This document shows, in pieces, positions 1 through 64,000 of a stretch of 64,000 nt of DNA (positions are counted from its first letter, which is position 1; each line of letters starts with the position of its first letter). Under the pieces are notes generated by a model, which saw only the letters and a list, made by a program, of their open reading frames with translations, was not told the DNA's origin and did not search any database. Source of the stretch: an uncultured Blastocatellia bacterium. Lineage in GTDB: Bacteria; Acidobacteriota; Blastocatellia; HR10. The position numbers were made by a program, and so were the translations under genes. The stretch is taken from assembly GCA_937934295.1 (NCBI GenBank), contig CALHAI010000013.1, positions 5,865 to 69,864 on the forward strand, in the 5' to 3' direction.

Positions 1-60
1 CAAGCATCGCGCCCACCCCCCACCGCCCCCGCACGCCGGTCCTCACTTCGCGTTTGGCCC

Positions 61-1773
61 TCATTGGGAACCTTCCGCCAAGATGCGCGTGAACCGTGTG
101 AGCACGCCGAAAAGGGAGGACTCCGGAGTCCCCGAGCGAATCGTCAAGAGCGCATCCAGAAGGATGAGGGAGCCAAGCGCTGAGGTGAGCGTCCCCTTCA
201 GGCCGGATGGATCGCTGACGCCGAATCCGGCCAGCAGTTGAGGGGGGAGGTTTTCGACCGCGCGCGCATCGGCGACAAGCGGCCGCAGCCACGGCAGGCG
301 AAAGGCCGCGCGCGTCGCATAAATGCCCAGCGCCACCGGCGACGGTCGCTCGCGCATCCACTGCGCGAATTCCGGCGTGCGCCCGAGGACTCGACCGCGT
401 TCGCGCTCCTCCAGAAGTTGCTGCACGCGTTCGGGGCGAGCGACGATGGCTTCCGCCGTGGTGACCGCGATCGACGCGTCATCCGTGAGGGGGTAGATCG
501 TGTACGACTTGTCGGTGATGGGGCGCTGCCCCTGTCGCGCAGCGACTTTCTCTAAAATGGTGCGCAGAAGATCGGGATTGCGCACGGAGAAGATGAGAGC
601 GCGCTCGGTAGGCTCGACCGACGACGACCACGCGATGGCCAGCTCGGTCCCAAGCGCGGCCAACAATTCGCCTTTGATGCGGAACCCAAGCTGCGTCTCC
701 AACAGCGCGATAGCCGCTTCCGGCGATTGCCCGCCGAGTTGAGCCGTGAGGAGTGGTCCGAGCGTTGCCACGGTGGCCTCGTAGAGGCGAATGAGATCCA
801 GCCCCGCGAAGATCACGAGCGCCGTGTCTTCAGGGATCGCATGCGCCGTCACGAATTCGATGGCCGGCAGCTCCGTCAAAGCCGCGATCATCGCGTTGTG
901 TCCTCGCTCAATGAGCACGCACTGCTCTTCGCGAACCACGCTCCTCTCGAACGCGAGCGAAAAGCCCGCAGCTTTGAAGGCCGAGAGCCCGATGAACTGG
1001 AGGATTGGGACCACAAGCGAGATCGAACCACTTGCCGGGCGCGCCGTCAATCGGCTGATCAGATACGGCGTGATCCGTTCGAGATTGAGGAAGGCGAAAG
1101 CCGTTCCTCCAGCGCATCGTTCGCGAAGGAGACGAAAGCTGGACGATTCCGCGAGCTTCGGTCTCGTCGCCTGATCCTCCGTCAGGCGTTCAATGGACAT
1201 CGTCGGCCCGAAAAGGAGCACGCGGCCGAACCGAGCGAATCCGAGGGGCTCGCCGTGGAGAAGTTGGCTCGCTTGCAGGATCGGGACAGATGGTCCCTTG
1301 CGCTGACGCACGGGGCCCAGGCGCCCCAGCGCCGCGCGCAGCCGTTCGACGGCGCGTGCCGCACGCTCATTTGATGCCGCCTCTGCGAGCACAACGGCCC
1401 GAAGAGGGTCTGTGGCTTCCGGGATGACGAGCGCATATCGAACGCCCGCACCGAGAGCGGCCGCGCTGGAGAGATCGGGTTGATCCGCAAGCTCACGAAG
1501 ATAGTGAGCCAGAGGGAGCGAAGTCCCGATGACGGCGCGCGCCAGTGCACTCTGTCGCACGCCTTCTCGGAACGTCGAGAGATCGCGAAGGAAGACGGCG
1601 GCCACCACGTCTTGAGGGATGAGCGATTCGAGCATCATTCCTTGTGGCTTCAGGGGCCGCGCGCGCTGAGGACGTAGCGAGGCACTCGCCGACTCCTCGC
1701 GCGCGAGTCCTGTCGTCGGCCCGAGCGCAAAGAGCCCCACCAAAAATCCGCTCCAGAAGATCCGCGCCTTCAT
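61..1773 (-). CDS. hypothetical secreted protein (start trimmed to MKARIF...)
   Basis: Long ORF. An internal ATG at 1771-1773 is preceded by a GGAGG RBS and followed by a hydrophobic signal-peptide-like N-terminus (MKARIFWSGFLVGLFALG). No recognisable catalytic motif. Confidence 0.45.
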   Translation of the reverse strand: MKARIFWSGFLVGLFALGPTTGLAREESASASLRPQRARPLKPQGMMLESLIPQDVVAAVFLRDLSTFREGVRQSALARAVIGTSLPLAHYLRELADQPDLSSAAALGAGVRYALVIPEATDPLRAVVLAEAASNERAARAVERLRAALGRLGPVRQRKGPSVPILQASQLLHGEPLGFARFGRVLLFGPTMSIERLTEDQATRPKLAESSSFRLLRERCAGGTAFAFLNLERITPYLISRLTARPASGSISLVVPILQFIGLSAFKAAGFSLAFERSVVREEQCVLIERGHNAMIAALTELPAIEFVTAHAIPEDTALVIFAGLDLIRLYEATVATLGPLLTAQLGGQSPEAAIALLETQLGFRIKGELLAALGTELAIAWSSSVEPTERALIFSVRNPDLLRTILEKVAARQGQRPITDKSYTIYPLTDDASIAVTTAEAIVARPERVQQLLEERERGRVLGRTPEFAQWMRERPSPVALGIYATRAAFRLPWLRPLVADARAVENLPPQLLAGFGVSDPSGLKGTLTSALGSLILLDALLTIRSGTPESSLFGVLTRFTRILAEGSQ

Positions 1774-1977
1774 GACCTCCCCCCTTGGTGTACCCATCGA
1801 ATTATACCATGCCACCGATTGAGCGCCCACTCGCTGCACGTCCACGCCGAGGGAAAAGCCGTAAGAGGTCCACCGGATGAAGCCCTTGCTCTGCCCATAA
1901 GCCCACGCGCGCACGAGCCTCCGCATCGAACTCCAGGAGATGCGACTTCATCTCAAGGCCGAGAAGGGGGACTCGTC

Positions 1978-3297
1978 TCAAGGACGGCGAATCCCGTAAC
2001 GTTTCATCTTCCGCCAGAGGGTCGTGCGATTCATGCCGAGCAATTCCGCGCAGCGCGTGATCTCCCAATTGCACGCTTCTAAGGCGGCGCGTAATCGGAG
2101 GGGCTCGCTGATGATCTCAGCGGGCACCGGGTGTTCGAGCCAGGGTTCACGAAGGCCGGGTGGCAGATCCGTAGCGTGGATCGTCGTCCCTTCGCAGACG
2201 ATGGCGGCATATTCGAGGGCGTTCTTCAGTTCGCGCACATTGCCGGGCCATCGGTAGCGCATCATCGCGCGCAGCGCATCGTGACCGAGGCGCAACGCCC
2301 GACCGGTGGCGCACCGCAGCTTCTCCAGAAAATGTTCGGCCAGAAGCGGGAGATCCTCCATGCGCTCCCGTAAGGGGGGCAAGAAGATCGGGACGACGTT
2401 GAGCCGGAAGAAGAGATCCTCTCGAAATCGGCGTTCGGCGACGGCGGCGCGCAAGTCTTTGTTGGTCGCCGCGATGATCCGGACATCCACATGGCGCGTT
2501 CGCGGATCGCCCAGACGTTCGAATTCTCCCGTCTCGAGGACTCGCAAGAGCTTGGCTTGAACGGCCGGACCCAACTCCCCAACTTCGTCCAGAAAGAGCG
2601 TCCCCCCGTTGGCCAGCTCGATGCGTCCCGGTTTATCGGAGACGGCGTCGGTGAACGCCCCACGCACATGCCCGAACAACTCGTCCTCCACCAAAGGATC
2701 GGGCAAAGCCGCGCAGTTCACTCTGATGAATGGGCCTTCGGCTCGCGGGCTGGTGAAATGAAGGGCTTCGGCGACCAGCTCCTTCCCCGTGCCAGTCTCT
2801 CCTTGGATCAAAACTGTGGCCGTCGAATCCTTGAGCAGCTCGATGAGCCGATAGACTTGCTGCATCGCGCGGCTTTTGCCGATGAGGCGGCCAAAGCGCT
2901 CTGGCTCGCGGAGCTGCCGCTCCAACTCGCGCAATGCGGTCACGTCGCGAAGGATGCGCAAGGCGCCCGTGATAGCTCCCCTCGAATCGCGCAGGGTGAC
3001 CGTATGGATGCGGACGATGCGCGTTCGTCCATCTTTAGTCCGAATCGTCGTCTCGAACTCCTCGCACGGGCGCCCGGTCGTGAAGAGTGCCATCACATCG
3101 CAATCCTCTTTACAATACCGACCGGCGCAGATCTCAAAGCACCGAGCGTTGAGGGCTTCTTCTTTCCGGTATCCGGTGATGCGGGCGGCCGCTTCATTGA
3201 AGCCGACGATCCAGAAGTCCCGATCAATGATCATCACGCCATCCTCCATGGCGTCGAGGATGGCCCAGAGGTGATCCTTTTGGTGCTGCCCGAACAT
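1978..3297 (-). CDS. PAS-domain sigma-54-dependent transcriptional activator (NtrC-family AAA+ with C-terminal Fis-type HTH, no receiver domain)
   Basis: N-terminal PAS-like region. Walker A GETGTGKE. GAFTDA and ESELFGH-like sigma-54 interaction motifs. C-terminal HTH (TRCAELLGMNRTTLWRKMKRYGI). AGGGAGGA RBS in front of the ATG at 3297. Confidence 0.8.
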   Translation of the reverse strand: MFGQHQKDHLWAILDAMEDGVMIIDRDFWIVGFNEAAARITGYRKEEALNARCFEICAGRYCKEDCDVMALFTTGRPCEEFETTIRTKDGRTRIVRIHTVTLRDSRGAITGALRILRDVTALRELERQLREPERFGRLIGKSRAMQQVYRLIELLKDSTATVLIQGETGTGKELVAEALHFTSPRAEGPFIRVNCAALPDPLVEDELFGHVRGAFTDAVSDKPGRIELANGGTLFLDEVGELGPAVQAKLLRVLETGEFERLGDPRTRHVDVRIIAATNKDLRAAVAERRFREDLFFRLNVVPIFLPPLRERMEDLPLLAEHFLEKLRCATGRALRLGHDALRAMMRYRWPGNVRELKNALEYAAIVCEGTTIHATDLPPGLREPWLEHPVPAEIISEPLRLRAALEACNWEITRCAELLGMNRTTLWRKMKRYGIRRP

Positions 3298-3865
3298 CCC
3301 GTCCTCCCTGCATGTGCGCGCGATCAATTTTAGGTCGGATATACATGGCGCGACAAGGTGCCCTCGCTCGCGCCGCGAACGCGTTCGCGCTCAGCAGCGA
3401 GGCCGATAGCTCCTCACCCTCGTTGAGCCTGTTGGTGCGCGCGCGCCACATGCGCGATGACGCGCTCGCTCAGATCGAGCGCGTAGACGCAAAGGGCGCG
3501 TTCGTCAGCCAGATCAAGCGACGGAGAAACTCCTCGGCCGGCGTGCCGCTCCGCTCGGCTTCCTGCGCAGCGCGCGAGCGCTCGTTGCTCCACGAACAGG
3601 CGCGCCAGGGTCCTCGGGAAGGACGATCCGCGGCAGCCGTCGGGATGCCCAGGTAGGCACGCGTCCAGATCCCCAGCTCGCCAGAAGCCCCAGCGCGAGC
3701 GCGAGGCCGAGACATCGCCGTCAGATGCGTGTGTGACGACAGCTCGCGTCGAGGGAGCTTAGAGATCGCCGTCGGAGAAGTCAAGCGTGGTGTTGTTCGA
3801 GCCGCACAGTTCGTTTAAAATTGGCCTTCTTGATGGTGATGCGGGATCGTACGTGAAAGGCAGAT

Positions 3866-4285
3866 ATGAGGAAGGTCGCGATCATCGTGTCCAATGGCAG
3901 CTTCAACAATCTCTTTCAAGTGAGCACGCTCATTCGCGCGTTGACGGCATCGCTGGAGACCTCCGTGCGCGTCTTCTTTCGCGACGAAGCCGTCGTGAAA
4001 GTCACCCGAGCGCGCATCAACGAGCTGAATCTCTCGGACCTTGTTCGCCCGATGGAGTCGGAGATCGTGCGACGGCTTCGGGAAGCTGACTTCGTGGATT
4101 TGCACTCCTTTCTACGTGATTCCAAAGAACATGGCGATGACGTGAAACTCTTCGCCTGCACGTCCTCGATGTACATGTACGGCGTCCGGGAGGAGGATTT
4201 GATCCCGGAGATTGACAGCGCGCGCACGCTCACGGACTTCCTCCTGGAAGACGTGAGCGATGCGGAGAGACTCTTCACGTTCTGA
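3866..4285 (+). CDS. DsrE/DsrF-like (sulfur-relay fold) family protein
   Basis: 139 aa. Begins VAIIVSNGSFNN and contains ACTSSMY, which resembles DsrE/TusD-like small proteins. Assignment is from motif recall only. Confidence 0.35.
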   Translation: MRKVAIIVSNGSFNNLFQVSTLIRALTASLETSVRVFFRDEAVVKVTRARINELNLSDLVRPMESEIVRRLREADFVDLHSFLRDSKEHGDDVKLFACTSSMYMYGVREEDLIPEIDSARTLTDFLLEDVSDAERLFTF

Positions 4286-4291
4286 CTGGCG

Positions 4292-5158
4292 ATGAACGGA
4301 GCGAAGAAGAGCTTTCGCATCGGAGATCTGGTGCTCGGAGGGATGGATCTGCTCGTCATCGCCGGGCCCTGCGTCATCGAGAGCGAGGAGCATGCCCTTC
4401 GGATGGCCGAGCATCTGGCGCGCATTGTGGGGCGGCTGGGGCTTCCCTACATCTTCAAGGCCTCCTACGACAAGGCGAATCGGTCTTCGATCCATTCCTT
4501 TCGCGGGCCGGGGTTGGAAGCCGGGTTGAAGATTCTGGCACGGATCAAGCGCGAGGTGGGCGTGCCCATCCTCACCGATGTGCATGAGAGCGCTCACGTC
4601 GGACCCGTGAGCGAGGTCGTAGACGTCCTGCAAATTCCGGCCTTCCTCTCGCGGCAGACGGATTTGATCGTCGCCGCGGCGCGGAGTGGGCGCGCCATCA
4701 ACATCAAGAAGGGGCAATTTCTGGCGCCGTGGGACATGAAGTACGTGATCGAGAAGGCGACCACTGTCGGCTGCGAGCGCATCCTGGTGACGGAGCGGGG
4801 CACGACCTTCGGCTACAACAATCTCGTCGTGGATATGCGTTCACTGCCGATCCTGCGGACGTTCGGGTATCCGGTCATCTTGGACGTCACGCACAGCGTG
4901 CAGTTGCCGGGAGGAGCGGGCGGCCGCAGCTCCGGGCAGTCGGAGTTCATCGAACCCTTAGCGCGCGCAGGGGTCGCCTGCGGCGTGGATGGCGTCTTCA
5001 TGGAGGTGCACGATCAACCGGAGCGCGCGCTCTCGGATGGTCCGAATTCGCTCCCCTTGGAGCGTGTGGCTTCGTTGCTTGCCGTGCTCAAGGCGATTCA
5101 TCAGCTCGTTCGTTCCATCGAGGCGTTGCCCGGAGATGAGACGACGGTGGCCGCATAA
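4292..5158 (+). CDS. kdsA: 3-deoxy-8-phosphooctulonate (KDO8P) synthase
   Basis: LLVIAGPCVIESEEHALRMAEHLARI...LPYIFKASYDKANRSS...VPILTDVHE is a DAHP/KDO8P synthase fold with KdsA-specific motifs. Confidence 0.85.
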   Translation: MNGAKKSFRIGDLVLGGMDLLVIAGPCVIESEEHALRMAEHLARIVGRLGLPYIFKASYDKANRSSIHSFRGPGLEAGLKILARIKREVGVPILTDVHESAHVGPVSEVVDVLQIPAFLSRQTDLIVAAARSGRAINIKKGQFLAPWDMKYVIEKATTVGCERILVTERGTTFGYNNLVVDMRSLPILRTFGYPVILDVTHSVQLPGGAGGRSSGQSEFIEPLARAGVACGVDGVFMEVHDQPERALSDGPNSLPLERVASLLAVLKAIHQLVRSIEALPGDETTVAA

Positions 5159-7469
5159 GCTTGGGATTGGGCTTCTCGCGCTTTTCGGAGTGCCGGGGCG
5201 CTCTTTCGCGCAAGAGCCTGCGGTGCCAGCCCATTTGCTCTTGCGGGTGGAGCGCTATGAGGGGCATGTGAGCCTCATGCCGACCGAAGGACGCGCGGCC
5301 GTACAGATGACGCTCACGGTCACGAATCCCTCGTCGCAGGCCGTGGACCGCATCACGCTGCGCTTGGGGGCGATCGCGGAGGTCACGGAGATTCGCCTTG
5401 AGGGGACGCCGCTCTCTTTCACCTCGCGCAAGGATGAGATGACGGGGCTTGTCGGCTATGCCCTCGCGCTTCCGGAACCGGTGCGCCCCGGGCAGTCGGT
5501 TCGAATCTCGCTCACCTATGGTGTGCACGCGGAGGAGGCGACGCCGCGTGCGGCGTTGACGCCGGAGGAATGCGTGCTCCTGCCCGAGAGCCTCTGGCTG
5601 CCGATGATTCATACACCGTTTCAGATCGAATACCGCGTAGACCTGTCGCCCTTCACCTTGAGCATCGAGAGCCCGAGCGCGCTCTTTGGTCTCTCTTCGG
5701 GGCGATTTGTCACGGAGAGGGTGGAGGGGGGGAAGCGCCTGGTGACGTTCGAGGAGCCGATGCGCTCGCAGCCCGTCTTCATCGCGCGCGATTTCGAACG
5801 GGTCAGGGAGGATCGTGAAGGGGTGGAATTTTACGTGCCACGCGGATTCGCCGTGCTTCGCCCGGGGATGCTCGAACGCCTGCGGGCGGAGATCGTTCGC
5901 CTTCGCGAGTTCTACACGGCGTTCTTCGGCGTCCCCCTGGAGCGGACGATTCGAGTGATCGCTTCGAGCGAGGTCCCGGCCTATGGCGCACCCGGGCTGC
6001 TGATCTTCGACGAGCGCATCTTCGCTCGCGATGTGCTCGATGAGGACGTGCTCTTCTTCTTGGCCGCTCAAGTGGCGCGGCTGTGGATGGGTGCCCGCGT
6101 GGACATTCGAGGCGTTGGACATGCCGTGCTGGACCAAGGGATGCCGAGCTATCTCGCTTTCCTCTATCTGGAGCAGCGGTTTGGGGCATCCGGATGGAAG
6201 CGGGCGATCGAGCGCTTCCGGCGCGCTTACGCGACGTTGGTGAGTGGGGGGAGCGCCTACGATGTCCCGTTGCTGCGGCAGACGCTGTTGGCGCGTCAGT
6301 ATTACACGAGCGTCTTCAACAAGACGCCAATGGTGATGCGGCTGTTGGCGCGCGCGCTTGGACCTGAGCGCTTTCATGCATTCGTGCGCGAGTTGTTCGC
6401 GCGTCCGGACAGGAGCCTCGCGTTTGAGGATTTCCAGCGCGGGTGTGTGGCGCTCGATGCGTCGGAAGTCGTGAGGGGCATCTTCGATCAGTGGTTCGCC
6501 GAGGTCGTGCTCCCGGATTTCGCCGTGGGGAAGCCCGTGGCGGAAGGGGAGATGTGGACCGTTCAGGTGGCGAATTTCGGCAGCGGCGAGGCGACCGTTG
6601 ACGTGGAGGTGCTCACGGCTCAGGGGAACCGTCTGCGGCAATCGGTGCGCGTTGAAGCGCAAGGGTACGGGCAAGTGCGGTTTCGCGAGGAGCCCGTGTC
6701 CGTCACGGTGGATCCGGATCGGCTTTATCTTCAGGCCGATTACACGAACGATACATGGCCTCGACGTCCCGCTGTGGATCGGCTCGTGAGCCAGGGGACG
6801 CTGGCCTTGGTGCAAGGGAGGGTCCAAGAGGCGGAAGCGACGTTGCGTCAAGCGCTCGCGCAAGACCCGGATCGTCCTCTCGCGCAGGCGGCGCTGGCTC
6901 GGGCGCTCGCGCTTTTAGGGAAAGGGGATGAGGCCGAGGGATATGTGCAGCAGGCGCTTGCTCAGGAGCCGCTGGCACTCGGAGGGTACGCGTGGGCGCA
7001 GATGGCGCTTGGCGAGATCGCCCTGGCGCGCGGGCAACCGGCGCTGGCGGTCGAGCATTTTCGCCAGGCGAGTTTCGCCTTCGCCGAGGACATCTCGCTG
7101 CTCATGGCTCGCGATGCGCTCATTCGCGCCGAGAGTGCCGCGCAGAAGCTTCCGGCGGTCGAACGTTCCGCTCAGGAGTTCATTCGTCAACTCGACAGCG
7201 CGCTCAGCACTGGACGACCGGCCGCTGTGCGGGAGCTCATCACCCCGCAGAATCTGAAGCGATTCATCACGGGGGCGTCTTTCCTCAAGGAATGGAAGAC
7301 GGAGATCCTGCGCGCGGAGGCCCTCGATCGAAATCGCGTCCTGGTTGACGCTCGGATCGTGGCGACGACGATCGGCGGGAAGCAAACGTCGTCGCGCGCC
7401 CTCTATGTCTTGCGGCGGAGTGACGGACGTTGGACCTTGTATGACATCCCCGTTTTCCTCGAACGCTGA
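5136..7469 (+). CDS. M1-aminopeptidase-like secreted protein with substituted zinc/catalytic residues and C-terminal TPR repeats (pseudopeptidase)
   Basis: ATG at 5136 behind GGAG, overlapping the kdsA 3' end. Signal peptide MRRRWPHKLGIGLLALFGVPGRSFA. YGAPGLLIFDE...FLAAQVARLWMG aligns to the M1 GAMEN...HEXXHXW region with H->A, E->Q, H->R. LDQG replaces the downstream NEG(F) glutamate. C-terminal TPR-like repeats are present (ALAQDPDRPLAQAALARALALLGKGDEA...). Confidence 0.5.
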   Translation: MRRRWPHKLGIGLLALFGVPGRSFAQEPAVPAHLLLRVERYEGHVSLMPTEGRAAVQMTLTVTNPSSQAVDRITLRLGAIAEVTEIRLEGTPLSFTSRKDEMTGLVGYALALPEPVRPGQSVRISLTYGVHAEEATPRAALTPEECVLLPESLWLPMIHTPFQIEYRVDLSPFTLSIESPSALFGLSSGRFVTERVEGGKRLVTFEEPMRSQPVFIARDFERVREDREGVEFYVPRGFAVLRPGMLERLRAEIVRLREFYTAFFGVPLERTIRVIASSEVPAYGAPGLLIFDERIFARDVLDEDVLFFLAAQVARLWMGARVDIRGVGHAVLDQGMPSYLAFLYLEQRFGASGWKRAIERFRRAYATLVSGGSAYDVPLLRQTLLARQYYTSVFNKTPMVMRLLARALGPERFHAFVRELFARPDRSLAFEDFQRGCVALDASEVVRGIFDQWFAEVVLPDFAVGKPVAEGEMWTVQVANFGSGEATVDVEVLTAQGNRLRQSVRVEAQGYGQVRFREEPVSVTVDPDRLYLQADYTNDTWPRRPAVDRLVSQGTLALVQGRVQEAEATLRQALAQDPDRPLAQAALARALALLGKGDEAEGYVQQALAQEPLALGGYAWAQMALGEIALARGQPALAVEHFRQASFAFAEDISLLMARDALIRAESAAQKLPAVERSAQEFIRQLDSALSTGRPAAVRELITPQNLKRFITGASFLKEWKTEILRAEALDRNRVLVDARIVATTIGGKQTSSRALYVLRRSDGRWTLYDIPVFLER

Positions 7470-7487
7470 TGGCGCGGAGGGAGAGCG

Positions 7488-8045
7488 ATGGATGAGGAGG
7501 TGAAACGTCGTGCGCAAGCTGTTCGCGTGCTCCTCATGGATTGCGACGGAGTGCTCACGGACGGGCGCATCATCCTGCTACCCGACAGCGATGACATCAA
7601 GCTCTTCGATGCGCACGATGGTCAAGGGTTGAAGCTCGCCGCGCGCGCCGGACTCCGCACAGGGGTGATCACGATCCGACATTCGCGCACGCTGGAGCGG
7701 CGCGCGGCCGAAGTCGCCATACACTATCTGCACCAAGGTGTCGAACGCAAGCTCGAAGCTTACGAGCGCATCCTTCGTGAGGAAGGCGCGCGCGATGAAG
7801 AGGTCGCCTACATCGGGGATGATCTCCCCGATCTCCCCCTGATGCGGCGCGTGGGCTTAGCCGTGGCCGTCGCCAATGCCGTCGAGGATGTCAAGCGCGC
7901 GGCGCACTATGTGACTCGATGCGCGGGCGGGCGCGGTGCCGTGCGCGAGACGATCGAGTTGATCCTCAAAGCGCAAGGGAAGTGGGAGCGCGTGCTCGCC
8001 GACTATCTCGAAGCGTCGCCGCGCGAAGAGCGTTCGACGCCGTGA
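7488..8045 (+). CDS. kdsC: KDO 8-phosphate phosphatase (HAD family)
   Basis: VRVLLMDCDGVLTDGRIIL...DAHDGQGLKLAARAGLRTGVITIRHS...IGDDLPDLPLM has HAD motifs I-III in the KdsC arrangement. Confidence 0.8.
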   Translation: MDEEVKRRAQAVRVLLMDCDGVLTDGRIILLPDSDDIKLFDAHDGQGLKLAARAGLRTGVITIRHSRTLERRAAEVAIHYLHQGVERKLEAYERILREEGARDEEVAYIGDDLPDLPLMRRVGLAVAVANAVEDVKRAAHYVTRCAGGRGAVRETIELILKAQGKWERVLADYLEASPREERSTP

Positions 8046-8181
8046 GTCGCTCGTTCGAAGTCGGCGCGAGCCGTACCGTTCGTCTCGCGCTCTGGTGTCG
8101 TGCTGTCCCCCTCCCCTGCTGGTCTCAGTCCGCGCCAGTATGGTATAAAGGTGGGTGAGTTAGCATACTGGGGCTCCGGCG

Positions 8182-9039
8182 ATGGAGGTCGATCGCAAAC
8201 TCGTGGTTGACATCACCGAGGCCATTTTGGCCAAGCTGCGAGAACTGGATCTTCTTGAGGGACCGGGGCCGAGCGAGTGTTTCCGACAACAGCCTGATCT
8301 GTTACGCGATGCGGTCGCCCTGGGGGCGGAGCGTCTGGGCGGGAAACCGGAGCCGGCTGAGGCGGCGCGCGATTTGGCTCGATACATTGATCATACGCTG
8401 CTGCGGCCGGAAGCCACGCGCGAAGAGATCATTCGGGTGTGCGAGGAAGCGCTCGCGTACGGGTTCGCAGCTGTCGTGGTCAATCCTTATTGGGTGCGTG
8501 ACGTGGCGCGACGGCTCGAAGGCTCGGCGGTCAAACCGTGCACAGTCGTGGGATTCCCATTGGGGGCGACGTTCTCCGATGTGAAGGTCTACGAGACGCG
8601 ACGCGCGATCTTCGAGGGCGCGCGCGAGATTGACATGGTCATCAACATTGGGGCGTTGAAATCGGGACAGGATGAGGTCGTCGAAGGAGATATTCGCGCG
8701 GTGGTCGAGGCGTGTCACGAGTTCGGCGTCCTCTGCAAGGTCATCCTCGAGACGGCGCTGTTGACCGAGGAGGAGAAAGTGAAAGCGTGCGTCTTGGCCA
8801 AGCGCGCGGGAGCGGACTTCGTGAAGACGTCAACGGGATTCGGCAAGGGCGGGGCGACGATCGAGGACATCATGCTCATGCGGCGTGTGGTCGGGCCGGA
8901 GATGGGGGTGAAGGCGGCTGGCGGCATCCGCGATGCCGAGATGGCGCGCCGCTTGCTCCAGGCCGGTGCGACGCGTCTTGGTGCGAGCGCGGGCGTGAAG
9001 ATCGTGCAAGAGGCCGCTCAAAGGACGCGCGGAATGTGA
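8182..9039 (+). CDS. deoC: deoxyribose-phosphate aldolase with a roughly 65-aa N-terminal extension (start uncertain)
   Basis: [38 protein letters not shown]...[35 protein letters not shown] is a DeoC class I aldolase with the Schiff-base lysine context. Confidence 0.75.
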
Positions 9040-9112
9040 GCGAGGCATCCGTAGGCAAGTCGTTTGACAGTCCGGGGGGGGGAGTCTAAGATAAGTCGCG
9101 TCGGACGAGCAC

Positions 9113-9832
9113 ATGTTCAGCGGGGTGGTCGGAAAATATGGCGGGATCGCGCGCGATGCCCTCGCCCGATGGTTGGCGGGCTATCGTTTGCATCCGAATC
9201 TGCTGACGGTCATCGGCCTGCTGGTTACGATCTGGGCCGCCGTGCTCTTCGCCCGCGGGCAGTTCATCGCCGCCGGATTGGTGCTCCTGGTCGCCGGAGC
9301 CTGCGACATCCTCGATGGCGCGCTGGCGCGTCTGACCCGTCAGGTGACGCGGTTTGGCGCCTTCTTGGATTCGGTCTTGGATCGCTATTCGGACGTCAGC
9401 ATCTTCCTTGGCCTGATCGTCTACTTCGCTCGTCCGACGCCTGATCAAAGCCTCTTCTACGTCGTGCTGACTGGGATCGCGATGATCGGCTCGCTCATGA
9501 CCAGCTATGTGCGAGCGCGGGCCGAATCGTTGATCGCTCATTGTCGCGTCGGGTTCCTGGAACGTCCGGAGCGACTGACGCTCCTGATCATCGGAGCCTT
9601 GACGGAGGTGCCTGGAGCGGAAGGGAGCTATTTCCTTCATAAGATGCCTGCCGTGCTGTGGCTCATCGCGATCCTCTCGCACTGGACGGTCGCGCAACGT
9701 GTCTACTACACATGGAAGATGACGCGGGCTCTCGACGCGGAGACGTTCTCCTCGGCGGAGGTGACGCCACGGGCCTTCTCCCAATCGGCCTTCGCGGGAG
9801 GAGCGGGCGTGGAGAAGGAGGCGGAGTTATGA
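9113..9832 (+). CDS. CDP-alcohol phosphatidyltransferase family protein
   Basis: DILDGALARLTRQVTRFGAFLDSVLDRYSDV matches the D(x)2DG(x)2AR...G(x)3D(x)3D signature. Multiple TM helices. Confidence 0.75.
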   Translation: MFSGVVGKYGGIARDALARWLAGYRLHPNLLTVIGLLVTIWAAVLFARGQFIAAGLVLLVAGACDILDGALARLTRQVTRFGAFLDSVLDRYSDVSIFLGLIVYFARPTPDQSLFYVVLTGIAMIGSLMTSYVRARAESLIAHCRVGFLERPERLTLLIIGALTEVPGAEGSYFLHKMPAVLWLIAILSHWTVAQRVYYTWKMTRALDAETFSSAEVTPRAFSQSAFAGGAGVEKEAEL

Positions 9833-10605
9833 AGCGCGAGTCGGAGAAAGCCTGTCCGAGCTGCGGGCGAAGGGTCGCTCATGCAGCGACTGCGTGTGTG
9901 TGTGGCGCGCGATGGGTGGCCCCTCACCCGCCAGGGCCCGAATTCCGAGTGCCGCGCATGGGTAAGCCCATCACGGCGGTGAGCGTGATTGCCCTGACTG
10001 TGCTCATCGAGGCGATCATCCTCGTGCACGAGGTGTATGTGAGTCCGTTTGTCTGGACGGAAGCGATCGGCTCCATGCTTGTCGATCTGGCGCGCGTCTT
10101 CGTGCCGGTGATCTTGGTCGCGGCCTATCTCGCTTATCGAGGGGGCCGAGAGGCGCGGCGCGCGCCCGACCAATATGGTGGGGAACGGGTGGCGCGGGCG
10201 GGGCTGGTGGCCGCGATGCTCTTGCTCGCCGTTCACGTGGGCGTCTTCGTGGCGCATGTCCCCCGCATGATCGAAAACAAACGCCTCCGGCAGGAGGCAG
10301 CCACGCGGGCAAACCTCTATCGCTTGGCGTGGGCTCTCGAAGCGTATCGGCAGCAGTACGGCACGTATCCGCGCCGGCTCATTGATCTGCAGGAACTGGA
10401 TCCCAATTTGAAGCCGGTCGTGGATGCCTGGGGACGCGAGTTCATCTACAGCGCCATCTCGGGAGATGTCGCGGCGGCGGCACCGATGCCCTTCCAGCGC
10501 TACCAGCTCGTCTCGAAGGGCCCAGACGGGGTTCTGGGAACGGCGGATGACATCGTCCTACGCGATGATGTCTTGCTGCGGGGGAGAGAGAGCAGGGCGC
10601 GATGA
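9829..10605 (+). CDS. membrane protein: N-terminal zinc-ribbon (CPSCGRRV...CVCG), three TM helices, C-terminal GspG (type II secretion pseudopilin)-like globular domain
   Basis: ATG at 9829 overlaps the upstream stop (ATGA). The C-terminus (ANLYRLAWALEAYRQQYGTYPRRLIDLQELD...DAWGREFIYSAISGD...YQLVSKGPDGVLGTADDIV) resembles the T2SS GspG C-terminal domain. There is no prepilin leader. Confidence 0.5.
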   Translation: MKRESEKACPSCGRRVAHAATACVCGARWVAPHPPGPEFRVPRMGKPITAVSVIALTVLIEAIILVHEVYVSPFVWTEAIGSMLVDLARVFVPVILVAAYLAYRGGREARRAPDQYGGERVARAGLVAAMLLLAVHVGVFVAHVPRMIENKRLRQEAATRANLYRLAWALEAYRQQYGTYPRRLIDLQELDPNLKPVVDAWGREFIYSAISGDVAAAAPMPFQRYQLVSKGPDGVLGTADDIVLRDDVLLRGRESRAR

Positions 10606-12116
10606 TGTTTCGGAAGATCCTCATCGCCAATCGGGGAGAGATCGCCGTGCGCGTGATTCGCGCGTGCCGCGAGTTGGGGATCTCTCCGGTGGTCGTCTAT
10701 TCGGAAGCGGACGAGCGCTCGCTGCACGTTCGGTTGGCCGACGAGGCGTATCTGATCGGCCCGCCTCCTTCGGTGGAGAGTTATCTGCGCGGCGATCGCA
10801 TTATCGAGGTGGCGCGGCGGGCCGGAGCCGAAGCCATCCATCCCGGGTATGGGTTCTTGGCGGAGAATGCGGAGTTCGCGCGCGCCGTGGCAGACGCGGG
10901 CTTGGTCTTCATTGGACCGAATTGGCAGGCGATGGAGCAATTGGGGCAGAAGACGCAAGCGCGCGCATTGGCGCGTGTGGCGGAGGTCCCCGTCGTGCCG
11001 GGGACGGAGGAACCGGTTCGAGATCTCGCGCATGCGCAAGCGATCGCCGAGCAAGTGGGGTATCCGGTGATGTTGAAAGCGGCGGCCGGCGGCGGAGGAA
11101 AAGGCATGCGCCTGGTGCGCTCCCCCGAAGAGCTGCCGAACGCCCTGGCCATGGCGCAAGCGGAAGCACAAGCAGCGTTCAATGACCCTTCCGTCTACAT
11201 CGAGAAGGCGATCGAGCGTCCGCGTCACATCGAGATGCAGATCCTGGCCGATCGCTATGGGCAGGTCGTGTATCTCGGAGAGCGCGAGTGTTCCCTGCAG
11301 CGGCGCCATCAGAAGGTGATCGAAGAGGCGCCGGCGAGCTGGAATGATCCCCAACTGCGACGGCGGATGGGGGAAGCGGCCGTCCGTCTCGCCCGAGCGG
11401 CCGGTTATACGAATGCCGGGACGGTCGAATTCCTCGTGGATGAGGAGCGCAACTTCTATTTCCTCGAAGTGAATGCCCGCATTCAAGTCGAACATCCGGT
11501 GACGGAGATGGTCACCGGCGTGGATCTGGTACGTGAGCAGATTCGTCTGGCGGCGGGCGAACCGCTGCGCCTGCGACAGAGCGACATTCAGTTGCGCGGA
11601 TCGGCCATCGAATGCCGCATCTACGCCGAGGACCCGGAGAACGATTTCTTCCCCTCGGCGGGTCGGATCGAGACGCTTCGGCTGCCCGCCGGACCAGGCA
11701 TTCGCGTGGACAGCGGCGTATATGCCGGGTGGGACGTCTCGATCCATTACGATCCGCTTCTGCTGAAACTCATCGCGTGGGGGGAGACGCGCCAGCAAGC
11801 ACTTGAGCGCATGCGGTGGGCATTGGAGGAGACGGTCATCACGGGGATTCGCACGACCGTCCCCCTCTATCGCGAGATCTTTCGCGATCCCGATTTCCTT
11901 GCGGGGAAGATCGACACGGGCTATCTCTCGCGCTTCCTCGCGACTCGCGGAGAGGCGCTTCGTTCGAGCGGTGAGCTCCTCTCCCGAGACGCCGCGTTGA
12001 TCGCGGCCGCGCTTTTCGCCGCGAGCGAGCGGGAATCGCGCGAGCCGGCGCCAGCGACGCCCCCGAGCATCTGGAAGTGGCAGGGGCGATTGTTTCGGCT
12101 CATGTCGCGGTTATGA
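10602..12116 (+). CDS. accC: biotin carboxylase (acetyl/propionyl-CoA carboxylase biotin carboxylase subunit)
   Basis: KILIANRGEIAVRVIRACRELGI...HPGYGFLAENAEFA...YPVMLKAAAGGGGKGMR. ATP-grasp motifs and BC N- and C-domains are present. Confidence 0.85.
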   Translation: MMFRKILIANRGEIAVRVIRACRELGISPVVVYSEADERSLHVRLADEAYLIGPPPSVESYLRGDRIIEVARRAGAEAIHPGYGFLAENAEFARAVADAGLVFIGPNWQAMEQLGQKTQARALARVAEVPVVPGTEEPVRDLAHAQAIAEQVGYPVMLKAAAGGGGKGMRLVRSPEELPNALAMAQAEAQAAFNDPSVYIEKAIERPRHIEMQILADRYGQVVYLGERECSLQRRHQKVIEEAPASWNDPQLRRRMGEAAVRLARAAGYTNAGTVEFLVDEERNFYFLEVNARIQVEHPVTEMVTGVDLVREQIRLAAGEPLRLRQSDIQLRGSAIECRIYAEDPENDFFPSAGRIETLRLPAGPGIRVDSGVYAGWDVSIHYDPLLLKLIAWGETRQQALERMRWALEETVITGIRTTVPLYREIFRDPDFLAGKIDTGYLSRFLATRGEALRSSGELLSRDAALIAAALFAASERESREPAPATPPSIWKWQGRLFRLMSRL

Positions 12117-12610
12117 GGATCGAGCTCGAATCCGAAGCCGCCCAACATCTGGTGGAGATCGAGGAACGCGATGGCGGTCTCATCGCGCAAGTGGACGGGC
12201 GCTCTTATGAGGTGAAGGTCTTCACGCCGGAGCCCGGCGTCTACACATTGCTTTTCGGCCAGCAGGTGATCGAAGCGCGCGTGGAAGGGAACGCACAGGC
12301 CGGATCCGTGACGGTGACGGTTCGCGAGCACGCCTGGCATCTGCGCGTGCGGGATCGGCGGCATCGGCGGCGGGCGAGCGAGATGGGAGCGGAAGGGCGC
12401 GTCGCGCTCACGGCTCGCATGCCGGGGAAGGTCGTGCGCCTGTTGGCCGAGGTGGGAAGCCCGGTGCAGGCCGGGCAGGGAATCCTCGTGCTGGAAGCGA
12501 TGAAGATGCAAAACGAGGTGCGGGCCCCGAAGTCCGGGCGCCTCGCCGAAGTCCACGTCCGCGAGGGGCAGACCGTCGGAGCCGGCGAGCTGCTCGCGGT
12601 GATCGAATAG
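12113..12610 (+). CDS. biotin carboxyl carrier / biotin-lipoyl attachment domain protein
   Basis: EAMKMQNEV biotinylation motif near the C-terminus. ATG at 12113 overlaps the accC TGA (ATGA). Confidence 0.7.
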   Translation: MRIELESEAAQHLVEIEERDGGLIAQVDGRSYEVKVFTPEPGVYTLLFGQQVIEARVEGNAQAGSVTVTVREHAWHLRVRDRRHRRRASEMGAEGRVALTARMPGKVVRLLAEVGSPVQAGQGILVLEAMKMQNEVRAPKSGRLAEVHVREGQTVGAGELLAVIE

Positions 12611-12618
12611 GGAGGCGT

Positions 12619-12891
12619 ATGCCTACGAAACCGCGCATCGAGTTTCAGGTCGGCGATGAGGTCCTGTACGCCGGAGCGGCGAGTGTGCGCTATGGGACGA
12701 TCATCCGCGTCATCGGAGCGGGCAACGCGCAGATGGTTGAAGTCGAATTCGAGGACGGGAAGCGGGAGCTGAAGAAAGCCAGCGATCGCGCGCTGCGCTT
12801 GCTGCGGCGGAAGGGGATCGAGGAGGTGCGTCGGGAATTCCGCGATCGCGAGGTCGAAGAGGTGCGCCGCAGCGAGACCCGTCGCCGATGA
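12619..12891 (+). CDS. small hypothetical protein (90 aa, KOW/Tudor-like N-terminus, Arg/Glu-rich tail)
   Basis: ORF immediately downstream of the BCCP gene on the same strand. No motif recognised. Confidence 0.3.
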   Translation: MPTKPRIEFQVGDEVLYAGAASVRYGTIIRVIGAGNAQMVEVEFEDGKRELKKASDRALRLLRRKGIEEVRREFRDREVEEVRRSETRRR

Positions 12892-12912
12892 GGCGACCAC
12901 GCCACATGTGAC

Positions 12913-14367
12913 TCACGGCTTCGCGTGCGCCGGAGGCGAATTCTCCGGACGCGCGCGCTCGCTGAGCGTGATGGCGATATCGCTGTAGAGGACGTACCCC
13001 ATGAGCAAGAGGATGAGCGCCAGCCCCACCGTTTGAATCTTCTCCCGAAGCGACATCGTCAGCTCTTTCCCCGCCAACCCCATCACCCATTCCACGAAGA
13101 GCATGAGGATGAGTCCTCCATCGAGCACCGGGATGGGGAAGAGGTTGAAGAGGCCGAGGCTGAGGCTGATGAGGCTCATGACGACGAGCAACTCTTTCAG
13201 CCCACGTTCGGCCGCTTTCCCTGACAAATCGGCGATGCGCACGGGACCGGCGAAAGTCTCGCGCACGGTCCGTTGGCCGCGGAGGACTTCGACGAGCGCT
13301 TCCAACGTGAGGCGCGCGTAGAAGAGGTTTTGCCGAAACGATTCTCGCAGCGCCGCGCCCATCCCCATGCGCACGGTCCCGCGCTGAAGCGGTTCGGGCT
13401 CCGGAGCGATGCCGATTCGCCCTCGCCCGCGGTCATTGAAGGGGACGACTTTCACCTCTCGGCGCTTTCCTTCGCGCACGTAAGTGAGCGTCAATTCCTT
13501 CCCGATGCTCCGGCCAACGAGAGCCACGAGAATGGGGAAGGCCGTGATCTCCACCTCATCAATGCGAACGATCTTGTCTCCCGGTCGCAGTCCGGCCGCT
13601 TCCGCGGGTGATCCGCGTTCGACCTGCGCGATGACCACCCCATCGGTAGTCGGAGGAGGGAGCAATCCCGATTCACCGACGATGTCGAATCGGCCCTGAA
13701 CCGCCTCGAGCGAAAGCGGGACATGCAGGCGTTGTCCCTCGCGTTCGACGACGACGACGATCGTTTGGTTTGGCTTCGCGAGCGTGAGGTCTTCCACTTC
13801 CCCCCAGGTAGGGTTCTGATGACCGTCGAATTCGACGATGACATCCCCTGGACGCAGGCCCGCGCGTTCGGCGGGAGAGCCGGGGACGATCGCCCCGATG
13901 CGCGCTTTCTCGACCCGATAGGCCGGGCCCGGATAGCTCACCATGAAGAGCGCAGCCGGGAGCGCGAGCGCCAGCAGGAGGTTCATCGCCGGACCAGCTA
14001 GCGCGACCAGGAACCGTTGCCACTTCGGTCGCGCCAGGAACGCCTCCGGCGGAAGGGGTCCGAGTTTCGCCTCCTCGGGGTTCTCGCCGAGCATCTTCAC
14101 ATAGCCACCCAGCGGAATGGCCGAGACACGATAGTCCGTCCCGCTGCGTCGCACGCCGAAAAGACGCGGGCCGAAACCGAGGCTGAAGACCTCAACCCGA
14201 ATCTTGAAGAGCTTGGCGACCGCGAAGTGGCCCAACTCGTGGACGAAGATGAGGACCCCAATGACGAAGATGAATACGGTGAGCGTCGTCACAAAGTCCA
14301 ACACGTCTGACTCCCCTTTCAGCGCCTCACGGAACAAAGTGTACTCGACGCGCGCGCCCTTGTCCAT
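12913..14367 (-). CDS. rseP: RIP metalloprotease RseP (site-2 protease, M50 family, PDZ domains)
   Basis: HELGHFAVAKLFKIRVEVFSLGFGP is the M50 HExxH motif. Internal PDZ-like GSPAERAGLRPGDVIV and GSPAEAAGLRPGDKIV. C-terminal LDGG motif. Confidence 0.8.
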   Translation of the reverse strand: MDKGARVEYTLFREALKGESDVLDFVTTLTVFIFVIGVLIFVHELGHFAVAKLFKIRVEVFSLGFGPRLFGVRRSGTDYRVSAIPLGGYVKMLGENPEEAKLGPLPPEAFLARPKWQRFLVALAGPAMNLLLALALPAALFMVSYPGPAYRVEKARIGAIVPGSPAERAGLRPGDVIVEFDGHQNPTWGEVEDLTLAKPNQTIVVVVEREGQRLHVPLSLEAVQGRFDIVGESGLLPPPTTDGVVIAQVERGSPAEAAGLRPGDKIVRIDEVEITAFPILVALVGRSIGKELTLTYVREGKRREVKVVPFNDRGRGRIGIAPEPEPLQRGTVRMGMGAALRESFRQNLFYARLTLEALVEVLRGQRTVRETFAGPVRIADLSGKAAERGLKELLVVMSLISLSLGLFNLFPIPVLDGGLILMLFVEWVMGLAGKELTMSLREKIQTVGLALILLLMGYVLYSDIAITLSERARPENSPPAHAKP

Positions 14368-14368
14368 G

Positions 14369-15223
14369 TCAGTCGGACTTCGGCGCCGCTTTGTCCTGAA
14401 GCGCGATGGCTTCGTTGAGCGCTCCCGTGCGATATCCTTCCAGATCCAGCGTCACGAATGCGAAGCCGAGCGCCTTGAATTCCCGTATCAGGCGCTCGAG
14501 CGTCGCTGGCTCCACGGCGCGACCGAGTTCGTCGCGACCCAGCTCCAGACGCACCAACGGACCATGATGGCGGACGCGAAAGATCCGAAAGCCCAGCCCG
14601 CGCAGGATCTCCTCTCCTCGTTCGATGGTTCGGAGCTTCTCCACCGTCACCTCCATGCCATAGGGGATACGAGAGGCCAAGCAGGCCGAGGCCGGTTTAT
14701 CCCAGGTCGGGAGACCATGCCGTCGAGACAGCTCCCGGACCTCGGCCTTAGTGAGGTGGCATTCGATGAGCGGGCTGCGGATGCCGAATTCTCGGGCGGC
14801 CTGGCGGCCCGGTCGAAAATCGTCGAGATCGTCCACATTTGCTCCGTCACACACGGCGCGAAAGCCGCGCTCACGCGCTAATCGGGTCAGCTTCTCATAG
14901 AGCTCGCGTTTGCAGTAGTAACACCGGTTGGGCGGATTGCGGCGATAGTCGGGATCGTCGAACTCTTCGGTCCGAATCAGCAAATGTGGGATGCGAAAGC
15001 GTCGGGCGAATGCGATCGCCTCCTCGCGATGCCGCGCGGCCAGGCTCGGGCTCTCGGCGGTCACCGCGAGCATCCGCTTGCCAAGTACGCGAGCGGCGAT
15101 GAAGGCGACATAGGCGCTGTCCACGCCTCCGGAATATGCGACAACCGCCGATCCCAACTCGCGGAACACCGCGCACACGCGCTGTTCCTTCTGCTCCACT
15201 TCCTCCCACCTCGCCCCGCTCAT
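14369..15223 (-). CDS. PP-loop ATP pyrophosphatase of the LarE/TIGR00268 family
   Basis: VVAYSGGVDSAYVAF contains the SGGxDS PP-loop. Size and CxxC-containing region are consistent with LarE-like sulfur transferases. Confidence 0.55.
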   Translation of the reverse strand: MSGARWEEVEQKEQRVCAVFRELGSAVVAYSGGVDSAYVAFIAARVLGKRMLAVTAESPSLAARHREEAIAFARRFRIPHLLIRTEEFDDPDYRRNPPNRCYYCKRELYEKLTRLARERGFRAVCDGANVDDLDDFRPGRQAAREFGIRSPLIECHLTKAEVRELSRRHGLPTWDKPASACLASRIPYGMEVTVEKLRTIERGEEILRGLGFRIFRVRHHGPLVRLELGRDELGRAVEPATLERLIREFKALGFAFVTLDLEGYRTGALNEAIALQDKAAPKSD

Positions 15224-15359
15224 CTTGCCGAGTCAGTATATCGCACTCTCGAGCGCTTGATCAATGCGCCGCTCTCGCGCCAAAATGACCAACTTGATCT
15301 CGTGAGGCGAAGCTGAAGAGGCGAGCCGTCGCCGGGAGACCAACTCGAGGAGGAGGCCG

Positions 15360-16865
15360 ATGGCTGCGAGCAGAAGAGGGCGAATCGTCATCATCGCGCT
15401 GGTGCTTATCGGCATCAGCAGCTGTGCTGTGGGGGGCTTGGCGCAGCCGCCGCGTCGGACCCTTCGGCAGCTTGAGCGGCATTTTGAGGAGATCCTTCGA
15501 CGGCCCGAGTTCGCGACGACACGATGGGGGATTCTCGTCGAATCGTTGGATCGGCGGATGGTCCTTGTCCAGCGTGAGGCGGATCAGCTCTTCACGCCAG
15601 CCTCGAACATGAAGCTCTACACGACGGCAGCGGCGCTGGTGCGCCTTGGGCCGAATTTCCGATTCCGCACGTCGGTCTATGCGCTGGCGCGACCGGATGA
15701 GCGCGGACATGTGGAGGGAGATGTGATCCTCTACGGGCGCGGCGATCCGAATCTCAGCACGCGCACGCTCGCCGGGGGGTATCTGACACCGTTCTTCGAC
15801 CTGGCCGATCAACTCGCGCGGGCCGGTGTGCGCGAAATCTTCGGCGACATCGTTGGGGACGAGAGCTACTTCGTGGGGCCGCGCTTGGGCGTCGGTTGGG
15901 AATGGGATGACCTGCAATGGTATTACGGCGCGGAGGTGAGCGCGCTCTCCGTGGACGATAACTTCGTGGACGTGACCCTTCGTCCGGGCGAGCGCGAGGG
16001 CGATCCTGTACAGGTGATTCTTTCGTCCCCCTCTGTGGCCATCGTCAATCGCGCTGTGACGGCCGTTGACGGGACGCCACAGCGGATCGAGATCGAGCGC
16101 GGGTTGCAAGACAATATTGTGGAGATTCAAGGCGTGATGCCTCGAGACAGCCTGGGGTATCGAGCGGCCGTCGCCATGCACCATCCGGCATTGTATGCGG
16201 CCACGTGCTTTCGCGAGGCACTCCTGCGGCGCGGCATTCACGTGCACGGGCGCGCCGTCGCGGCCGATTGGAAAGTGCGGCGCGAGCGTCCGCTCGATCT
16301 TCGACAGATGATCGAGCTGGCGGCCATCGAGTCCATCCCTTTGAGCGAGGTGATTCGCACGGTGAACAAGATCAGCCAGAATTTGCACGCGGAGATCCTC
16401 TTGCGGGTCCTCGGAGCGGAGGTGAAGGGCGAGGGATCGGACGAGAAAGGGCTCGACGTCATTCGCGAATTCCTGAGCGAGATCGGGGCGCGAACCTCGG
16501 GTGTGCGCGTGCGAGACGGATCGGGCCTCTCGCGCCTGAATCTGGTGACGCCGGCGACGACGGTCGATCTGCTCCGCTTCATGAGTCGGCACGAACATGG
16601 CGCGATCTATCACGCGTCGCTTCCGGTCGCTGGTGCAGATGGGACACTCGAACGACGCATGACGGGGACGCCAGCGGCAGGGAACGTGCGGGCGAAAACG
16701 GGAACGCTCGCCTATACCTTCACGCTCTCCGGATACGTGACGACGATGCGGGGAGAGCGACTCGTCTTCAGTTTCATGGTCAACCATCATACGGGCGAAG
16801 CGGCGCATGTGCTTTCGGCATTGAATGAGCTGTGCGCGACATTGGCGGCCTTCGCCGGGCCATGA
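15360..16865 (+). CDS. dacB: D-alanyl-D-alanine carboxypeptidase/endopeptidase (PBP4, peptidase S13)
   Basis: Signal peptide. ASNMKL contains the SxxK motif. Length and KTGT-like KTGTLAY (KTG box) fit S13. Confidence 0.75.
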   Translation: MAASRRGRIVIIALVLIGISSCAVGGLAQPPRRTLRQLERHFEEILRRPEFATTRWGILVESLDRRMVLVQREADQLFTPASNMKLYTTAAALVRLGPNFRFRTSVYALARPDERGHVEGDVILYGRGDPNLSTRTLAGGYLTPFFDLADQLARAGVREIFGDIVGDESYFVGPRLGVGWEWDDLQWYYGAEVSALSVDDNFVDVTLRPGEREGDPVQVILSSPSVAIVNRAVTAVDGTPQRIEIERGLQDNIVEIQGVMPRDSLGYRAAVAMHHPALYAATCFREALLRRGIHVHGRAVAADWKVRRERPLDLRQMIELAAIESIPLSEVIRTVNKISQNLHAEILLRVLGAEVKGEGSDEKGLDVIREFLSEIGARTSGVRVRDGSGLSRLNLVTPATTVDLLRFMSRHEHGAIYHASLPVAGADGTLERRMTGTPAAGNVRAKTGTLAYTFTLSGYVTTMRGERLVFSFMVNHHTGEAAHVLSALNELCATLAAFAGP

Positions 16866-16869
16866 GGTC

Positions 16870-18576
16870 TCACCGCCGTCGGATCAGGAATTGATCCATG
16901 ACCAGATAGTCCATCTCCGAGCGAAGGAAGCAGTCCACGGCATCCTCGGGCGTGCAAACGATCGGCTCTTGGATATTGAATGAGGTGTTCAGCAAGACCG
17001 GAACGCCCGTGAGACGTTCGAACTCGCGGATGAGCTTCCAGTAGCGCGGATTCGTCTTGCGGCTGACCGTTTGCGGACGCGCTGTTCCGTCCACGTGGAC
17101 GACGGCCGGGATCACAGGCCGCATCTCCGGGACGACCGGGTGTACGGTGATCATGAAGGGGGCATGCAGGCGGCGACCGAAGACGATCTGGACGCGTTCC
17201 TCGAGGACGGAGGGGGCGAAGGGGCGAAAGGGTTCGCGGAGCTTCACCTTGCGATTGAGCACATCGCGAATCTCCGGTCGTCGGGGATCGGCGAGGATCG
17301 AGCGGTTGCCGAGCGCACGCGGTCCCCACTCCATGCGCCCTTGAAACCAGGCGATGATCTTCCCTTTGGCCAGGAGCTGGGCGACGCGGCCAATGAGCAC
17401 CTCTTCCTCAAGCTCCTCCCACTGCCCTGGCATCATGGCCAGAGCGCGGTGATAGTCCGCGCGCTTGAATTGAGGCCCCCAATACGCGTGCTCCATCACG
17501 AAGTGTCGGGGATGGCCGAGGATCACATGAGCGATGTAGAGTGCGGCGCCGAGGGCACCACCGGCATCATGGGCCGCCGGCTGAATGTACACGGCCTCGA
17601 AATCCGATTCGCGCTCGATGCGCCCGTTGAGCACGGCGTTGAGTGCACAGCCGCCGGCCAGGCACAGGGCGCGCTCGCCCGTGACCCGTTTCAACCAGCG
17701 CAAGAGGTGAAGGACGGTCTCCTCGAAGACCTTCTGGGCGCTGGCCGCGATATTGAAGTGGCGTTCGGTGAACGGTTCGTCGGGGCGACGCGGTGGACCG
17801 AGCACGCGCGTCAGGGCTTCGGGGAAGCGATAGTGCTTCGCCAGATGGTGATCGAGCAGCGCCGTGTTCAACTGGAAATCGGCCTCGCCCGTCAGACGCA
17901 GGACGTTCTGACGGAAGAAGTCATAGAATTCGGGTTCGCCGTAGGCGGCCGCACCCATGACCTTGTACTCGTCGCCCTCGAACATATCGAAGCCGAGGAA
18001 GTTCGTGATGGCCGAGTAGAACTGCCCCAGCGAGTTGGGCAGGCGGATCTCCTTCACCTTTCGAATGCGCGTCCCTTGTCCGTGAGCGAAGAGTGTCGTC
18101 GTGGCTTCGCCCGTCCCGTCGAAGGTGAAGATGGCCGCCGACTCGAACGGGGAGCAGAAGAAAGCGCTCGCCGCATGACAGAGGTGGTGTTCGAGATAGT
18201 GGAATCGGAAGTCGCGGCCGCCGTACTGTTCGCGCAGCAGGCGCGGCAGGCGCATCATCGGGAAGTAGTGACCGGAGATCTGTTCGCGGCCGCGCACGAC
18301 GCGTCGGACGAAATGCTCGGGCGAGCGCGTGAGCGCCGCCAGTGTCGTCCGAATTCGATGGCCGAGCACCCAAGGACGCCAGTACAAGCCCACGTGTGCG
18401 ATATCAGCCATGCTGATTCGGGCTTCTTCCAGGACGTAGCGCAGGGCATTATGGGGGAAGCCGACGTGATGTTTGATTCGCGAGAAACGCTCCTCTTCGG
18501 CGGCGGCGACGAGATCGCCGTCGCGAAGCAGAGCCGCAGCGGCTTCTCCCATTGTGGTCAGGCCGAGGATGTACAT
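16870..18576 (-). CDS. carbamoyltransferase (NodU/CmcH family)
   Basis: MYILGLTTMGEAAAALLRDGDLVAAAEEERFSRIKHH is typical of the NodU/CmcH carbamoyltransferase N-terminus. About 570 aa. Confidence 0.7.
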   Translation of the reverse strand: MYILGLTTMGEAAAALLRDGDLVAAAEEERFSRIKHHVGFPHNALRYVLEEARISMADIAHVGLYWRPWVLGHRIRTTLAALTRSPEHFVRRVVRGREQISGHYFPMMRLPRLLREQYGGRDFRFHYLEHHLCHAASAFFCSPFESAAIFTFDGTGEATTTLFAHGQGTRIRKVKEIRLPNSLGQFYSAITNFLGFDMFEGDEYKVMGAAAYGEPEFYDFFRQNVLRLTGEADFQLNTALLDHHLAKHYRFPEALTRVLGPPRRPDEPFTERHFNIAASAQKVFEETVLHLLRWLKRVTGERALCLAGGCALNAVLNGRIERESDFEAVYIQPAAHDAGGALGAALYIAHVILGHPRHFVMEHAYWGPQFKRADYHRALAMMPGQWEELEEEVLIGRVAQLLAKGKIIAWFQGRMEWGPRALGNRSILADPRRPEIRDVLNRKVKLREPFRPFAPSVLEERVQIVFGRRLHAPFMITVHPVVPEMRPVIPAVVHVDGTARPQTVSRKTNPRYWKLIREFERLTGVPVLLNTSFNIQEPIVCTPEDAVDCFLRSEMDYLVMDQFLIRRR

Positions 18577-18634
18577 CGGGGGCAACTGTAGCCAACGCCG
18601 TCGCTCCCCGTCAACACATCGGCTCCTCCCATGC

Positions 18635-18664
18635 TTGACACTCCGGCCTTGAGTTCGCTATCTT
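18635..18664 (+). promoter_or_regulatory. sigma-70-like promoter candidate for rplM-rpsI (TTGACA-18 nt-TATCTT)
   Basis: TTGACA at 18635-18640, 18-nt spacer, TATCTT at 18659-18664. GGGGGAG RBS about 8 nt before the rplM ATG. Confidence 0.4.
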
Positions 18665-18700
18665 TAACGCTCGCTTTGAAGTCGAGCATCGAGGGGGAGC

Positions 18701-19135
18701 ATGAAGACTTACGTTCCGAGCGGGAAGGATTTGGACGCGCAGCGGAAATGGTACGTCGTGGACGCGGCGGGCATGACTGTTGGCCGATTGGCCTCGCGCG
18801 TGGCGCGGATCCTCATGGGGAAGCATAAGCCGACATATACTCCTTTTCTGGATCTGGGTGATCATGTGATCGTCATCAATGCGGCCAAGGTGCGGTTCAC
18901 GGGGCGGAAGTGGGAGCAGAAGATCTATCGGTATCACACGGGGCATCCCGGCGGATTGAAGGAGATTCCGGCCAAGCGGATGCTGGCCGAGCATCCGGAG
19001 CGGATCGTGGAGTGGGCGATCCTGGGGATGTTGCCCAAGACGAAATTGGGCAGGAAGAAGGCGAAGAGGCTGCGCGTCTATGCCGGGCCGGAGCACCCGC
19101 ATGAGGCGCAGCGACCGGAACCTTTGACCGTGTAA
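18701..19135 (+). CDS. rplM: 50S ribosomal protein L13
   Basis: [49 protein letters not shown]. Confidence 0.9.
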
Positions 19136-19144
19136 GGAGTCGCT

Positions 19145-19540
19145 ATGGCGGAGTTGATCCAATATTGGGGGACGGGACGGCGCAAGACCTCGACGGCGCG
19201 CGTCATCTTGCGTCCGGGGGCGGGGCAGATCACGATCAATGGGCGTCCGCTTGAGGCCTATTTCCCACTCGAGCGGCATCGCGCCGTCATTCGGCAGCCG
19301 CTGTTGTTGGCCGATGCCTTGGGCAAATTCGATATCCGCGTGAACGTGCGAGGCGGGGGGATCACCGGGCAGGCTGAGGCGATCCGACACGGGATCGCGC
19401 GCGCTCTGCTTGAATTCAATTCCGATCTGCGCCCCCGCTTGAAGGAAGCGGGGCTGCTCACCCGCGATGCGCGCATCAAAGAACGCAAGAAATATGGGCA
19501 GAAAGGAGCCCGAAAGCGATTCCAATATTCCAAGCGGTGA
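19145..19540 (+). CDS. rpsI: 30S ribosomal protein S9
   Basis: C-terminal [17 protein letters not shown] and central [19 protein letters not shown]. Confidence 0.9.
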
Positions 19541-19724
19541 GTGTTCGAGAGCGACTCTCCCCGGACATCGTGGGCGATCTCTGGCGAGGTTCGCGCGCAT
19601 GATTCCAGGGGGGCCTCCGTGGGCTTCCCGACCCTGCTTGGCCGTCGTCGCGATGGGAGATCCGCGCGCGACCGAGTGCGGGCGGCCGAGCGCGAAAATC
19701 ATATCGAGGAGGTGAGGGACGGCG

Positions 19725-20531
19725 GTGGTCACGATCACGATGAAGGAGCTGCTCGAAGCGGGTGTCCACTTCGGCCATCAGACGCACCGTTGGAATCCGA
19801 GGATGCGCAAGTTCATCTTCGGCGAACGCAACGGTATCCACATCATCGACCTGCAGCAGACGCAGCGGTATTTCCGCGAAGCCGTGAAGTTCGTGACCGA
19901 GATGGCGGCGCAGGGCAAGACCTTCCTCTTCGTGGGGACGAAGCGACAGGCGCAGGATGCCATCGCCGAAGAAGCCACGCGATGCGGCCAGTTCTATGTC
20001 AACCATCGTTGGCTGGGCGGCTTGCTGACGAATTTCCAGACGATTCGGAAGTCCATTCAAAAGCTCCACGAGCTGGAGCAGATGAAGGCCGATGGGCGGC
20101 TGGAACAGCTTCCCAAGAAGGAGGCGATTCGCCTGGAACGCAAGCGGGCGGCGTTGGAGAAGAACTTCGCCGGCATCCGCAACATGACCAGATTGCCTGA
20201 CGTGCTCTTCGTCATTGATACGGAGAAGGAGGAGCTGGCCGTTCGGGAGGCCAAGCGGATGGGCATCCCTATCGTCGCCGTCGTGGATACGAATTGCGAT
20301 CCGGCGGGGATTGAGTATCCCATTCCGGGCAACGACGACGCGCTGCGCGCCGTGCGTCTCTTCGTCTCCAAGATCGCCGACGCCATCATCGAGGGGCGGC
20401 AAATGTTAAAGGAAGCGGCGCCGGAGGTGGTCGAGGCGGCTGCGACACCATCGGAGGCGGAAGCCTCGCTGACGAGTGACACGGGGCACTTCTTGGAGGA
20501 GATAGAGGAGGAGATTCCCGAGCGGGAGTGA
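19725..20531 (+). CDS. rpsB: 30S ribosomal protein S2 (start GTG 19725 or ATG 19740)
   Basis: [41 protein letters not shown]. Confidence 0.9.
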
Positions 20532-20536
20532 GGACT

Positions 20537-21172
20537 ATGGCTGAGATCTCCGCACAGGCGGTGAAAGCGCTTCGCGAGAAGACCGGCGTGGGGATCATGG
20601 AGTGCCGCGCGGCCTTGATCGAGGCCGAGGGGGATGAGGAGAAGGCCATTGAGATCCTCCGCAAGCGCGGTCTGGCGGCGGCCAAGCGAAAGGAAGGACG
20701 GGTGACCGCCGAAGGGATCATTGGTGCCTACGTCCATCATGGGAGCAAGATCGGCGTCCTCGTCGAGGTGAATTGCGAGACCGATTTCGTCGCCCGCAAT
20801 CCCGAATTCCACCAGTTCGTGAAGGACGTGGCCATGCATATTTGCGCGGCCGAGCCTCGGTACATCCGCAAGGAGGATGTGCCCGAAGACGTGCTCGCCA
20901 AAGAGCGCGAGATCGCCCGCGAGCAGGCGTTGGCCGATCCAAAGATGGCGGGGAAACCCGAGCGCATCTTGGAGCAGATCATCGAGGGGCGCTTGGCGAA
21001 GTTCTATGCCGAGGCGGTGCTCCTGGAGCAGCCTTTCATCAAGGACCCGAGCCGAACGGTCTATCAGTTGCTCGCGGAGCTGATCGCGAAGTTCGGGGAG
21101 AACATCCGCATCCGGAGATTCACGCGTTACAAGCTGGGAGAAGATGCCACGCTCTCGGCCAAAAGCGGGTGA
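20537..21172 (+). CDS. tsf: elongation factor Ts (short form)
   Basis: [48 protein letters not shown] at 20537 behind GGGAGTGAGGA. Confidence 0.85.
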
Positions 21173-21181
21173 GCCACAGCG

Positions 21182-21207
21182 GCCCCTCCTTCGCGAGGGG
21201 CTTTTTT
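21182..21207 (+). terminator. rho-independent terminator after tsf
   Basis: GCCCCTC-cttcgc-GAGGGGC hairpin followed by TTTTTT, 10 nt after the tsf stop and about 18 nt before the pyrH RBS. Confidence 0.6.
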
Positions 21208-21212
21208 ATTAG

Positions 21213-21995
<783 letters not shown>

Positions 21996-22010
21996 GAGGG
22001 AGGAGGGGAT

Positions 22011-22568
22011 ATGATCAAGGACGTCTTGAACAACGCCAAGACCCGCATGGACGCGGCGGTCGAGGATTGTCGGCGAAAGCTAGCGGCCGTGCGGACGGGT
22101 CGGGCGTCGCCGAGTCTCCTCGATCAGATCACCGTCGAATACTACGGGACACCCATGCCGCTCACGCAGTTGGCCCAGGTGCACGCCCCGGAGCCGGCAC
22201 TGCTGACGGTCCAGCCCTACGATCCTTCGCTGCTGTCGGCGATCGAGCGCGCCATCTTGACCTCCGATCTCGGATTGACGCCCTCCAACGACGGGCGCAT
22301 TATTCGGATCCCCATCCCGCCGCTCACGGAAGAACGCCGGCGGCAGTTGGCGAAAGTCGTCAGGGAGATCGCCGAGGACCATCGCACGGCCGTGCGGAAT
22401 ATCCGGCGCGATGCCAACGAGCGCCTGAAGAAGCTGTGCAAGGATAAGCTCATCTCCGAGGACGATGAGCGGCGCGCTCTGGACGAAGTGCAGAGGCTGA
22501 CGGATGCCGCCATCGAGCGGATCGATGAGTTGGCGAAGAAGAAGGAAGAGGAATTGCTCGGCCGTTGA
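22011..22568 (+). CDS. frr: ribosome recycling factor
   Basis: [51 protein letters not shown]. Confidence 0.9.
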
Positions 22569-22572
22569 AAGC

Positions 22573-23748
22573 TCACAACCGGTGGGCCGTGCCCGTATTT
22601 GAGGCCGCGCGCGTTCGCTCTCGCGCGGCGATGGTTTCAAAGGTGGCCGATTCGTTACTGAGGGGGGAAGATCTCACAAGTGCTCCTCCGACTTCTTTAG
22701 CGAAGATCAGTCGCGTCGGGTCCTTCGTATCCACGTCCACGATCACGACATCGCCCGTCTCGATCTGCCGCGTCGCCACTAAGTTCGAGAGCGGGAAGAC
22801 CAGAAATCGCTCCAGCGCCCGCCGGAGATGGCGCGCCCCGTACTTGTAATCGGTTCCCTCGCGCAGGAGCAGCTCCTTGGCTGCCTCCGTGCACGTGAAG
22901 ACGAACTTTGGCGCGGGAGATTTCATGATCCGTTGCTGAATGAGTTTGAGCTCAATCTCCAAGATCTGCCGCAGGTGCTCCTCCTTGAGCGAGCGGAAGA
23001 CGACGACCTTATCAATGCGGTTCATGAACTCGGGGGAGAAGCGACGGCGAGCGGCCTCCAGAGCCGTGCGATAAATCTTCTGATCCACGACCGAATCCTG
23101 CTGCCCCTGTTTCGGGGCGAATCCGATCCCGCCCGAGATCAGCTCGGCCATCTCTTTGGCCCCGAGATTCGAGGTCATGATGATGATGCAGCGGGAGAAG
23201 TCCACCTTGCGATTGTCTCCGAGCGTGAGCGTCGCCCGATCCAAAATGCCCAACAGGAGCTGCCAGAGCGCGTCCGAGGCCTTCTCGATCTCATCAAACA
23301 GCACGAAGGTGAGTTGCAACGTCTCTGTGTGATAACGATCCAGGTTCTCTTGGCTCAGAAGCGGTGGGGTCTCGCGGTGCCCGAGGTAGCCGGGCGGCGA
23401 GCCGATCAGCTTGGCGATCTCGTGGCTGTGTTGGAACTCTGCGCAGTCGATCTTCACCAGGGCGTTGGGATCGCCGAAGAGGATCTCCGCGCAGGCCTCG
23501 ACAATACGGGTCTTGCCCGATCCCGTCGGTCCCAGGAACAGGAGCGATCCGATCGGCCGTCCCGGTGGACAGAGTCCGGAGAGATAGACTTGGTAGAGAT
23601 TGGCCAGACGCCGCACGGCCCGATCTTGACCGACGATGCGCTCCAGAAGCTTTCGCTCGAACTCCTCGACCTGCGGGTGCCGCCGCTCTGGATTGAGCAG
23701 GACTCGCGTTGGCGCCGCCATGTTGTCAGTCCTCCCTCGCCGTTGCAC
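22573..23748 (-). CDS. stand-alone ClpA/ClpB D2-type AAA+ ATPase (AAA_2 plus D2-small domain; no N-domain, D1 or middle domain)
   Basis: ERIVGQDRAVRRLANLYQ...LLFLGPTGSGKTRIVEACAEILFGDPNALVKIDCAEFQHSHEIAKLIGSPPGYLGH...IIIMTSNLG...FSPEFMNRIDKVVVFRSL is a canonical ClpB-D2 motif series. Only 391 aa. Confidence 0.6.
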   Translation of the reverse strand: MQRRGRTDNMAAPTRVLLNPERRHPQVEEFERKLLERIVGQDRAVRRLANLYQVYLSGLCPPGRPIGSLLFLGPTGSGKTRIVEACAEILFGDPNALVKIDCAEFQHSHEIAKLIGSPPGYLGHRETPPLLSQENLDRYHTETLQLTFVLFDEIEKASDALWQLLLGILDRATLTLGDNRKVDFSRCIIIMTSNLGAKEMAELISGGIGFAPKQGQQDSVVDQKIYRTALEAARRRFSPEFMNRIDKVVVFRSLKEEHLRQILEIELKLIQQRIMKSPAPKFVFTCTEAAKELLLREGTDYKYGARHLRRALERFLVFPLSNLVATRQIETGDVVIVDVDTKDPTRLIFAKEVGGALVRSSPLSNESATFETIAARERTRAASNTGTAHRL

Positions 23749-23886
23749 TTCACCACCGCCTTAGACGTCGGCTCCGCGCGCGATGTTGCCTCCGAGACGA
23801 TTATAGAAAGCGCGGCGCGGGGCTCGTCAAGAACCGGTTGGGCGAACAGCTTGGGTGACAAGTTCCCGGAGGGGGAATTTTTTCGC

Positions 23887-23913
23887 TTGACAACCCGTGA
23901 TCTTGCCTATAAT
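23887..23913 (+). promoter_or_regulatory. sigma-70-like promoter candidate for the 24.1-33.0 kb operon (TTGACA-15 nt-TATAAT)
   Basis: Perfect -35 at 23887-23892 and perfect -10 at 23908-23913, but a short 15-nt spacer. About 225-nt leader to the KAS III ATG. Confidence 0.3.
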
Positions 23914-24139
23914 CTTCGTTACTCGCCGGTGCTCGGTCTCGCGAGTATACGGCTGCTCCGCAAATGGGCGGAGTCAGAGAACCGGTCGAAGGAGCTGAGA
24001 ACGTGCATCTACGGAAGCGACGGTGTGGGGGACAGTTCGCTCATGGCGGGAGTCCCCGCGCGATCCCTTGTCTGTGGATTGACCTTCACCCGCGGCCAGA
24101 TCTTCGGCACGTGGGACCCCTCTCTCAGGAGAAGCGGCG

Positions 24140-25123
24140 ATGATCTACACCTACGCGAACATTCCAGCGCGAATTGCAGCGACGGGCTCGTACTTACCAG
24201 AGCGCGTGATCACGAACTCGGAGATCCTCGGGCTTGAGGAATCGGATGGACAGATTCGGCGACTCCTGGGAGCCGTGGAACGCCGTGCGGTGAGCGAAGA
24301 GGAGGCTTGCTCGGATATCATCGTCAAAGCGGCGCGGCGCATTTTGGAAACGGCCCGCCTCTCGCCTGAAGAATTGGATCGCATCATCGTCAGTGCGACC
24401 CCAGGTGATTACCATGAGCCCTCGACGGCCAGCGTCGTTCAATATAAGCTCGGAGCCTATTGTCCGGCCGTAGACGTGGGCATGTCCTGCGTCGGATGGG
24501 TCGCCGGGGTGGATTACGCCTTGCGCTGCATCGCCACGGGAGAGCGGCGCGTCCTCGTCTTGGCCGGGACGATCGTCTCCCGTGGGAATCCCTTTCGCAA
24601 TCCGATGCATCGGGCGATCTTTGGCGATGGCGCTGGCGGAGTCCTGCTCGAAGCGGCCGATCGCGGATACTTCTTCTCGGGCGGGCTTTGGACCAAGGGA
24701 GAGTACTACGACGTGATCACCATGCCGCATGAAACGTCCCTGCCTTCGTCCCGCATCCCGCCTGAGTATCGGGGGAGTTTCTACATGGGGCGGCGCGAGA
24801 TCATGTTCGAGGCCTTGCGCAATAACTTGGGGGCGTGCATCGAGGGGGCGTTGCACGCGGCCGGGATCTCGCGCGAGGAGATTGACGTGGCCTTCATCCA
24901 TCAACCGAGCAAGCCGCTCTTTGAGGAAGCGGCGCGAGTGGCCGGCATTCCGCGCGAGCGCATCATCCAGGATTACGAGCGCTACGGGAATACGATCTCG
25001 GCGGAACTCCCCATCTCGCTCGATGAGAACGTGCGTCGCGGTCGCGTGAAGCGAGGGGATAAGATCCTGATGGTGACCTTTGGCGCGGGATTCAATGCGG
25101 GCATTTTGGTCTTCGAGTATTGA
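24140..25123 (+). CDS. 3-oxoacyl-ACP synthase III (FabH-like KAS III)
   Basis: Thiolase-fold KAS III. Cys in VDVGMSCVGWVAG, His in AFIHQPSK, Asn in YGNTISAELP. 327 aa. Confidence 0.75.
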   Translation: MIYTYANIPARIAATGSYLPERVITNSEILGLEESDGQIRRLLGAVERRAVSEEEACSDIIVKAARRILETARLSPEELDRIIVSATPGDYHEPSTASVVQYKLGAYCPAVDVGMSCVGWVAGVDYALRCIATGERRVLVLAGTIVSRGNPFRNPMHRAIFGDGAGGVLLEAADRGYFFSGGLWTKGEYYDVITMPHETSLPSSRIPPEYRGSFYMGRREIMFEALRNNLGACIEGALHAAGISREEIDVAFIHQPSKPLFEEAARVAGIPRERIIQDYERYGNTISAELPISLDENVRRGRVKRGDKILMVTFGAGFNAGILVFEY

Positions 25124-25252
25124 AGCCTCTGCGACATTGATCCCTCTGTCTGGACATCGGTCGGCTCCACTGATGGCCGATGACCATGCGACAGCGTGCA
25201 TGCGCCGGTCACATAGCGGGAGATGTTGCGCGAGCGATCTTCGAGGAACAGC

Positions 25253-26551
25253 ATGAAGGGACGGATCCTCTTCGCCCCGGCTTCGACGGTCCTCGCTCAT
25301 GCCGGACGCTGTCTGATGATCGCGCGCGAGCTGGACCGGCGCGGCCATCATGTCCTTTTGGCAGGTGCCGCTCGATTCCTTCGGGAGTGGACGCTTCAGG
25401 ACCCGCGCCTCAGCTATGTCGAGCTGCCGGACGTTCCGGCCGGCGAAGGGCTTCGCATCCTGCGGTCGCTCTGGAAAAGGCCCGATGAGCGATGGCTCCA
25501 CGCGCATGTGCGCGCGGAGCTGGAGTTGCTCGATCGTGCGCGACCTGATTTGGTCGTCGTGGATTTTCGGTTGACGATGTTCATCTCGGCAAGGGTGCGA
25601 AGAATCCCCATTGTTTCCCTTCTTGGGGGACGATGGCTTTATCCCTATGCCGCAAGACCCTATCGGGCATTCCGGACGGCGCCAGCCTTTTGGGTTCGGC
25701 GTCTACTGCGAGAGCACATCAGCGACGTGGTGATCCCCTGGGGCTTCCGCTGGCTCCTGCGTTATAAGATTCGACCCTATCGGCGCTTGCTCGCGCACTA
25801 CGGCTTGGAGCCGAAGCGTGACCTGTGGGAGCTTTTTCTGGGCGATCTGAACCTGGTTTTGGACAGCGAGCTTCTGGCGCCGACGCATCCGTTGCCGGAG
25901 AATTTCGTGCGCGTCGGCCCTGTGCATTGGGAACCGTCATTGCCGGAACCGGAATGGCTGGCAGAGTGGACGAGCCGACGCCCGGTCATCTACGTGACGC
26001 TCGGCAGCACGGGACATCCTCGGTTATTTCGACGAGTGCTCGATGTCCTCGGCCGCACGCCGTATCGCGTCATCTTGACGACGGGGGGGCAGATCAGCTT
26101 CGCACCGGAGGAGATCCCGGAGAATGTGCGCGTCGAGGCATTTCTGCCTGGACGCCTGGTGATGGAGCGCTCAGATCTGGTGATCTGCCATGGTGGAGCC
26201 GGGACCATCTATCAAGCCATCGCCGCGGGGACACCCTGCCTGATTGTCGCCACGCATTTCGAGCAGGAGTTGCTCGGACAAGAGGTCGAGGAGCAAGGAG
26301 CGGGACGGATGCTCGCTCTTCCTGAGATCTTGGCAGACCCGATGCGGCTCAGTCGGACCCTGGAAGAAATGCTCGAGCATCGGGAAGCGTACGCGCAGAA
26401 CATACGGAGATTGCAGCGCGCCCATCGCGCTCTCGATGGGGTGAAGGCGGCGGCGGCGGCGATCGAGACGTTTTTGAGCGATCGGCTTGGGAATCGCGAA
26501 CCCGTCAGCACATCCGCTCGACTTGTTCTTGAAGCAGGAGGAGGGCCGTGA
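25253..26551 (+). CDS. GT1-family (MGT/UDP-glycosyltransferase-like, GT-B) glycosyltransferase
   Basis: N-terminal RILFAPASTVLAHAGRCLMIARELDRRGHHVLLAG and C-terminal VICHGGAGTIYQAIAAGTPCLIV...EQELLGQEVEEQGAG match macrolide/MGT-type GT1. Confidence 0.7.
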   Translation: MKGRILFAPASTVLAHAGRCLMIARELDRRGHHVLLAGAARFLREWTLQDPRLSYVELPDVPAGEGLRILRSLWKRPDERWLHAHVRAELELLDRARPDLVVVDFRLTMFISARVRRIPIVSLLGGRWLYPYAARPYRAFRTAPAFWVRRLLREHISDVVIPWGFRWLLRYKIRPYRRLLAHYGLEPKRDLWELFLGDLNLVLDSELLAPTHPLPENFVRVGPVHWEPSLPEPEWLAEWTSRRPVIYVTLGSTGHPRLFRRVLDVLGRTPYRVILTTGGQISFAPEEIPENVRVEAFLPGRLVMERSDLVICHGGAGTIYQAIAAGTPCLIVATHFEQELLGQEVEEQGAGRMLALPEILADPMRLSRTLEEMLEHREAYAQNIRRLQRAHRALDGVKAAAAAIETFLSDRLGNREPVSTSARLVLEAGGGP

Positions 26552-27816
26552 TGGAGCTGCTCTTGTGGGGGATCGCCGCGTTCTGGCTCGCGCTCCTTAC
26601 GATCGGGACGGTTCTGTGGCGGTATCGGCCTTCTCTCTGGCCAGCGGAGCCGATGGAGCGAGGTCTGGCAGAGGTGGCTTTCGAGTGGCCTTTAGTCTCA
26701 GTCCTGGTCCCGGCACGGAATGAGGAGCATCGAGTCTTGCGCGAGGCCATCGGGGCGCTCCTGCGGCAAGACTATCCTCGGTTGGAGATCATTGTCGTCA
26801 ACGATCGTTCGATCGATCGCACATTGGCAATCCTGAAGGAGATGGCGCAACGAGACTCCCGATTGCGCGTCATTGATGGGGAAGAGCCGCCTCCCGGATG
26901 GCGAGGGAAGCCGTTTGCGCTTCAGCAAGCGTTGGCTGAAGCCAGAGGGGAATGGATCCTGGCCGTAGATGCCGATGTCATCGCCCATCCGGCTGCCGTG
27001 CGGACGGTGCTGGCGCTGGCGCGCGAGCGCGCCCTGGATGCCTTATCCCTGCTGCCGAAATTCGAGTACGTGAGCTTCTGGGATCGCGTCATCGAACCTC
27101 AAGCGCTGAACCTCTTGCGCTTGGGCATGCTTATCGCCGCATGGCGGGAGAAGAGGCGTGGAGCTCGCTCGCCTGAAGGAGCGCGGCGACGGTGTTCGTC
27201 TCATCCCCTGGCACTCCTGTCGGCTTATGTGGGTGATCCGGCGTTCACCATCGGCGCGTTCACGCTCGTGCGACGGGAGGCTCTGGAGGACATTGGCGGA
27301 TACGCCGCGATTCGAGGAGAAGTGCTCGATGAGACGATCCTTGGCATGCGGTTGAAGCAGCTCGGGTATCGCGTCTTCGCCATGGAAGGCGCTCCCCTGG
27401 TGCGCACGTCGGCGCGCGTGACGCTGGCGGAGATCTGGGAAGCCTACAGCCGTTCGATCTGTTCGGCTGTCGGGCGGAGGTGGCTCGTCGCGCTCATCGG
27501 AGGCGGCGTGATCGTGCTGCTTGCTGTTTTCCCACCGCTGGTGCTCATTGGGGCTCTCATGGAGATTGTGAGGGTGGGGAGCCCTTCGGTGTCCGAAGCG
27601 ATCCCGGCGGCCATCGCTTACGTGGCGATGAGCAGTCTGAGTTTCCGATTGAGCGCAGCCGATCGCCCGACCCTTCTCTCGGCCAGTCTCGCCTTCCTCG
27701 GCTATGCGATCTTCGCGGCCATCGCCTTTGCCGTGCCGTGGCGTCTCTGGTCCGGCGTGGGCGTCATGTGGCGCGGACGATGCGTCTACGGGGTAGGGGA
27801 AGATGTATCGGGGTGA
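26551..27816 (+). CDS. membrane-embedded family-2 glycosyltransferase
   Basis: LVSVLVPARNEE...IIVVNDRSIDRT...AVDADV (DxD) form the GT2 core, flanked by N- and C-terminal TM helices. tgATG overlap with the upstream stop. Confidence 0.7.
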   Translation: MELLLWGIAAFWLALLTIGTVLWRYRPSLWPAEPMERGLAEVAFEWPLVSVLVPARNEEHRVLREAIGALLRQDYPRLEIIVVNDRSIDRTLAILKEMAQRDSRLRVIDGEEPPPGWRGKPFALQQALAEARGEWILAVDADVIAHPAAVRTVLALARERALDALSLLPKFEYVSFWDRVIEPQALNLLRLGMLIAAWREKRRGARSPEGARRRCSSHPLALLSAYVGDPAFTIGAFTLVRREALEDIGGYAAIRGEVLDETILGMRLKQLGYRVFAMEGAPLVRTSARVTLAEIWEAYSRSICSAVGRRWLVALIGGGVIVLLAVFPPLVLIGALMEIVRVGSPSVSEAIPAAIAYVAMSSLSFRLSAADRPTLLSASLAFLGYAIFAAIAFAVPWRLWSGVGVMWRGRCVYGVGEDVSG

Positions 27817-28414
27817 GGAGACGACGACCAGTTGGGCGTACTTCGAGTACCTCCTGGGAGTGGGGTATCCGCGATGGCTCGTGCGCTTGGTCTTCGCCGT
27901 GTTGGAGCGGTCGTTTCGGCCTCACCTCCGGGAATTTCACGGGCGCGTGTTGGATGTCGGATGTGGCATCGGGCATTTCTTCCGCGTCTACCCGGATGCC
28001 TTCGGCGTGGATCACAACTTCTACTGTGTGCGATATTGCGTCGAGCGGGGATATCGGTGCGTGCAGGGCGATCTTTACCGCCTCCCCTTTCCGGCGGGGT
28101 CATTCGATGGCGTCCTGCTCTGCCACGTCTTGGAACATCTGGAGGCTCCGGAAGCGGCGCTGGAAGAAGTCCATCGCGTTCTCCGGCCAGGTGGCGTGCT
28201 GAGCATTCGCGTGCCGACGGTGACCGGGTTCAAGGTGGATCGCACGCATAAGACCTTCTTCGATTATCCGCGTCTGGCGCGCGCGCTCGCGCCGTGCGGA
28301 TTCTCCATCGTGGCCAAGCGCTACTATCCGATCCCGTGGCGTTGGCTCGGTGAGTTGATCGTGTACAACGAGCTGCGTGTTCTGGCCGTCAAGCGAGACG
28401 TGATAGAGTCCTGA
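27803..28414 (+). CDS. class I SAM-dependent methyltransferase
   Basis: VLDVGCGIGHF (motif I) ... VLLCHVLEHL ... LRPGGVL. Confidence 0.7.
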   Translation: MYRGEETTTSWAYFEYLLGVGYPRWLVRLVFAVLERSFRPHLREFHGRVLDVGCGIGHFFRVYPDAFGVDHNFYCVRYCVERGYRCVQGDLYRLPFPAGSFDGVLLCHVLEHLEAPEAALEEVHRVLRPGGVLSIRVPTVTGFKVDRTHKTFFDYPRLARALAPCGFSIVAKRYYPIPWRWLGELIVYNELRVLAVKRDVIES

Positions 28415-28425
28415 GGCAACGGGAG

Positions 28426-29328
28426 ATGGTCCGACGCTTCATCGTCGAACATGCGGCGTGGCATCTGCTCGCGCGGGCTTGGAGCATCACCCGCGCTGTC
28501 GTCGGAGCGCTTCCGGAGGGCCGGCTCATCCTTCTGGACGCGCGCGTGCGGCCGATCCCCCGATACGGCTATGGGAAGCCGCCGCATGCCACGCTCTATG
28601 AGTTGTTGGACCGGAATCGGCGGGCATATCGAGAATTCCTGGAGCGTTTCTTGGACTTTCGGGAGGACCTCTGGCGTATTCCCACGTTCACGTTCGATCC
28701 TCAAAGGCCCTGTTGGCGAGGGGGGAACCTTTGGATTCCGGCTTTAGATGCCGTGAGCCTCTACGGTTGGCTTCGTCTGTTGTCGCCGCGCCGATACGTC
28801 GAGATCGGCTCCGGCTATTCGACGCGCTTCGCGCGTCAGGCCATTCGAGACGGGGGGCTGACGACGCAGCTCATCGCCATCGATCCACGCCCGCGGGTCG
28901 CCGTGGGCGCGCTCTGCGACGTCGTCCTCCGCGAGCGCCTCGAAGCGCTAGACCTTCGGCTCTTTGACGAACTAGAAGCTGGCGACATCCTCTTCATTGA
29001 CGGTTCGCACCGATGCTTCATGAATTCGGACGTGACGGTCGTCTTCCTCGAGATCTTGCCGCGCTTACGGCAAGGAGTGCTCGTGCAATTCCACGATATC
29101 TTTCTGCCTTACGATTATCCCCCCCATTGGGGGAAGCGGTATTATTCGGAGCAGTATCTGCTGGCCGTACGGCTACTGGCGCGCGAACCAGGCTTTGAGG
29201 TCCTTCTTCCCAATGCCTTCATCAGCCGGGATCCGGAGCTGTCGCACGTCCTGGATCCGCTTTGGGAACATCCGGGAATGCAGGGGGTGAACCGAAATGG
29301 AGCCTCGTTGTGGATTCGAATCGCTTGA
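28426..29328 (+). CDS. methyltransferase-fold protein (Methyltransf_24/CmcI-TylF-like), function unclear
   Basis: YVEIGSGYSTRFARQAI...ILFIDGSH is a Rossmann MT-like motif. Weak recall-based call. Confidence 0.4.
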   Translation: MVRRFIVEHAAWHLLARAWSITRAVVGALPEGRLILLDARVRPIPRYGYGKPPHATLYELLDRNRRAYREFLERFLDFREDLWRIPTFTFDPQRPCWRGGNLWIPALDAVSLYGWLRLLSPRRYVEIGSGYSTRFARQAIRDGGLTTQLIAIDPRPRVAVGALCDVVLRERLEALDLRLFDELEAGDILFIDGSHRCFMNSDVTVVFLEILPRLRQGVLVQFHDIFLPYDYPPHWGKRYYSEQYLLAVRLLAREPGFEVLLPNAFISRDPELSHVLDPLWEHPGMQGVNRNGASLWIRIA

Positions 29329-30217
29329 GCGCGCGCCGACGGCGAGCCTCTCGACGAACGTTCGCTCCCAGAGAGAGGTTGATGTCGAGCCCATCCGGAC
29401 GCTGAAGGCGCCGCTTCTCATCCTCGGCATGCACCGTTCGGGGACATCGGTGCTGACACATCTCTTGAGCGAGCTTGGCCTGATCACCGGATGGCGTCTC
29501 AATAATGAGGAATCGGCTTTTTTCCACCGCTTGAACCTCTATATCGAGCGGAAGACAGGCGGACGTTGGGACGATCCGGAACCGATCGCGCGAGCGGTCG
29601 AGGATCCCGCCCTCATGTCGCGCCTCTTGTGGCACCTGCGGCGAGAGGCCCTCAGCCCGAAGGTTGTCCTCTATTTCGGGCTGCGGCTCTTCAGACGCTA
29701 CAAGACGCTGGAGCGCATAGATCGACCTTGGGGCTGGAAGGATCCACGGAACACGTTCACCTTCGACATTTGGCGGCATTTATTCCCCGAGGCGCGTATC
29801 CTCCACATTTATCGTCATGGGGTAGACGTCGCGGCGAGTCTTCGAGCGCGGGAGTTGAATTCGCGCGTTCACGCCTTATCCCGCTATGCCTCGGCACGCT
29901 GTCGTACGCTCTCCGGGGCCTTCCGGTTATGGCGCCTCTATGTGGAGAAGGCGTTCTCCCTTTGCCCGAGTGGAGGACAAAAGGCCATCTTCCACGTGCG
30001 GTATGAAGATTTGCTCAGTGATCCAGAGCCGACCTTGAAACGACTTCTCGAATTTTGTGGGCTTCAGCCCACTTCGAGTGATCTCCGCAGGCTCCTGAAG
30101 AGCGTAGATGCCGGGCGAGCCTTCGCCTTTCGCCGGGATCCGGAATTGCGGGCCTTTTACGAGCGTGTGAAGGATGATCCGTGGATGCGCTCCTTGGGAT
30201 ACGCTGACGTGGAGTGA
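29297..30217 (+). CDS. sulfotransferase family protein (PAPS-binding 5'-PSB loop)
   Basis: PLLILGMHRSGTSVLTHLL is a P-loop-like 5'-PSB motif typical of sulfotransferases. Confidence 0.6.
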   Translation: MEPRCGFESLERAPTASLSTNVRSQREVDVEPIRTLKAPLLILGMHRSGTSVLTHLLSELGLITGWRLNNEESAFFHRLNLYIERKTGGRWDDPEPIARAVEDPALMSRLLWHLRREALSPKVVLYFGLRLFRRYKTLERIDRPWGWKDPRNTFTFDIWRHLFPEARILHIYRHGVDVAASLRARELNSRVHALSRYASARCRTLSGAFRLWRLYVEKAFSLCPSGGQKAIFHVRYEDLLSDPEPTLKRLLEFCGLQPTSSDLRRLLKSVDAGRAFAFRRDPELRAFYERVKDDPWMRSLGYADVE

Positions 30218-30220
30218 GTG

Positions 30221-31141
30221 ATGGGGATTCGGGGCACGATCGTCGCCTCCATGTATAACGCTCGGCCCGATGTGCTGGAGGTGATCGAGCGACTTTTCTT
30301 TCCGAGCCTGATCCGCAATGCGTCCCCACAGTTGCAGTTCATTCTGCTCGATGATGCGTCTCCACTTCGGGAGGAGACCGAGCGCCTGGTCGCGCGATTC
30401 GCTTCGGATTTGCGCCGGGCGTTCGGCGACTTTCAATTCCTGCGAAATCCTCGCAATTTGGGATTCGCCGGCAGTTACAATCGCGGGATGCGCCGAGCCG
30501 AGGGGGAACACGTGATCCTCATCAATGACGATGTCTATCTTCCCCAAGGGTCGTTGGAAAGTCTGCTGGACATTTTGCACAGCGAGGTGGGCGTTGGACT
30601 TGTCGGCCCGGTGACCAATTGGGTGTGCGGGTATCAGAACACGCGCCTTTTCCCCCGCTTGAAGGATTTCTCGCCCTCGGAGCTGGAGCGCATCGAGGCA
30701 TTCGCCCGCGAGTTGCGGCGGCGCGTCGGGCGCCGCGTGATTCCCGTCACTCGGCTCATCGGGTTCTGTCTCGCCATCTCGGGCGATCTTATTCGCGAGA
30801 TTGGGTATTTGGATGAGTCCTTCACGCATGGCCTCTACGAAGATGACGATTATTGTCTGCGGGCGCGTAAGGTCGGGTACCGGGTGCTTGTGGACGTTGC
30901 GACGTTTGTCGAGCACGGAGGGCCGCGGGGTGGGGGGATGTCGTTTCGGCAAAGTTTCCTGAAGACGCTCGTGGCGGCGTTCACCAACGGGGTACGTCTG
31001 GCGAGGAAACACGATCTCCCCCTCTCGGCCATCGCGCGACAGAGCCTGGAGGGCTTTTTGCAGTTCTTCCTGGATCGCCATACCGTCACTGCGTATCTGA
31101 AGCCCTATCTGACCGATGGAGTGGAAGGACGCCATGCCTGA
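30221..31141 (+). CDS. family-2 glycosyltransferase (soluble)
   Basis: ILLDDASP...ILINDDVYLP (DxD)...EDDDYCLRA. GGAG RBS 7 nt before the ATG at 30221. Confidence 0.7.
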   Translation: MGIRGTIVASMYNARPDVLEVIERLFFPSLIRNASPQLQFILLDDASPLREETERLVARFASDLRRAFGDFQFLRNPRNLGFAGSYNRGMRRAEGEHVILINDDVYLPQGSLESLLDILHSEVGVGLVGPVTNWVCGYQNTRLFPRLKDFSPSELERIEAFARELRRRVGRRVIPVTRLIGFCLAISGDLIREIGYLDESFTHGLYEDDDYCLRARKVGYRVLVDVATFVEHGGPRGGGMSFRQSFLKTLVAAFTNGVRLARKHDLPLSAIARQSLEGFLQFFLDRHTVTAYLKPYLTDGVEGRHA

Positions 31142-31979
31142 GCGCGATGTCCTCCTGACGGGGATCCCGCGATCCGGGACGACGCTCGCGTGTTGGTTGC
31201 TCAACCACCTCCCCAACGCCGTCGCGCTGGTGGAACCGCCAATGGGCGTCCGATTTTGGCTCGGCCGCTGGGATCGAAGGCAAGCGAGCGCGAGCGTTCG
31301 CCAATTCTTCATGAGGGTCCGCAAGCGCATCGCTGCGCGGCGCCCGGTTCCATCTTTCCACATTGATGGAGAGGTTCCGGCCAATACCGTGGAGGAGCGG
31401 CGCATGGGGGTATCGCGCCGACGGTTGGCTCGGCCTGGGAAGGTTCTCATGGCGAAACGCCTTTCCGCGCACTTCTGGCTCATCGTGAAGCATCCGGCTC
31501 CTTTCACCGCGCTCTTGAGTGAGCTCACGGGCCATTTCTCCATCTACGCCCTTGTTCGCAATCCTCTGGCCGTCCTCGCCTCGTGGAACTCCGTCCCCTT
31601 GCCGGTGAATAGAGGGCATGTGCCCGCGGCCGAATGGTTCGATCCCTCCCTCCGGAAAACGCTCTCCCGGATCGCGGATCGATGGGAGCGGCAGCTCGCT
31701 CTTCTCGAGTGGTTTTTCGAGATCTATCGGCGCACCCTTCCCAAGACGGCGATCCTTCGCTACGAAGACATCGTCGCCTCAGGCGGGCGCGCGCTCAGCG
31801 TGATCGTCCCGGAGGCCGCCGAGCTCAACGTCCCTTTGCCGAACCGGAATACGAGTCCGCTCTACGATGTCTCGCTCATGTGCGCTCTGGGCGAGCGATT
31901 GCTCAAGACCGATGGGTCGTATTGGGATTTCTACTCGCGGGAGAGTGTGGAACGAGTGATCGCTGAAGTGAGGGGGTGA
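31134..31979 (+). CDS. sulfotransferase family protein (second copy)
   Basis: VLLTGIPRSGTTLACWLL 5'-PSB motif. ATGCCTGA start/stop overlap with the upstream GT2. Confidence 0.6.
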   Translation: MPERDVLLTGIPRSGTTLACWLLNHLPNAVALVEPPMGVRFWLGRWDRRQASASVRQFFMRVRKRIAARRPVPSFHIDGEVPANTVEERRMGVSRRRLARPGKVLMAKRLSAHFWLIVKHPAPFTALLSELTGHFSIYALVRNPLAVLASWNSVPLPVNRGHVPAAEWFDPSLRKTLSRIADRWERQLALLEWFFEIYRRTLPKTAILRYEDIVASGGRALSVIVPEAAELNVPLPNRNTSPLYDVSLMCALGERLLKTDGSYWDFYSRESVERVIAEVRG

Positions 31980-33001
31980 TGCGCCTGGCCGTCGTGGTGC
32001 GTTCGGTGGATGCGCCGAGTCATCGGGTCTATCGGGAGAACGTGGTCCGGGCCCTTGCGGCTTCGGGGATCCATGGGATTCCGATCCGGAGACACGGGCC
32101 GATCCCTCCCGAGTGTGACGTGGTGTGGGATCCTGGACTGGGAATGCGCCCGATTCCCCCGATCTTGCGGGAGAGCCGCGTTCCTGTCGTCGTGACGTTC
32201 CACGGCGCGCGCATCTTCTCGCCCGCTTATGTTCGGAAGGCGGAATGGGTGGTCGCCCGCTTCTACCATTCATGGTTGAAGTCCCGAATTCTGCGGGATC
32301 GAATATGGTTCCGAGAGGTCGTGACGGCGGTGATCGCGCCCTCGCAGTTCGCCGCTCAGGAAGCTGCGGAAGTTTTCAATGTCCCGCTTGAGGGAGTTCA
32401 TGTCATCCCGCACGGCGTTGATCACGCGCTGTTCAGGCCCGACGGAGCGAGGTTCATGCGGGAGCGCCCGTATCTGCTTCATATCTTCGGGGGGAATCCG
32501 ATGAAGAACACCGAGCGGGTTGTTGCGGCGTATGCCCGGCTGCCGGAATCGTCCCGCCCCGATCTCATCGTGATCTCACCCTGGGACTGGCGCATTCTCG
32601 GAAAATTTCGGGTTCGGGGAGTGAAGGTCATCCGACGGCTTGTTCCCCAACCCGAGCTCGCCAAGTGGTATCGAGGAGCCCTCGCGCTGGTCGCGCCTTC
32701 GCTGCGAGAGACGTTCGGGCTCTCGCTCCTGGAGGCCATGTCCTGCGGATGCCCGGTGATCACCTCCAATCGCACGGGCTGTGCGGAAATAGTGGGTGAC
32801 GCCGCCCTGCTTGTGGACCCATGTTCGACTGAGGAGATCGCCGAGGCAATGTGGCGGTTGAGTGCGGACGGTTCCCTGCGGCGGTACTTGCGGGAACAGA
32901 GCCTGAGGCGCGCGCAGGCATTCAGTTGGAGTCGTTCGGCGGCCGAGCATGCGTGGGTCTTTCAGAGCCTCCTGGCCGGAGCCTCCCTCAGATCGGCATG
33001 A
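31979..33001 (+). CDS. GT4-family (GT-B, retaining) glycosyltransferase
   Basis: E(x)7E region FGLSLLEAMSCGCPVITSN and preceding Rossmann halves. tgATG overlap with the upstream stop. Confidence 0.7.
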   Translation: MRLAVVVRSVDAPSHRVYRENVVRALAASGIHGIPIRRHGPIPPECDVVWDPGLGMRPIPPILRESRVPVVVTFHGARIFSPAYVRKAEWVVARFYHSWLKSRILRDRIWFREVVTAVIAPSQFAAQEAAEVFNVPLEGVHVIPHGVDHALFRPDGARFMRERPYLLHIFGGNPMKNTERVVAAYARLPESSRPDLIVISPWDWRILGKFRVRGVKVIRRLVPQPELAKWYRGALALVAPSLRETFGLSLLEAMSCGCPVITSNRTGCAEIVGDAALLVDPCSTEEIAEAMWRLSADGSLRRYLREQSLRRAQAFSWSRSAAEHAWVFQSLLAGASLRSA

Positions 33002-33103
33002 GCGACTTCGTGCGATCCGTGCCATTCTCCGCATCCGTTCCCTTTCCTCCGGTCACCCTGTACAATTACCTCTGTGTGGACTCTGATCGAAGGAGCGTGA
33101 ACC

Positions 33104-34201
33104 TTGCTGCGCGTTGGGATCATCGGGCTTCCGAACGTCGGGAAGTCCACGCTCTTCAACGCTCTCATGCGCGGGCATGTGGCCGAAGTCGCGAGTTATC
33201 CCTTCTCGACGGTGGCGCGCAATGTCGGGATCATCGCCGTGCCGGATGAGCGGCTGGTGCCGCTCGCGCGCGTGTACAAGACCTTGGTGACCGTCCCCTC
33301 GACGATCGAGTTCGTGGACATCGCCGGCTTGGTGCGCGGCGCGCATCGGGGCGAGGGTTTGGGGAATCAATTCCTCGCGTACATCCGCGAGATGGATGCC
33401 TTGGTTGAAGTCGTGCGCTGTTTCGAGGCTGAGAGCGTTGCACACGTAGAGGGGGCGCTCGATCCGATTCGCGACATGGAGACAGTGGAGATCGAGCTGG
33501 CACTCGCGGATCTGGCGACGGTGGAACGGCGCAAGGAGAAGGCGCAACGGCAGGCGAAGGTCGGCGACAAGGCGGTCGCCTTCGAGCTGGCGGTTCTGGA
33601 GAAGCTGGAGGCGGCCTTGAACGTTGGGATCCCGGTGCGCCGATTAGACCTCTCCGAGGAAGAGCGAGTCGTCGTTCGGCAACTTTTCCTTCTGACGGCC
33701 AAGCCGAAGCTTTACGCAGCGAACGTTGGCGAAGAGGATCTCGGGCGCGAGATCCCCTGGGTCGCGCGCGTGCGCGAGCGCGCGCGTGCAGAGGAAGCGG
33801 AGGTGGTCGTCCTCTGCGCCCAACTGGAGGCGGAGCTTGCTGATCTCACCGAGGAGGAAGCGGCCGAATATCTGGCGAGCCTCGGCGTAACAAGCACGGG
33901 CGTGCGCGAGCTGATTCACGCCGCCTATCGGCAACTGGGGCTCATCACGTTCTTCACCGGCAACGAGAAGGAGGTGCATGCGTGGGCCGTGCGGGCGGGG
34001 ACGAAGGCTCCGCAGGCGGCCGGGTTGATCCACTCCGATTTCGAACGCGGATTCATCGCTGCCGAAGTGATCCCCTTCAAAGATCTCATCGCTGCCGGTT
34101 CCATCACCAAAGCGCGCGAGCACGGCTTGATTCGCCTTGAGGGGCGCGATTACGTTGTGCAGGAAGGCGACGTGATCTACTTCCGGTTCCACGTCTGCTG
34201 A
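33104..34201 (+). CDS. ychF: ribosome-binding ATPase YchF (TTG start)
   Basis: LRVGIIGLPNVGKSTLFNAL... plus the C-terminal TGS domain. GAAGGAG RBS. Confidence 0.85.
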   Translation: MLRVGIIGLPNVGKSTLFNALMRGHVAEVASYPFSTVARNVGIIAVPDERLVPLARVYKTLVTVPSTIEFVDIAGLVRGAHRGEGLGNQFLAYIREMDALVEVVRCFEAESVAHVEGALDPIRDMETVEIELALADLATVERRKEKAQRQAKVGDKAVAFELAVLEKLEAALNVGIPVRRLDLSEEERVVVRQLFLLTAKPKLYAANVGEEDLGREIPWVARVRERARAEEAEVVVLCAQLEAELADLTEEEAAEYLASLGVTSTGVRELIHAAYRQLGLITFFTGNEKEVHAWAVRAGTKAPQAAGLIHSDFERGFIAAEVIPFKDLIAAGSITKAREHGLIRLEGRDYVVQEGDVIYFRFHVC

Positions 34202-34242
34202 AGAGGTGGCGCGGACGCCCCTTGGGATTCGCCGGCGGAGGC

Positions 34243-35433
34243 TCAATATACGCTGATCTCCCCCTCGATCAGCCGGCGCCAGAGGGAAGGCAGCTCATCG
34301 AGCTTCGCCATCGCCAGTTGGGAAGCGCGACCGCGCAAGCCGCGTGTGAGCCGCCGCGCGCGCAGCTTCAGGTTCACGACCTGAGGCTGCGTGATCGGCC
34401 GGCCGATTTGGCTGAGGATATAGCAGTACGCTTCCTCGACCTCCTCGATCTCTTCGAGGACCTGTTCGGCAATGCGTCGGGCCGTGATGTTGTAGAGCTT
34501 CCCCACGTGGCTGATGGGATTTTTCCCGGCCGTCGCTTCCAGGCTCATCGGGCGAAAGGGCGTGATCAGCCCGTTGACCCGATTCCCACGCCCGACTTGC
34601 CCATCGTCGCCCGCTTCGGCGCTCGTCCCCGTGAGCGTGAGATAGACCGAGCCCTTCGCCTCATCATCGGCGGGATTGACATGCACGGTGACCGGATGCT
34701 CCACAAGCTGTTCGGCGAAGTGCGCGATCTCGCTCTGAATCGCCTGCTTCTTCTCCTGATAATCCGAGAGATCGCGAACATGAGCGGAGACGAAGGCGAT
34801 GGCGACTGTGAGCGCGATATCCTCGCCTCGCCGCATCCCCATCACCTTAATATCCTCCCCGATCTCCGGATAGGTGGCCTTGAGCGGCTCTGAGTTCAGA
34901 AATCGTTCTGTCTCGTAAACCACTCGTTCGAGGCGAGTCAGCGGGGCATAGCCGACGCCGAACGATGTGTCGTTGGCAAGCGGCGTCGTCGTGGCACGTT
35001 GAAAGAGATCCACGAGGTCGGCGCTTCCCGGTCGGATCACGCACTGGAAACGCATGTGCCGCTCGGGATCGAGATGCCGAAAATGCCCCGCGATCCACGC
35101 CGCTGCGGCTTCGCGGTACAATTCCTCGATTGGGACGCGCCGGTTCGCGACGTCGAGCGTCGCGCGCCCGACGAGCATGAAGAGGATAGGATCGAGCATC
35201 TCCCCCCCACCGAAGTGCGAGATCGTGCGCCCGCCGACGAGCAAGGCCTTGTCGAGATTGTAATGGAGGACGCGCCCGAACTCTCTCTCATAGTAGCGGC
35301 AAAGGGCGACGCTCGTGGCCTCGGCGATCCCGTCGCACATTGTATCCGGGTGCCCGACCCCTTTCCGCTCGACGATCTCAACTTCCAGCGCTTCGACTTT
35401 CGGAAAATTCAGATGGTCCACGACGATCATCAT
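34243..35433 (-). CDS. archaeal-type S-adenosylmethionine synthetase (MAT, PF01941-like)
   Basis: [50 protein letters not shown] closely matches the archaeal MAT N-terminus (ERKGxGHPDxxCDGIAE) and not bacterial MetK (GHPDKxCDQISD). AGGGGGG RBS before the ATG at 35433. Confidence 0.7.
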
Positions 35434-35619
35434 CCGCCCCCCTGCTTCGGCGCTCGTTAAACTGTATACCACGCTGAGGGTTTTCGTCCAGGTGGTCTTC
35501 ACAGCTCTTCAGGAGGAGGCGCTCTTGACTCTGCACGATGCGCGTGATAGAAGGTAGCACCTTACTGTCAAGGCGAGGGAGTTGCTGGAAGTTTGACATC
35601 TCTTTACGGAGGTTGGGCG

Positions 35620-37263
35620 ATGCATGTGCTGCGCTGGTTCATCGGCATCCTCGTCTTCGCCGCCTTCGTCGCTGCCTTCTCCGGCGGACCGCGTCCTGGA
35701 TTCACGGGCGCTCCGGGAGAACCGACGTGCACGTCCTGCCATTGGGGATTCCGGGTGAATCCCGATGATCGGGGGAGAGTGCGACTTGAGGGACTGCCCA
35801 TCGGCTATATTCCCGCCGAGCGATATCTCCTGAAATTATTGGTGACCCATCCTGATCCGGATCGTCAGCGATGGGGATTTCAACTGACGGCGCTCACCAA
35901 CCCAGGGGATGATCCGGTTGGAGAGTTCCTCGTCGTCGAAGGGGATCTGGGATGGGCCGATCCAATGCGGACACGGCGGGAGATCGGCGGACCCGGAGGT
36001 CGGCGACAGTACATGTCCCATACCTCGGGAAGCACTCTGGTTTTCCCGAAGTCTGGAGGCGATCATTGGCGGATCGCCTGGAAGGCACCGATGTCGGGCG
36101 TCGGAGGCGTGACGTTTTACGCCGCCGGGAATGCCGCCAATGGAGATAGGGCGCCGACTGGAGACAAGATCTTCACAGCCTCATTCACGATCCCTGGAGC
36201 GCTTCGTTTCTCTCAGGAGGAGGCTTTCGCCATGCCTTTCGCTCGCTGGATCCGGGCGCTCGCGTGGGGCGATTTCGATGGGGATGATTTCCCCGATCTC
36301 TTCCTCATTGGAGAGGGGGAGTATTTTCTCTTCCGAAATGACCGCGGGAAGCTCGTGGACGTGACCGAAGCCTCTGGGATCCCGCGTTTCGGCAGGGGGC
36401 GCGCCGCTGCGTGGGGGGATTTCAACGGCGATGGGCACCTGGATCTCTATGTCGTCAATGAGGGGCAAGATTTCCTGCTCCGCAATGAAGGAGGGACATT
36501 TCGCGAAGTCGCCGCCGCTTCGGGAATCGTCGAGCACGCTTCCGGCCGCGCTGCCGTATGGGGCGATTTCAATGGCGATGGGCATTTGGATCTCTACGTC
36601 GTCAATGACGGGCAGGATGTCCTCTACCGGAACAGGGGCGATGGAACGTTCGCCGCGCTCGATCCAACTTCAGCCGGTCTCACGGAAGATGCGAAGGGGC
36701 GCGCGGCCGCATGGGGAGATTTCGACAAAGACGGACGCTTAGATCTTTACGTGGCGAATGAAGGGCCAGACTTCCTCTATCGCAATCTTGGTGGCGGAAG
36801 GTTTCAAAACATCGCGCCCTCAGCCGGAATCCTTCAGGAAGGGATCAGCACGGACGTTGCTTGGTTCGATTTCGATGGAGACGGCCGCTTGGACGTCTTC
36901 GTGGTTCGGGAGGGGCAAGATGTCCTATATCGGAATCGAGGCGATGGGACGTTCACTGTCGTTGACCCGGAGGTCGCCGGATATGCGGATGAGGGAAGCG
37001 ATGGGGTGCTCGCCGTCGCCGATTTCGATGGAGATGGGCGCCCTGACGTTTTCGTCGCGAAGGCCGGAATTGTTTTCCTCTTCCGCAATCGGGGTGATGG
37101 GACGTTCGGTCAGATCGTGGGGAAGCCCGGATTCGCGATAGTGCCCGTGTCTCTCCCTCGTGGGGCGGCATGGATTGATTTCGATCGCGATGGGCGGATG
37201 GACCTTTTCCTCGCCGGTGATGATGGAACACATGCGCTCTATCGTGGGCAGGTCGGCGGATGA
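35620..37263 (+). CDS. secreted ASPIC/UnbV-type FG-GAP repeat beta-propeller protein with an N-terminal CxxCH motif
   Basis: Signal peptide MHVLRWFIGILVFAAFVAAFS. CTSCH at the mature N-terminus. At least 8 repeats of AAAWGDFNGDGHLDLYVVNEGQDFLLRN type. Confidence 0.6.
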   Translation: MHVLRWFIGILVFAAFVAAFSGGPRPGFTGAPGEPTCTSCHWGFRVNPDDRGRVRLEGLPIGYIPAERYLLKLLVTHPDPDRQRWGFQLTALTNPGDDPVGEFLVVEGDLGWADPMRTRREIGGPGGRRQYMSHTSGSTLVFPKSGGDHWRIAWKAPMSGVGGVTFYAAGNAANGDRAPTGDKIFTASFTIPGALRFSQEEAFAMPFARWIRALAWGDFDGDDFPDLFLIGEGEYFLFRNDRGKLVDVTEASGIPRFGRGRAAAWGDFNGDGHLDLYVVNEGQDFLLRNEGGTFREVAAASGIVEHASGRAAVWGDFNGDGHLDLYVVNDGQDVLYRNRGDGTFAALDPTSAGLTEDAKGRAAAWGDFDKDGRLDLYVANEGPDFLYRNLGGGRFQNIAPSAGILQEGISTDVAWFDFDGDGRLDVFVVREGQDVLYRNRGDGTFTVVDPEVAGYADEGSDGVLAVADFDGDGRPDVFVAKAGIVFLFRNRGDGTFGQIVGKPGFAIVPVSLPRGAAWIDFDRDGRMDLFLAGDDGTHALYRGQVGG

Positions 37264-37396
37264 ACGGCAGTGGCGCTTGGCTGTGCGCACGTCTGACGAT
37301 GCCCGCCGTCAATCATGAGATCGCGTCTTCGCATCGGGTACTCGGGTCCTTGCGGGGAGATCGAACACCTAAGCGAGCCCGCGAGCGGGCGTCCGA

Positions 37397-38659
37397 TTGC
37401 GTCCCTTCTTCTTGAAGCGGCGCCATGGGTTTGGTATCGTATCGCCCGTGGTTCCGGTCGAGGAGGCGCAAGCGATCATTTTGCAGAGCGTCGCTCCAGT
37501 CGGCGAGGAGGCGGTTCCACTGGCCGAAGCGTTAGGGCGGGTCTTGCGTCAGCCGATTCGTGCTGATATAGATCTCCCCCCTTTCGATCGCGCGATGATG
37601 GACGGTTACGCCGTGCGGGCCGAGGACACGGCGAGGGCGCCCGTGCGCTTGCGCGTGGTGGGGGAGGTGTTGGCCGGGATGACCTTCCCCGGCTCGATCG
37701 CTCCGGGTGAGGCGGTGAAGATCATGACGGGAGCGGCCGTCCCACCCGGGGCGGATGCCGTCGAACGTGTCGAGAAGACGGAGCGCGAGGGCGAATGGGT
37801 GATTCTTCGCGAACCCGTTCAAGTGGGACAGCACATCACGCGACGTGGGAGTCAGGCGCGGGAGGGGGAGATCGTGCTCGAGCCAGGGATTCGCATTGGT
37901 CCGGCAGAGATCGCGGTCCTCGCTTCCTTCGGCTCTGCGACGGTTCGCGTCGCGCGCCGGTTGACACTGGGTGTGCTCTCGACCGGGAGCGAATTGGTGG
38001 AAGTCGGCGCGCGTCCTTCGCCCGTTCAAATTCGCGATTCCAATAGCCCGACGCTTCGCGCCTGCTTGACGATGGCAGGTGTGGGGGCGCATCCATTGGG
38101 GATCGTCGCTGACGATCTCTCGGGGATCGAATCTTCCATTCGTTCGGCTTTGGAGCACTTCGATGGACTCCTCATCACCGGTGGGGTTTCGATGGGCGAG
38201 GCCGATTTGGTGAAGGTCGCGCTGCGCCAGATTGGCGCGCGCCTGTTCTTCGAGCGGGTGCGCCTTCATCCGGGCAAACCGTTCTGTTTTGCCCTCTTCG
38301 AGGGGAAGCCCATCTTCGCCTTGCCTGGCAATCCCGTCTCCGTCGTCGTGACGTTCCTTCTCTTCGTCCTTCCGGCGCTCCGCCGCATGCTGGGATACCG
38401 GGAAGAGCACCTCCCCCTCTTCGAAGCGACGATGACCGAAGATGCTCGGCATTCGCCCGAGCGACGGAGTTATCTGCCGGCCTTCGTGTGGTTCGCCGAA
38501 GGCCAGGCGTTCGTTCGACGCGTCCCTTGGGAAGGGAGTTCCGATCTCGTGGGATTTGCCCGCGCGAACGCGCTGCTCATCGTCCCGGAAGGCGTGGTGT
38601 CGGTGAAGGCGGGGGAGCGCGCGCGCGTGCTCCTGCTGCCGTGGGAGGGATTGCCGTGA
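37397..38659 (+). CDS. moeA: molybdopterin molybdotransferase (start uncertain; ORF begins with TTG, GTG alternative at about 37448)
   Basis: [56 protein letters not shown] is a MoeA N-terminal signature. GGVSMGE...PGNPVS. Confidence 0.75.
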
Positions 38660-39135
38660 AAGACCTCACCCACGTGGACGCCGAAGGGCGAATTCAAATG
38701 GTGGACGTGAGCGCTAAGCCTGTGACCGAACGGCGGGCTGTAGCGAGCGGCTTCGTGCGCCTGCGCAAGGAGACGCTGCGGGCCATCCGAGAGCGGCGGA
38801 CGCCGAAGGGCGATCCGCTGGAGGCAGCTCGATTAGCGGGGATTCTCGCGGCCAAGCGGACGGCGGAGTTGATCCCCCTTTGTCATCCGCTTCCGCTCAC
38901 GCACATCGATGTCGAAGCTGAGGTGAAAGCGGACGGCATCGCCCTTACGGCCTCGGTGGCGACGACGGCACAAACGGGCGTGGAGATGGAAGCGCTTGTG
39001 GCTGTGAGCATCGCCGCGCTCACACTCTACGATATGTGCAAGGCCATAGATCGAGAGATGACGATCACGGATATTCGTTTGGAGCAAAAGACTGGGGGGA
39101 CGTCGGGGGATTTCGTGCGAGAGGAGGACGGGTGA
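38656..39135 (+). CDS. moaC: cyclic pyranopterin monophosphate synthase accessory protein MoaC
   Basis: [27 protein letters not shown]...[38 protein letters not shown] at 38656 overlaps the moeA TGA (GTGA). Confidence 0.85.
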
Positions 39136-39197
39136 GTCGGTCTCTCATTCGAGAGCCGAAGCGTGATCTTCCGCGAGATCGCTTTGGGGCGGAGAAG

Positions 39198-40853
39198 ATG
39201 AAGCGAGCTCTTTTGAAAGATGCGAGCGCTCTTGTCCGAAGGGTTGCCGTGCTCGCCGTGTCGAGTCAGATGCTCTTTGTATGGGGCATCGGCGCGGGAT
39301 GGGGGCAACAGACGACGCCGCCGACGATCGATCTCGGCACGCCGGGTGCCGTTCACGTCACCCTCAACGGCGCGTCGAGTGGCGATCGCTTGGAGATCCT
39401 TCGCGTGGCCGATGTCAATGGCGATGGCGTGGACGACGTCGTGGTCGCCGGGCGATTGGCCAACGGGCCGGAGGGGTTTCGTTTCGATGCCGGCGGCGTG
39501 TTCATCGTGTTGGGAGGGGTGGACTTGATTCGCGGGACGATGCGGGATCTGCATGATCGCCCTGACATCATCATCCATGGGGCGGATGCGAATGACCGCT
39601 TGGGCACGTCGCTCGCCGTCGGCGACGTCAATGGGGATGGTATTGCGGATATCATTGTGGGCGCTCCGGGAGCCGATGGACCCGGAGAGCTGCGATCGGG
39701 CGCCGGAGAGATTTACGTTGTCTTCGGCGGTCCGCATTTGGCGCGCGGAACCATACGTGACATGGCGGGCTTGGTCGCCCCCGGGGCCGACGTGGTGATC
39801 TTCGGGCCGGAACCCACAGCTTCACTGGGCGCCTCACTCGCCGTCGGCGATGTCAATGGGGATGGCGTCGCGGACATTCTCGCGGGAGCGGCGACGTCGT
39901 CTCAGCCGCGAGGTGACCGCCTCTTTGCCGGGGCGCTCTACGTGATCTTCGGTGCGCGCGAGTGGATGAGTGGTCTGGCGCGCGACCTGGCCGATCCGGC
40001 GAGCGCGGACGTGACGATCTTTGGCCCTAGCTCTCTCAGCTTCTTCGGATTTCAGATCGCCGTTGGGGATGTGAACGGGGATGGCGTGCCTGATATTGTG
40101 ACGAGCGCGCCGCTGGCCGATGGTCCGCAGAACGAGCGATCAGAAGCGGGAGAGGTCTACGTGATCTTCGGGGGGGTTCACTTGGTTCGGGGAACTGTGC
40201 GCGATGTCGCACCGGGATCGGCTGCCGGATCCGATGTCGTGATCTTCGGCGCGGCGGCTCAGGATCTGCTCGGATATACGCTGCTTCTGGCCGATGTGAC
40301 CGGAGATGGCGTCCTCGATCTCATCGTCGGCGCACTCCAGGCGGATGGGCCGGAACGAAAGCGACCGGATGCGGGCGAAGTGTATATCTTCTTCGGGGGG
40401 GTAACGTTCGCCTCCTCGGCCACGCGCGATGTCGCGGGGCTTGTGGCGCCGGCGCCGGATGTGGTGCTCTATGGGGCTGAACCCTTCGATGAGTTCGGAG
40501 CGGCACTCGCCGCCGCGGACCTGGATGGGAATGGCGTTGCGGATCTCGTGGTCGGCGCTCCTGGGGGGGATGCCAAGGAGAATCAGAAGATTGACGCCGG
40601 CGAGGTCTATGTCTTCTTCGATCGGAGCATAGCTCAAAGTGGCACGGTGCGCGATGCCGGAAACCCGGACTTCATCCTCTTCGGCGCGAATAACGGAGAG
40701 CGCACGGGGAGTTGCATCGCCTTCGGCGATGTCAATGGAGATGACGTTCTCGATCTCTTGGTGAGCGCTCCAGAAGGAGGCGGCGTTCGCCTGAGCGCTG
40801 GATCGGTGTACATCGTCTTCGGCCCCCTTGTGCCCCTTGGGGGAGGAGGATGA
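39198..40853 (+). CDS. secreted integrin-alpha-like FG-GAP repeat protein (about 9 repeats)
   Basis: Repeated GDVNGDG(V/I)(A/D)D..VGAPGADGP....AGE(I/V)YV(I/V)FGG units. GGAGAAG RBS before the ATG at 39198. Signal peptide. Confidence 0.65.
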   Translation: MKRALLKDASALVRRVAVLAVSSQMLFVWGIGAGWGQQTTPPTIDLGTPGAVHVTLNGASSGDRLEILRVADVNGDGVDDVVVAGRLANGPEGFRFDAGGVFIVLGGVDLIRGTMRDLHDRPDIIIHGADANDRLGTSLAVGDVNGDGIADIIVGAPGADGPGELRSGAGEIYVVFGGPHLARGTIRDMAGLVAPGADVVIFGPEPTASLGASLAVGDVNGDGVADILAGAATSSQPRGDRLFAGALYVIFGAREWMSGLARDLADPASADVTIFGPSSLSFFGFQIAVGDVNGDGVPDIVTSAPLADGPQNERSEAGEVYVIFGGVHLVRGTVRDVAPGSAAGSDVVIFGAAAQDLLGYTLLLADVTGDGVLDLIVGALQADGPERKRPDAGEVYIFFGGVTFASSATRDVAGLVAPAPDVVLYGAEPFDEFGAALAAADLDGNGVADLVVGAPGGDAKENQKIDAGEVYVFFDRSIAQSGTVRDAGNPDFILFGANNGERTGSCIAFGDVNGDDVLDLLVSAPEGGGVRLSAGSVYIVFGPLVPLGGGG

Positions 40854-40894
40854 GCGCACGCGGCGCCCGCAGATTCCCACCGAGGAGGAGCCAT

Positions 40895-43036
40895 ATGCTC
40901 GAGCGAATGGGGAGACGCGCGAAGATGCTCGCGCTCATCAGCGGGTATCTCGTGGGGCTCTCTCACGGTGTCCTGCCGCTTCGCGCGCAGGAGACGCCAC
41001 CGTTGATCATCGAGACGATTGCCGGAGGGGGGATCGGCGAGGGCGAGAGCGCCCGCGATGCCACATTGGCGTCGCCCTGGGCGCTTTTGGTGACCGAGGA
41101 GGGGGAACTGCTGATTGCGGACACGGAGAACCATCGCATTCGCAAGGTCGATCGCGATGGGATGATTGCGACGATTGCCGGGACGGGAGTCAACGGATTC
41201 GGTGGCGATGATGGGCCGCCGGATAAGGCACAGCTCTGGTCGCCGCGCGGTCTGGCCTTCGATCCAGATGGGAATGTGCTTATCGCCGATACGGCGAATC
41301 ACCGGATTCGTCGGATCGAGCGTAGGGCTGAGGCGCTCGTCATCACGACGATCGCGGGGACAGGATCTGCAGGCTTCGGAGGGGATGGAGGATCGGCCAA
41401 GAACGCGCAGCTCAGCAGTCCGCGCGGCCTCGCCGTGGATGCAGCCGGTAACATCTACATCGCCGATACGGGCAATCACCGGATTCGGAAGATCGATGGG
41501 AGCGGGAACATCTCGACGGTCGCCGGCGATGGGACGCGTGGATTCGGAGGCGATGGGGGAGCAGCGACCTCGGCGCAGTTGAACTCGCCGGTGGCCGTCG
41601 TCGTTTCGCCCTCGGGCGATCTCCTCATCGCCGACGCCAGGAATCATCGCATTCGCAAAGTCTCCGGGGGGACGATCACGACGGTCGCCGGAACGGGCTT
41701 GCCGAGGTTCTCCGGAGATGGGGGGCTGGCCGCGCAAGCGAGTTTGAACGTCCCCATGCATCTGACCTTCGACAGCGCCGGGAACCTCTACGTGGCCGAT
41801 TCCGGGAACAATTGCGTGCGCAAGATTGATCCGTCGGGCATGATCGCGACGGTGGCTGGAAGCCGCGTTCGGGGATTCGCCGGAGATGGTGGGAGCGCGC
41901 TGGAGGCGCGGTTGAACATGCCGGTGGCTCTCGCTCTGGGCACTGATGGGACGATCTTCATCGCCGATGCCGGGAATAATCGGGTGCGCGCTGTTGATCC
42001 GCAGGGAGTGATCCGCACGGTGGCCGGCGGGGGGATCGGGGATGGAGGAGATCCGCGTCAGGCGGTGCTCAATCTGCCCTATGGTGTGGCCGTGGACGCG
42101 CAGGGTCGCCTCTATATCGCCGATACGCAGCATCATCGTATTCGCCGCATGAGGTTGGACGAGGAGAATCCGCGCATCGAGACGATCGCGGGCACGGGCG
42201 TCTCCGGATTCAACGGCGATGATCGGCCGGCCGTCGAAGCGCAATTGAACTTCCCCCGCGGGCTCGCCGTAGATGCGGCCGGGAATCTCTATGTCGCTGA
42301 TATGTTCAACCATCGCGTGCGCAGGATCACTCCGGAGGGCGTGATCACGACGGTCGCCGGATCAGGTCGAGCCGGATTCTCTGGAGATGGGGACTTGGCC
42401 ACGCGCGCCGAGCTGCGATTTCCGCTGGCCATCGCTGTGGACGCGGAGGGGCGGCTCTACATTGCTGATGCCGGGAATAATCGGGTGCGCCGCGTGGATC
42501 TGGACGGCACGATCACGACGATCGCGGGGACGGGGAAGCGCGGATTCGAGGGGGATGACGGACCGGCCATCGCGGCGGCGCTCGATACACCGGCGGCGCT
42601 CGCTTTCGATAAGGATGGTCATCTCCTCATCGCCGATATGGGCAATCATCGCCTGCGGCGCGTGGATCTCTCAACGGGCACGATCGTGACGATCGCGGGG
42701 AAGGGGACGCCAGGCTCCGGCGGAGATGGTGGCGCGGCCAAAGACGCCGAACTGAATACACCGGGTGGGCTCACCGTAGATGGTACGGGAACGATCTACA
42801 TCGCCGATTCCGGGAATCACCGCGTGCGAAAGATCGGCAGTGATGGGAACATCAGCGCGGTGACCGGGACGGGGACCGCCGGATTCGGCGGCGATGGCAC
42901 GCTCGCGAGCGTCGCGACATTGAATTTCCCGACGGGTTTGGCGATCGCCCCGGATGGACACCTGGTGATCGCCGATACGTTCAACCATCGCGTTCGCAAA
43001 TTGCGGCCGCAGCCGCAAGCGCCTTCGGAACCATAG
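40895..43036 (+). CDS. secreted NHL-repeat protein (about 14 NHL repeats, probably two beta-propellers)
   Basis: Fourteen-fold repeat of P.GLA.D..GNLYIADTGNHRIRKID..G.I.TIAGTG. Signal-peptide-like N-terminus. Confidence 0.7.
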   Translation: MLERMGRRAKMLALISGYLVGLSHGVLPLRAQETPPLIIETIAGGGIGEGESARDATLASPWALLVTEEGELLIADTENHRIRKVDRDGMIATIAGTGVNGFGGDDGPPDKAQLWSPRGLAFDPDGNVLIADTANHRIRRIERRAEALVITTIAGTGSAGFGGDGGSAKNAQLSSPRGLAVDAAGNIYIADTGNHRIRKIDGSGNISTVAGDGTRGFGGDGGAATSAQLNSPVAVVVSPSGDLLIADARNHRIRKVSGGTITTVAGTGLPRFSGDGGLAAQASLNVPMHLTFDSAGNLYVADSGNNCVRKIDPSGMIATVAGSRVRGFAGDGGSALEARLNMPVALALGTDGTIFIADAGNNRVRAVDPQGVIRTVAGGGIGDGGDPRQAVLNLPYGVAVDAQGRLYIADTQHHRIRRMRLDEENPRIETIAGTGVSGFNGDDRPAVEAQLNFPRGLAVDAAGNLYVADMFNHRVRRITPEGVITTVAGSGRAGFSGDGDLATRAELRFPLAIAVDAEGRLYIADAGNNRVRRVDLDGTITTIAGTGKRGFEGDDGPAIAAALDTPAALAFDKDGHLLIADMGNHRLRRVDLSTGTIVTIAGKGTPGSGGDGGAAKDAELNTPGGLTVDGTGTIYIADSGNHRVRKIGSDGNISAVTGTGTAGFGGDGTLASVATLNFPTGLAIAPDGHLVIADTFNHRVRKLRPQPQAPSEP

Positions 43037-43059
43037 TCGGATCCGGCTGCGGCCTTGAC

Positions 43060-44379
43060 TCAGCGCCTCCTTGGCTGATGCGCGCGCCGTAGCTCTTCTG
43101 CCATCGCCCGAATCTCCGTGAGCGCGCGCTTCATCTCGCTCCATCCGTACCAGAGTGCGTAATCGGGATTCGCGTGAAACGTCCCCTGAAATGTTCGCAT
43201 GCGATGCTCCAGATGCATGACGAAGAGCTTCTGTTCGATTGGCGTCGGCGCGTCGTGAAAGGCGAGGAGATCGGGGAAGGGATACGCATAGTGGGCCGGT
43301 TTTTTCAGGATGCCGTCCTTGTAGAGATCGGCGACGATGCGGATGGCTTCGGCCAGCAGGCGATCGGCCTCTCGGATCATCTGATCACCCTTCTCCAACT
43401 CGGCGCGCGCGAAGTGGAGCGAATGGCACTGATTGCAGATTCGGAGCATGCGCTCGCGTTCCTTCTGCCAGTCCTCTTGTGTGAGACGCGCGACATCCGC
43501 CTGCTTCACCAGGTCGAAGCGGGCCGTCGGCTTGCCCTCGGGATCGAGCACGCCGAGCGCCTGTAAGATCGTCGTCTGATCGGCTGCCCACTGTTTATCT
43601 TCCGGCAGCGGCAGCCGCACAGCGAGAAATCCCCAGGCCGTGCGCACGGCATGATTCCCCTCGGGCATATGACAGGTCTGGCAGGTGGGCGCGGCGACCG
43701 TCTCCGGCAGCGTCTTGTTCTGCTTCAGGAGGTATCGGACGCCATGCTTGGAGGACGAGTACATCTCCCACTGCGGATGATCGAAGCCCATGTGGCAGGT
43801 CTGACAGGCCTGCGGTTGGCGCGCTTCCTCCGTCGAGAAGAGATGTCGCGTGTGGCAGGCGTCGCAGGAGGCAACGCCGAAGCCTGCGCCTTGACGCTTC
43901 AACTCGCGGATCTCGGCCTCTGTCTTCAGTCCGATCTTATGACACCCTCCGCAGCCTTTCATCCCTTCAGTCAACGCCATCGGGAGCCAGTGCGTCGTCG
44001 GCATCGCCTTCATCGCCGCCCATCCGAGGGCGTGCTTACCCTGCTTGAATTGTTCGACCTGCACCTCATGGCACAGCGCGCATGTCTCCGGAGTCGGGAT
44101 GCGCACCTTCTCCACATCTTCGGCTGACATGTGCTCCTCGCCGTGGCAGACGGCGCAATCAATCCCGTTCCGACTGTGCTTGCTCAACTGCCAATCCGAG
44201 ACGATGTTGGGCGTGACCTTTTTATGGCATTCGACGCAGGCCGCCCCTTGTCGGGAACGCGCTTCGGAGAAGCGGGGGAGCCATCGCGGATCCCCTTGAG
44301 GCCCGCGCTCGGCTTCGCCAAAGGCGAGGATCATCCCGAACACGAACGCGATTCCAAGTATCCGTCGAAATCCAGACAT
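43060..44379 (-). CDS. octaheme c-type cytochrome, HAO-like/multiheme nitrogen-cycle family (exact family unresolved)
   Basis: Signal peptide plus eight CxxCH motifs (CVECH, CAVCH, CALCH, CGGCH, CDACH, CQTCH, CQTCH, CNQCH) in about 440 aa. AAGGAGGAG RBS. Confidence 0.6.
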   Translation of the reverse strand: MSGFRRILGIAFVFGMILAFGEAERGPQGDPRWLPRFSEARSRQGAACVECHKKVTPNIVSDWQLSKHSRNGIDCAVCHGEEHMSAEDVEKVRIPTPETCALCHEVQVEQFKQGKHALGWAAMKAMPTTHWLPMALTEGMKGCGGCHKIGLKTEAEIRELKRQGAGFGVASCDACHTRHLFSTEEARQPQACQTCHMGFDHPQWEMYSSSKHGVRYLLKQNKTLPETVAAPTCQTCHMPEGNHAVRTAWGFLAVRLPLPEDKQWAADQTTILQALGVLDPEGKPTARFDLVKQADVARLTQEDWQKERERMLRICNQCHSLHFARAELEKGDQMIREADRLLAEAIRIVADLYKDGILKKPAHYAYPFPDLLAFHDAPTPIEQKLFVMHLEHRMRTFQGTFHANPDYALWYGWSEMKRALTEIRAMAEELRRAHQPRRR

Positions 44380-44613
44380 GATGGGCTCCTCCTTACGCGG
44401 GACATTTTATGATGCAGTGCGAGGATGCGTCAATCCTTCGGAGCGCGTGAAGCGTCGGCGCCATCAGGGGACCGAAAGCTTCCTCCTTCCCGGCCTTCAG
44501 ATCGTCTACCAATCCCCTCTCTTCAATGAGCATCACAGCGAGGGAAGTCTATTTGCGAGAGAGGCGTGAGGCAAGGTGCGGCACACCTTTCATCCGTCGT
44601 GAAGAGCTGGCGT

Positions 44614-46026
44614 TTAACGGGAACGCGCGCGCAGATACCGATCGATGCCCGCCGCGGCATCGCGGCCATCTCGCAGAGCCGTCGCCAGAAGGTCCGCGCC
44701 TCGCACGACATCGCCTCCGGCGAAGACGCCAGGCCAGGAGGTCATCTTGTCCGCATCCACTTCGTACGTTCCCCAGGGTGTGCGCTTGAGTCGCGGATCC
44801 TCGAGCGAGACGGGCGATGGATCGAATCCGAAGGCGATGATCACCATATCCGCCTCCAGCTCGAAGTTGCTGCCGGGAATCGGGATGGGCTTTCGGCGTC
44901 CCTCCTCATCCGGCTCCCCCAACTCCATGCGGATACACTCGACCTTACGCACCCACCCGTTCTCATCGCCGATGAAGCGAATGGGATTCGTGAGCCAGAG
45001 GAATTCCACGCCCTCTTCTTTCGCGGCTTTCACCTCGCGGCGGCTGCCCGGCATATTCTCCTCGTCCCGGCGATAGGCGCAGATGACGCGCGCCGCCCCC
45101 AACCGCCGCGCCGTGCGCAACGAGTCCATCGCCGTATCGCCACCGCCGAGGACGACGACCGTCTTCCCGGTGAGATCATCCCGTCTCCAGTCACCGGAGG
45201 GGAGAAATCGCGGCTCCACATTATTCCGAATGAGGAAGGGGAGCGCATCGTGAATCCCCTTGAGTTCGATCCCCTCGATCTTCGGACGCTTAGGGACCGT
45301 CGCTCCCGTGCCCAAGAAAATGGCCGAATAGCCTTGCGCGAAGAGGTCATCCAGAGTCACGTGCTCCCCGATTCGGGTCCCGCAGACGAATTCGACGCCC
45401 AACGCGCGCAAGTATGCGATGCGGCGCTCGACGACCCACTTCTCCAGCTTGAAGCCGGGGATGCCATAGATGAGCAATCCGCCGGGGAAGGGCCACGCCT
45501 CGAAGACGGTGACCTGATATCCCCGCTTGACGAGTTCCTCAGCGCACGCGAGTCCTGCCGGACCGGCGCCCACGATGGCCACGCGCTCGCCGGTCGCTGG
45601 CGCGACCTCCGGACACGGAATGCCGCCGAGCTGTCGAAAGGCATACTCGTTGATGAACCATTCGATGGCACCAATGGCCACGGGTTCATATTTGATCCCC
45701 AGCACGCACGCGCCTTCGCAGAGCCGATCCTGCGGACAGATTCGCCCGCAAATCTCCGGCATGTTACTCGTCTGGCGCGAGCATTCGGCCGCTTCGAGAA
45801 ACCGCCCTTCGGCCGTCAGCACGAGCCAGTCGCGGATGCGATTGTTGAGCGGACAGGCCTGTTCGCACGCCGGATTCTTGCACTTAATGCATCGCGCGGC
45901 TTCACTCTGGGCCTCCTCAGCCGTGAGTTCAAGCGAGACTGCCAGAAAATCGCGAATCCGCTCCTCAGGCGGGCGCTTCCGCGGCTCGATCCGAGGTCGC
46001 TTGGCCGGAGCAACTCTTCCCGACAT
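44614..46026 (-). CDS. GltD/NfnB/SudA-family NAD(P)H oxidoreductase (FeS plus FAD/NAD(P) binding; glutamate synthase small-subunit-like)
   Basis: CIKCKNPACEQACPLNNRIRDW...CGRICPQDRLCEGACVL is an N-terminal FeS region. RVAIVGAGPAGLACAEEL and VVVLGGGDTAMD are dinucleotide folds. GAGGAGAGGGGA RBS before the ATG at 46026. Confidence 0.7.
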   Translation of the reverse strand: MSGRVAPAKRPRIEPRKRPPEERIRDFLAVSLELTAEEAQSEAARCIKCKNPACEQACPLNNRIRDWLVLTAEGRFLEAAECSRQTSNMPEICGRICPQDRLCEGACVLGIKYEPVAIGAIEWFINEYAFRQLGGIPCPEVAPATGERVAIVGAGPAGLACAEELVKRGYQVTVFEAWPFPGGLLIYGIPGFKLEKWVVERRIAYLRALGVEFVCGTRIGEHVTLDDLFAQGYSAIFLGTGATVPKRPKIEGIELKGIHDALPFLIRNNVEPRFLPSGDWRRDDLTGKTVVVLGGGDTAMDSLRTARRLGAARVICAYRRDEENMPGSRREVKAAKEEGVEFLWLTNPIRFIGDENGWVRKVECIRMELGEPDEEGRRKPIPIPGSNFELEADMVIIAFGFDPSPVSLEDPRLKRTPWGTYEVDADKMTSWPGVFAGGDVVRGADLLATALRDGRDAAAGIDRYLRARSR

Positions 46027-46199
46027 CGTTCCCCTCTCCTCATCCGAGGATTCTCCCATCTTGGGATCACAGGCATGGGGTAGCAAATCTCATGCCATCT
46101 CCCATGCCGCGCCAAACGCCCATGCGCTCAATCGGTTCTTCGTTGACCGGGGGAAGTCCGATTACACCTGGCGCGGCAAATGCCTCAACCGGTGCGCGA

Positions 46200-46225
46200 A
46201 ATCGCTTCGCGAGCGTGAAGCGATT
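46200..46225. promoter_or_regulatory. inverted repeat AATCGCTTC-N8-GAAGCGATT in a divergent control region
   Basis: 9-bp perfect arms, extendable to 12 bp with one G/T mismatch. Lies between the divergent oxidoreductase and cytochrome operons. Confidence 0.3.
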
Positions 46226-46270
46226 CGGGCAAGCGGCGGCCTCTTTCTTCGGCATGAGGCGAACCTTGGA

Positions 46271-46284
46271 GGGGGAATTCCCCC
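46271..46284. promoter_or_regulatory. 14-bp perfect palindrome GGGGGAATTCCCCC
   Basis: Exact palindrome in the same 410-bp divergent intergenic region. Followed by the half-site-like GGGAGAATTCAC. Confidence 0.3.
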
Positions 46285-46496
46285 AAGGGTGGGAGAATTC
46301 ACGTAGCGCGGCGAAGGCTCGCCCGGCTCTCCCCCTCATGCGACTAAGCTTGCACCAGGCATGGGCTTAAATCCGAAAGGCTGTGGCACGCTTGACCCCT
46401 TCAGGGCGATGCGGTACGGAATTTGCTTGACTCCGAGGCGGAGTTCGCGAAAGCTTGACGTCGGAGAGGGCGTAGGTCGTCAAGCGCGAGGGAGAG

Positions 46497-47671
46497 ATGG
46501 CGCGAAGAACGATGCCAAAGCTCTTTTTGGGAGGTTTTCTCCTTTGGGGCGTGGCGATCGTCGGGTGCCGTCGTTCGGAGATGTCCGAGCCAGTCGTCTT
46601 TCCCGCAGGACGCTTCACTTCAGCGCGGCAGTGCGGCACCTGTCACCGGGACATCTATGCAGCGTGGCGTGGTTCGCAACACGCGCGAGCCGCCGAGAAC
46701 CCCATCTTCCGTGAGTCCTATGAAGAGGCGGCGAAGATCGCCGGAGATGCGGTGGCCCGACTCTGCTTCATGTGTCATGCGCCGACGGTCGTGCTCACGA
46801 GCGATTACGCCCTCGCGCAGGAGGTGACGCGCGAAGGCGTCACGTGCGATTTCTGCCATTCCTTGACCGGGACGGACTTGGAGCGGCGCGAGCACCCGTT
46901 CCTGCTTGATGTTGGGGCGACCAAATACGGCCCATTCGCGATGCCGCTTCGACCGGACATCGCGTGGCCTTCTCCGAATTCCACCTCAGCTCGTTCCAGT
47001 GTGCGGGATGTCACGAGTATCGAAACGCGCACGGTGTGCCCATCCTCTCGACCTATTCGGAGTGGGAGCAGTATCGGCAGCGCGGGGGGGATAAGGAGTG
47101 TCAGCACTGTCACATGCCCCAGGTCCTGGCCAACATCGTGGATCCAAAGGTGAAACGGGTGCGCGGCGCCTTTGTGAATCTCCACGCGATGCCCGGGGGA
47201 CATGCTCGCGATCAACTCGTGCGCGCACTGGAGATGCGGATCATGGAGGCGCACCGCACGCCGCGCGGATTGCGCGTGAAGATTCGACTCCGAAACGTCG
47301 GTGCTGGCCATGCCGTGCCCTCCGGCAGTCCGATGCGAAAAGTGATCTTGCGCGTCGAGGTCGTGACCGAAAGCGGGCGACGCGTTCAGCAGGAGCGCAT
47401 CTATCAGCGCGTCGTGTTGGACAAACGAGGTGCGGCGATTCGTCGAGATAGCCTCCTCTTCACCGAGGCGCGAGCGATCGCCCGCGATACGCGATTGGCG
47501 CCGGCCGAAGAGCGCGTGGAGGAGTTCCTGCTGCCCATCTCGGTCGATGAGAACCTCACCCTCACGGCGGCGCTCATCTACCTCTACTCACCGCACGAGC
47601 GTCCGGAGACCGAGACGCGCATTGAGTTTCTCTCCGAGAAGAAGGAGTTGTTCTCTCGATGGGTTCGGTGA
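46497..47671 (+). CDS. pentaheme c-type cytochrome lipoprotein, interrupted by an apparent -1 frameshift near 46950-46966
   Basis: Frame A (46497-46947) has a lipobox-like AIVGC and the motifs CGTCH, CFMCH and CDFCH. Frame B (from 46964) continues with CAGCH and CQHCH. Frame A becomes Ser/Arg-rich junk downstream of the junction, which lies in a G-run (gcgtggcc). Confidence 0.5.
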
Positions 47672-47753
47672 GTCGTTCCTTCAGAGGCTTCATATTGGGG
47701 AGGATGCAGCGTGAGCCCCGTCACGCATGCGTTCCCCTTTGAGGAGGGAGACT

Positions 47754-48539
47754 ATGCGTCTTGTTGCGAGACAAAGCGCGTTTCGTTTTTTGCCCATGCT
47801 GCTTATGGGGATATTGGGCGGGATGCTCCCACAAGCCGCTTTGGCGCAGGAGATGATGGGGCGTCCCGTAATGGGGAAGGAGACCGTCGCCACGGGACCT
47901 GATGGGAGGATCTACGTCGTGGCTTCTCCGGCACAGCACCAGCAGTGGATGGGCCCCGCATTCGGGCGCACAGTGCTTTTCGCTTTGGACCCAACGACGT
48001 TTCGCGTTCTGTGGCGATATGTCCTTGAGGATGAAGACCTCGTCGCCTCTCGTCCGGTTGTAGGCGCGGATGGCACGGTCTATCTCACCATGTCCGAGAC
48101 GATGGAGTTCGGTCCGCCGCTGGATTCCCAGATGGCCTTGCGGAACGCTCGACTTTTGGCCGTTCGAGGGGGAACGCTCAAATGGGCTTATGAGTTCGAT
48201 GCGCCGTTCGCCTCTGATCCTGTACTCAGCTCGGAGGGGTTGATCTTTGTGACCACCAGTGCTGTTGGTCCAGTTGGGATGCCAGGGCCCTGGATGTTCG
48301 CACGCTCATCGTTTCTCGCCCTTGAGGATCGCGAGACTTCGCCCGTCGTACGCGCGCGTCTTGATCTTGGCTCGCTCGCTGTGTCCGCTCCCGTTGTCCA
48401 TTCGCGTCCGATGCGGTCATGGGTGGTCTACGTGACGGGAGAGGGGACCGGCAGGGGGCCGGGGATGGGGATGGGTCAGGGGACGGTGCTGTTTATCATT
48501 GGCCCGGACTTCTCCGTGACGCGCGTGTCCTTACGCTGA
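47754..48539 (+). CDS. secreted PQQ-like (BamB-type) beta-propeller repeat protein
   Basis: Signal peptide MRLVARQSAFRFLPMLLMGILGGMLPQAALA. Repeats of G.DG.IYV...LFALD..T..VLWRY type. GAGGAGGGAG RBS. Confidence 0.45.
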   Translation: MRLVARQSAFRFLPMLLMGILGGMLPQAALAQEMMGRPVMGKETVATGPDGRIYVVASPAQHQQWMGPAFGRTVLFALDPTTFRVLWRYVLEDEDLVASRPVVGADGTVYLTMSETMEFGPPLDSQMALRNARLLAVRGGTLKWAYEFDAPFASDPVLSSEGLIFVTTSAVGPVGMPGPWMFARSSFLALEDRETSPVVRARLDLGSLAVSAPVVHSRPMRSWVVYVTGEGTGRGPGMGMGQGTVLFIIGPDFSVTRVSLR

Positions 48540-48566
48540 GGCGCTGGGGAGGAAGGGAGGCACCAT

Positions 48567-49004
48567 ATGCCATTGTGGAGCGAGCAGCGTCGGAGACTCT
48601 TGAATCTCCTCTTGGGGACGAGCGTGGGGGCGACGCTGGTGGCCATCTTCTATCCGATCCTCAAGTTCATGATCCCGCCTGAGGTCATCGAGGCGACGCA
48701 GACGAGCGTCGTCGCTGGGCGCGTGAACGAACTGCCGCCGAATTCGGGGAAGATCTTCAAGTTCGGGAACAAGCCTGGCCTTCTGGTGCGCACGCCGACG
48801 GGGGAGTACAAGGCCTTCTCAGCCGTCTGCACGCACCTGGATTGCATCGTGCAGTATCGGCCGGACATGCAGCTGATCTGGTGCGCGTGCCATAATGGCC
48901 AGTACAGCTTAAGCGGGAAGAACATCGCCGGCCCGCCCCCGCGCCCCTTAGAGGAGTACGTCGTCAATATTCGCGGAGAGGAGATCGTCGTCTCTAAGGC
49001 GTGA
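48567..49004 (+). CDS. Rieske [2Fe-2S] subunit of a cytochrome bc/b6f-type complex
   Basis: N-terminal TM helix. CTHLDC...(15 aa)...CACHNGQY matches Rieske box I/II (CxH...CxxH). Confidence 0.85.
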
Positions 49005-49063
49005 TCTCGCCAGCGTGACTGGAGGATCCACCCCTCGTGCTCAAGGGGGAGAGAGCTGACGTT

Positions 49064-50137
<1,074 letters not shown>

Positions 50138-50144
50138 AGGGAGG

Positions 50145-51410
50145 TTGGCGATGGCGCGCGCGCGATGGGCTGTCTTGATCCTGACGATCGCCACGCTTGT
50201 TGGATCCGGCGCTGATTGGACGCGCGCCGAGCAGAAGAAGGATTCCTGCGTCGAATGTCACGCGGCTTTGGAAGGATCGCTCGCGGCTCCCGTCGAGGCG
50301 ATGCGAGAGGATATCCACCGAGCGCGCGGGTTTTCCTGCGCCGATTGTCACGGCGGGGATCCTTCGCGCGATGACCCTCTGGAGTCTATGGACCCGAAGA
50401 AGGGGTTCCTCGCACGGCCGTCACCGCGCGCGATCCCAGCGCTCTGTGGCCGCTGCCACAGTGATGCCGAATTCATGAAACGATACAATCCCGCCCTGCG
50501 CGTAGATCAAGAGCGGGAGTACTTCACGAGCGTTCACGGGAAGCGGCTTCGAGCCGGAGATACGCGCGTGGCGACCTGCACGAGCTGTCACGGGGCGCAT
50601 GGGATTCGCCCCGCCCACCACCCGCTCTCTCCCGTCTACTCCCTCCGCGTGGCCGAGACGTGCGCGCGCTGTCATGCTGATGTCGCGTACATGAAGGGAT
50701 ATCGAATCCCCTCCGACCAGTACGAGCGGTACAAGCGGAGCGTCCACGCGCGTGCGCTCTACGAGCGGCAGGACCTCTCGGCGCCGACCTGCAACGATTG
50801 TCATGGGAATCACGGAGCGGTGCCGCCCGGCGTCGCCTCGGTCGCGCATGTCTGCGGGCAATGTCATGTGCGGCAGTCCACGCTCTTTCAAGCGAGCCCG
50901 CATAAGGCGGCTTTCGATGTCATGCGATTGGCCGAATGCGTGTACTGCCACGGGAATCACGATGTCCCCTCTCCCACGGACGAAATGATTGGGACGGGAG
51001 AGAAATCCGTGTGCCTCTCCTGCCATCCGCCGGGAGATGTGGGGTATCAGGCGGCCGAGCGCATGCGCGCCATGTTGGACGAGCTCTCGCGCAATCTGGA
51101 GCGTGCCCAGGCGATCTTGGACCGTGCCGAACGGGCGGGCATGGAGGTGAGCCGGGCGAAGTTCGAACTGAACGAAGCGCGCGACGCGCTCACGCATGCG
51201 CGCGTGCTCATCCATGCCTTCTCAGTGAAGGAGTTGGAGAACGTCATCCGCCCGGGCCTGGAGGTCGCCCAGCGTGGGTATCACGCTGGGGAGCGTGCCC
51301 TCGCGGAGTTGAACTATCGGCGCAAGGGACTCGCCGTGTCGCTGCTGTTCATCCTCTTCCTCGCCTTCCTGCTCTATTTGAAGGTTCGAGAGATTGAAGG
51401 AACCAGATGA
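50145..51410 (+). CDS. nonaheme c-type cytochrome with a C-terminal transmembrane anchor
   Basis: Signal peptide. Nine CxxCH motifs (CVECH, CADCH, CGRCH, CTSCH, CARCH, CNDCH, CGQCH, CVYCH, CLSCH). C-terminal helix [17 protein letters not shown]. Immediately downstream of Rieske/cyt b. Confidence 0.7.
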
Positions 51411-51413
51411 ACC

Positions 51414-52247
51414 TCACTTCACTCGTATGAGCGTTGAGCTGGCACGGAACAGCTCCTCTTCCGGAAGCGCGAGGACCTCATCGGCTAAGAGCGCCGTCCA
51501 GCTCGGCCATCGCCGTCCCGGCTCCAGCAGCACGTAGTTGTAGACGCGGTCATTGCGAATGAAGCGAACGAAGGGCGCGCCGTGAAATCCAAGCGTCCCT
51601 CGACCGGGCGTCGCCCCGACAAGCACCATTACGGCATCGATCACGCAACCGGCATCCTCCGGGAGGATCACCTGCGTCCCCCAGGCTTCGGCGAAATCGA
51701 GGAAGGTCGAGCGGAAGTGTTCGACAAGGCGCGCGCCGAAGACCAGTCCGCCGCACCGCTCGCCGTGGAAATTCTCCGCCTGAAGGAGCAGCGATTCCAG
51801 GAGCGCCTGACGGTTGGCCGGCCGCCCGATCTGCTCGTTGCGCGCCGCGTAGATCGCGTCGCGGCTGCGAAAATACGGCTTCACGTCCACAACGGGCGTG
51901 CCATCTACGAGATCCAACCGATCCAGGTATAGGCATGTTCCCTCGATCCGCTCGATTCGCGCAGCCGTCATGGCGATGGGATTCGGACGCGTGGGCGAGC
52001 GCACGGCGAAGACCCCGTGCAAGCCCACTTCGCTTTTGTCACTCACGCCGCGCGGCGTCACCAGCAGCCGCGTGCGATCGGCTTCATGCAACCACGCCAG
52101 AATCCATACGTGCGTGTGCTTTTCCAGATGCCGCAGCCCCTCGGCGAACTCTGGGAAGATCTCGACCCGAGCGGGGACGCCGAACGTCGGCATCGCGTGC
52201 CGATCGGCGATCGGACTCCGTACGATGCCAATGGGCGTGAGCACCAT
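51414..52247 (-). CDS. tRNA (adenine37-N6)-methyltransferase TrmO/TsaA family protein with a C-terminal extension
   Basis: LTPIGIVRSP...EVGLHGVFAVRSPTRPNPIAMT...DGTPVVDVKPY is the TrmO (YaeB) signature. ATG at 52247 with a GAGGAG RBS, 19 nt after the nrdJ stop. Confidence 0.65.
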   Translation of the reverse strand: MVLTPIGIVRSPIADRHAMPTFGVPARVEIFPEFAEGLRHLEKHTHVWILAWLHEADRTRLLVTPRGVSDKSEVGLHGVFAVRSPTRPNPIAMTAARIERIEGTCLYLDRLDLVDGTPVVDVKPYFRSRDAIYAARNEQIGRPANRQALLESLLLQAENFHGERCGGLVFGARLVEHFRSTFLDFAEAWGTQVILPEDAGCVIDAVMVLVGATPGRGTLGFHGAPFVRFIRNDRVYNYVLLEPGRRWPSWTALLADEVLALPEEELFRASSTLIRVK

Positions 52248-52266
52248 GGGCGCGCTCCTCGCGCGC

Positions 52267-54048
52267 TCAGACGCGACACTCTTCAGGATCGCATCGGGAG
52301 GCGTGGTCATAGTGATGCGCTTCCTCATCAAGGCCAAGCTCCAATACCTGCGCCGATTTGCTGCCGTAGCGGTAAATCGTGATCCCTTTCAATCCTAACT
52401 CCCACGCGCGCCAGTAGGCCCGCGCGACATCCTCGACCGTCGCATCCTCGGGCATGTTGATCGTCTTGGAGACCGAATTGTCCACGGCGCGCTGGAAAGC
52501 CGCTTGGATCTGGAGATGGCGGTCAGGGGAGATCTCCAGAGCCGTCACAAAGAGCCGTTTCAGCTCCTCGGGGACCTGGGCGATGTCGCGCAATCGTCCT
52601 TGCGCGAGAACGGCCTCCAGCACCTCGTCCGCTTTGAGCCCATAGCGCTCCAAGTATTCGAGGAAGAGCGGATTCACCTCATAGAGCGTTTGCCCACCGA
52701 GCACATGCGTGCGCCGATAGGCCAGAGCGAAGAGCGGCTCGATGCTCGCGCTCGTATCGGCGATGATGCTGATCGTCCCTGTCGGGGCGATGGCCGTGAG
52801 CGCGGCATTACGCACTCGCCGATTGCGCGCTTCGTGCACGCTCCCCTTCCAGTTCGGGAAGACGCCGCGCTCCTTGGCCAGCTCGGTTGACGTCGCGAGC
52901 GCTTCTTCGGCGATCACCCGCATCACCCGTTCGGCCAGGTCCACGGCATCGTCCGAATCATAGGAGAGGCCAAGCCGAATGAGCATCTCGGCGAACCCCA
53001 TCACGCCAAGGCCGATCTTCCGATTCCCACGCGTCACGCGCTCGATCTCCGGGATCGGATATCGGTTCACCTCGATGACGTCATCGAGAAAGCGCACAGC
53101 CTTTCGAACGGTCTCGCGCAGCTTCTCCCAATCCACCTCCGTTCGTCCCCCGCGCTCGCGCAGCATGTGCTTCAAGTTGATCGAGCCCAGGTTGCATGAT
53201 TCGTAAGGGAGCAAGGGGATCTCCCCGCACGGGTTCGTCGCCTCAATGGGGCCGAGCTGCGGCGTCGGATTCGCGCGGTTGATGGCGTCGAGGAAGAGCA
53301 GTCCGGGATCGCCCGTCTGCCACGCCGCGCGTGCGATCTCCTCGAAGACGCGCCGAGCGTTCAATCGGCCGACAGCGCGCCCGGTTCGTGGATTGATCAG
53401 TTCGTAGTCGTCGCCGCGGTGAGCCGCATCCATGAACGCATCGGTCACGGCGACGGAGATGTTGAAGTTCTGAAGTGCTCGTTCATCCCGCTTGGCCGCG
53501 ATGAACTCTAAGATGTCCGGATGGTCCACGCGCAAGACACCCATGTTCGCCCCGCGCCGTTTCCCCCCTTGCTTGATGTGCTCGGTCGCGCTGTCGAAGA
53601 TCTTCATGAAGGAGACCGGCCCTGAGGCCTCTCCACCCGTCGAAGCCACGACGTCTCCCTTCGGGCGCAAGCGGGAGAAGGAGAAACCCGTGCCCCCGCC
53701 CGTACGCTGCACGAGCGCCATCTGCTTCACAGCCTCGAAGATCTCTTCCATCGTATCTCCGACCGGAAGCACGAAACAGGCGCTCAATTGTCCAAGGGGC
53801 GTGCCGGCGTTCATCAACGTCGGGCTATTGGGTAGGAAATCGCGCGAGGTGAGCAGCTCATGAAAAGTCTCCTCCCATCGTCGGGCGCGCTCGGCCGTTC
53901 CTAACAAAAGCTCCGCCTCGGCGATCGCTCGCGCCACACGCGCGAAGAGTTCCTCAGGGGTCTCTATGAGATGACGCTCAGCATCTCGCCGCAGATAACG
54001 AGCTTCCAGAACGCGACGGGCATTCGGCGAAAGCGGCAACTCCACCAT
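52267..54048 (-). CDS. nrdJ: adenosylcobalamin-dependent ribonucleotide reductase (class II)
   Basis: LSPNARRVLEARYLRRD...LPNSPTLMNAGTPLGQLSACFVLPVGDTMEEIFEAVKQMALVQRTGGGTGFSFSRLRPKGD matches class II RNR active-site and B12 regions. 593 aa. Confidence 0.8.
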   Translation of the reverse strand: MVELPLSPNARRVLEARYLRRDAERHLIETPEELFARVARAIAEAELLLGTAERARRWEETFHELLTSRDFLPNSPTLMNAGTPLGQLSACFVLPVGDTMEEIFEAVKQMALVQRTGGGTGFSFSRLRPKGDVVASTGGEASGPVSFMKIFDSATEHIKQGGKRRGANMGVLRVDHPDILEFIAAKRDERALQNFNISVAVTDAFMDAAHRGDDYELINPRTGRAVGRLNARRVFEEIARAAWQTGDPGLLFLDAINRANPTPQLGPIEATNPCGEIPLLPYESCNLGSINLKHMLRERGGRTEVDWEKLRETVRKAVRFLDDVIEVNRYPIPEIERVTRGNRKIGLGVMGFAEMLIRLGLSYDSDDAVDLAERVMRVIAEEALATSTELAKERGVFPNWKGSVHEARNRRVRNAALTAIAPTGTISIIADTSASIEPLFALAYRRTHVLGGQTLYEVNPLFLEYLERYGLKADEVLEAVLAQGRLRDIAQVPEELKRLFVTALEISPDRHLQIQAAFQRAVDNSVSKTINMPEDATVEDVARAYWRAWELGLKGITIYRYGSKSAQVLELGLDEEAHHYDHASRCDPEECRV

Positions 54049-54092
54049 GGCCTGTTTATCTTACCGCTTTCGCCCCTGACCGGCAATCAGCC

Positions 54093-54302
54093 TCATCCCT
54101 TCGCGCCGAGCCACTCGTTCAGCTCCCGAACGAGCCGTTCGAGGGCTGCCGCGTCATATCCCTTCTCCTGTGCGTTCTCCTCCAGCGTCCCCCATGCCGG
54201 TTCGCCGCATTCCAGGCATCGAATCCCCCTCTGCAGGAGGAACCGAACCGACTCCGGATACCGGGAGACCAGTTCCTCGATCGTGATGTCTTTCGTGACC
54301 AT
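54093..54302 (-). CDS. DUF1858 domain protein
   Basis: MVTKDITIEELVSRYPESVRFLLQRGIRCLECGEPAWGTLEENAQEKGYD matches the DUF1858 pattern (M.I.E...YPE....L...G..C..C......TLEE.A...G.D). Confidence 0.55.
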   Translation of the reverse strand: MVTKDITIEELVSRYPESVRFLLQRGIRCLECGEPAWGTLEENAQEKGYDAAALERLVRELNEWLGAKG

Positions 54303-54308
54303 GGCTGC

Positions 54309-55043
54309 TCACTTCTCCGGACCGATGGGGATTTTGATGCTCACCGCCCCCCGCAGATCGCCGGAGCGATACCCGGTCGCTCGGTCCTCGGGATATTTCT
54401 CAGCCAGGACCGCGCGCACCGAGAAGGGGATCATCTCCTTTGGTCCGTGACAGGTGATGCACATCGGACCGACGAGGATTGGCCTCATGTAGCGGAGATA
54501 CCGTCGGCTATCTTCGTACACGATGTCAAAGGATTCATCCGCGAGCGCTCGCACGCGATGTTGCTGCTCGAACTCTTCGAGCTTGCGTCGCTCGTACTCA
54601 TCGGGAATGTCCTTCGGATTGCGATACCGCAGGCTCACGCGCCGGATCGAAGCGCCCGTTCGCGCCTCGATCTCACGCGGGATCTCTTGCGCGATCTCCG
54701 AGCAGACGCGCACGGCGCCCTCGTATCCGCCCTTCTCCAGTTCCGCCATGAGGAGCCCTCGAACTTTCTCTAACAACTCGTCCGCAAGTCGCCGCGCTTG
54801 GCGAAGTGCGGATTCCACGGATTCCTTCTGCCCCTGTGGCTCATCAGAATAAACGCGCAGGGAGATCGCACTCATCCAAGCGAAGAGTCCCATCACGATG
54901 ATGAGAGCACAGCGCTTCGCCATTCGCAGATTCCTCCCCCTCACGGATGTCTGGCGCTTTCCTAGGGTGCGTACGAATGAAGCGAGCACGCTCGAAAAGT
55001 CCGGCGGGGGAGTGTCTTTCCCCCCCCGCCGCGCTGCGCTCAC
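54309..55043 (-). CDS. DUF3365-like c-type haem (single CxxCH) sensor-domain protein, secreted or anchored
   Basis: N-terminal hydrophobic segment. Single CITCHGPKE near the C-terminus in a DUF3365-like context (Y.RPI...CITCHG). Confidence 0.45.
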   Translation of the reverse strand: MSAARRGGKDTPPPDFSSVLASFVRTLGKRQTSVRGRNLRMAKRCALIIVMGLFAWMSAISLRVYSDEPQGQKESVESALRQARRLADELLEKVRGLLMAELEKGGYEGAVRVCSEIAQEIPREIEARTGASIRRVSLRYRNPKDIPDEYERRKLEEFEQQHRVRALADESFDIVYEDSRRYLRYMRPILVGPMCITCHGPKEMIPFSVRAVLAEKYPEDRATGYRSGDLRGAVSIKIPIGPEK

Positions 55044-55495
55044 TTCACCTTCAGCCTGAGCTCCTTACGCTTGGCCTCCTCGGCCTTGGGCAATCGAATC
55101 TCTAGGATCCCGTCCTTATACGTCGCTTCCGCCTTCTCGATGTTCACCTTCACAGGCAGGTCGATTGTGCGCGAGAATCGGCCGTACATCCGCTCAGCGC
55201 AGTAGTAGTCGGCCTCCTTCACTTCCTCCTCGCGCTTGATCTCGCCGGAGAGCGTGAGCGCGTCCTCGGTCAGCTCGATGTTGATGTCCTCTCGATTCAT
55301 CCCCGGCAATTCGGCCTTGAGCACGATCTCATCGTCCTTCTCGTACATATCCACGGCGGGCGCGAAGACGCGCGTGATCTCTCGCGCCCGGCGTGGAGCC
55401 GGGAATTCCCGCTCGAAGATCTCGTCGAAGAGACGATCGATCTCTCGTCGAAACATCTCCCATTCGCGGAATGGTCTCCATCGAACGAGCGCCAT
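55040..55495 (-). CDS. Hsp20/alpha-crystallin family small heat-shock protein
   Basis: MALVRWRPFREWEMFRREIDRLFDEI...VDMYEKDDEIVLKAELPGMNREDINIELTEDALTLSGE...GILEIRLPKAE. AGGAGG RBS. Confidence 0.8.
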   Translation of the reverse strand: MALVRWRPFREWEMFRREIDRLFDEIFEREFPAPRRAREITRVFAPAVDMYEKDDEIVLKAELPGMNREDINIELTEDALTLSGEIKREEEVKEADYYCAERMYGRFSRTIDLPVKVNIEKAEATYKDGILEIRLPKAEEAKRKELRLKVK

Positions 55496-55957
55496 AGGCA
55501 TTGCCCTCCTTATCTTATCTTTGAGGCCCGTCCCTTCAGGGCCAGATCCGGAGCTGGAATGTTCGCGCTCCGGAACGCCATGTTCAAGAGTGATGCCCCC
55601 CATCCGCGCTCCTTCGCCGGCTGCTTGGCACGTCCGCTGGAGCCGCGCAGTGGGTTTGAATCCGCCGGGCTCATCGCTCGTGAGGCGGACGCGCGCGCCC
55701 TTCCCGATGTTCGGGACCCATTTGGCCGCTCACCGCAATATCGGGCGCGTCGGAGGCCCATGGCGCGGCCGGCGCCCCGGCCGCTGTTCCGGGAAAGCGA
55801 ACGACGCAGCGCCGCCCACAAAGAAAAGATCAGCACGATCGTGTCCATCCTCGAGGAACCTTTCGCTCGCACATCCACCTCCTTTAGGGGAAGAGTATAC
55901 ACTGTCCTTCAAACCTCGGTCAACGTCACTTTGAGCGTCAGTCGAAAGTCTCCACCG

Positions 55958-55987
55958 TTGCTTCATTTTCTCCTTGTGGCCTAAAAT
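55958..55987 (+). promoter_or_regulatory. sigma-70-like promoter candidate (TTGCTT-18 nt-TAAAAT) for the DUF2934/ACD gene
   Basis: -35 TTGCTT at 55958-55963, -10 TAAAAT at 55982-55987, about 22 nt upstream of the ATG at 56010 (RBS AGGGAGGAG). Confidence 0.3.
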
Positions 55988-56009
55988 TGTGTACAGGGAG
56001 GAGATCGAA

Positions 56010-56513
56010 ATGGCTGTCGTTCGCGTTCATCCGTATTCGTCACCCATCCGCCAGGAGGCCGATCGGATTCGGGCTCGAATCGCCGAGCGGGCATACGAGT
56101 TGGCTGCACGGCGCGGATACGCGCCGGGACATGAATTGGACGATTGGCTGATGGCCGAGGGCCAACTGGTCTGGAAGCCAGAGCTGCGCTTGGAGGAGCA
56201 TCCGCACGAATTCGTCTTGAAATTCCGACTCCCCGGAGTACGAGCCGCAGACGTGTGCCTCTTGACCGAGGCCGAGCGCGTCCTCCTTCTCGGAGAAGCG
56301 CGCCTCGAGAGCGTCGCCGAAGACGTGCGCATCCACAGCGATGAATTCCGCTATGGACCCATCTTCCGCGAAGTGTGGCTCCCGCAACCCGTGGATCCAA
56401 CGCGCGCGAGAGCCCGTTTGAGCGAGGGCGTGCTCACGGTGACGCTCCCCAGGCCCAAAGCCGAGCGGCCCCTTCCTCGCCCGAAACGCTCGCGTCGGGA
56501 GAGCGCGACCTAG
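56010..56513 (+). CDS. DUF2934 domain fused to an Hsp20-like alpha-crystallin domain
   Basis: N-terminal IRARIAERAYELAARRGYAPGHELDDWLMAE (DUF2934-like). C-terminal FVLKFRLPGVRAADVCLLTEAERVLLLGE...GVLTVTLPRP is an ACD-like beta-sandwich. Confidence 0.45.
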   Translation: MAVVRVHPYSSPIRQEADRIRARIAERAYELAARRGYAPGHELDDWLMAEGQLVWKPELRLEEHPHEFVLKFRLPGVRAADVCLLTEAERVLLLGEARLESVAEDVRIHSDEFRYGPIFREVWLPQPVDPTRARARLSEGVLTVTLPRPKAERPLPRPKRSRRESAT

Positions 56514-56523
56514 GAGGAGTATT

Positions 56524-56829
56524 ATGGCGCTTGTCGAAGTCAGCGTCGTTCCCGTCGGGACCGGGACGCCGAGTCTCGGCGATCATATCGCCGCGGCCGT
56601 TCGCGTGCTGGAGAAAGCCGGGGTCTCCTATGAGATCTCCCCCATGGGGACGCTGTTTGAGGGGGAACTCAAAGACATCTTCTCGCTCGCCCGCAAGATG
56701 CACGACGCGGTCTTTCGTCACGGCGCACAACGCGTCATCACGACGATCATCATTGACGATCGTCGGGACAAGAGCGCGACGATGCGCAGCAAGGTCGCGT
56801 CGGTCAAAAGGCGGCTCGCGCGACAGTAA
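56524..56829 (+). CDS. MTH1187/YkoF family protein (DUF77; thiamine-binding fold)
   Basis: VEVSVVPVGTGTPSLGDHIAAAVRVLEKAGVSYEISPMGTLFEGE is typical of MTH1187/YkoF. Confidence 0.65.
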   Translation: MALVEVSVVPVGTGTPSLGDHIAAAVRVLEKAGVSYEISPMGTLFEGELKDIFSLARKMHDAVFRHGAQRVITTIIIDDRRDKSATMRSKVASVKRRLARQ

Positions 56830-56869
56830 GAACCCTTGCCCTTCAGGCACGCGCGTGGCGACATCTGAG

Positions 56870-56889
56870 CGCGGAGGATATCCTCCGCG
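56870..56889. repeat. 20-bp perfect palindrome CGCGGAGGATATCCTCCGCG
   Basis: Exact reverse-complement symmetry about 40 nt downstream of the MTH1187 gene stop. No adjacent T-tract. Confidence 0.5.
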
Positions 56890-57243
56890 ATCGTGAGACC
56901 GCTTATCGCATACTCTCACACCACGCGATCCGGAACTTCCCAACGAGAACCTCTCAGCGATCCGATGGAGTATCGGGTTGCAGGCCGATCTATCCGAAAT
57001 CTGTAAAGGGATGAGACGACCCATCATATCCCCTTCGCACTGTTCTCCGTGACTGTCTGTCAAGCGTGTTGGGGAATCGCGATGAGAATGCGAGAGAGGG
57101 GACCGTACGTCGGTCAGCCCCGCCGGTGATCACCGATCCGCCTGAAGAGCACCCCCCACAATGCCTCTGCGCATTGCCGATCTCCTCGTTCGGAGGGTAA
57201 ACTGAGAGTTTCATCAATTCTCGATGAGGGAGGAAATCGCGCA

Positions 57244-57825
57244 ATGGCATACGCGGCGAAGAACTACGAACACCTGTTGGGCATGGATGGGTTCAGCGAT
57301 CAACTCTTGAGGAATCATTTCGCCTTGTATCAAGGCTACGTGATCAACACGAACAAGCTGGTTGAGGCGCTCCGTGAGCTGGAGAAAACCGGAAAGGCGG
57401 GGACACTCGAATATGCGGAATTGAAGCGGCGCTTCGGCTGGGAATTTAACGGCATGCGGCTTCATGAGTTGTATTTCGATAACTTGACCCGAACGCCGGA
57501 GCCGCTTGAGGCGAATGCTCCCCTGGCGCGATTGATTCGCGAGCAATACGGATCGTTCGAAGCGTGGCGAGACGATTTCAAAGCGGCTGGGACCATGCGC
57601 GGGATCGGATGGGTCGTGCTCTATCACGATCCGGTCTCCGGTCGGCTCTTCAACGTGTGGATCAACGAGCATGATCTTGGCCATCTGGCCGGATGCACAC
57701 CGCTTCTCATCATGGATGTCTTCGAGCACGCCTATATGCTCGATTATGGGCTGAGGAAGGCGGACTACATCGAGGCGTTCGTCCAAAACATCAACTGGGA
57801 GGTCGTGGCGGCGCGCTTGAAGTGA
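57244..57825 (+). CDS. Fe/Mn superoxide dismutase family protein
   Basis: C-terminal DVFEHAYMLDY (D...H ligands) and GIGWVVL. The N-terminal HH.KHH motif is degenerate (RNHFALYQGYV). Confidence 0.65.
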   Translation: MAYAAKNYEHLLGMDGFSDQLLRNHFALYQGYVINTNKLVEALRELEKTGKAGTLEYAELKRRFGWEFNGMRLHELYFDNLTRTPEPLEANAPLARLIREQYGSFEAWRDDFKAAGTMRGIGWVVLYHDPVSGRLFNVWINEHDLGHLAGCTPLLIMDVFEHAYMLDYGLRKADYIEAFVQNINWEVVAARLK

Positions 57826-57921
57826 GCGAACGCGCGGCCTGATCGGGGGAGTCAGGAGGGCGACACGGCGAGCGAAGGAACGCGCGTCTCCGCACGAGCG
57901 CGGCAAGGAAGGGATCGCGGA

Positions 57922-58677
57922 TCAGGAGAGCGCGGCCCGCGCCATCTCCTCGGCCGGGATGTCAAAGTTCGCCGAGACGCGCTGCACATCATCGTGCTCT
58001 TCGAGCGCGTCCATGAGCTTCAGCATCAGGGCGGCGTCCTTTCCCTCCAAGCGCACGGAGGATTGTGGGATCATCGTGATCTGAGCTGTGAGCGGCTGAA
58101 TCCCCGCTTGCTTGACCTGCTCCAGGACGCGGTCGAAATCCTCCGGCGCGGTGAGGATCTCGTAATTCCCCTCATCATCTACGCGCACGTCTTCGGCCCC
58201 CGCCTCCAGCGCGAGATCGAAGATCGCGTCCTCGGAGAGGATGCCTTTCTCGACGGCGATATAGCCCTTCTTCTGGAACATCCAGGCGACGCAGCCGCTC
58301 TCGCCCAAGTTCCCACCATATCGGGAGAAGATATGCCGCAACTCGGAGACGGTCCGATTCCGGTTACTCGTGAGCGCTTCGACCAGGACGGCGACGCCGC
58401 CGGGGCCATATCCCTCATAAATCGCCTCCTCGTATTGTTCGCCGGCGATCTTCCCCGTGCCGCGATCAATGGCCCGTTGGATGGTCTCCTGCGGCATATT
58501 ATTGGCCTTCGCTTCGGCGATCGCCTTCCGCAAGCGTGGATTCGCCTCCGGATCCCCGCCACCCAGCCGGGCCGCGACGCTGATCTCACGGATCAGCTTG
58601 CTGAAGAGCTTCCCCCGCTTGGCGTCGGCGGCGAGCTTCTTATGTTTGATTTGGTGCCACTTCGAATGTCCCGACAT
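57922..58677 (-). CDS. yebC: YebC/PmpR family DNA-binding transcriptional regulator
   Basis: [62 protein letters not shown]. Confidence 0.85.
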
Positions 58678-58777
58678 CAGTCCATCCCCTGGTTCGAGGT
58701 CTTCTCGGACGAGGTTCCCTCGTCGGGATTTTTAATCATATCATGGTCTGCAAATGAGCGCCAAGCGCCTCTCTCGG

Positions 58778-58912
58778 CTACTTCGGAGCGAACTTCCGGT
58801 AGAGAGCATAGGCCACGAGAAACGAGATGAGGAAGATCAAAGCCGGCACCACGATCCCCCAGAACACGCTCTGCGGTCGCGCCAGCTCCAAAAGGAGCAC
58901 CCCTTCAGGCAT
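58778..58912 (-). CDS. small single-TM protein (44 aa), not in the ORF track
   Basis: MPEGVLLLELARPQSVFWGIVVPALIFLISFLVAYALYRKFAPK. ATG overlaps the TGA of the upstream small gene (ATGCCTGA). Confidence 0.35.
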   Translation of the reverse strand: MPEGVLLLELARPQSVFWGIVVPALIFLISFLVAYALYRKFAPK

Positions 58913-59045
58913 GATCTCCCTCCTTCCTCGCCCGGGCGCGTTCGCGTTGTCGTCGGCGATAAGAGATATAAGCGAAGAGCATTCCCAGAGACGAGGCCAC
59001 GTAGGCGATGGAGAGACCGATCAGCACCGAAAGCCCCTCGTTCAT
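58905..59045 (-). CDS. small single-TM protein (46 aa), not in the ORF track
   Basis: MNEGLSVLIGLSIAYVASSLGMLFAYISYRRRQRERARARKEGDHA. GGGAGGAGG RBS. ATG overlaps the transporter TGA (ATGA). Confidence 0.35.
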   Translation of the reverse strand: MNEGLSVLIGLSIAYVASSLGMLFAYISYRRRQRERARARKEGDHA

Positions 59046-60922
59046 CGCACCTCCTCCCAGCGCAGGATCTTATCCAGGTGCTCCAGGTAAGCCTTTTGCT
59101 TCTTCTCATACTCCGCCGAGACGGCCTTGAGCTTCGGGTCAATGATCCAGTGCATGATCGCTGTCAGCAGGATGCCCACGATGAAGACCAACACGCCACC
59201 CTTCGTCTGAAGGAGCACGAGTGCGACGCCGAGCATCAGGGCTATGTACGCGAGCGGAGAGATGAGGATGGTCAGCCAATCCTCGCGCGTCCACTCCTCG
59301 GCTTCTTCGGCCGACCACTCGCGCTTAAGCAGCGAATGGCGCGTCACGTTGCGCGGGGGGATCAAGCCCAAGCGCTCGGCCTCCGCGCGCACAGGCCCCC
59401 ACCAGCCGATGGGGCGCGACATGACGTAGTAGCGCACGAGTTGTCGCATGTCCTCGGGCGGCGTCAGATACGTCACCGGCACATAGACGAGTGCTCCCAA
59501 TCCCATCAGGATCCAGAATTGCAAATAATCAGGCAGGTTCGGGAACACGCCGAAAGCCGGCAGGACCCAGACGATGAGCCAGCTCAGACCCAGATTCGCG
59601 ATCCACGAGATCAAATACCCCCACGCGTTAAAGCGCCACCAGACGACCTGCAAGATGTTAGGCAGCCAGACGCCCGCGGCCATAATCCAAAGGGCGAAGA
59701 TGAGCCATTTCGTGATTTCCTTCATCATCAGGCCATAGAAGAACGAGCCGATGAGTACCAGAAGCGTCGAGATCCGTCCCACCCAAACGAGTTCGCGTTC
59801 GGAGGCCTGCGGCCGGATATAGTGGTGATAGAGGTCGCGCGTCGCATACACGGCACCCAGGTTCAAGTGCGAGGCGATCGTCGAGAGATGAATAGCGACG
59901 ATCGCCGCGAAGAAAAAGCCCAGCATCCCCCCGGGAAGGAATTCCAACCCCAAGCGGTACCACCCCAGTTCGTATTGGGCGCGATCGGGGATGTTCGGAT
60001 AAAGGACGTAGAAGCCCAAAATGGCGACAGCCCAGAGCGCATTCCGCGTGAGCACAAGCATCGTCCCCCACCAAATTGAGTATGCCGCATCGCGAACGGT
60101 TCGAGCCGATTGAATCCGTTGCGCCTCAACATACCAATCAATGGCCGTGCCCATGCCGAACCCCCCGATGATGGCGATCACCAGCATCGTCGCGAACCAC
60201 GCGATGGGAAAATCGCCCGAGAATAGGCCCGTGAACGCGAAGGGATCGGTGCGCCACCCTTCGCCCATTGCCCGAAGCTTCGAGAGGATCCCCTGTGGCC
60301 CCCCAGCCTCGAAGATCCCCCAGAAGGAGACGATCAGAATCGCGATGAAGGCGATGATGCCCTGCTGGAAATCGGCCATGACGACTCCCCAGTATCCGGC
60401 CGCCAGGACGTAGACGGCGCAGACGGTCGAAAACAGCACCAGGCCGACCCAATCCGGCCAGCCGAAGATCAGGTGACAGAGCTTCCCCATCGCGATGCCG
60501 ACCCAACCGAGGATGAACATGTTCATGAAGACCATCCAACCGGCGATCCATCCGCGCAGGAGTTCGCTGCCCAGCCCACTGAAGCGTAAGCTCTGCCATT
60601 CGGCTTGACTATAGGCAAGCGAGCGGCGGAAGATGCGTGCGCTGACGAAGGCGCTGATGGCGCACCAGGCGGAAAAGAATGTGTACCAGAGGCCGCGCAA
60701 GCCGTGCTGGTAGACGATGCCGGTGACCCACATCGGGGTGTCCGTGGCCGTATGCGTCGCATAGACTGAGGTGGCCGGCAGCCACCACGGCAGGCCTCGC
60801 CCGGCCAGGAAGAAATCCGCCTCCGAGCGCTTGCCCAAGCGATAAAAGAGCGCGCCGCATCCTACCATCAACAGCAAGTACACCAGAACCCATACCCAAT
60901 CGAGCGTCGTGAAGCGCACCAT
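59042..60922 (-). CDS. sodium:solute symporter (SSS) family transporter
   Basis: Thirteen or more TM helices. SEADFFLAGRGLPWW matches the SSS N-terminal signature. 626 aa. Confidence 0.7.
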   Translation of the reverse strand: MVRFTTLDWVWVLVYLLLMVGCGALFYRLGKRSEADFFLAGRGLPWWLPATSVYATHTATDTPMWVTGIVYQHGLRGLWYTFFSAWCAISAFVSARIFRRSLAYSQAEWQSLRFSGLGSELLRGWIAGWMVFMNMFILGWVGIAMGKLCHLIFGWPDWVGLVLFSTVCAVYVLAAGYWGVVMADFQQGIIAFIAILIVSFWGIFEAGGPQGILSKLRAMGEGWRTDPFAFTGLFSGDFPIAWFATMLVIAIIGGFGMGTAIDWYVEAQRIQSARTVRDAAYSIWWGTMLVLTRNALWAVAILGFYVLYPNIPDRAQYELGWYRLGLEFLPGGMLGFFFAAIVAIHLSTIASHLNLGAVYATRDLYHHYIRPQASERELVWVGRISTLLVLIGSFFYGLMMKEITKWLIFALWIMAAGVWLPNILQVVWWRFNAWGYLISWIANLGLSWLIVWVLPAFGVFPNLPDYLQFWILMGLGALVYVPVTYLTPPEDMRQLVRYYVMSRPIGWWGPVRAEAERLGLIPPRNVTRHSLLKREWSAEEAEEWTREDWLTILISPLAYIALMLGVALVLLQTKGGVLVFIVGILLTAIMHWIIDPKLKAVSAEYEKKQKAYLEHLDKILRWEEVR

Positions 60923-61129
60923 AGGACTTCATCCCCCCCTCGTTTTCGCCATGAGCATCGCGTGTGCCCTATATCGCCCCAGGCGAAGTCAACTTCGCTT
61001 CGCTCGGGAGCTGAGGCCAAAAACTGAAGCCGTCATTATAGCACTTCGCCCTCAAGGGAAGAAACCCGGTGGCGGCTGGCTTTCCGCTCGCCCCTCCTCG
61101 TACACTGAGAAAGACAAGGAGAGGAACCG

Positions 61130-61648
61130 GTGCCTCGGGCAAGGACTCATGACGCGATCACACTGGCGCTCGCTCCGCCGACGTTTCTGCTCACGCAGGC
61201 GCTCACGGGAAGTCGCGATCTGGCCTGGTTGGTGACGCTCGCGATGCTCTTCTCCGGCTTCCTGTTCAATCCCGATCTGGACATTCGGAGTAAGCCCTAC
61301 GCCCGCTGGGGCCCATTTCGTTTCCTCTGGTGGCCGTATCAAGTACTCGTCCGCCATCGCTCGCAGCTCTCGCATGGACTCTTACTCGGCACATTCATTC
61401 GCACCGTGTATCTCTTGATCATACTCGCCCTTCTCGGCGCAGTGGGAATCCTCCTTTGGCACGCGCTTCAAGAGCAGTCCGGAAGCGAAAGCGCGCGTCA
61501 GGCCCTGGCTTTGCTGAAGCGATGGCTTCTGTCTGTGGAACGCCGATATTGGCTCGCTCTCTTCTTCGGCCTCTGGTGGGGTTCAGCCGCGCATACGTTC
61601 GCTGACTGGCTCGGGAGCCTCTGGACCCAGACCAAACGTCTCCTATGA
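61130..61648 (+). CDS. DUF2227-like putative metal-binding integral membrane protein
   Basis: THDAITLAL...HRSQLSHGLLLGT is a His-rich motif in a 4-TM protein. GTG start behind AAGGAGAGG. Confidence 0.45.
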   Translation: MPRARTHDAITLALAPPTFLLTQALTGSRDLAWLVTLAMLFSGFLFNPDLDIRSKPYARWGPFRFLWWPYQVLVRHRSQLSHGLLLGTFIRTVYLLIILALLGAVGILLWHALQEQSGSESARQALALLKRWLLSVERRYWLALFFGLWWGSAAHTFADWLGSLWTQTKRLL

Positions 61649-61666
61649 GCCGAAAGGGCGGATGGT

Positions 61667-63988
61667 TCAGTTCAGGGCGAGCCGATAAATCACCAACCGC
61701 GAGTCCGCTTTGAGAACCGCCCCCACGAAGACGACACGCCCTCCGATCGCCAGAAGCAGCGGGATAGGCGTCAGCCGCTCTCCTTCCGGCCCAAGCTGCC
61801 GAGCGGCGATGAGCCGTTGGAGCGTCCCCTGCTTCCAGAGATAGAGATTCGGCTCATCGAGCTCGGGACTCAAGAAGACGATCTCCCCCGTCGGAGCCAT
61901 GCTGTGAACTGGCGGAAGCTTGATCGGCACACTCTCGGGCGTCGGATCACCGTCGGCCACCACTTTCACGAGCGATCCGCCTGAGTACAAGAAGAGCGCA
62001 CGCACTTCGCTCCCGCTTGGTTGACTCACCACTCCGATGAAGCTGACAGCCCCTTGAGGATTGATCTGAAGGGAGGAGAAGACCTCCGGCGCGAACGCCC
62101 CGATCTGCAATTCCGAACCGCGGCGGAAAGTTCCCCCAATGGGCGTCGCACCGCCGCTCTCGGCGATCTTCTGGAAGGTATACCCCGTCTGTCGAGGCGT
62201 CGCGAGGACAACCCCCTCCTCGCGCGGTGCGCGCGCGGCGAGGGCGAGTCTCCCATCATCGGCAAGCGCCACATCCATGACGAAGATGGCCTCCGTATTC
62301 CGAATGCGAGGGAGCGAGGTCACATCAATGGTCCGAGAAGGATCAATGCTGTATCTTCCGGTCGTCGGTCGAGCCACCAGCACGAGATTCCGCACGTTCG
62401 CGCCCGTACTCTCGGCGAGGTTCACAACGAACGCGATTTGACCCGCCTCGTTCAAGCTGATGTCGAAGATGTCAACCACAAGCCGACCGAGGACGGCGTC
62501 CCCAGAAGCCACCACCTTTTGGAACGATCCCCCTTGGTGGACGAAAAGCGCCGATCCGTCCTCGATCTCCACCTGGATGGCGATCACTCCCGCATCATTG
62601 ACCGCCGCTTCGGTGACAGAACGAATCTTCATGCCTTCGATCACCTGACCCTGATAGACCACAAGCTCAATGGCTCCCTCTCGAACTCGGAAGAGGTGTC
62701 GGCCTCCGCCCACGTTCCCGATGAAGAATAGATCGCCGTTTCGGCTGGCGATGAGATTCGAGAAGCCAAGGAAGGGACTATCGGAAGGGGCAGACTCGAC
62801 CGGGCCAAGGAGCGTTTCCGAAGACGCCGATCCCGTATGAAGCCGAAGCGAGATGTTCAGTCCGAAGGCAGGTTTGTCGAAGAAACCACTCGGCACCATG
62901 AAGTTCGCGTTCAGGGCGATGGCGATGTGGTCATACACGGCCTGACCTTGGCGGTTGATCGCGTAAGGCGGCAAGTTCTCCTCCGTCTGAGAGGCTCCGG
63001 GAAACTCTTGCGACTGTCGCTGGCTTCCCGCGAAGCGGAGAATCCCTCCGCCGAGGATGGCTCGCGAAGCCGCACCGCAGTAGATCACCCCGCCGTCGCC
63101 GAGTGTCGGCGCTGTGAGAAACTGCACGTTGAAGCCACCGACGTTCTGTCCCGTGCGGATGATCTCCTGAAGACCGCTTCCGACCGTGAAACGATAGAGC
63201 GCGAGGGTCGGATTCTGCTGATTCGGCCGACGAAATGCGCCAATGAAAACGAGATCGCCGCCTGGAGCGAGCGAATTCGGGGAGACGAGGAAAGGCACAG
63301 CGGGGAAGATCGTGTTGACAGGTGGGAGGATGTCCACGAACGTTCCCCCCGAAGTGTTTGGCGCCACATCGCCGATCTTCACGACGCGAATCGCCGAAGC
63401 GCCAGTCTTCACGTAGAGCGCCCGCTCTGCATGATCCAAGAAGGCGATCGCATCCCCTTGTGGGTTCACAGCCTGAAGAGCGAGCGTGACGATGGTCCCC
63501 CCCACGTTGTTCAGATCGCCTTTCCGCACAAGCACCTCATGCGTTCCCTCTGCAGAGCGGAAGATCGCCGCTTCGATGGCCCCTTGCGCCGTGCGTACCA
63601 ACGCCGTGAAGTACGCCTGGCCGTCGCTCGTCAGTCGCGGATTCGAGAAGCTGAGGATCGTTCCGACCGAGGTCGTCGTTCCCGTCTTGAGCACCGTGGC
63701 GATCGTCCCCCTCTCAGCCAAGAACAGCCCGGCACTCGGATATCCCTCCTCGGGCGGTGGTCCCGAAGTCTCTGCCGCAAAGAGTATTTGCCGTCCATCG
63801 TTGAGGGAGAACTCTATAAGACGCGTGAAGACCTCGCCTTCCGGCGTGCGATCCCCAATCTGAACGATCCGCCGTAACTTGCGGGTTATCGCCTCGCGAA
63901 GGAAGATCGCTCCGCGCAGCGTGCCCGACTCTTCGGCGACGGCGAAGGCGACATCCTTCGCTGCATTTATCTGATGCTCACGCAACAC
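61667..63988 (-). CDS. large hypothetical repeat-rich protein, probably extending beyond the window end
   Basis: 773-aa ORF with no signal peptide at the listed M. The reading frame stays open to position 64000. Low-complexity beta-rich repeats (G.I.F...V...GG). Confidence 0.4.
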   Translation of the reverse strand: MLREHQINAAKDVAFAVAEESGTLRGAIFLREAITRKLRRIVQIGDRTPEGEVFTRLIEFSLNDGRQILFAAETSGPPPEEGYPSAGLFLAERGTIATVLKTGTTTSVGTILSFSNPRLTSDGQAYFTALVRTAQGAIEAAIFRSAEGTHEVLVRKGDLNNVGGTIVTLALQAVNPQGDAIAFLDHAERALYVKTGASAIRVVKIGDVAPNTSGGTFVDILPPVNTIFPAVPFLVSPNSLAPGGDLVFIGAFRRPNQQNPTLALYRFTVGSGLQEIIRTGQNVGGFNVQFLTAPTLGDGGVIYCGAASRAILGGGILRFAGSQRQSQEFPGASQTEENLPPYAINRQGQAVYDHIAIALNANFMVPSGFFDKPAFGLNISLRLHTGSASSETLLGPVESAPSDSPFLGFSNLIASRNGDLFFIGNVGGGRHLFRVREGAIELVVYQGQVIEGMKIRSVTEAAVNDAGVIAIQVEIEDGSALFVHQGGSFQKVVASGDAVLGRLVVDIFDISLNEAGQIAFVVNLAESTGANVRNLVLVARPTTGRYSIDPSRTIDVTSLPRIRNTEAIFVMDVALADDGRLALAARAPREEGVVLATPRQTGYTFQKIAESGGATPIGGTFRRGSELQIGAFAPEVFSSLQINPQGAVSFIGVVSQPSGSEVRALFLYSGGSLVKVVADGDPTPESVPIKLPPVHSMAPTGEIVFLSPELDEPNLYLWKQGTLQRLIAARQLGPEGERLTPIPLLLAIGGRVVFVGAVLKADSRLVIYRLALN

Positions 63989-64000
63989 GGGTCCAAGCCA

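Follow-up and report, generated by a model that had tools for sequence, protein, structure and literature searches.

Peptidase homologues that have lost catalysis have been described chiefly in eukaryotes. Active M1 aminopeptidases bind zinc and catalyze through HEXXH-X18-E, and a Tyr (Y381 in PepN) stabilizes the transition state. In these enzymes the Glu of the GAMEN (GXMEN) motif binds the substrate α-amino group and anchors the peptide N-terminus; TAF2, a TFIID subunit with an M1 fold, presumably lacks the zinc ligands. Kdo is an essential LPS sugar. Assembly of LPS and the outer membrane has been worked out almost wholly in Proteobacteria, and the Acidobacteria, abundant in soil, are little studied. 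A 2024 review of metallo-pseudopeptidases has Tma108 as its sole M1 entry and none that is bacterial (PMC11266112). BepA (YfgC), an E. coli periplasmic metallopeptidase with a TPR domain, promotes LptD maturation, and its E137Q mutant retains partial chaperone-like activity (PMC8423444).

We analyzed a 64,000-nucleotide stretch of DNA from an uncultured Blastocatellia bacterium (the window), where an open reading frame, here called X, lies between kdsA and kdsC (Table 1). An earlier sequence-only reading had taken its product for a dead M1 aminopeptidase with a TPR tail and knew of no earlier description of such a protein; our literature search likewise found no published description of the X family. 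The product has 777 residues followed by a stop codon (7467-7469), one fewer than the 778 given before. The gene junctions are as that reading described them: the last 23 nt of kdsA (TAA at 5156-5158) are shared with the start of X (ATG at 5136), and the kdsC ATG at 7488, preceded by GGAGGGAG, begins 18 nt past the X stop. Two related loci (L007 and L009) have start/stop overlaps of 4 nt. No promoter- or terminator-like sites were seen between 3866 and 9039. X therefore appears to be co-transcribed with kdsA and kdsC, and translational coupling with them is probable. The dsrE-like gene probably belongs to the kdsA transcription unit as well, and it is collinear in L001-L006. The kdsC product also matches the equivalog PRK09484 (E 8e-51, 172 bits), under its cutoff of 208. 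The DNA here is 64% GC, and many long spurious ORFs lie on other frames across the X region.

Table 1. Features of the X locus, in window coordinates
Feature	Position	Strand	Basis or remark
dsrE-like gene	3866..4285	+	Pfam DsrE, E 3e-8; ends 6 nt upstream of kdsA
kdsA (3-deoxy-8-phosphooctulonate synthase)	4292..5158	+	NCBIfam NF003543, E 1.8e-124, 414 bits vs cutoff 242; Pfam DAHP_synth_1
X	5136..7469	+	777-aa M1-fold pseudopeptidase, predicted exported, with TPR and NTF2-like domains
Predicted Sec-type signal peptide (aa 1-25)	5136..5210	+	RRR-WPHK / LGIGLLALFGV / PGRSFA↓QE; no lipobox Cys
Domain I, N-terminal β-sandwich (aa 37-235)	5244..5840	+	AF2 secondary structure; Foldseek match to M1 aminopeptidases; invariant columns
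Domain II, thermolysin-like (pseudo)catalytic (aa 243-455)	5862..6500	+	sub-cutoff Pfam Peptidase_M1; phmmer to PepN; AF2 and Foldseek
PAYGA (aa 281-285), GAMEN counterpart	5976..5990	+	PepN E264 to G284; position variable across family
AQVAR (aa 311-315), HEXXH counterpart	6066..6080	+	H297 to A311, E298 to Q312, H301 to R315
Q334, third zinc ligand counterpart (PepN E320)	6135..6137	+	alignment; usually acidic (D or E) in deeper family members
F394, catalytic Tyr counterpart (PepN Y381)	6315..6317	+	alignment to PepN
Domain III, small β-sandwich (aa 462-526)	6519..6713	+	AF2 model; conservation profile
TPR region (aa 547-668, ~7 helices)	6774..7139	+	Pfam TPR profiles above cutoffs; AF2 helices
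NTF2-like α+β domain, C-terminal (aa 677-768)	7164..7439	+	separate AF2 model; Foldseek
kdsC (Kdo-8-phosphate phosphatase family)	7488..8045	+	NCBIfam TIGR01670, 155 bits vs cutoff 107

X has the M1 domain order: a β-sandwich, a thermolysin-like domain, a second β-sandwich and a helical module, here made of TPRs. Its match to Pfam Peptidase_M1 (aa 289-425) is below the curated cutoff (21.3 bits versus 27.7, E 2.3e-4). The M1 fold proposed from the sequence was nevertheless recovered by three other comparisons, namely phmmer against E. coli PepN (E 2e-5, aa 182-466), profile matches in the PDB, all of them M1-fold (aminopeptidase N entries, TAF2 at E 8e-4 and a 474-aa putative zinc metalloprotease), and a Foldseek search with the AF2 model (pLDDT 74, pTM 0.74), whose top 50 PDB matches are all M1 aminopeptidases (E 6e-24 to 1e-20, probability 1.0). 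Homology to M1 is also supported transitively, since an exhaustive search with the X-family profile reaches intact-HEXXH proteins above the Pfam Peptidase_M1 cutoff, from E 4e-43; P0046-P0048, P0056, P0079 and P0122, matched at E 4e-43 to 1e-19, all pass that cutoff. The lowest-confidence regions of the AF2 model (aa 148-168, 366-395, 527-536) are the most conserved loops, so the model is no guide to pseudo-active-site geometry. In domain I, the loop P150-x-x-x-W154-x-P156 is invariant in the family and reads PESLWLP in X; VDPD..Y.Q..Y.ND..P (aa 525-542), after domain III, is the most conserved linker. The TPR region stands where M1 enzymes have the helical domain IV and is matched over aa 553-645 by TPR_19 (34.9 bits, cutoff 25; E 2e-8), TPR_14 (31.5, cutoff 23.5) and TPR_2 (30.3, cutoff 27). 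TPRs are only part of the tail, contrary to the earlier description, as it also holds an NTF2-like domain. The AF2 model of aa 666-777 (pLDDT 86) matches LinA, the CaMKII hub/association domain, SnoaL/ketosteroid-isomerase-like folds and other NTF2-like proteins in Foldseek (E 3e-4, TM 0.6-0.73), and no Pfam sequence family matched this domain.

In the phmmer alignment AQVARLW faces HEYFHNW and LDQG faces LKEG of PepN, these being the two X motifs already read from the sequence as substituted; PAYGA faces GAMEN, and VFNK faces VYEK. The PepN numbering implied by this alignment (G261-N265, H297, E298, H301, E320) is that of the known active site. From PepN to X the changes are E264G, H297A, E298Q, H301R, E320Q and Y381F. 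Position 315 is R or K in 25/27 representatives; position 394 is F/Y/L/P/A/T/S in the dead family versus Y in HEXXH-bearing relatives. An intact HEXXH elsewhere, named by the sequence-only reading as a finding that would tell against it, was seen neither in X nor in its family: the aligned site lacks the motif in the 17 close homologues, in 20 more distant representatives and in 80 members from metagenomes, and none of the 118 family sequences checked (38 database proteins, to 23% identity, plus 80 metagenome genes) has it. The family as a whole conserves neither a His nor a Cys. The assignment of X as a non-catalytic M1 homologue is thus well supported by alignment. The Arg or Lys in the old second-His place (R315 in X) may fill the former metal site.

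We found 17 full-length homologues of X at 44–93% identity. The family was found in Acidobacteriota, in the class Blastocatellia where a class is named; the closest proteins outside it are peptidases of Pfam M1 with the active site intact. Database labels of its members are 'hypothetical', 'tetratricopeptide repeat protein', 'TPR protein' or 'aminopeptidase N'. X is under purifying selection (dN/dS 0.15–0.20 versus 0.06–0.15 for kdsA and kdsC), and its reading frame is free of disruptions. X begins like a signal peptide (MRRRWPHKLGIGLLALFGVPGRSFA↓QE), and in a heuristic reading of N-termini the n-, h- and c-regions (basic, hydrophobic and A-x-A↓Q, respectively) were present in 38/38 family members inspected, which suggests that X is exported from the cytoplasm. 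A protein so predicted cannot scaffold KdsA and KdsC, which are cytoplasmic. Of the proposed scaffold tied to LPS core synthesis, the part involving these enzymes is therefore dropped, and any tie to LPS would have to be on the periplasmic side. Overall, the evidence is good for a conserved, non-catalytic protein, predicted to be exported and encoded in the Kdo operon, that combines M1-fold, TPR and NTF2-like parts.

The gene order kdsA-X-kdsC, whose recurrence had been left to be checked, was found in 9/9 relatives at 44–86% identity. In four loci (L006, L007, L009, L010) the triad is kept with outer flanks unlike those of the window. kdsA is directly upstream of X in 14/16 curated loci and in 61/61 informative loci of the soil-metagenome set (n = 80). 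In the same set, kdsC lies within 1.5 kb downstream (≤1.5 kb) in 53/68, and most of the remaining loci have it ~2 kb downstream, past a larE-larB insertion. No lpt, bam or other LPS-assembly genes were seen adjoining the triad. Close relatives also have unrelated genes in the kdsA-X-kdsC unit (dsrE-like, deoC), and larE-larB can split X from kdsC; hence operon membership alone is not proof of a shared pathway.

On balance we lean toward X being a non-catalytic, exported M1 homologue, co-expressed with kdsA and kdsC, that serves in periplasmic binding or scaffolding during envelope assembly. With its active site lost and its gene nearly always after kdsA, X probably helps to build the cell envelope in some way other than catalysis. 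X would carry a Sec signal peptide that is cleaved off and would work outside the cytoplasm; as it would be transcribed with kdsA and kdsC, its amount should track the synthesis of Kdo, the LPS inner-core sugar. In this reading the peptidase cleft, now dead, would combine with the TPRs and the NTF2-like domain into a periplasmic module for binding or scaffolding. The module would hold a client (a protein of envelope assembly or an intermediate of LPS) but not cut it, and X would act in LPS or outer-membrane biogenesis. We infer both the client and the LPS link, and by analogy the role might be BepA-like, that of a periplasmic binding protein or chaperone in LPS/outer-membrane assembly. A more specific version is speculative and, we think, doubtful: the X family would be a Blastocatellia-specific periplasmic LPS/outer-membrane assembly factor whose zinc-less cleft, with Arg/Lys for the metal and a basic domain II, recognizes Kdo-lipid A or an unfolded LPS-transport segment, with the TPR and NTF2-like parts docking to the machinery. 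If true, no bacterial M1 pseudopeptidase would have had its role defined before X, and LPS biogenesis would gain a new component from outside the Proteobacteria.

The same gene could be a passenger of the operon. X would then be an exported non-catalytic binder of peptides or proteins (for instance a chaperone serving the periplasm at large, or a protein that partners or regulates secreted peptidases) with no job connected to Kdo or LPS, kept after kdsA only for strong constitutive co-expression. We consider this rather unlikely, and it has several observations on its side. Both family loci without kdsA have co-directional peptidase genes directly upstream (M17 in L013, an M16/M16 pair in L019), a hint of a peptide-related role, and unrelated genes do share the unit, as described above. 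The P-x-x-x-W-x-P motif of the domain-I loop is kept from active relatives, as is the edge-strand region, and the M1 pseudopeptidase Tma108 binds nascent peptides with its pocket (PMC11266112). However, adjacency to kdsA is near-universal (61/61, 14/16) at only 23–50% identity while the outer flanks change, which is more than a neutral neighbor would show. Moreover, the kds link is missing in the active relative examined (P0046, with no kds gene nearby), and the GAMEN Glu, which would anchor a peptide N-terminus, is gone.

Improbable in our view is a rebuilt enzyme, in which a new cleft (E/D311, R/K315 and D/E334 with R298, R360, D376, Y389 and K396) would catalyze a reaction, without zinc, on an anionic substrate in the periplasm, Kdo-containing or otherwise. 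The five latter residues of domain II are invariant or nearly so across the family, domain II is basic in most members (pI 9–10), and in the soil subgroup position 311 is acidic in 80/80 and position 334 in 79/80; the tight genetic link to Kdo synthesis would fit a Kdo-related substrate. Since X itself has A311, Q312 and Q334, however, the acidic pair does not extend to the whole family, which also has no conserved His, Cys or Ser nucleophile. R298 and D302 align to R279 and D285 of active PepN and may be structural, and no precedent was found in the literature. Finally, a drifting ex-aminopeptidase or a spurious ORF, as the loss of every catalytic residue and the overlapping ORFs of this GC-rich DNA might suggest, is effectively refuted by the dN/dS values, the undisrupted frame, an AF2 model confident over most domains and a five-module full-length architecture kept in >100 loci, down to 23% identity.

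With more than 100 loci, purifying selection and all catalytic residues lost, the X family is a well-delimited bacterial case of a dead peptidase homologue. Its only strongly conserved genomic feature is the place directly after kdsA, in the operon for Kdo. Predicted to be exported and apparently co-expressed with Kdo synthesis, X provides a definite candidate for a factor of envelope assembly particular to its lineage. Should it prove merely a co-expressed passenger, the annotation fix would still be useful.

Among known systems, we take E. coli SirB1/YchA to pair TPRs with a peptidase-like (transglutaminase-like) fold, much as X does, and to be of unknown function, encoded beside kdsA, upstream of it, and presumably cytoplasmic, with a fold unrelated to that of X; it may be a lead, and only that, that kdsA neighborhoods recruit TPR proteins. 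BepA and X share a periplasmic (in X predicted) gluzincin-type peptidase fold followed by TPRs, and BepA is tied to LPS through LptD maturation at BAM (PMC8423444; PMC7950410). Unlike X, BepA is an M48 protein and an active, regulated protease, it has no NTF2-like domain, and its gene is outside the kds operon. X has no M48 matches in Pfam or NCBIfam, and its fold is M1; the resemblance would be a functional analogy only, as nothing ties X to LptD or BAM. TAF2 and yeast Tma108 use M1 folds for binding and not hydrolysis, as proposed for X. Both, unlike X, are eukaryotic and intracellular, act in transcription or translation, and have no TPR/NTF2 tail, signal peptide or link to envelope genes; Tma108, moreover, retains HEXXH-E.

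Outside the family, the nearest relatives in sequence (profile E 4e-43 to 1e-17) come from environmental bacteria and are M1-like proteins that bear HEXXH, P0046-P0049 among them. In common with X they have the domain-I W-x-P loop, in some as P-E-S-x-W-x-P (P0117, for example). Unlike X they keep HEXXH, an x-E-[GA] third ligand and the Tyr, pass the Pfam Peptidase_M1 cutoffs, and have no kds neighbors at the one locus examined. P0046 has TPRs after its M1 part, as X does, but with 670 aa it is too short for the full TPR and NTF2-like tail. Some of these relatives have TPRs and some are fused to ABC-2 permeases. X shares its fold and domain order with the M1 aminopeptidases, such as PepN of E. 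coli, human ERAP1/2 and IRAP, and LTA4H, which are its best structural matches (Foldseek E 6e-24) and whose sequences detectably resemble it near the active-site helices. X has none of the residues that these enzymes use as zinc ligands, catalytic Glu, GAMEN Glu or catalytic Tyr, their large ARM/HEAT-like domain IV is represented by a short TPR array with an extra NTF2-like domain, and X differs further in its predicted signal peptide and its place inside the Kdo operon. Against these enzymes, the X family stands as a clean case of an M1 cleft repurposed after zinc loss, with Arg/Lys for the second His.

Homology of X, the pseudopeptidase encoded between the Kdo biosynthesis genes kdsA and kdsC, to the M1 aminopeptidases is established by its fold, a weak direct sequence similarity and a strong transitive one. 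The Pfam Peptidase_M1 match lies below threshold (aa 289-425, E 2.3e-4, 21.3 versus 27.7 bits). Phmmer against all PDB sequences matched E. coli PepN (aminopeptidase N) at E 2e-5 over X aa 182-466 and, TPR proteins apart, returned M1 aminopeptidases only. A profile built from the first 520 residues of eight members of the family (X and its homologues) led to M1-fold proteins, namely aminopeptidase N entries, a 474-aa putative zinc metalloprotease and the eukaryotic M1 pseudopeptidase TAF2. Searched exhaustively with HMMER, a set of 1.84 billion representatives yielded 3298 matches to a TPR-free profile at E ≤ 1e-3, with intact-HEXXH proteins among them from E 4e-43 onward; six of seven such proteins tested reach the Peptidase_M1 gathering score, and P0059 has no Pfam match. 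The HEXXH-bearing outgroup also includes proteins of ~1130-1270 aa (P0079, P0091, P0114, P0115, P0119, P0136, P0163), and P0079, the only one of these run through Pfam, combines an ABC-2-type permease region with a C-terminal M1 peptidase domain.

The AlphaFold2 model of X (18 sequences, pLDDT 74, pTM 0.74) comprises a beta-sandwich (aa 37-235), a helical thermolysin-like domain (aa 243-455), a small beta-sandwich (aa 462-526), seven TPR-type helices (aa 547-668) and a C-terminal alpha+beta domain (aa 677-768). The best 50 Foldseek matches in the PDB are all M1 aminopeptidases (IRAP, ERAP1/2, PepN, PSA, Toxoplasma APN), with E-values of 6e-24 to 1e-20 and alignments of 730-830 columns. Thus structure, phmmer and family profile searches agree with the M1 fold proposed by the sequence-only reading. 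The TPR tail it described is also present (Pfam matches above threshold at aa 553-645), and it had overlooked an NTF2-like domain formed by the last ~100 residues. Modeled separately (pLDDT 86), this domain matches LinA, the CaMKII hub domain, SnoaL/ketosteroid-isomerase-like and other NTF2-like proteins (E 3e-4, TM 0.6-0.73). TPRs are protein-protein interaction modules; NTF2-like domains provide oligomerisation or a small hydrophobic pocket. Conservation in the family peaks in three loops: aa 148-168 of domain I, with the motif P150-x-x-x-W154-x-P156 (PESLWLP in X), aa 366-395 and aa 527-536. Exactly these three are the internal segments that the model places at pLDDT <50; together they might form the wall of a single cavity, or they might be disordered until a partner is bound.

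The phmmer alignment reproduces PepN numbering (GAMEN 261-265, H297, E298, H301, E320) and confirms that the zinc ligands and catalytic Glu are replaced in X. The GAMEN Glu E264 corresponds to G284, zinc ligands H297 and H301 to A311 and R315, the catalytic E298 to Q312, the third zinc ligand E320 to Q334, and the catalytic Y381 to F394. None of 17 homologues (44-93% identity) has HEXXH at the aligned site, which reads A-x-x-x-A-[R/K]-x-W in 20 deeper relatives of full length that share the five-module architecture (750-838 aa, 23-35% identity). Among 80 metagenomic members, the first-His position is always E or D, the catalytic-Glu position A, T, S or G in 78, the second-His position R (68) or H (12), and the catalytic-Tyr position P, A, T, G or S; HEXXH was found nowhere in these fragments. 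The fixed Arg/Lys at the second-His position may fill the former metal site. An alternative metal site found no support: no His or Cys is conserved family-wide, H159 and H329 being conserved in the close subgroup only. Since the HEXXH-bearing outgroup retains H-E-x-x-H, x-E-[GA] and the Tyr at the aligned positions, active-site loss marks a clade and not sporadic decay. In MEROPS terms X is, judged from its residues, a non-peptidase homologue lacking every catalytic feature on which M1 membership rests.

X is probably translationally coupled within the Kdo operon. Its ATG lies 23 nt inside kdsA (stop TAA at 5156-5158), and 18 nt that include the Shine-Dalgarno-like GGAGGGAG separate its stop from kdsC. 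The stretch from the dsrE-like gene (3866) to the end of deoC (9039) showed neither a sigma-70-like promoter nor an intrinsic-terminator-like site, and the window has no Rfam match at gathering thresholds. The order kdsA-X-kdsC recurs in relatives. Gene order from the dsrE-like gene to accC is shared by five genomes whose X is 72-86% identical and, more significantly, four relatives (44-55%) keep the triad with different outer flanks; start and stop overlap by 4 nt in two loci (L007, L009). In seven deeper loci of the dead clade, kdsA is upstream in five (once with two small genes between) and kdsC downstream in three; one has the full kdsB-pyrG-kdsA-X-orf-kdsC, and two have neither kdsA nor kdsC. 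A metagenome scan seeded with the deepest-subgroup alignment (a broad 27-sequence alignment was too divergent as seed) returned 80 loci. In all 61 with ≥600 nt of upstream sequence, kdsA is directly upstream on the same strand, and kdsC lies within 1.5 kb in 53 of 68 with sufficient downstream sequence. In most of the remainder an inserted larE-larB pair moves kdsC to ~2 kb downstream; the 11 soil relatives of this kind examined carry an ORF pair closely similar to LarE and LarB (one representative of each confirmed by NCBIfam). The earlier reading had already given the start overlap and the 18-nt spacing; its length for X, 778 aa, is off by a trivial single residue, its other factual elements being correct.

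The outer flanks of the metagenome loci vary (trpS-scpA-scpB, a Ser/Thr kinase or pyrG), and unrelated housekeeping genes flank the L023 and L078 loci. A search for lpt and other LPS-assembly genes, both past kdsC and in the X-kdsC interval, found none, and the one locus of a HEXXH-bearing relative examined has no kds neighbour. Persistence of kdsA-X adjacency down to ~25% X identity while flanks change argues for selection on the arrangement, even though the loci are not phylogenetically independent. Small genes occasionally interrupt the triad (L023, L015, L018). The only family loci without kdsA, L013 and L019, have a co-directional peptidase gene directly upstream of X; in L019, X is followed by 5.5 kb without called genes (49% GC), which may be an rRNA operon.

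Coordinates of features in the window and, where a locus is named, in loci of relatives
Feature	Positions	Strand	Remarks
Long ORF, 621 aa	61-1926	-	No Pfam match at E ≤ 1e-5
PAS/sigma-54 activator	1978-3327	-	
DsrE/DsrF-like gene, 139 aa	3866-4285	+	Ends 6 nt before kdsA
kdsA	4292-5158	+	NCBIfam 3-deoxy-8-phosphooctulonate synthase, 414 bits (cutoff 242)
X	5136-7469	+	777 aa; ATG at 5136 backed by homologues
Conserved loop, X aa 148-168	5577-5639		
Conserved loop, X aa 366-395	6231-6320		
Conserved loop, X aa 527-536	6714-6743		
kdsC-subfamily phosphatase	7488-8045	+	TIGR01670, 155 bits (cutoff 107)
CDP-alcohol phosphatidyltransferase	9113-9832	+	Nearest archaetidylinositol-phosphate / phosphatidylinositol-phosphate synthases, 165 / 147 bits, both below cutoffs
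Conserved ORF, 258-315 aa	9658/9829-10605	+	Weak zinc-ribbon and T2SS-G pseudopilin-like matches only
Biotin carboxylase	10602-12116	+	accC or pyruvate-carboxylase subunit A type
RseP-like site-2 protease	12913-14367	-	M50, two PDZ domains; adjoins LarE gene
LarE sacrificial sulfur transferase	14369-15223	-	NCBIfam 325 bits
Long ORF, 515 aa	15261-16808	-	No Pfam match at E ≤ 1e-5
Carbamoyltransferase	16870-18585	-	
Long ORF, 375 aa	18611-19738	-	No Pfam match at E ≤ 1e-5
rpsB-tsf	19725-21172	+	
L013 locus	5001-7349		M17 upstream of X
L019 locus	8001-10361		M16/M16 pair upstream of X
L023, DUF4919 protein gene	3222-3962		Between kdsA and X
L015, UPF0175 gene and Ivy/MliC-like lysozyme-inhibitor gene	737-1734		Between kdsA and X
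L018, 172-aa ORF	7275-7793		Between X and kdsC; no family/Pfam match

The Kdo operon is headed by the gene for a sulfur-relay-type (DsrE/DsrF-like) protein, and loci L001-L006 share its collinear arrangement with kdsA (69-93% identity). Near the L007 locus lies a LarC-type gene (Pfam Ni_insertion). Similarity matches suggest that the CDP-alcohol phosphatidyltransferase and the next ORF may serve inositol-lipid synthesis in this acidobacterium. Two of the three long ORFs also lack a Pfam match at E ≤ 0.1 and are either real genes or GC-rich artefacts. No kdsB, kdsD, waaA, lpx or lpt genes were seen in the annotated part of the window (1-21 kb). A stand-in role of X for the missing cytoplasmic enzyme KdsD was rejected, as every member inspected has a signal peptide and X has no isomerase-like domain.

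In each of the 38 family N-termini inspected, a basic n-region leads into a hydrophobic core and an A-x-A|Q site, with no lipobox; X is accordingly predicted to be a soluble exported protein, which as such could not interact with cytoplasmic KdsA and KdsC. We suggest a periplasmic binding or scaffolding function for X, in which its dead M1 cleft, TPR and NTF2-like modules would serve binding. Given its presumed co-expression with the Kdo genes, the most economical setting for X is the assembly of LPS or the outer membrane. Alternatively, X might be a mere passenger of this expression unit that binds peptides or proteins in a role unconnected to LPS, a reading supported by the M16 and M17 genes beside X in the two exceptional loci and by unrelated genes in the same transcription unit. 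A neo-functionalised, zinc-independent enzyme is favoured by the acidic residues that the soil subgroup has at 311 and 334 and by invariant Arg, Asp, Tyr and Lys residues; however, X itself carries A, Q and Q at the corresponding positions and no nucleophile is conserved, which weakens this reading. Domain charge analysis, in which domain II is basic in most members, does not discriminate between these hypotheses. A decaying gene is rejected, since X is under purifying selection (dN/dS 0.15-0.20 versus five relatives, whose kdsA and kdsC give 0.06-0.15) and is conserved family-wide. Overall, a non-catalytic M1 homologue is very probably conserved in the Kdo operon; a specific role in envelope assembly is doubtful by itself, and the statement combining the two we consider slightly favoured.

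Named hosts of the family are Blastocatellia, Chloracidobacterium, Pyrinomonadaceae, Acidobacteriota and 'bacterium HR08/HR10'; one genome is labelled 'uncultured Clostridia bacterium', its locus being collinear with the others. Products are named 'hypothetical', 'tetratricopeptide repeat protein' and once 'aminopeptidase N', and no curated Pfam or NCBIfam model covers the family. A full-text literature search found no description of this family, of any other bacterial M1 pseudopeptidase or of a TPR or M1/TPR protein linked to kdsA or kdsC, in line with the novelty originally claimed. X is an M1 pseudopeptidase that is new in its architecture, its predicted cellular compartment and its conserved genomic context. 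It gives the study of the Acidobacterial envelope a solid, testable starting point and is a clear-cut example of a pseudoenzyme. Dead peptidase clefts are often re-used for binding (PMC11266112). Among working analogues BepA comes closest: this periplasmic metallopeptidase-TPR protein of similar design promotes LptD maturation, and its protease-dead mutant retains partial chaperone-like activity (PMC8423444). BepA is an active M48 enzyme, whereas X has an M1 fold without catalytic residues. The known M1 pseudopeptidases TAF2 and Tma108 are eukaryotic and intracellular, while X is bacterial and predicted to be exported.

Follow-up and report, generated by a model that had tools for sequence, protein, structure and literature searches.

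Organization of the locus

The operon lies at positions 24140-33001 of the analysed DNA (the window, 64 kb in length), which derives from an uncultured thermophilic Blastocatellia of the order HR10/GAL08, a hot-spring acidobacterium. It consists of nine genes (g1 to g9), all on the plus strand, and Pfam and NCBIfam searches upheld every domain call of the initial annotation: a KAS III, four glycosyltransferases, two methyltransferases and two sulfotransferases. The family motifs are intact in all nine enzymes, and most NCBIfam matches fall far under the equivalog cut-offs. A search of related genomes recovered orthologues of all nine genes in the same order, which marks them as genuine genes rather than chance ORFs. 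The operon is syntenic across all HR10-clade relatives recovered, at the same site, after frr and a ClpB-like gene and before ychF. This insertion point lies between core housekeeping genes. As originally proposed, no transporter or flippase is encoded within the operon, nor was one found in its flanks; exporter, flippase and PAPS-synthesis genes are likewise missing from the window. The only membrane-embedded protein among the nine is g3.

A promoter-like block read from the sequence (23887-23913, plus strand) is located about 225 nt upstream of the g1 ATG and combines TTGACA (23887-23892) and TATAAT (23908-23913) over a 15-nt spacer. Consensus promoters have spacers of 16-18 nt and, since the block falls below this range, a consensus scan with that spacing did not detect it. 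In an alignment of the upstream regions, CTTGACAAC..TCTTG.CTATA(A/G)TCTT is near-invariant at 10 related loci, in contrast to its diverging flanks. The single strong promoter suggested initially is thus backed by conservation in ten relatives but not in its strength, given the non-optimal spacer. The CTCTCAGGAG block (24120-24131, plus strand), whose Shine-Dalgarno AGGAG (24127-24131) precedes the g1 ATG by 8 nt, is unchanged in all 11 aligned upstream regions. An ORF overlapping the g1 start (22828-24237, plus strand) was rejected as spurious, being the antisense of the ClpB-like AAA+ gene (22573-23721, minus strand).

No gap within g2 to g9 exceeds 11 nt, and five of the junctions overlap: by 1 nt at g2/g3 (TGATG) and g8/g9, 14 nt at g3/g4, 32 nt at g5/g6 and 26 nt at g7/g8. 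The view that all junctions overlap or abut holds for these five but not for g4/g5 (11-nt gap), g6/g7 (3-nt gap) and, above all, g1/g2, where a 129-nt spacer intervenes (25124-25252, plus strand; 99 nt when counted to the ATG at 25223). Because of this gap g1 is not translationally coupled to g2, and coupling is not uniform along the operon. Among relatives the spacer ranges from roughly 80 to 190 nt and is poorly conserved in sequence; in this genome it contains no T-run terminator, no significant RNA structure (fold z-score -0.9) and no Rfam match.

Enzymes encoded by the operon

The first gene (24140-25123, 327 aa) encodes a FabH-like condensing enzyme (ACP_syn_III_C, 89 bits in Pfam). Its Cys117-His254-Asn284 triad is invariant across 28 orthologues, and the intact triad suggests a decarboxylative condensing enzyme.

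Among the glycosyltransferases, g2 (25253-26551, 432 aa) is a GT-B enzyme of the GT1/MGT type (Pfam Glyco_tran_28_C and EryCIII-like_C) with the donor motif HGGAGT...EQ; its best start, 25253, gives exactly the product of the public gene call, from which the starts of g3, g7 and g9 were also taken. It reaches 103 bits against the NCBIfam MGT model (cut-off 260), and its nearest PDB structures are the natural-product GT1s CalG2, EspG2, YjiC and OleD. GT1/MGT-type enzymes usually glycosylate small lipophilic acceptors. The integral-membrane GT2 g3 (26551-27816, 421 aa; Pfam) shows by hydropathy membrane-like segments at residues 1-24, 307-345 and 374-400, one at the N-terminus and at least two towards the C-terminus. 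In NCBIfam it scores highest against HpnB (151 bits) and CruG (115 bits), under the cut-off in each case, and the families nearest to it (HpnB, CruG, GT21) glycosylate lipophilic acceptors. The remaining two are a soluble GT2, g7 (30221-31141, 306 aa; Glycos_transf_2, 56 bits), and a GT4, g9 (31979-33001, 340 aa; Glycos_transf_1, 80 bits), which carries the E-x7-E motif.

Two genes encode methyltransferases: g4 (27803-28414, 203 aa) is a class I SAM enzyme (Methyltransf_11) with the motif VLDVGCGIG, and g5 (28426-29328, 300 aa) has the Methyltransf_24 fold (51 bits in Pfam) and no match in NCBIfam or among PDB sequences.

The sulfotransferases are g6 (ST1; 29297-30217, 306 aa; Sulfotransfer_3, 90 bits) and g8 (ST2; 31116-31979, 287 aa). 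Since ST2 scores 23.4 bits in Pfam, below the gathering score of 27, structural confirmation was needed, and it was obtained from a high-confidence model that matches sulfotransferase folds. Both ORFs have the sequence features expected of PAPS-type enzymes. In ST1, placed in a 32-sequence alignment, these are the 5'-phosphosulfate loop H46-R-S-G-T-S51, Glu72, Lys148 (WKDP) and the 3'-phosphate residues Arg173..Asp177..Ser181; in ST2 they are the loop P18-R-S-G-T-T23, Glu40, Lys125 and Arg148..Ser156. Each protein thus preserves its PAPS-binding loop and the Arg...Ser of the 3'-phosphate element; the Glu resembles that of TPST, and Glu and Lys are the candidate catalytic residues. The closest solved structures to ST1 are the mycobacterial Stf9 and Stf1. 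Sulfotransferase glycoconjugate pathways had been described as rare in bacteria, which is true of characterised cases but not of genomes: such sulfotransferases are common, with more than 3000 significant matches for the ST1 family and 590 for the ST2 family in many phyla. Family members often occur in Wza/Wzc/Wzx/Wzy or glycosyltransferase-rich loci, and the distant homologues lie mostly at polysaccharide and not at lipid loci. A sulfotransferase and GT2 pair is also present in a Nitrospinota MAG, its GT2 being weakly similar to g7 (27% identity).

The KAS III and its association with GT1

It could be argued that g1 is a housekeeping FabH that lies upstream by chance, g2-g9 alone forming a glycan pathway that decorates an unrelated acceptor. 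In favor of this, no gene of the locus is more conserved than g1, which has 93% identity to HR10 relatives, comparable to its ribosomal-protein neighbours and to rpsB, tsf, pyrH and frr, against 54-88% for g2-g9. The spacer that separates it from g2 is variable, the window contains no second fabH, its best PDB matches are true FabHs (140-150 bits), and it aligns with E. coli FabH along the full length at 31% identity, triad included. Nevertheless, g1 does not reach the NCBIfam FabH equivalog/subfamily models (198 bits, cut-off 249). In E. coli FabH, Trp32, Arg36 and Arg249 bind CoA and ACP; the aligned positions of g1 are Gln, Leu and Pro.

The genomic distribution of g1 also argues against a housekeeping role. 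No cultured Acidobacteria appear among its 120 best matches, whereas proteins from Hydrogenedentes, Rokubacteria, Entotheonellia and the FCB group are 60-76% identical to it, an unusually high level across phyla; the gene is patchily distributed and accessory. In a Hydrogenedentes MAG the KAS III (71% identity) and the GT1 (48%) are translationally coupled by a 4-nt overlap, with no other cluster genes at the pair; the two are also adjacent in the loci L013, L023, L024, L028, L032 and L034, and 4 kb apart in L040. Judging from this synteny, KAS III-GT1 is a two-gene module that persists in several phyla, which ties the KAS III to the pathway. Other orthologues adjoin FAAL and ACP genes (L029 and L031) or, in L054, an NRPS with GT4 domains together with a PPTase and a thioesterase; still others are fused to PilZ, with an ACP gene alongside. 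Such neighbours point to g1 as a dedicated lipid enzyme, and we consider a housekeeping FabH unlikely.

Variation among relatives

In contrast to the flanks, which are 83-96% identical between relatives, the tailoring genes show 54-88%, the least conserved being g9 (54-71%); g4 has 82-90% identity in HR10 relatives, and its orthologue also follows KAS III-GT1 in L013 and L023. The sulfotransferase count varies from one to three among close relatives, a third type replacing or joining ST1 in L019, L022 and L025. The Methyltransf_24 protein and the GT4 are present or absent depending on the relative (g5 is missing in L003/L011 and L013, g9 in L013), and the membrane GT2 is duplicated in some.

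Proposed product and alternatives

The locus matches no known O-antigen, capsule or Nod pathway at the NCBIfam equivalog level. A sulfated, methylated glycolipid or glycoconjugate, much as postulated initially, stays the best reading, one derived entirely from enzyme families. We give about even chances that the product is an anionic amphiphilic glycoconjugate, that is, a glycolipid with an O-methylated and sulfated oligosaccharide head. The KAS III would make or prime a dedicated fatty-acyl-derived aglycone, to which g2 would add the first sugar, these two enzymes constituting a conserved and possibly horizontally mobile core; g3, g7 and g9 would extend the glycan at the cytoplasmic membrane face, and the two SAM methyltransferases and two PAPS-type sulfotransferases would decorate it, export and PAPS supply being presumably encoded elsewhere in the genome. 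Counting against the glycolipid are the identity level, FabH-like structures and 129-nt spacer of g1, the missing exporter and PAPS genes in the 64-kb window and the mostly polysaccharide-linked sulfotransferase homologues.

These homologues, together with a hypervariable gene content like that of surface-polysaccharide loci, would also fit a sulfated, methylated exopolysaccharide or capsule. In that case g3, which is weakly similar to PgaC/IcaA, NodC and cellulose synthases, would polymerize and export the chain in the manner of a synthase, and the missing Wzx, Wzy and ABC genes would be accounted for. However, the best families of g3 are not processive synthases, no QxxRW-type motif was seen on reading its sequence, and its membrane-like segments number only three. 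No initiating phosphoglycosyl transferase, outer-membrane export gene or chain-length regulator was found, and a pure polysaccharide leaves the KAS III-GT1 core unexplained, making this origin improbable.

An isoprenoid acceptor seems still more doubtful. A carotenoid or hopanoid glycosylated by a CrtX-like GT1 and a CruG/HpnB-like GT2, with an acyl group provided or transferred by the KAS III, the pattern of carotenoid glycoside esters, would suit the top matches of g3, and GT1/MGT enzymes include carotenoid glucosyltransferases. Those matches are far under cut-off, though, neither the window nor the surroundings of KAS III-GT1 in other taxa contain carotenoid or hopanoid genes, and the neighbours of the KAS III orthologues suggest fatty-acyl, ACP-linked chemistry.

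Equally hard to sustain is a small diffusible metabolite or signal (e.g. a glycosylated alkyl-pyrone or beta-keto-acid derivative) instead of an envelope lipid: pyrones, resorcinols and quinolone precursors are indeed products of stand-alone KAS III enzymes, the PDB matches of g1 include PqsD and CorB, the structures nearest to g2 are antibiotic-tailoring GT1s and one KAS III orthologue sits in an NRPS cluster, but primary FabHs match g1 better than the pyrone- and quinolone-forming enzymes, the integral-membrane GT2 is encoded early in the operon and conserved there, and the operon occupies its site between housekeeping genes in every HR10-clade genome recovered.

The operon is an accessory biosynthetic locus, an orphan pathway of a kind with precedent, and the swapping of its decorating genes among close relatives is what one would expect if the product were surface-exposed and strain-specific, as the proposed glycolipid may be.

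Organization of the operon and its putative control elements

The nine plus-strand genes g1 to g9 occupy positions 24140-33001 of the window. With gene starts set to those of the exact public gene products, they encode a FabH-like KAS III (g1, 24140-25123), a GT-B glycosyltransferase of the GT1/MGT type (g2, 25253-26551), a GT2 (g3, 26551-27816), a Methyltransf_11 enzyme (g4, 27803-28414), a Methyltransf_24-fold protein, MT24 (g5, 28426-29328), a Sulfotransfer_3 enzyme, ST1 (g6, 29297-30217), a soluble GT2 (g7, 30221-31141), a protein with a weaker sulfotransferase match, ST2 (g8, 31116-31979), and a GT4 (g9, 31979-33001). The domain calls of the initial annotation were reproduced for every one of these genes with Pfam and NCBIfam. 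Its description of all nine as translationally coupled holds for g2 to g9, which overlap by up to 32 nt or stand at most 11 nt apart (overlaps of 1 nt at g2/g3, 14 nt at g3/g4, 32 nt at g5/g6, 26 nt at g7/g8 and 1 nt at g8/g9; gaps of 11 nt at g4/g5 and 3 nt at g6/g7), but is wrong at the first junction, because g1 is followed by a 129-nt spacer whose length and sequence vary among relatives. A terminator scan found no terminator-like site in this spacer, and its RNA fold is no better than that of shuffled sequences (z -0.9), as also holds for the downstream region (z -0.8). No intrinsic terminator is evident after g9, and terminator-like sites occur at chance frequency (13 found versus 10.4 expected), none of them where the operon ends or between g1 and g2.

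Upstream of g1 there is a promoter-like element on the plus strand, with TTGACA (23887-23892) and TATAAT (23908-23913) separated by 15 nt, a spacing too short for the sigma-70 consensus scan (16-18 nt spacer), which for this reason reported no promoter. This block is almost invariant in ten related loci in which the surrounding intergenic DNA has diverged, and its conservation is a good phylogenetic footprint of what is probably a real promoter. The ribosome-binding block CTCTCAGGAG before the g1 ATG is likewise almost invariant, and the leader of about 225 nt between promoter and ATG is unconserved apart from the promoter and Shine-Dalgarno blocks. A riboswitch or other leader RNA in this 5' UTR or in the g1-g2 spacer was considered and rejected, given that neither had an Rfam match at E<=1.

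Divergent from the operon lies a gene for a ClpB/ClpA-like AAA+ protein of 382 aa (22573-23721, minus strand), whose match to ClpB is confined to the C-terminal D2 half; a conserved TTGACG...TATAAT-like block is found beside it on the minus strand at about 23801-23838. An ORF of 469 aa on the plus strand (22828-24237), overlapping the beginning of g1, matches no family and was rejected as spurious, since it is the antisense shadow of this ClpB-like gene in a genome of 62% G+C.

KAS III and its pairing with a GT1 glycosyltransferase

The Cys117-His254-Asn284 triad of KAS III is invariant in 28 orthologues and aligns with Cys112, His244 and Asn274 of E. coli FabH, and for this reason the enzyme should still be a decarboxylating condensing enzyme, as far as can be predicted from these residues.

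One reading, which we favoured at first, is that g1 is a housekeeping FabH standing by chance upstream of an unrelated glycan pathway. Although the best PDB matches of KAS III are genuine FabHs (140-150 bits) and the protein shares 31% identity with E. coli FabH along the whole length (the score agreeing with the match to PDB 1hn9), KAS III falls below the NCBIfam FabH cut-offs (PRK09352, 197.9 bits versus 249; TIGR00747, 181 versus 292), and Gln, Leu and Pro align with Trp32, Arg36 and Arg249 of the E. coli enzyme, which we take to be its CoA/ACP contact residues. The strong conservation of KAS III (93% identity with two other HR10 species) and the 129-nt spacer behind g1 would also suit a housekeeping gene, but g1 lies outside a fab context, with no fab genes beside KAS III in the window or in any relative. 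Moreover, no cultured acidobacterium is found among its 120 best matches, and it is 59-71% identical to proteins from Hydrogenedentes, Rokubacteria, Entotheonellia and FCB-group MAGs; on these two grounds its distribution appears to be that of an accessory gene spread horizontally and not that of a FabH passed on by vertical descent.

The genomic contexts of the orthologues weigh further against a housekeeping role. In a Hydrogenedentes MAG, the orthologue of the g2 GT1 directly follows the KAS III orthologue with a 4-nt overlap and no other gene of the cluster is present; the same adjacency is found in six further metagenomic contigs, while in a seventh the GT1 lies 4 kb off (KAS III orthologues in this comparison being 63-82% identical). 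Other orthologues are convergent with genes for a fatty-acyl-AMP ligase (FAAL) and an ACP, and at a locus in another contig (L054, 10001-21053) an orthologue 61% identical to KAS III adjoins genes for a PPTase, a thioesterase and large NRPS proteins, one with GT4 domains, in what is possibly a glycolipopeptide cluster. Several homologues are PilZ-KAS III fusions, two of which (L016, 8001-9419; L017, 7471-8889; about 47% identical to KAS III) carry the c-di-GMP-binding PilZ domain at the N terminus and lie directly after an ACP gene, beside NiFe-hydrogenase maturation genes and a histidine kinase gene. Because of the cross-phylum adjacency with GT1 and of the FAAL-ACP, NRPS and PilZ/ACP contexts, we now regard a chance housekeeping FabH as unlikely, and conclude that KAS III and GT1 form a conserved two-gene core, predicted to serve a specialised lipid glycoside.

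Some loci with KAS III orthologues have further neighbours. A B12-binding radical SAM protein with DUF4070 (L040, 604-2205), which may be linked to lipid modification, adjoins a GT1 orthologue 4 kb from a KAS III orthologue. Downstream of another KAS III-GT1 pair (76% and 52% identical), L023 (4877-7489) has two Methyltransf_11 genes and a gene for a PIG-L family de-N-acetylase, a hint that in this relative an N-acetylhexosamine may be the sugar that is added. A Rokubacteria MAG harbours, 1-10 kb from its KAS III orthologue, a cluster (L015, 11615-20978) encoding an ADH, a GT2, a DedA/VTT protein, a 355-aa Sulfotransfer_3 protein, an ADH, a MaoC dehydratase, a ketoreductase and two ketosynthases, which is a candidate for another sulfated-lipid pathway.

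Predicted sulfotransferases

ST1 scores above the Pfam gathering scores of Sulfotransfer_3 (90.2 bits versus 27) and Sulfotransfer_1 (39.3 versus 22), and among solved structures it comes closest to the mycobacterial Stf9 and Stf1, with only 30 bits against Stf9. It has a 5'-phosphosulfate-binding (PSB) loop, R47-S-G-T50, and a 3'-phosphate element, Arg173...Ser181. In an alignment of 32 sequences G49, T50, R173 and S181 are invariant, and R47, S48, K148 and D177 are at least 90% conserved, as is Glu72, 25 residues after the PSB Arg, a candidate catalytic base in view of its position, which resembles that of the Glu of tyrosylprotein sulfotransferases (TPSTs).

The assignment of ST2 draws on its family and on a structural model, given that its Sulfotransfer_3 score (23.4 bits) is below the gathering score of 27 and that the single sequence has no PDB sequence match. 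A sequence search gathered a family of 590 homologues; in 40 of these R19, G21, T23, E40, K125, R148 and S156 are invariant, and an AlphaFold model built from 40 homologues is very confident (pLDDT 95) and predicts a sulfotransferase fold. The family profile aligns GIPRSGTTL...ALVE of ST2 with GVPRSGTTL...CGEE of TPST, an alignment that presumably puts Glu40 at the position of the TPST catalytic glutamate. TPST1/2 are structural relatives of ST2 at 16-18% identity and Foldseek TM-scores of about 0.4, but ST2 lies among glycosyltransferases with no peptide substrate, and nothing points to protein sulfation.

The initial annotation had made its sulfotransferase calls depend on the 3'-phosphate-binding (3'-PB) motif and the catalytic residues, and both calls stand, because ST1 and ST2 show, together with candidate catalytic Glu/Lys residues, the features that define the class of PAPS sulfotransferases, a 5'-phosphosulfate loop with Arg/Lys and a 3'-phosphate strand-turn-helix with Arg...Ser (PMC11625862). 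Both are thus predicted to be PAPS-dependent sulfotransferases. What holds for characterised cases only is the view that bacterial glycoconjugate pathways with sulfotransferases are rare, since ST1 alone has more than 3000 significant matches and such genes are therefore common in genomes.

Homologues of ST1 with 46-52% identity are found in several phyla, at Wza/Wzc/Wzx/Wzy loci, at loci rich in GT genes and in small clusters of sulfotransferase and glycosyltransferase genes. The operon shares with Wzx/Wzy loci and with sulfated exopolysaccharide loci, such as the cyanobacterial synechan xss genes, the placement of sulfotransferases among glycosyltransferases, but differs from them in its KAS III-GT1 core. 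Neither the operon nor the rest of the window encodes Wza, Wzc, Wzx, Wzy, a priming phosphoglycosyl transferase, an ABC transporter or a polymerase, so that the operon does not fit a Wzx/Wzy-, ABC- or synthase-dependent O-antigen or capsule locus; in L004, a locus from another genome, export and polymerisation genes of this kind stand beside the ST1 homologue. A sulfated polysaccharide made by a synthase-dependent route is, in our judgement, an improbable product.

Synteny and variable tailoring genes in HR10

Exact and near-exact copies of the proteins were found in hot-spring metagenomes and in MAGs that carry the label Blastocatellia or "bacterium HR10". The GTDB order HR10 corresponds to the uncultured hot-spring acidobacterial group GAL08 (PMC8787282). 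Scanning a genome collection with KAS III yielded four species-level relatives, and in every relative recovered the operon occupies the same site, between rpsB-tsf-pyrH-frr with the divergent ClpB-like gene on one side and ychF with an archaeal-type S-adenosylmethionine synthetase gene on the other. The latter (34243-35502, minus strand; PF01941, 535 bits) is an archaeal-type gene in a bacterial genome. It is found 1.2 kb downstream of the operon and its two SAM-dependent methyltransferase genes, with conserved synteny in the loci L001 and L003.

Compared with two other HR10 species, the housekeeping genes that flank the operon in the window are 83-96% identical, versus 54-88% for g2 to g9, where the lowest values are those of the membrane GT2, both sulfotransferases and GT4. 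Gene content varies as well. One related species lacks g5, and a third type of sulfotransferase (273-274 aa, Sulfotransfer_3 95 bits; L019, 12253-13074; L025, 13239-14063; also L022) replaces ST1 in two relatives and joins it in one. A more distant relative, with a KAS III of 82% identity, carries a pair of membrane GT2 genes, a single sulfotransferase gene and an additional Methyltransf_11 gene, and is devoid of GT4, MT24 and ST2. The stable part of the operon consists of KAS III, GT1, the membrane GT2 and the Methyltransf_11 enzyme, and the decorating part is swapped among relatives in the manner of surface-glycan loci. That sulfotransferases are exchanged from strain to strain suggests that hot-spring Acidobacteria carry a surface structure on which diversifying selection acts.

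Elsewhere in the window, a minus-strand group (15261-19738), which may be another glycan- or metabolite-modifying unit, consists of a NodU/CmcH-type carbamoyltransferase gene (16870-18585) between two long ORFs without Pfam match (15261-16808 and 18611-19738). The region 43060-51410, with multihaem c-type cytochromes (43060-44379, 46497-47153, 50145-51410), a cytochrome b (49037-50137) and a number of ORFs that match no Pfam family, looks like a respiratory or extracellular electron-transfer module.

A proposed glycolipid pathway and comparison with known systems

The only protein of the nine with membrane segments is g3, in which, as in membrane GT2s of the HpnB, CruG, CruC and GT21 types, a GT-A domain stands between a membrane segment at the N terminus and others at the C terminus. 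The acceptors of these enzymes are hopanoids, carotenoids, ceramide or diacylglycerol. The best families of g3 are HpnB, CruG and GT21, whose members glycosylate membrane lipids, but g3 scores far lower than their equivalog cut-offs (HpnB, 150.6 bits versus 379; CruG, 114.6 versus 600; HpnI, 57.3 versus 310) and no hopanoid or carotenoid genes lie near g3; we therefore consider glycosylation of a carotenoid or hopanoid very unlikely. The GT1 enzyme g2 is below the cut-off of the NCBIfam MGT model (TIGR01426, 103.5 bits versus 260) and above threshold for GT-B/GT1 domains (Glyco_tran_28_C, 58.7 versus 22; EryCIII-like_C, 57.1 versus 31.7); its closest structures are natural-product GT1s that glycosylate small lipophilic acceptors. 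A diffusible natural product as the end product is, in our judgement, very unlikely. Among the methyltransferases, g4 reaches 31 bits against the phthiotriol methyltransferase model (cut-off 300), and g5 has no PDB or NCBIfam match.

Taking together the nearest relatives of g2 and g3 and the contexts of KAS III, the best-supported model, for which we judge the chances to be about even, is a glycolipid. KAS III would yield a fatty aglycone, on which GT1 would place the first sugar; three further transferases would extend the glycan, and O-methylation and sulfation would finish the molecule. Assembly would take place on the cytoplasmic side of the membrane, because all proteins but g3 are soluble and the donors (NDP-sugars, SAM and PAPS) are cytoplasmic. 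A Pfam search of essentially all long ORFs in the 64-kb window found no genes for PAPS synthesis (cysC, cysD, cysN, sat) and no exporter genes, so that the absence of a transporter or flippase noted earlier for the operon extends to the rest of the window. Both functions must accordingly be encoded elsewhere if the model is right.

In its logic, the locus seems most like mycobacterial glycopeptidolipid and phenolic glycolipid (GPL/PGL) tailoring and Nod-factor sulfation, and it is a member of none of these systems. The GPL/PGL systems use GT1-family transferases of the Gtf/Rv2962c type, sugar O-methyltransferases and Stf-family sulfotransferases. The operon resembles them in having an MGT-type GT1, class I SAM methyltransferases and PAPS sulfotransferases, which in those systems act on a lipid-anchored oligosaccharide, and in the strain-variable tailoring, but it has a single KAS III as lipid enzyme, with no NRPS/PKS lipid core or MmpL exporter, its host is a Gram-negative acidobacterium and the sequence similarity is remote. 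As regards Nod factors, NodH and NoeE, like Mesorhizobium KpsS, are sulfotransferases of the Sulfotransfer_3 type (PF13469) with an R-x-G loop that sulfate sugars of lipid-linked oligosaccharides (PMC11625862), and ST1 and ST2 share with them the RSG loop. The operon differs from the Nod-factor pathway in its scores (NoeE model, 19-22 bits versus 500; NodC, 40 versus 550) and in having no chitin-oligomer synthase, deacetylase or N-acyltransferase logic. Matches to the NodC, NoeE, MGT, HpnB, CruG and FabH models were all under the curated cut-offs.

Significance of the operon

Taken together, this is an orphan operon for a predicted sulfated glycoconjugate, with a KAS III-GT1 core that is unusual and found across phyla, and with a product that we wholly infer. 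The literature searched held no description of this gene combination, and on sulfated glycolipids in Acidobacteria and HR10 it offered nothing specific beyond the description of GAL08/HR10 (PMC8787282) and a sulfotransferase review (PMC11625862). The operon is one of many orphan glycoconjugate clusters and breaks no known rule; its enzymology and product would be new and testable and leave established principles uncontradicted. Few bacterial sulfotransferases for carbohydrates or glycolipids have been characterised experimentally (NodH, NoeE, KpsS, Stf0 and a small number besides; PMC11625862), and the operon could be a source of a new sulfated glycolipid and of two or three new sugar sulfotransferases; these enzymes, potentially thermostable, may be useful for enzymatic sulfation. 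Being compact and self-contained, this operon of an uncultured thermophile is a tractable target for heterologous expression, and the KAS III-GT1 module, shared across phyla, offers a concrete and testable lead to a type of glycolipid not yet described.

More tentatively, the KAS III-GT1 pair might be a hitherto unrecognised, horizontally mobile pathway to a new class of bacterial glycolipids, in which a dedicated fatty-acyl-derived aglycone would be glycosylated directly by an MGT-type GT1, and which the hot-spring HR10/GAL08 acidobacteria would have developed further to make an envelope glycolipid that varies between strains and is methylated and multiply sulfated. If this is true, the product would be a bacterial counterpart of the archaeal and mycobacterial sulfoglycolipids, and a sulfated envelope glycolipid would possibly adapt the cell surface to high temperature.

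Follow-up and report, generated by a model that had tools for sequence, protein, structure and literature searches.

Two divergent sulfotransferases in a conserved glycosyltransferase and methyltransferase operon of an uncultured Blastocatellia bacterium, probably acting on a methylated glycoside

Why should one bacterial operon carry two sulfotransferases among its glycosyltransferases, and on what product could they act? The question is raised by 64,000 nt of DNA from an uncultured Blastocatellia bacterium (assembly GCA_937934295.1, contig CALHAI010000013.1, positions 5,865–69,864 of the forward strand), hereafter the window, in which a preliminary description had noticed two ORFs with an N-terminal 5'-phosphosulfate-binding (PSB) loop and a family-2 glycosyltransferase interleaved between them. 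Both loops and the intervening gene are indeed present. The operon encodes four glycosyltransferases, two SAM methyltransferases and two sulfotransferases (ST1 and ST2), in the order GT1, the membrane family-2 enzyme GT2a, two methyltransferases, ST1, GT2b, ST2 and GT4. It is probable, at roughly 0.6 in our estimate, that ST1 and ST2 are PAPS-dependent O-sulfotransferases of a pathway making an O-methylated oligoglycoside, sulfated at two positions, on a lipid or small aglycone. The features concerned are the following.

24140–25123, plus strand: FabH-like KAS III (PF08541 and PF08545), syntenic with the operon, membership uncertain
25223–26551, plus strand: GT1, glycosyltransferase of the MGT/UDPGT family (PF04101 and PF06722)
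26548–27816, plus strand: GT2a, membrane family-2 glycosyltransferase (PF00535, E 5.4e-24)
27803–28414, plus strand: class I SAM methyltransferase, Methyltransf_11 (PF08241, E 8.7e-21)
28426–29328, plus strand: Methyltransf_24 methyltransferase (PF13578, E 2e-13)
29297–30217, plus strand: ST1, PAPS-type sulfotransferase, 306 aa (PF13469 and AF2/Foldseek)
29426–29449, plus strand: 5'-PSB loop of ST1, GMHRSGTS, aa 44–51 (motif scan)
29813–29839, plus strand: 3'-phosphate-binding (3'-PB) motif of ST1, R173-HGVDVAA-S181 (R-x7-S)
30218–31141, plus strand: GT2b, soluble family-2 glycosyltransferase between ST1 and ST2 (PF00535, E 6.4e-15)
31134–31141, plus strand: start/stop overlap of GT2b and ST2, ATGCCTGA, 8 nt (read directly in the sequence)
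31134–31979, plus strand: ST2, divergent sulfotransferase-fold protein, 281 aa
31161–31184, plus strand: 5'-PSB loop of ST2, GIPRSGTT, aa 10–17 (motif scan)
31557–31583, plus strand: 3'-PB motif of ST2, R142-NPLAVLA-S150 (R-x7-S)
31976–33001, plus strand: GT4, glycosyltransferase (PF00534, E 2.6e-22)

The block from GT1 to GT4 is a translationally coupled operon, with junctions that overlap or abut by 4, 14, 32, 0, 8 and 4 nt. The end of the Methyltransf_24 gene overlaps the start of ST1 by 32 nt, the ST1 stop at 30217 directly adjoins the GT2b start at 30218 (0 nt), and ST2 and GT4 share 4 nt (GTGA) at the stop of the one and the start of the other. The start/stop coupling of ST2 to GT2b that had been described earlier was found again, and the same 8-nt overlap is also called in one relative, L001. 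An alternative ATG for ST2 lies at 31116; the start at 31134 is favoured since homologues begin with MPERD or MSERD and an AAGGA Shine-Dalgarno-like stretch stands upstream. A promoter and terminator scan of 23.5–34.4 kb gave nothing above chance. A 538-aa antisense ORF (29927–31543) was rejected and put down to high GC content, given that it is the genes of the plus strand that show homologues, Pfam domains and low dN/dS.

The glycosyltransferases give the first indication of the product. The nearest solved relatives of GT1 are the natural-product glycosyltransferases CalG2, EspG2, YjiC and OleD, and those of GT4 are MshA and sucrose-phosphate synthase. Hydrophobic segments are visible at the N- and C-terminus of GT2a, whose closest models are the lipid-acting HpnB, CruG and HpnI, with scores far below threshold (TIGR03469 HpnB, 150.6 bits against a cut-off of 379; CruG, 114.6 bits against 600). 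No flippase, polymerase or co-polymerase (Wzx, Wzy, PCP), ABC exporter or priming phosphoglycosyltransferase was found in the operon, nor among 30 further ORFs scanned in the window. The combination that marks a Wzx/Wzy- or ABC-dependent cluster, namely a flippase and polymerase or an exporter together with a priming transferase, is thus absent, and all nine operon genes are assigned otherwise. Given the relatives of GT1 and GT4, the membrane location and lipid-acting models of GT2a and this lack of polymer-export and priming genes, the acceptor would be a small molecule or lipid rather than a polymer. An aglycone-synthesis gene is not evident: the FabH-like KAS III matches canonical FabH structures (E 1e-42) and is 93–96% identical across relatives, far above the conservation of the other genes, and therefore looks housekeeping. 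Genes for PAPS synthesis (cysC, cysDN, cysQ) were likewise not found among the scanned ORFs of the window, which, like the lack of an aglycone-synthesis gene, counts against the proposed pathway.

A somewhat unlikely alternative is decoration of a sulfated polysaccharide, be it EPS, capsule or LPS O-chain, with the polymerisation and export genes elsewhere or with GT2a as the synthase. Known sulfated bacterial glycans are mostly polysaccharides, for instance synechan (PMC8205485) and the Cobetia capsule (PMC11766843). Members of the ST2 family in other phyla, moreover, often have an ABC-2 permease with its ATPase and numerous glycosyltransferases as neighbours, so that export genes for the present operon could lie elsewhere in the genome, and GT2a gives weak matches to PgaC, NodC and CelA as well. 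The gene content of the operon and of the scanned window ORFs speaks against this alternative, as does the resemblance of GT1 and GT4 to small-molecule glycosyltransferases, and no QxxRW-type processivity motif was seen by eye in GT2a.

Both proteins had been described as sulfotransferases, and their assignment to the sulfotransferase fold, not to P-loop kinases, stood. For ST1 it is straightforward: with an E-value of 2.9e-25 and 90.2 bits on PF13469 (cut-off 27), it is a clear Sulfotransfer_3 member. Its AF2 model (pLDDT 90.8) places the PSB loop on a strand-loop-helix (E40–43/H47–59) and the 3'-PB motif on strand E167–172 and helix H175–188, and all of its best 50 Foldseek matches are sulfotransferases, with TPST1/2 first. 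The family profile of ST1 matches TPST1/2, Stf1/Stf9 and the CurM/OLS sulfotransferase chains in the PDB. Its key residues comprise G44–S51, E72, K148 and R173-x7-S181; E72 and K148 are invariant in the family, R173, G175, D177, V178 and S181 are invariant across 33 homologues, and the 3'-PB motif aligns with the TPST stretch IRDGRAVVHS.

The case of ST2 is less direct. It scores 23.4 bits on PF13469, under the cut-off, and sequence searches of the PDB, whether with ST2 alone or with the profile of its family, aligned nothing beyond the PSB loop of TPSTs, so ST2 is not classifiable by them. The AF2 model (pLDDT 95.3) has the PSB loop on a strand-loop-helix (E5–10/H16–23) and the 3'-PB motif on strand E136–141 and helix H144–151; its top 16 Foldseek matches are all sulfotransferases, TPST2 first at E 6e-4, with weak TM-scores (0.31–0.44) and uridine-cytidine kinases from rank 17. 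The low Pfam score, the confinement of the sequence matches to the N-terminal loop and the nucleoside kinases among weak structural matches would suit a rather improbable alternative, in which only ST1 works and ST2 is non-catalytic or another P-loop-like protein (for example a kinase, a scaffold that binds nucleotides, or a protein that binds PAP/PAPS and partners the glycosyltransferases on either side). However, neither protein carries the Walker A motif GxxxxGK[ST] of P-loop kinases, their loops reading HRSGTS in ST1 and PRSGTT in ST2 with no Lys before the Thr/Ser, and neither matches a kinase family in Pfam. Among 40 relatives of ST2, 34 match PF13469 at E<=0.01 (best 8.9e-8), and a single one matches a kinase-like family, AAA_18, at a marginal E of 0.0075. 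The key residues of ST2 are G10–T17, E34, K119 and R142-x7-S150; across 40 homologues drawn from many phyla P144 does not vary, and neither do R142, S150, E34 and K119, whose invariance speaks for conserved catalysis; dN/dS is about 0.25. The spacing from R13 to E34 (+21) equals that of the catalytic R78 and E99 of human TPST2 (PMC10951654). ST2 therefore belongs to the sulfotransferase fold despite its Pfam score, since most of its relatives match PF13469, the R-x7-S motif is intact, the Arg/Glu/Lys set is TPST-like and the model is nearest to TPST1/2.

Both the 3'-PB motif search and the structure prediction proposed at the outset thus agree with membership of the PAPS-dependent superfamily (PF13469/PF00685), whose PSB strand-loop-helix, 3'-PB strand-turn-helix and alpha/beta fold are found in ST1 and ST2. 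Assignment to better-known subgroups does not follow: neither matches the Stf0 domain PF09037 at E<=0.01, 1TEX is absent from the PDB matches, and the NCBIfam NoeE model NF052394 (cut-off 500) aligns with the loop region alone, at 19.4 bits for ST1 and 21.7 for ST2, well below equivalog level. It is very improbable that one or both enzymes are tyrosine sulfotransferases of peptides or proteins, like TPST and RaxST, instead of glycan sulfotransferases. In favour of this, both proteins match TPST1/2 best in structure and by profile, and ST2 has the TPST Arg-to-Glu spacing. Against it, the resemblance lies mainly in elements that bind PAPS, each gene is coupled in translation to glycosyltransferases, ST2 domains elsewhere are fused to GT2 and GT4, and no precursor peptide or peptidase-exporter gene is present in the operon.

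How are the two proteins related to each other? All six reading frames of the window together contain exactly two copies of the strict motif G.[HPQLK]RSGT[ST]; triplet shuffling gives an expectation of 0.045 copies per shuffle. The divergence noted earlier beyond the loop is real, the best BLASTP E-value between them being 0.056. The alignment of their family profiles by hhalign (E 1.9e-5, probability 77%, 22% identity, 215 columns) brings the PSB loop, K(D/H)P, R-x7-S and RYED all into register. The term paralogous is thus acceptable at the level of the superfamily and fails for close paralogs; ST1 and ST2 are remote superfamily relatives from separately distributed families, not recent paralogs. 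Their placement in different subfamilies is compatible with the two different acceptor positions suggested before.

Synteny of the operon extends to about ten contigs of related Acidobacteriota, including L001, L005–L008 and L087–L089, while L086 holds the first three genes and then ends; the Methyltransf_24 gene is absent from L008. Values of dN/dS are 0.1–0.25 for every operon gene, and the operon is under purifying selection. The relatives carry two or three sulfotransferases, among which ST2 is always present and ST1 and a third (ST3) are variable. The odd sulfotransferase of L001 was considered as a non-orthologous swap and this was dropped, as ST1 and ST3 stand side by side in L088 and L089 and ST3 is 79% identical to the L001 protein; differential loss fits the pattern better.

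Beyond these relatives, the ST2 family comprises about 1,250 representatives at 50% identity. Of 86 loci of the family, taken from many phyla, 63 have a further sulfotransferase no more than 8 kb away, as Pfam confirmed for examples; in some proteins an ST2-family domain is joined to GT2, to GT4 or to another sulfotransferase. The ORF families of the neighbourhoods were inspected by hand; single-linkage clustering merged unrelated families via read-through and antisense ORFs. The sulfotransferase and GT4 partners beside distant ST2 homologues (L002–L004), and the glycosyltransferase domains fused to ST2 (P0244, P0326), were rejected as orthologues of ST1, GT2b or GT4 and share the broad family only. 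The expectation that dual sulfation would be unusual is not supported: two sulfotransferases occur in the xss cluster (PMC8205485), a second sulfotransferase in the vicinity is the rule in the ST2 family and extends to ST-ST2 fusions, and closer relatives of the operon carry three. Multi-sulfotransferase clusters are common. More tentatively, ST2 might represent an uncharacterised, multi-phylum family of glycan sulfotransferases under Pfam's threshold, tied to a second sulfotransferase and glycosyltransferases through adjacency and domain fusion, and be the constant core of a variable operon (ST1+ST2, ST3+ST2 or ST1+ST3+ST2) that writes a strain-variable "sulfation code" on a methylated glycolipid.

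The preferred reading, an O-methylated oligoglycoside with two sulfated positions, can be put as a mechanism. ST1 and ST2 would be cytoplasmic, PAPS-dependent O-sulfotransferases of different subfamilies, each with an Arg-type 5'-PSB loop and a TPST-like catalytic set, in which the Arg may stabilise the leaving phosphosulfate, the Glu shortly past strand beta-2 may act as base, and the Lys and the R-x7-S helix may hold PAPS. The operon would attach a few sugars to a lipid or to a small hydrophobic aglycone, and the resulting oligoglycoside would be O-methylated and sulfated at two different positions; sugar addition and sulfation may alternate, as the gene order suggests. ST2 would provide the constant sulfation step, and ST1 (with ST3 in relatives) the variable extra sulfates. 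That both act in one pathway is suggested by the coupled junctions, the synteny, the dN/dS values, the ST2 fusions and the co-location in most loci of the family; the two may act on the same molecule.

To our knowledge, sulfated glycoconjugates are well documented in few bacterial groups only, namely rhizobia, mycobacteria, cyanobacteria and some marine Gammaproteobacteria. For Acidobacteria, searching the literature for sulfated glycoconjugates or for clusters of sulfotransferases brought up nothing relevant. The survey of the locus and of the ST2 family suggests that multi-sulfotransferase glycan clusters are widespread, as they were found in Acidobacteriota, Planctomycetota/Brocadia, Verrucomicrobiota, Chloroflexota, Bacteroidota, Thiothrix, Luteimonas and Actinomycetota, and ST2 provides a recognisable marker family. 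For regiospecific enzymatic sulfation, ST1 and ST2 are candidates that may come from thermophiles, and the compact operon of 8–9 genes could be expressed heterologously as a route to a new sulfated, methylated glycoside.

Among known systems, TPST1 and TPST2 are the nearest solved structures for both proteins and share the PRSGTT loop, the Arg/Glu/Lys set and R-x7-S, but identity is 14–21%, TM-scores are 0.3–0.6 and the context is one of glycosylation, not of peptides. For ST1, the mycobacterial Stf1 (2zq5) and Stf9 (2z6v) rank among the best PDB matches, in sequence as well as in fold. SL-1, made with Stf0, sets a precedent, being a sulfated glycolipid that is assembled in the cytoplasm on a small sugar (PMC11625862). 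Unlike that pathway, the present operon has no Pks2-, PapA- or Mmpl-type genes, and its sulfotransferases lack PF09037. The rhizobial Nod factor is a lipo-oligosaccharide tailored by the sulfotransferases NodH and NoeE and by methyl and carbamoyl transferases, with a strain-variable decoration. NodH falls in PF13469 (PMC11625862), and the combination of Arg-type PSB sulfotransferases with methyltransferases is alike, the presence and absence of ST1 and ST3 resembling the variable decoration; a NodABC-type core is missing here, and the NoeE model reaches only the PSB loop. [quoted passage not shown] Unlike xss, the operon has none of these export and regulatory genes and carries a GT1 and a GT4, both of natural-product type, and two methyltransferases; in cluster make-up it resembles xss in placing two sulfotransferases of distinct subfamilies amid glycosyltransferases.

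Nine tightly packed plus-strand genes, whose junctions overlap or abut, form the operon, with a ClpB-like AAA gene on one side and ychF on the other:

24140-25123 (+), FabH-like, KAS III
25223-26551 (+), GT1, MGT/UDPGT family
26548-27816 (+), GT2a, membrane GT2 (HpnB, 151 bits of 379; CruG, 115 of 600)
27803-28414 (+), MT11, Methyltransf_11
28426-29328 (+), MT24, Methyltransf_24
29297-30217 (+), ST1, sulfotransferase, 306 aa
30218-31141 (+), GT2b, soluble family-2 glycosyltransferase (GT2)
31134-31979 (+), ST2, predicted sulfotransferase, 281 aa
31976-33001 (+), GT4

ST1, GT2b and ST2 are all present as the preliminary description had them, and the 5'-phosphosulfate-binding (PSB) loops claimed for both sulfotransferases were recovered as GMHRSGTS (residues 44-51) in ST1 and GIPRSGTT (residues 10-17) in ST2. 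Six-frame translation of the whole window contains exactly two occurrences of the strict PSB-loop motif, with 0.045 expected per shuffle. The start/stop coupling of GT2b and ST2 was likewise borne out, the GT2b stop overlapping the ST2 start in ATGCCTGA at 31134-31141; this 8-nt overlap is also called in the relative L001. An alternative upstream ATG at 31116 is the ST2 start chosen by automatic gene callers; 31134 is the better one, because homologues begin MPERD or MSERD and an AAGGA stretch precedes it. All nine genes show dN/dS of ~0.1-0.25 in comparison with relatives, and therefore both sulfotransferases are real and constrained. An antisense ORF of 538 aa (29927-31543, -) spanning ST1, GT2b and ST2 was rejected as an artefact of 61% G+C, the plus-strand genes having homologues, domains and low dN/dS.

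The operon is syntenic in eight relatives (L001, L005, L006, L007, L008, L087, L088 and L089), in which GT2a identity ranges from 61% to ~100%; the contig of L086 ends after the first three operon genes. Where annotation is better, the syntenic contigs carry an Acidobacteriota label; the label on one close ST2 homologue is Blastocatellia. FabH identity across relatives is 93-96% and that of the other operon genes mostly 55-90%. Because of this high conservation and its match to canonical FabH structures (E 1e-42), the FabH-like gene may be a housekeeping neighbour and not a pathway member. Elsewhere in the window, an archaeal-type S-adenosylmethionine (SAM) synthetase (34243-35502, -; PF01941, called from the near-identical contig L005) sits just past ychF, downstream of the operon, and a distant ST2 locus, L002, also adjoins SAM synthetase and AdoHcy hydrolase genes. 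A NodU/CmcH-type carbamoyltransferase (16870-18585, -) is flanked by two large ORFs without Pfam match (15261-16808, -; 18611-19738, -). Downstream of the operon are several large FG-GAP/VCBS- and NHL-repeat proteins (35593-37263 and roughly 39036-43036, L005 calls), with MoeA and MoaC genes interleaved, and a multihaem c-type cytochrome cluster at 43060-51410 (43060-44379, 46497-47153 and 50145-51410; cytochrome b, 49037-50137).

The identity of ST1 as a sulfotransferase is unambiguous. It matched Pfam Sulfotransfer_3 with 90 bits, where the cut-off is 27 (E 2.9e-25), and Sulfotransfer_1 as well, and a profile of 33 homologues matched TPST1/2, mycobacterial Stf1/Stf9, the CurM and olefin-synthase sulfotransferase domains, cytosolic SULTs, StaL and Teg14 in the PDB. 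The AF2 model (pLDDT 90.8; N-terminal 24 residues disordered) retrieved only sulfotransferases among the top 50 Foldseek matches, TPST2/1 first (E ~1e-7, TM 0.45-0.59). ST2 is the harder case: its Pfam score of 23.4 bits is slightly below the cut-off of 27, and PDB sequence searches aligned only the N-terminal loop. Yet the remaining evidence points the same way. Among 40 diverse ST2 homologues, 34 matched PF13469 (best E 8.9e-8) and 13 PF00685, with a marginal kinase-like match (AAA_18, E 0.0075) in one. The very confident AF2 model (pLDDT 95.3, pTM 0.92) gave sulfotransferases as its best 16 Foldseek matches, again with TPST2/1 first (E 6e-4, TM 0.31-0.44), and uridine-cytidine kinases from rank 17 onward only.

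The 3'-phosphate-binding motif, proposed earlier as a check, was found in both proteins (R173-x7-S181 in ST1, R142-x7-S150 in ST2), family-invariant and placed by the models at a strand-to-helix junction. Invariant R13, E34 and K119 of ST2 have counterparts in R47, E72 and K148 of ST1; the catalytic residues of human TPST2 are R78, E99 and K158, and its R78-to-E99 spacing of 21 residues is that of R13 to E34 in ST2 (PMC10951654). The match to P-loop kinases or other non-sulfotransferase families that had been named as a refutation was therefore not obtained for ST1 or ST2.

The description of the two as paralogous holds at the superfamily level only. An hhalign comparison of their family profiles covers 215 columns at E 1.9e-5 (probability 77%) and brings the PSB loop, K(H/D)P lysine, R-x7-S motif and an RYED stretch into register; profile identity is 22% and BLASTP is not significant (E 0.056). 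The families also differ in distribution: that of ST1 is very large and generic (3,096 matches in one search), that of ST2 discrete, with ~1,249 representatives (50% identity level) in a set of 1.84 billion proteins, 921 of them at E<=1e-10.

Sulfotransferase content varies between relatives. In L001 the sulfotransferase preceding GT2b shares only 28% identity with ST1 (124 residues aligned), and all remaining genes are orthologous. ST1 occurs together with this third sulfotransferase, ST3 (loop GVARSGTS; PF13469, 97 bits), in L088 and L089, which are more distantly related; the order there is MT24-ST1-ST3-GT2b-ST2-GT4, and the ST3 of L088 is 79% identical to the L001 protein:

L088:3877-7757, block of ST1, ST3 and ST2
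L089:12694-16410, block of ST1, ST3 and ST2
L001:8252-9082, ST3 (L001 lacks ST1; the window has ST1 without ST3)

Three operon versions thus exist, ST1+ST3+ST2, ST1+ST2 (window) and ST3+ST2, with ST2 as the constant member. The presence-absence variation of sulfotransferases in this Acidobacteriota operon is worth noting. MT24 is absent from L008 (gap between 6094 and 6116), and therefore methylation is also variable between strains. Together these differences resemble variable tailoring of a single scaffold. Of the genes retained in L001, GT2b has diverged most (65% identity), which hints that it and its upstream sulfotransferase are functionally linked.

Dual sulfation had been considered unusual, a view that finds no support in the synechan xss cluster, where two sulfotransferases represent distinct subfamilies (PMC8205485), or in our survey of 86 ST2 loci (80 fetched homologue loci, five earlier loci and the window). 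The fetched loci came from Acidobacteriota, Brocadia/Planctomycetota, Cyanobacteria, Verrucomicrobiota, Chloroflexota, Bacteroidota, Thiothrix, Luteimonas, Puniceibacterium, Rubrobacter and Solirubrobacterales. Cultured carriers of ST2-family genes include Thiothrix eikelboomii ATCC 49788, Luteimonas marina FR1330 and Puniceibacterium antarcticum SM1211. At least one additional sulfotransferase-like ORF lies within 8 kb in 63 of the 86 loci, and at least two in 27. Many are Lys-type proteins (GAQKxGT[TS]) of ~250-270 aa directly abutting ST2, and examples were verified by Pfam as Sulfotransfer_1/3. Bacteroidota loci have additional Sulfotransfer_2 genes, in tandem in Saprospiraceae, and ABC-2 permease and ATPase pairs occur in several loci, often where the ST2 homologue of another phylum abuts a Lys-type gene; the loci of this kind in other phyla look like clusters for multi-sulfated polysaccharides. 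Sulfated capsules with sulfotransferases encoded within the gene cluster are also known from Cobetia (PMC11766843) and Vibrio. Representative loci and fusion proteins are as follows:

L032:996-3836, L012:8887-9696, L002:8854-9639 and L062:4656-6034, ST2 homologue/Lys-type Sulfotransfer_1 loci of other phyla
L034, L041, L046, L048, L057 and L071 (e.g. L057:11536-13193), Thiothrix/Thiolinea-type ST1-like/GT2 pairs, a few kb from the ST2 homologue
P0244, GT2+ST2 fusion
P0301 and P0326, GT4+ST2 fusions
P0309, GT4+ST2+sulfotransferase fusion
P0259, P0313 and P0343, sulfotransferase+ST2 fusions (second domain Sulfotransfer_1/3)

In the Thiothrix/Thiolinea-type loci, a 254-aa ST1-like protein with a ILILGMHRSGTS loop and no Pfam match is paired with a 300-aa GT2, an arrangement that echoes the ST1-GT2b pairing of the window. 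P0289, a protein of 2,170 aa, combines an ST2-family domain with AMP-binding, PP-binding, thioesterase, TPR and glycosyltransferase domains. On comparison, the glycosyltransferase domains fused in P0244 and P0326 and the sulfotransferase and GT4 neighbours in L002-L004 were rejected as orthologues of window genes. The domain fusions make this link plain, and at the family level we infer that ST2-type enzymes cooperate with glycosyltransferases and a second sulfotransferase on one glycan. From these sequence surveys, ST2 appears to be a marker of an uncharacterised, widely distributed family, recurrently paired with other sulfotransferases.

PAPS is made in the cytoplasm. Sequence inspection found no signal peptides or membrane segments in ST1 or ST2, so both would act there. 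The gene order and coupling, with ST1 abutting GT2b, GT2b overlapping ST2 and ST2 overlapping GT4, suggest that sugar addition and sulfation may alternate. The nearest solved relatives are CalG2, EspG2, YjiC and OleD for GT1, and MshA and sucrose-phosphate synthase for GT4; membrane-bound GT2a is HpnB/CruG/HpnI-like, with HpnB and CruG scores far under the cut-offs. The nine operon genes and 30 further window ORFs scanned include no flippase, polymerase, exporter or priming gene, and the window ORFs scanned no PAPS-synthesis gene. A polysaccharide exported by genes elsewhere in the genome is a serious rival, if an unlikely one: the small-molecule-like relatives of GT1 and GT4 and the lack of flippase, polymerase, exporter and priming genes argue against a polymer and, with the affinities of GT2a, make a short oligoglycoside more likely, carried by a lipid or a small hydrophobic aglycone. 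Given the two methyltransferases, this predicted glycoside would be O-methylated and doubly sulfated, and triply sulfated in some relatives.

The locus is of a kind already known, namely predicted sulfotransferases in a glycoconjugate operon. TPSTs are the structures closest to the models of ST1 and ST2, whereas the gene context in the window is one of glycosylation. Neither protein belongs to the NoeE family (19-22 bits of 500) or, with no PF09037 match, to the Stf0 family. In function, the operon resembles the synechan cluster in its two sulfotransferases, but lacks the xss-defining machinery. It also resembles the logic of mycobacterial sulfoglycolipids and the variable decoration of Nod-factor type, in which NodH is likewise a PF13469, Arg-loop enzyme (PMC11625862).

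Follow-up and report, generated by a model that had tools for sequence, protein, structure and literature searches.

Does the cluster of respiratory genes in this hot-spring acidobacterium, in which a Rieske/cytochrome b (R/b) operon diverges from genes for a flavoprotein and an octahaem cytochrome, encode a quinol-oxidising supercomplex linked to NAD(P)H, as proposed for anammox planctomycetes, or a simpler respiratory module? The locus occupies positions 43060-51410 of the window (the whole stretch of DNA analysed, 64 kb). All seven genes listed in the preliminary description are present there, and the haem counts given for the three multihaem cytochromes (5, 9 and 8) are correct. The genomic background is, as had been suspected, not that of an anammox organism: the closest genomes are metagenome-assembled genomes (MAGs) of Acidobacteriota, and GC content is 60-65 %.

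The plus-strand operon begins with the gene for a pentahaem lipoprotein cytochrome c (46497-47671; five CXXCH motifs, lipobox IVGC), which distantly resembles ExtKL. In the window the loss of 1 bp after 46933 splits this gene, which is intact in all relatives, namely L001 (a 99.94 % identical contig, where it encodes 391 aa), L002 and L084-87. The next gene, for a secreted small PQQ-like beta-propeller-repeat protein (47727/47754-48539, plus strand), was recognised from a sub-threshold Pfam PQQ_2 match and summed PDB matches to PQQ-type and designed beta-propeller repeats; the protein is lineage-specific, having one full-length relative at the 50 % cluster level, and its other matches are repeats within giant proteins. 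There follow a Rieske [2Fe-2S] subunit (48567-49004, plus strand; PetC-type TM helix and Rieske domain), whose box II (CACHNGQY) contains no Ser, and a cytochrome b (49037-50137, plus strand) in which b6 and subunit IV are fused and which has four haem-ligand His and a PEWY motif but no haem ci cysteine. Last comes a nine-haem cytochrome c (c9; 50145-51410, plus strand; nine CXXCH motifs, signal peptide, C-terminal TM helix), which stands in place of cytochrome c1/f. The Geobacter ext cluster likewise encodes a pentahaem lipoprotein (ExtKL) with a Rieske/cytochrome b pair (Rieske-type ExtO and cytochrome b ExtP), although NCBIfam matches to ExtKL and ExtP lie below the family cut-offs (59 vs 250 bits and 215 vs 290 bits). 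Homologues of c9 number more than 7800, the named ones mostly from Acidobacteriota; R/b-c9 is thus a widespread module. The window complex is of the Rieske/cytochrome b type common in this phylum, and it may be the organism's general complex III.

On the minus strand, the octahaem HAO-family cytochrome c (OCC; 43060-44379, 439 aa, eight CXXCH motifs, PF13447 E 3e-32) belongs to a very widespread and conserved clade, with about 500 loci in species-representative genomes of many phyla. We surveyed the neighbourhoods of 80 loci encoding proteins 70-94 % identical to it. A Rieske/cytochrome b gene lay within 10 kb in 8 of the 80 (flanks totalling 1.08 Mb), and none was nearby at the remaining 72 or so, so OCC does not depend on the R/b complex. 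Its neighbours are highly variable, the commonest being ResB/CcsA (11/80) and a 715-aa multihaem protein (9/80). Elsewhere, R/b-c9 operons often have upstream multihaem genes, and often neither OCC nor GltD is nearby. These patterns fit a reading in which the locus holds three independent units side by side, with R/b as a general quinol:cytochrome c oxidoreductase, OCC drawing on any periplasmic cytochrome pool and the GltD-like protein serving cytoplasmic nitrogen or redox metabolism; it also fits that, in the sole lineage sharing the arrangement, the whole region is syntenic, unrelated flanks included. Against it, an R/b gene is met on average every 135 kb or so in the flanks of OCC, a frequency well above the background assumed for a genome with one to three such loci. 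Moreover, three Bacteroidota ('Cytophagia') MAGs (L004, L005 and L008) carry a true OCC-Rieske-cytochrome b-nine-haem c operon, four co-directional genes whose products are 81-84 %, 61-66 %, 67-70 % and 48-50 % identical, respectively, to those of the window, and which has no gene for GltD, the pentahaem lipoprotein or the propeller. In L005 and L008, a gene of about 545 aa comes next, similar to the DUF2339 gene found downstream of c9 in L165, along with large multihaem genes. The link between OCC and R/b is the sole part of the arrangement that recurs independently elsewhere, and we regard the independence of all three units as possible but doubtful.

The flavoprotein gene presents a different picture. 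It encodes a cytoplasmic GltD/NfnB-type FeS-FAD NAD(P)H oxidoreductase (44614-46026, minus strand; 470 aa, Fer4_20 and Pyr_redox_2, no TM segment), which exceeds the TIGR01318 cut-off of 483 bits with a score of 495 and matches Azospirillum GltD (E 9e-121) and Thermotoga maritima NfnB (E 2e-116) in the PDB. Like members of the NfnAB/GltBD/SudAB family, it has two N-terminal [4Fe-4S] motifs together with FAD and NAD(P)H sites. It does not look like a fragment of an ordinary gltBD pair: the 64-kb window showed neither an ORF of gltB size nor a glutamate-synthase domain, and no gene for NfnA/SudB (PyrK-like) or GltB adjoins it or occurs anywhere in the window; in L118, by contrast, NfnA directly precedes the GltD homologue as a classical NfnAB pair. 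Orthologues at least 89 % identical were found only where unrelated flanking genes (TrmO, and NHL where the contig reaches) are also syntenic, a 67 % orthologue (L088) stands alone, and all other homologues are at most 49 % identical. The arrangement is kept in relatives, but in a single narrow acidobacterial lineage where the unrelated flanks are kept too; outside it we found no GltD near R/b or OCC. The NAD(P)-linked supercomplex envisaged in the preliminary description is unsupported. That GltD and OCC form one operon is also doubtful: they are separated by 234 bp containing a sigma70-like promoter match (TTGACG-18-TAAAAT, 44404..44433, minus strand) just upstream of the OCC start, one such match being the chance expectation for the region. 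The gap also holds the junction (44455..44470) of a deletion of about 0.76 kb relative to close relatives. Of six related sequences compared, five (L002, L084, L085, L086 and L089) have ECF sigma and zf-HC2 anti-sigma genes in this gap; the pair is absent from the window, L001 and L087. Because these genes divide them in close relatives, GltD and OCC are separable.

A further feature, newly described here, is that two conserved divergent σ54-type motifs, the putative promoters of GltD and of the cytochrome/Rieske operon, flank conserved intergenic palindromes (46200..46300). We took the 470-aa start of GltD from the gene call of L001; the 490-aa TTG start chosen earlier overlaps the conserved promoter motif, and the intergenic region is for that reason 470 bp rather than 410 bp. 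The -24/-12 motif upstream of GltD is TGGCATGAGATTTGCT (46082..46097, minus strand), in which GG and GC do not vary among the six lineages, and a similar sigma54-like motif precedes the stand-alone orthologue of L088. That of the R/b operon is CGGTACGGAATTTGCT (46412..46427, plus strand); in L086 and L087 it reads CGGCACGGGATTTGCA, with one mismatch to the consensus. Between them lie a conserved palindrome, AATCGCTTCGCG/CGTGAAGCGATT (46200-46225), and a second, GAATTCCCCCA-N4-TGGGAGAATTC (46275-46300), the core of which is conserved in all six aligned lineages and the distal arm end of which falls in a gap in L087. Both are candidate sites for an enhancer-binding protein. The paired motifs and shared palindromes suggest shared regulation of GltD and the R/b operon, for which a functional link is a better fit than pure accident.

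OCC groups with the HAO family and not with OTR, MccA or NrfA, in agreement with its initial classification: every PDB match is to an HAO-family protein, the best being Kustc0458 (6h5l, E 1e-33, about 24 % identity), as are the top 11 Foldseek matches to a low-confidence model. The N-terminus of OCC is hydrophobic and forms either a signal peptide or a membrane anchor. The motif FDHPQWE preserves the catalytic Asp-His pair, and at the position aligned with the cross-link tyrosine, Tyr467 of NeHAO, OCC has Leu409. The epsilonproteobacterial εHao and Kuenenia Kustc0457/0458 share the HAO fold, the Asp-His pair and the absence of this tyrosine; compared with them, OCC is shorter and membrane-anchored. 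The residue next to the aligned position is a Trp (W410), the Met found eight residues upstream in εHao (PMC8940962) is replaced by His at residue 402, and no Kustc0457-like partner was noted adjoining OCC. Kustc0458 is nitrite-reducing, and Tyr-less HAOs reduce nitrite and hydroxylamine (PMC8042395). Because it lacks the cross-link tyrosine, OCC is probably a reductive-type member of the family; wherever the window was annotated or scanned, no nap, nar, nir or hcp gene was found. Alternatively, OCC could detoxify or oxidise hydroxylamine or hydrazine-like compounds and feed the multihaem cytochromes, R/b then not being its donor. Family membership, the catalytic pair and the JGI annotation of many homologues as hydroxylamine dehydrogenase would agree with this, but we consider it quite unlikely, since the tyrosine that tunes the enzyme for oxidation is missing from the aligned position and hydroxylamine-oxidising activity is negligible in characterised Tyr-less HAOs (PMC8042395).

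The comparison with anammox bacteria was correct as to composition: Kuste4569-4574 of Kuenenia stuttgartiensis encodes a Rieske protein, an NAD(P) oxidoreductase, a cytochrome b6-like and a subunit IV (SUIV)-like protein, a multihaem c and an HAO-like OCC (PMC12954380). The window has in common with it the Rieske, b6-like cytochrome b, GltD/NfnB-like and HAO octahaem families and a multihaem c in place of c1/f. Against an anammox-type contig representing the R/b-2 cluster (L164), these common families were borne out, but identities are 25-43 % (OCC 25 %, GltD 38.6 %, cytochrome b 34 %), gene order differs, and no match was found between the multihaem c subunits or SUIV parts; GltD is closer to generic NfnB/GltD homologues (41-49 %). 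The anammox flavoprotein gene lies inside the operon and encodes 585 aa with a C-terminal ferredoxin (2x[4Fe-4S]) domain, whereas that of the window lies outside it on the opposite strand and encodes no such domain. Cytochrome b is fused with a 3-TM SUIV rather than split with a 5-TM SUIV and lacks the anammox haem ci Cys and long His-bearing N-terminus, OCC is anchored N-terminally rather than at the C-terminus of a 582-aa protein, and the Rieske protein lacks the Ser of the high-potential motif, an anammox feature. The resemblance, judged by sequence, is thus one of domain families only, and lateral spread from anammox bacteria, one of the origins first considered, is therefore unsupported. 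A convergent or transferred analogue of Kuste4569-4574 with bifurcated quinol oxidation, one electron passing to an N-oxide at OCC and the other through cytochrome b and the GltD-like protein to NAD(P)H, could draw on the shared family set, the missing NfnA or GltB partner and the divergent σ54-type promoters, but is the least likely reading of all in view of the differences just listed (the scheme requires a high-potential Rieske protein), the stand-alone L088 orthologue with its own motif and the confinement of the GltD linkage.

We therefore favour, with modest confidence, quinol oxidation by an R/b-c9 complex that feeds a reductive OCC, with GltD separate. The plus-strand operon would encode a menaquinol-oxidising Rieske/cytochrome b6-type complex that conserves energy, the membrane-anchored nine-haem cytochrome serving as its periplasmic outlet in place of c1/f, assisted by the pentahaem lipoprotein and the small propeller protein. 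Electrons would pass from quinol through the Rieske protein and multihaem c to OCC, anchored at the periplasmic face, where nitrite, hydroxylamine or NO would be reduced. The GltD-like protein would act apart from this route, as a cytoplasmic FeS flavoenzyme that depends on NAD(P)H and has a sigma54 promoter of its own; its place beside OCC is presumably a lineage-specific accident of gene order rather than a sign of a shared complex. A comparable εHao-Rieske/cytochrome b scheme has been proposed for Caldithrix abyssi, another non-anammox organism, in which a Tyr-less HAO-type octahaem protein is also encoded beside R/b, in a nap-Rieske/cytochrome b-εHao cluster (Cabys_2556-2564), and electrons are proposed to pass from quinol via R/b (and multihaem c) to εHao for nitrite reduction (PMC5317091); the window locus differs in having no nap genes, dedicated nine-haem and five-haem cytochromes, and OCC on the opposite strand. 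A Calditrichota MAG (L068) carries an OCC 76 % identical to that of the window. A route from quinol through R/b and multihaem c to an HAO-type reductase is plausible, and the locus probably serves as an ordinary respiratory module for N-oxide reduction.

The genes named in the preliminary description were all found within 43060-51410; GC content is 60-65 %. Encoded on the minus strand are an octahaem cytochrome c (OCC, 43060-44379; 439 aa), which has eight CXXCH motifs, matches PF13447 strongly and bears a hydrophobic anchor at its N-terminus, and a GltD/NfnB-type FeS flavoprotein (GltD, 44614-46026; 470 aa) with Fer4_20 and Pyr_redox_2 domains. The plus-strand operon comprises a five-haem lipoprotein cytochrome (46497-47671) with distant similarity to ExtKL, a small secreted protein, a Rieske protein whose anchor is of the PetC type, a cytochrome b in which b6 is fused to subunit IV (SUIV), and a nine-haem cytochrome c (c9) that has a signal peptide and is anchored in the membrane by its C-terminus. 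The small secreted protein scored below threshold in Pfam and was assigned PQQ-type beta-propeller repeats from the sum of its PDB matches to such repeats; 1.8 billion cluster representatives included a single full-length relative. A hot-spring series supplied the closest genome, an Acidobacteriota MAG (L002) whose proteins are 72-95 % identical, and the nine-haem cytochrome of 'bacterium HR08' is 84 % identical to that of the window. The annotated or scanned neighbours in the window have housekeeping or cell-envelope roles (TrmO, ribonucleotide reductase, NHL- and FG-GAP-repeat proteins, MoaC/MoeA, glycosyltransferases); no N-oxide reductase gene was found among them, and no RNA family was detected by Rfam in 42500-52500 at E values up to 0.1. 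Adjoining OCC, large secreted NHL-repeat/FG-GAP-repeat proteins are interleaved with MoeA/MoaC molybdenum-cofactor genes (35593-43036). About 3 kb past the plus-strand operon, a DUF1858 gene (54093-54302, minus strand) and a Tll0287-like gene of the haem-binding, PAS-like type (54309-54923, minus strand) could encode redox or NO-related sensors; a DUF1858/hemerythrin-type gene of 403 aa recurs 5′ of OCC in about five other loci.

The five-haem cytochrome gene is split into two overlapping ORFs in the window by a 1-bp deletion after 46933 (46933/46934), where GGCCC-ATTCG replaces the GGCCCGATTCG of L001, a 147-kb ENA contig that is 99.94 % identical. The gene is unbroken in this contig and in all relatives, and eleven further single-base differences between the two sequences are scattered across the shared 21 kb. 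The frameshift could represent a strain-level pseudogene or an assembly error.

The octahaem protein belongs to the hydroxylamine oxidoreductase (HAO) family. Its PF13447 score of 112 bits exceeds the cut-off of 21.9, and all eight of its sequence matches in the PDB are HAO, HDH or IhOCC, the best being Kustc0458, a nitrite-reducing HAO that lacks the cross-linking tyrosine (E 1e-33). The catalytic Asp-His pair is retained, with FDHPQWE of OCC aligning to VDHNNWE of NeHAO (Asp267/His268), and D200 and H201 of OCC are invariant across 25 homologues. The tyrosine that in the oxidative (P460) HAO/HDH enzymes is cross-linked to the neighbouring subunit's catalytic haem, Tyr467 of NeHAO, aligns to Leu409, an assignment that rests on the alignment, in which Tyr407 and Tyr411 lie close by. 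An AlphaFold2 model built from a 25-sequence alignment had a mean pLDDT of 57; its haem-rich half is unreliable, and it is too poor for the geometry around the Tyr position. Foldseek searches with this low-confidence model, which we count as weak corroboration, gave eleven significant matches, all to HAO, HDH or IhOCC, and non-significant matches to NrfA and ONR. In both the PDB and Foldseek comparisons, therefore, the protein does not group with OTR, MccA or NrfA. The εHao enzymes have a Trp in place of the nitrifier Tyr and, eight residues before it, a Met (cited in PMC8940962); in the alignment with NeHAO, W410 of OCC is one residue off the aligned Tyr, and residue 402 is an invariant His, not Met. 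Tyr-less HAOs reduce both nitrite and hydroxylamine in vitro (PMC8042395). OCC would probably reduce nitrite, hydroxylamine or NO.

The OCC clade is large, with more than 7200 database homologues and at least 499 loci in species-representative genomes. The best 80 of these loci are 70-94 % identical and come from Acidobacteriota, Bacteroidota, Gemmatimonadota, Aminicenantes, Zixibacteria, Nitrospirota, Thermodesulfobacteriota, Calditrichota and others; such high identity across phyla implies that constraint is very strong, that horizontal transfer is frequent, or both. Within these loci (L002-L081), the ~415-aa OCC (70-94 %) exceeds both cytochrome b (67-70 %) and the nine-haem cytochrome (48-50 %) in conservation. 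Anoxic mats are known to be very rich in Tyr-less hao genes of broadly this type (PMC8940962).

The neighbourhood of OCC is highly variable over the 80 genome loci, the commonest neighbours being ResB/CcsA maturation genes (11 of 80) and a 715-aa multihaem protein (9 of 80). The ResB/CcsA-type cytochrome c maturation genes lie directly 3′ of OCC in these 11 loci, as at 11351-13515 of L031 and 1813-3801 of L028; genes of this type also accompany other multihaem enzymes whose haem attachment has special requirements. In 8 of the 80 loci (1.08 Mb of flanking DNA), OCC has a cytochrome b gene no more than 10 kb away, a proximity well above expectation for an assumed one to three loci of Rieske and cytochrome b (R/b) genes per genome. 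In three Bacteroidota MAGs the genes form a co-directional operon in the order OCC, Rieske, cytochrome b, nine-haem c, and in L028, L031 and L076 a module of R/b plus nine-haem genes lies 7-8 kb from OCC. Because the association recurs in several phyla and exceeds expectation, these comparisons support a functional link between OCC and the R/b complex, of a type earlier proposed for the εHao of Caldithrix abyssi (PMC5317091). The stretch between OCC and the R/b genes in L028 and L031 holds a 17-haem gene and a divergent trio of octahaem, FeS and NrfD-like genes. The c9 family has more than 7800 homologues, the named ones mostly from Acidobacteriota, and the other c9 contexts examined have multihaem genes upstream and Crp/FNR regulators, with neither OCC nor GltD; the R/b complex is thus not dedicated to OCC. 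A gene of ~540 aa follows the nine-haem cytochrome gene in L005 (14415-16064), L008 (8349-9977) and L165 (2239-3864) and is missing from the window. It encodes a DUF2339 protein in L165 according to Pfam, the L005 and L008 genes being matched by size and position only, and may be an unrecognised accessory subunit.

The Rieske protein and cytochrome b carry b6f-type hallmarks: the CTHxxC and CxCH boxes and the PetC-type anchor in the former, and four haem histidines and a PEWY motif in the SUIV part of the latter. The cysteine that covalently binds haem ci (Cys35 of b6) is replaced by a Tyr, the window sequence reading IWYYFGG versus IFYCLGG in b6. Box II of the Rieske protein is CACHNGQY, without the serine of CPCHGSKY in Kuste4569; in yeast, mutation of this serine lowers the potential by ~130 mV. 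Since the serine is absent, the window protein is likely to be a lower-potential Rieske protein of the menaquinol type.

The preliminary description had likened the locus to the R/b clusters of anammox bacteria and suggested a possible quinol:NAD(P)+/N-oxide supercomplex. The gene composition that it gave for those clusters is borne out by the literature: Kuste4569-4574 encode a Rieske protein, an NAD(P) oxidoreductase, a b6-like cytochrome b, a five-helix SUIV-like protein, a multihaem cytochrome c and an HAO-like octahaem protein, for which quinol-driven bifurcation forming NAD(P)H has been proposed (PMC12954380). A reference cluster was retrieved using the 59-aa Rieske fragment of PDB 9rk4, which has the same S-K-Y motif as Kuste4569, as query; this search returned fragments of at most 98 aa, one of which led to L164, a 6.6-kb anammox-type contig carrying the whole cluster in exactly the order of Kuste4569-4574. 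When the window proteins were compared with those of L164 by BLASTP, identity was 25 % for OCC, 38.6 % for GltD, 34 % for cytochrome b (in the N-terminal half only) and 43 % over 53 residues for the Rieske protein, and no match was obtained for the multihaem cytochromes or the SUIV part. The value for GltD is below the 41-49 % that it shares with generic NfnB/GltD homologues. The architectures also differ. The anammox NAD(P) oxidoreductase gene lies between those for Rieske and cytochrome b, whereas GltD of the window is outside the operon and on the opposite strand. The L164 flavoprotein has 585 aa and two C-terminal CxxCxxCxxxCP motifs, whereas GltD ends with its flavoprotein domain and lacks the C-terminal 2x[4Fe-4S] domain; in the anammox oxidoreductase this polyferredoxin-type domain would bridge to cytochrome b. 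Complexes of the Kuste4569-4574 type have a split b6-like cytochrome b and a SUIV with five transmembrane helices, whereas the window cytochrome b is a 366-aa fusion with a three-helix SUIV (three hydrophobic segments, versus five in L164). The anammox cytochrome b has a long N-terminus with a His for which a role in binding an additional haem b has been proposed; the window protein has no such extension, its residues 1-43 contain no His, and the N-termini cannot be aligned. The haem ci cysteine and the high-potential serine of the Rieske protein are both missing from the window proteins. Identity at the family level combined with missing hallmarks indicates that the locus has protein families in common with the anammox system, not descent or architecture. 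With nearly all of the tested hallmarks failing (orthology, gene order, domains, SUIV and the N-terminal His), an anammox-like NAD(P)-coupled supercomplex at this locus is very unlikely.

GltD has strong PDB matches to Azospirillum GltD and Thermotoga NfnB and passes the glutamate synthase small-subunit profile TIGR01318 (495 bits, cut-off 483). It is not, however, a gltBD fragment with a gltB partner nearby: among the window genes that were called or scanned, there is no ORF longer than 826 aa and no glutamate-synthase domain. Nor was an NfnA/SudB gene (PyrK-like FAD/[2Fe-2S]) found in the locus or among the annotated or scanned window genes. A metagenome scan showed that relatives of GltD with at least 89 % identity are confined to the same lineage (L084-L087, L089), where unrelated flanks are syntenic as well (TrmO and, on contigs that extend far enough, NHL), so the shared arrangement has no independent weight. 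The sole intermediate orthologue (67 %, in L088) stands alone among unrelated genes, and the remaining homologues are at most 49 % identical. A GltD homologue 2.6 kb from an R/b pair in L118 was considered as an anammox-like arrangement and rejected; there NfnA adjoins the 44 % identical homologue in a classical NfnAB pair, and cytochrome bd genes follow. GltD is most likely a neighbour of the R/b and OCC genes through lineage-specific gene order.

The two minus-strand genes had been described as a single operon. GltD and OCC are indeed adjacent on that strand, 234 bp apart, but in 5 of the 6 related sequences examined, genes for an ECF sigma factor and a zf-HC2 anti-sigma factor lie between them (4024-5050 in L084, 11493-12370 in L085), in relatives whose proteins are up to 97 % identical. 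The pair is missing from the window, L001 and L087, the window showing a clean deletion of ~0.76 kb near 44462. This suggests that OCC was ancestrally under ECF sigma control. A sigma70-like promoter match is also present just 5′ of OCC, and together with the ECF sigma genes in the gap it makes the operon doubtful. No intrinsic terminator was found between GltD and OCC on the minus strand, and read-through is possible.

The divergent control region, previously put at 410 bp, measures 470 bp, as GltD starts at the ATG at 46026 and not at the TTG at 46086. When this region was aligned from six lineages, mean column identity was 69 % and conserved blocks were apparent, two of which fit the sigma54 -24/-12 consensus and are correctly spaced and oriented. 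One, TGGCATGAGATTTGCT (46097-46082, minus strand), is ~55 nt upstream of the GltD ATG; the other, CGGTACGGAATTTGCT (46412-46427, plus strand), is ~70 nt upstream of the five-haem cytochrome gene and reads CGGCACGGGATTTGCA in L086 and L087. Between these putative promoters are two conserved palindromes (46200-46225 and 46275-46300). The second, GAATTCCCCCA-N4-TGGGAGAATTC, is 125-205 bp from either promoter motif, a typical enhancer distance, and the palindromes, this one in particular, are candidate sites for an enhancer-binding protein. Across the whole window, sigma54 motifs occur at chance level (8 observed versus 8.3 expected), so it is the position and orientation of the two motifs, and their conservation in six lineages, that carry the case. 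No FNR/CRP boxes were found within two mismatches in the two intergenic regions, and no sigma54 motifs upstream of the OCC or R/b operons of L005, L008, L031 and L167. The stand-alone GltD orthologue of L088 also has a sigma54-like motif, with an NtrC-family regulator 3.4 kb downstream. In the window, an activator of 449 aa with PAS, sigma54-interaction and Fis-type HTH domains is encoded at 1978-3327 (minus strand), 43 kb from the locus, indicating that the genome uses sigma54 enhancer-binding proteins. A 62-aa ORF called upstream of GltD in L001 was rejected as a gene, as it overlaps the conserved promoter motif and palindromes.

These predicted promoters and palindromes are the one thing that keeps a possible regulatory link between GltD and the R/b genes alive, and they speak to regulation, not to a physical or electron-transfer link. 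In this thermophilic acidobacterial lineage GltD might have been recruited into the sigma54 regulon of the R/b operon and form, with the Tyr-less HAO, a convergent and structurally different analogue of the anammox R/b-2 cluster. We give this idea very little credence; if true, quinol oxidation would be coupled to the reduction of N-oxides outside and, inside, to that of NAD(P)+ or to electron input driven by NAD(P)H. Most likely, the locus has three parts. The plus-strand operon would encode an acidobacterial-type menaquinol:multihaem-cytochrome c oxidoreductase, its electrons could reach, among other acceptors, the adjoining membrane-anchored Tyr-less HAO-type reductase, and the GltD-type flavoprotein would be a separate neighbour under sigma54 control. 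What is new here is the pair of divergent sigma54-type motifs around palindromes; the scheme joining OCC to R/b had already been proposed for Caldithrix.

An anammox-like gene composition can thus come from unrelated family members without the features to which NAD(P)H formation is attributed, and domain content alone is a poor ground for inferring such a mechanism. Few nitrogen-cycle genes of anoxic environments are as abundant, and as poorly understood, as the Tyr-less octahaem genes of the HAO type (PMC8940962). As to how OCC is connected to the quinol pool, this locus and the Bacteroidota operons add comparative support for a dedicated R/b-multihaem route, which would render the reduction of nitrite or hydroxylamine by Tyr-less HAOs electrogenic.
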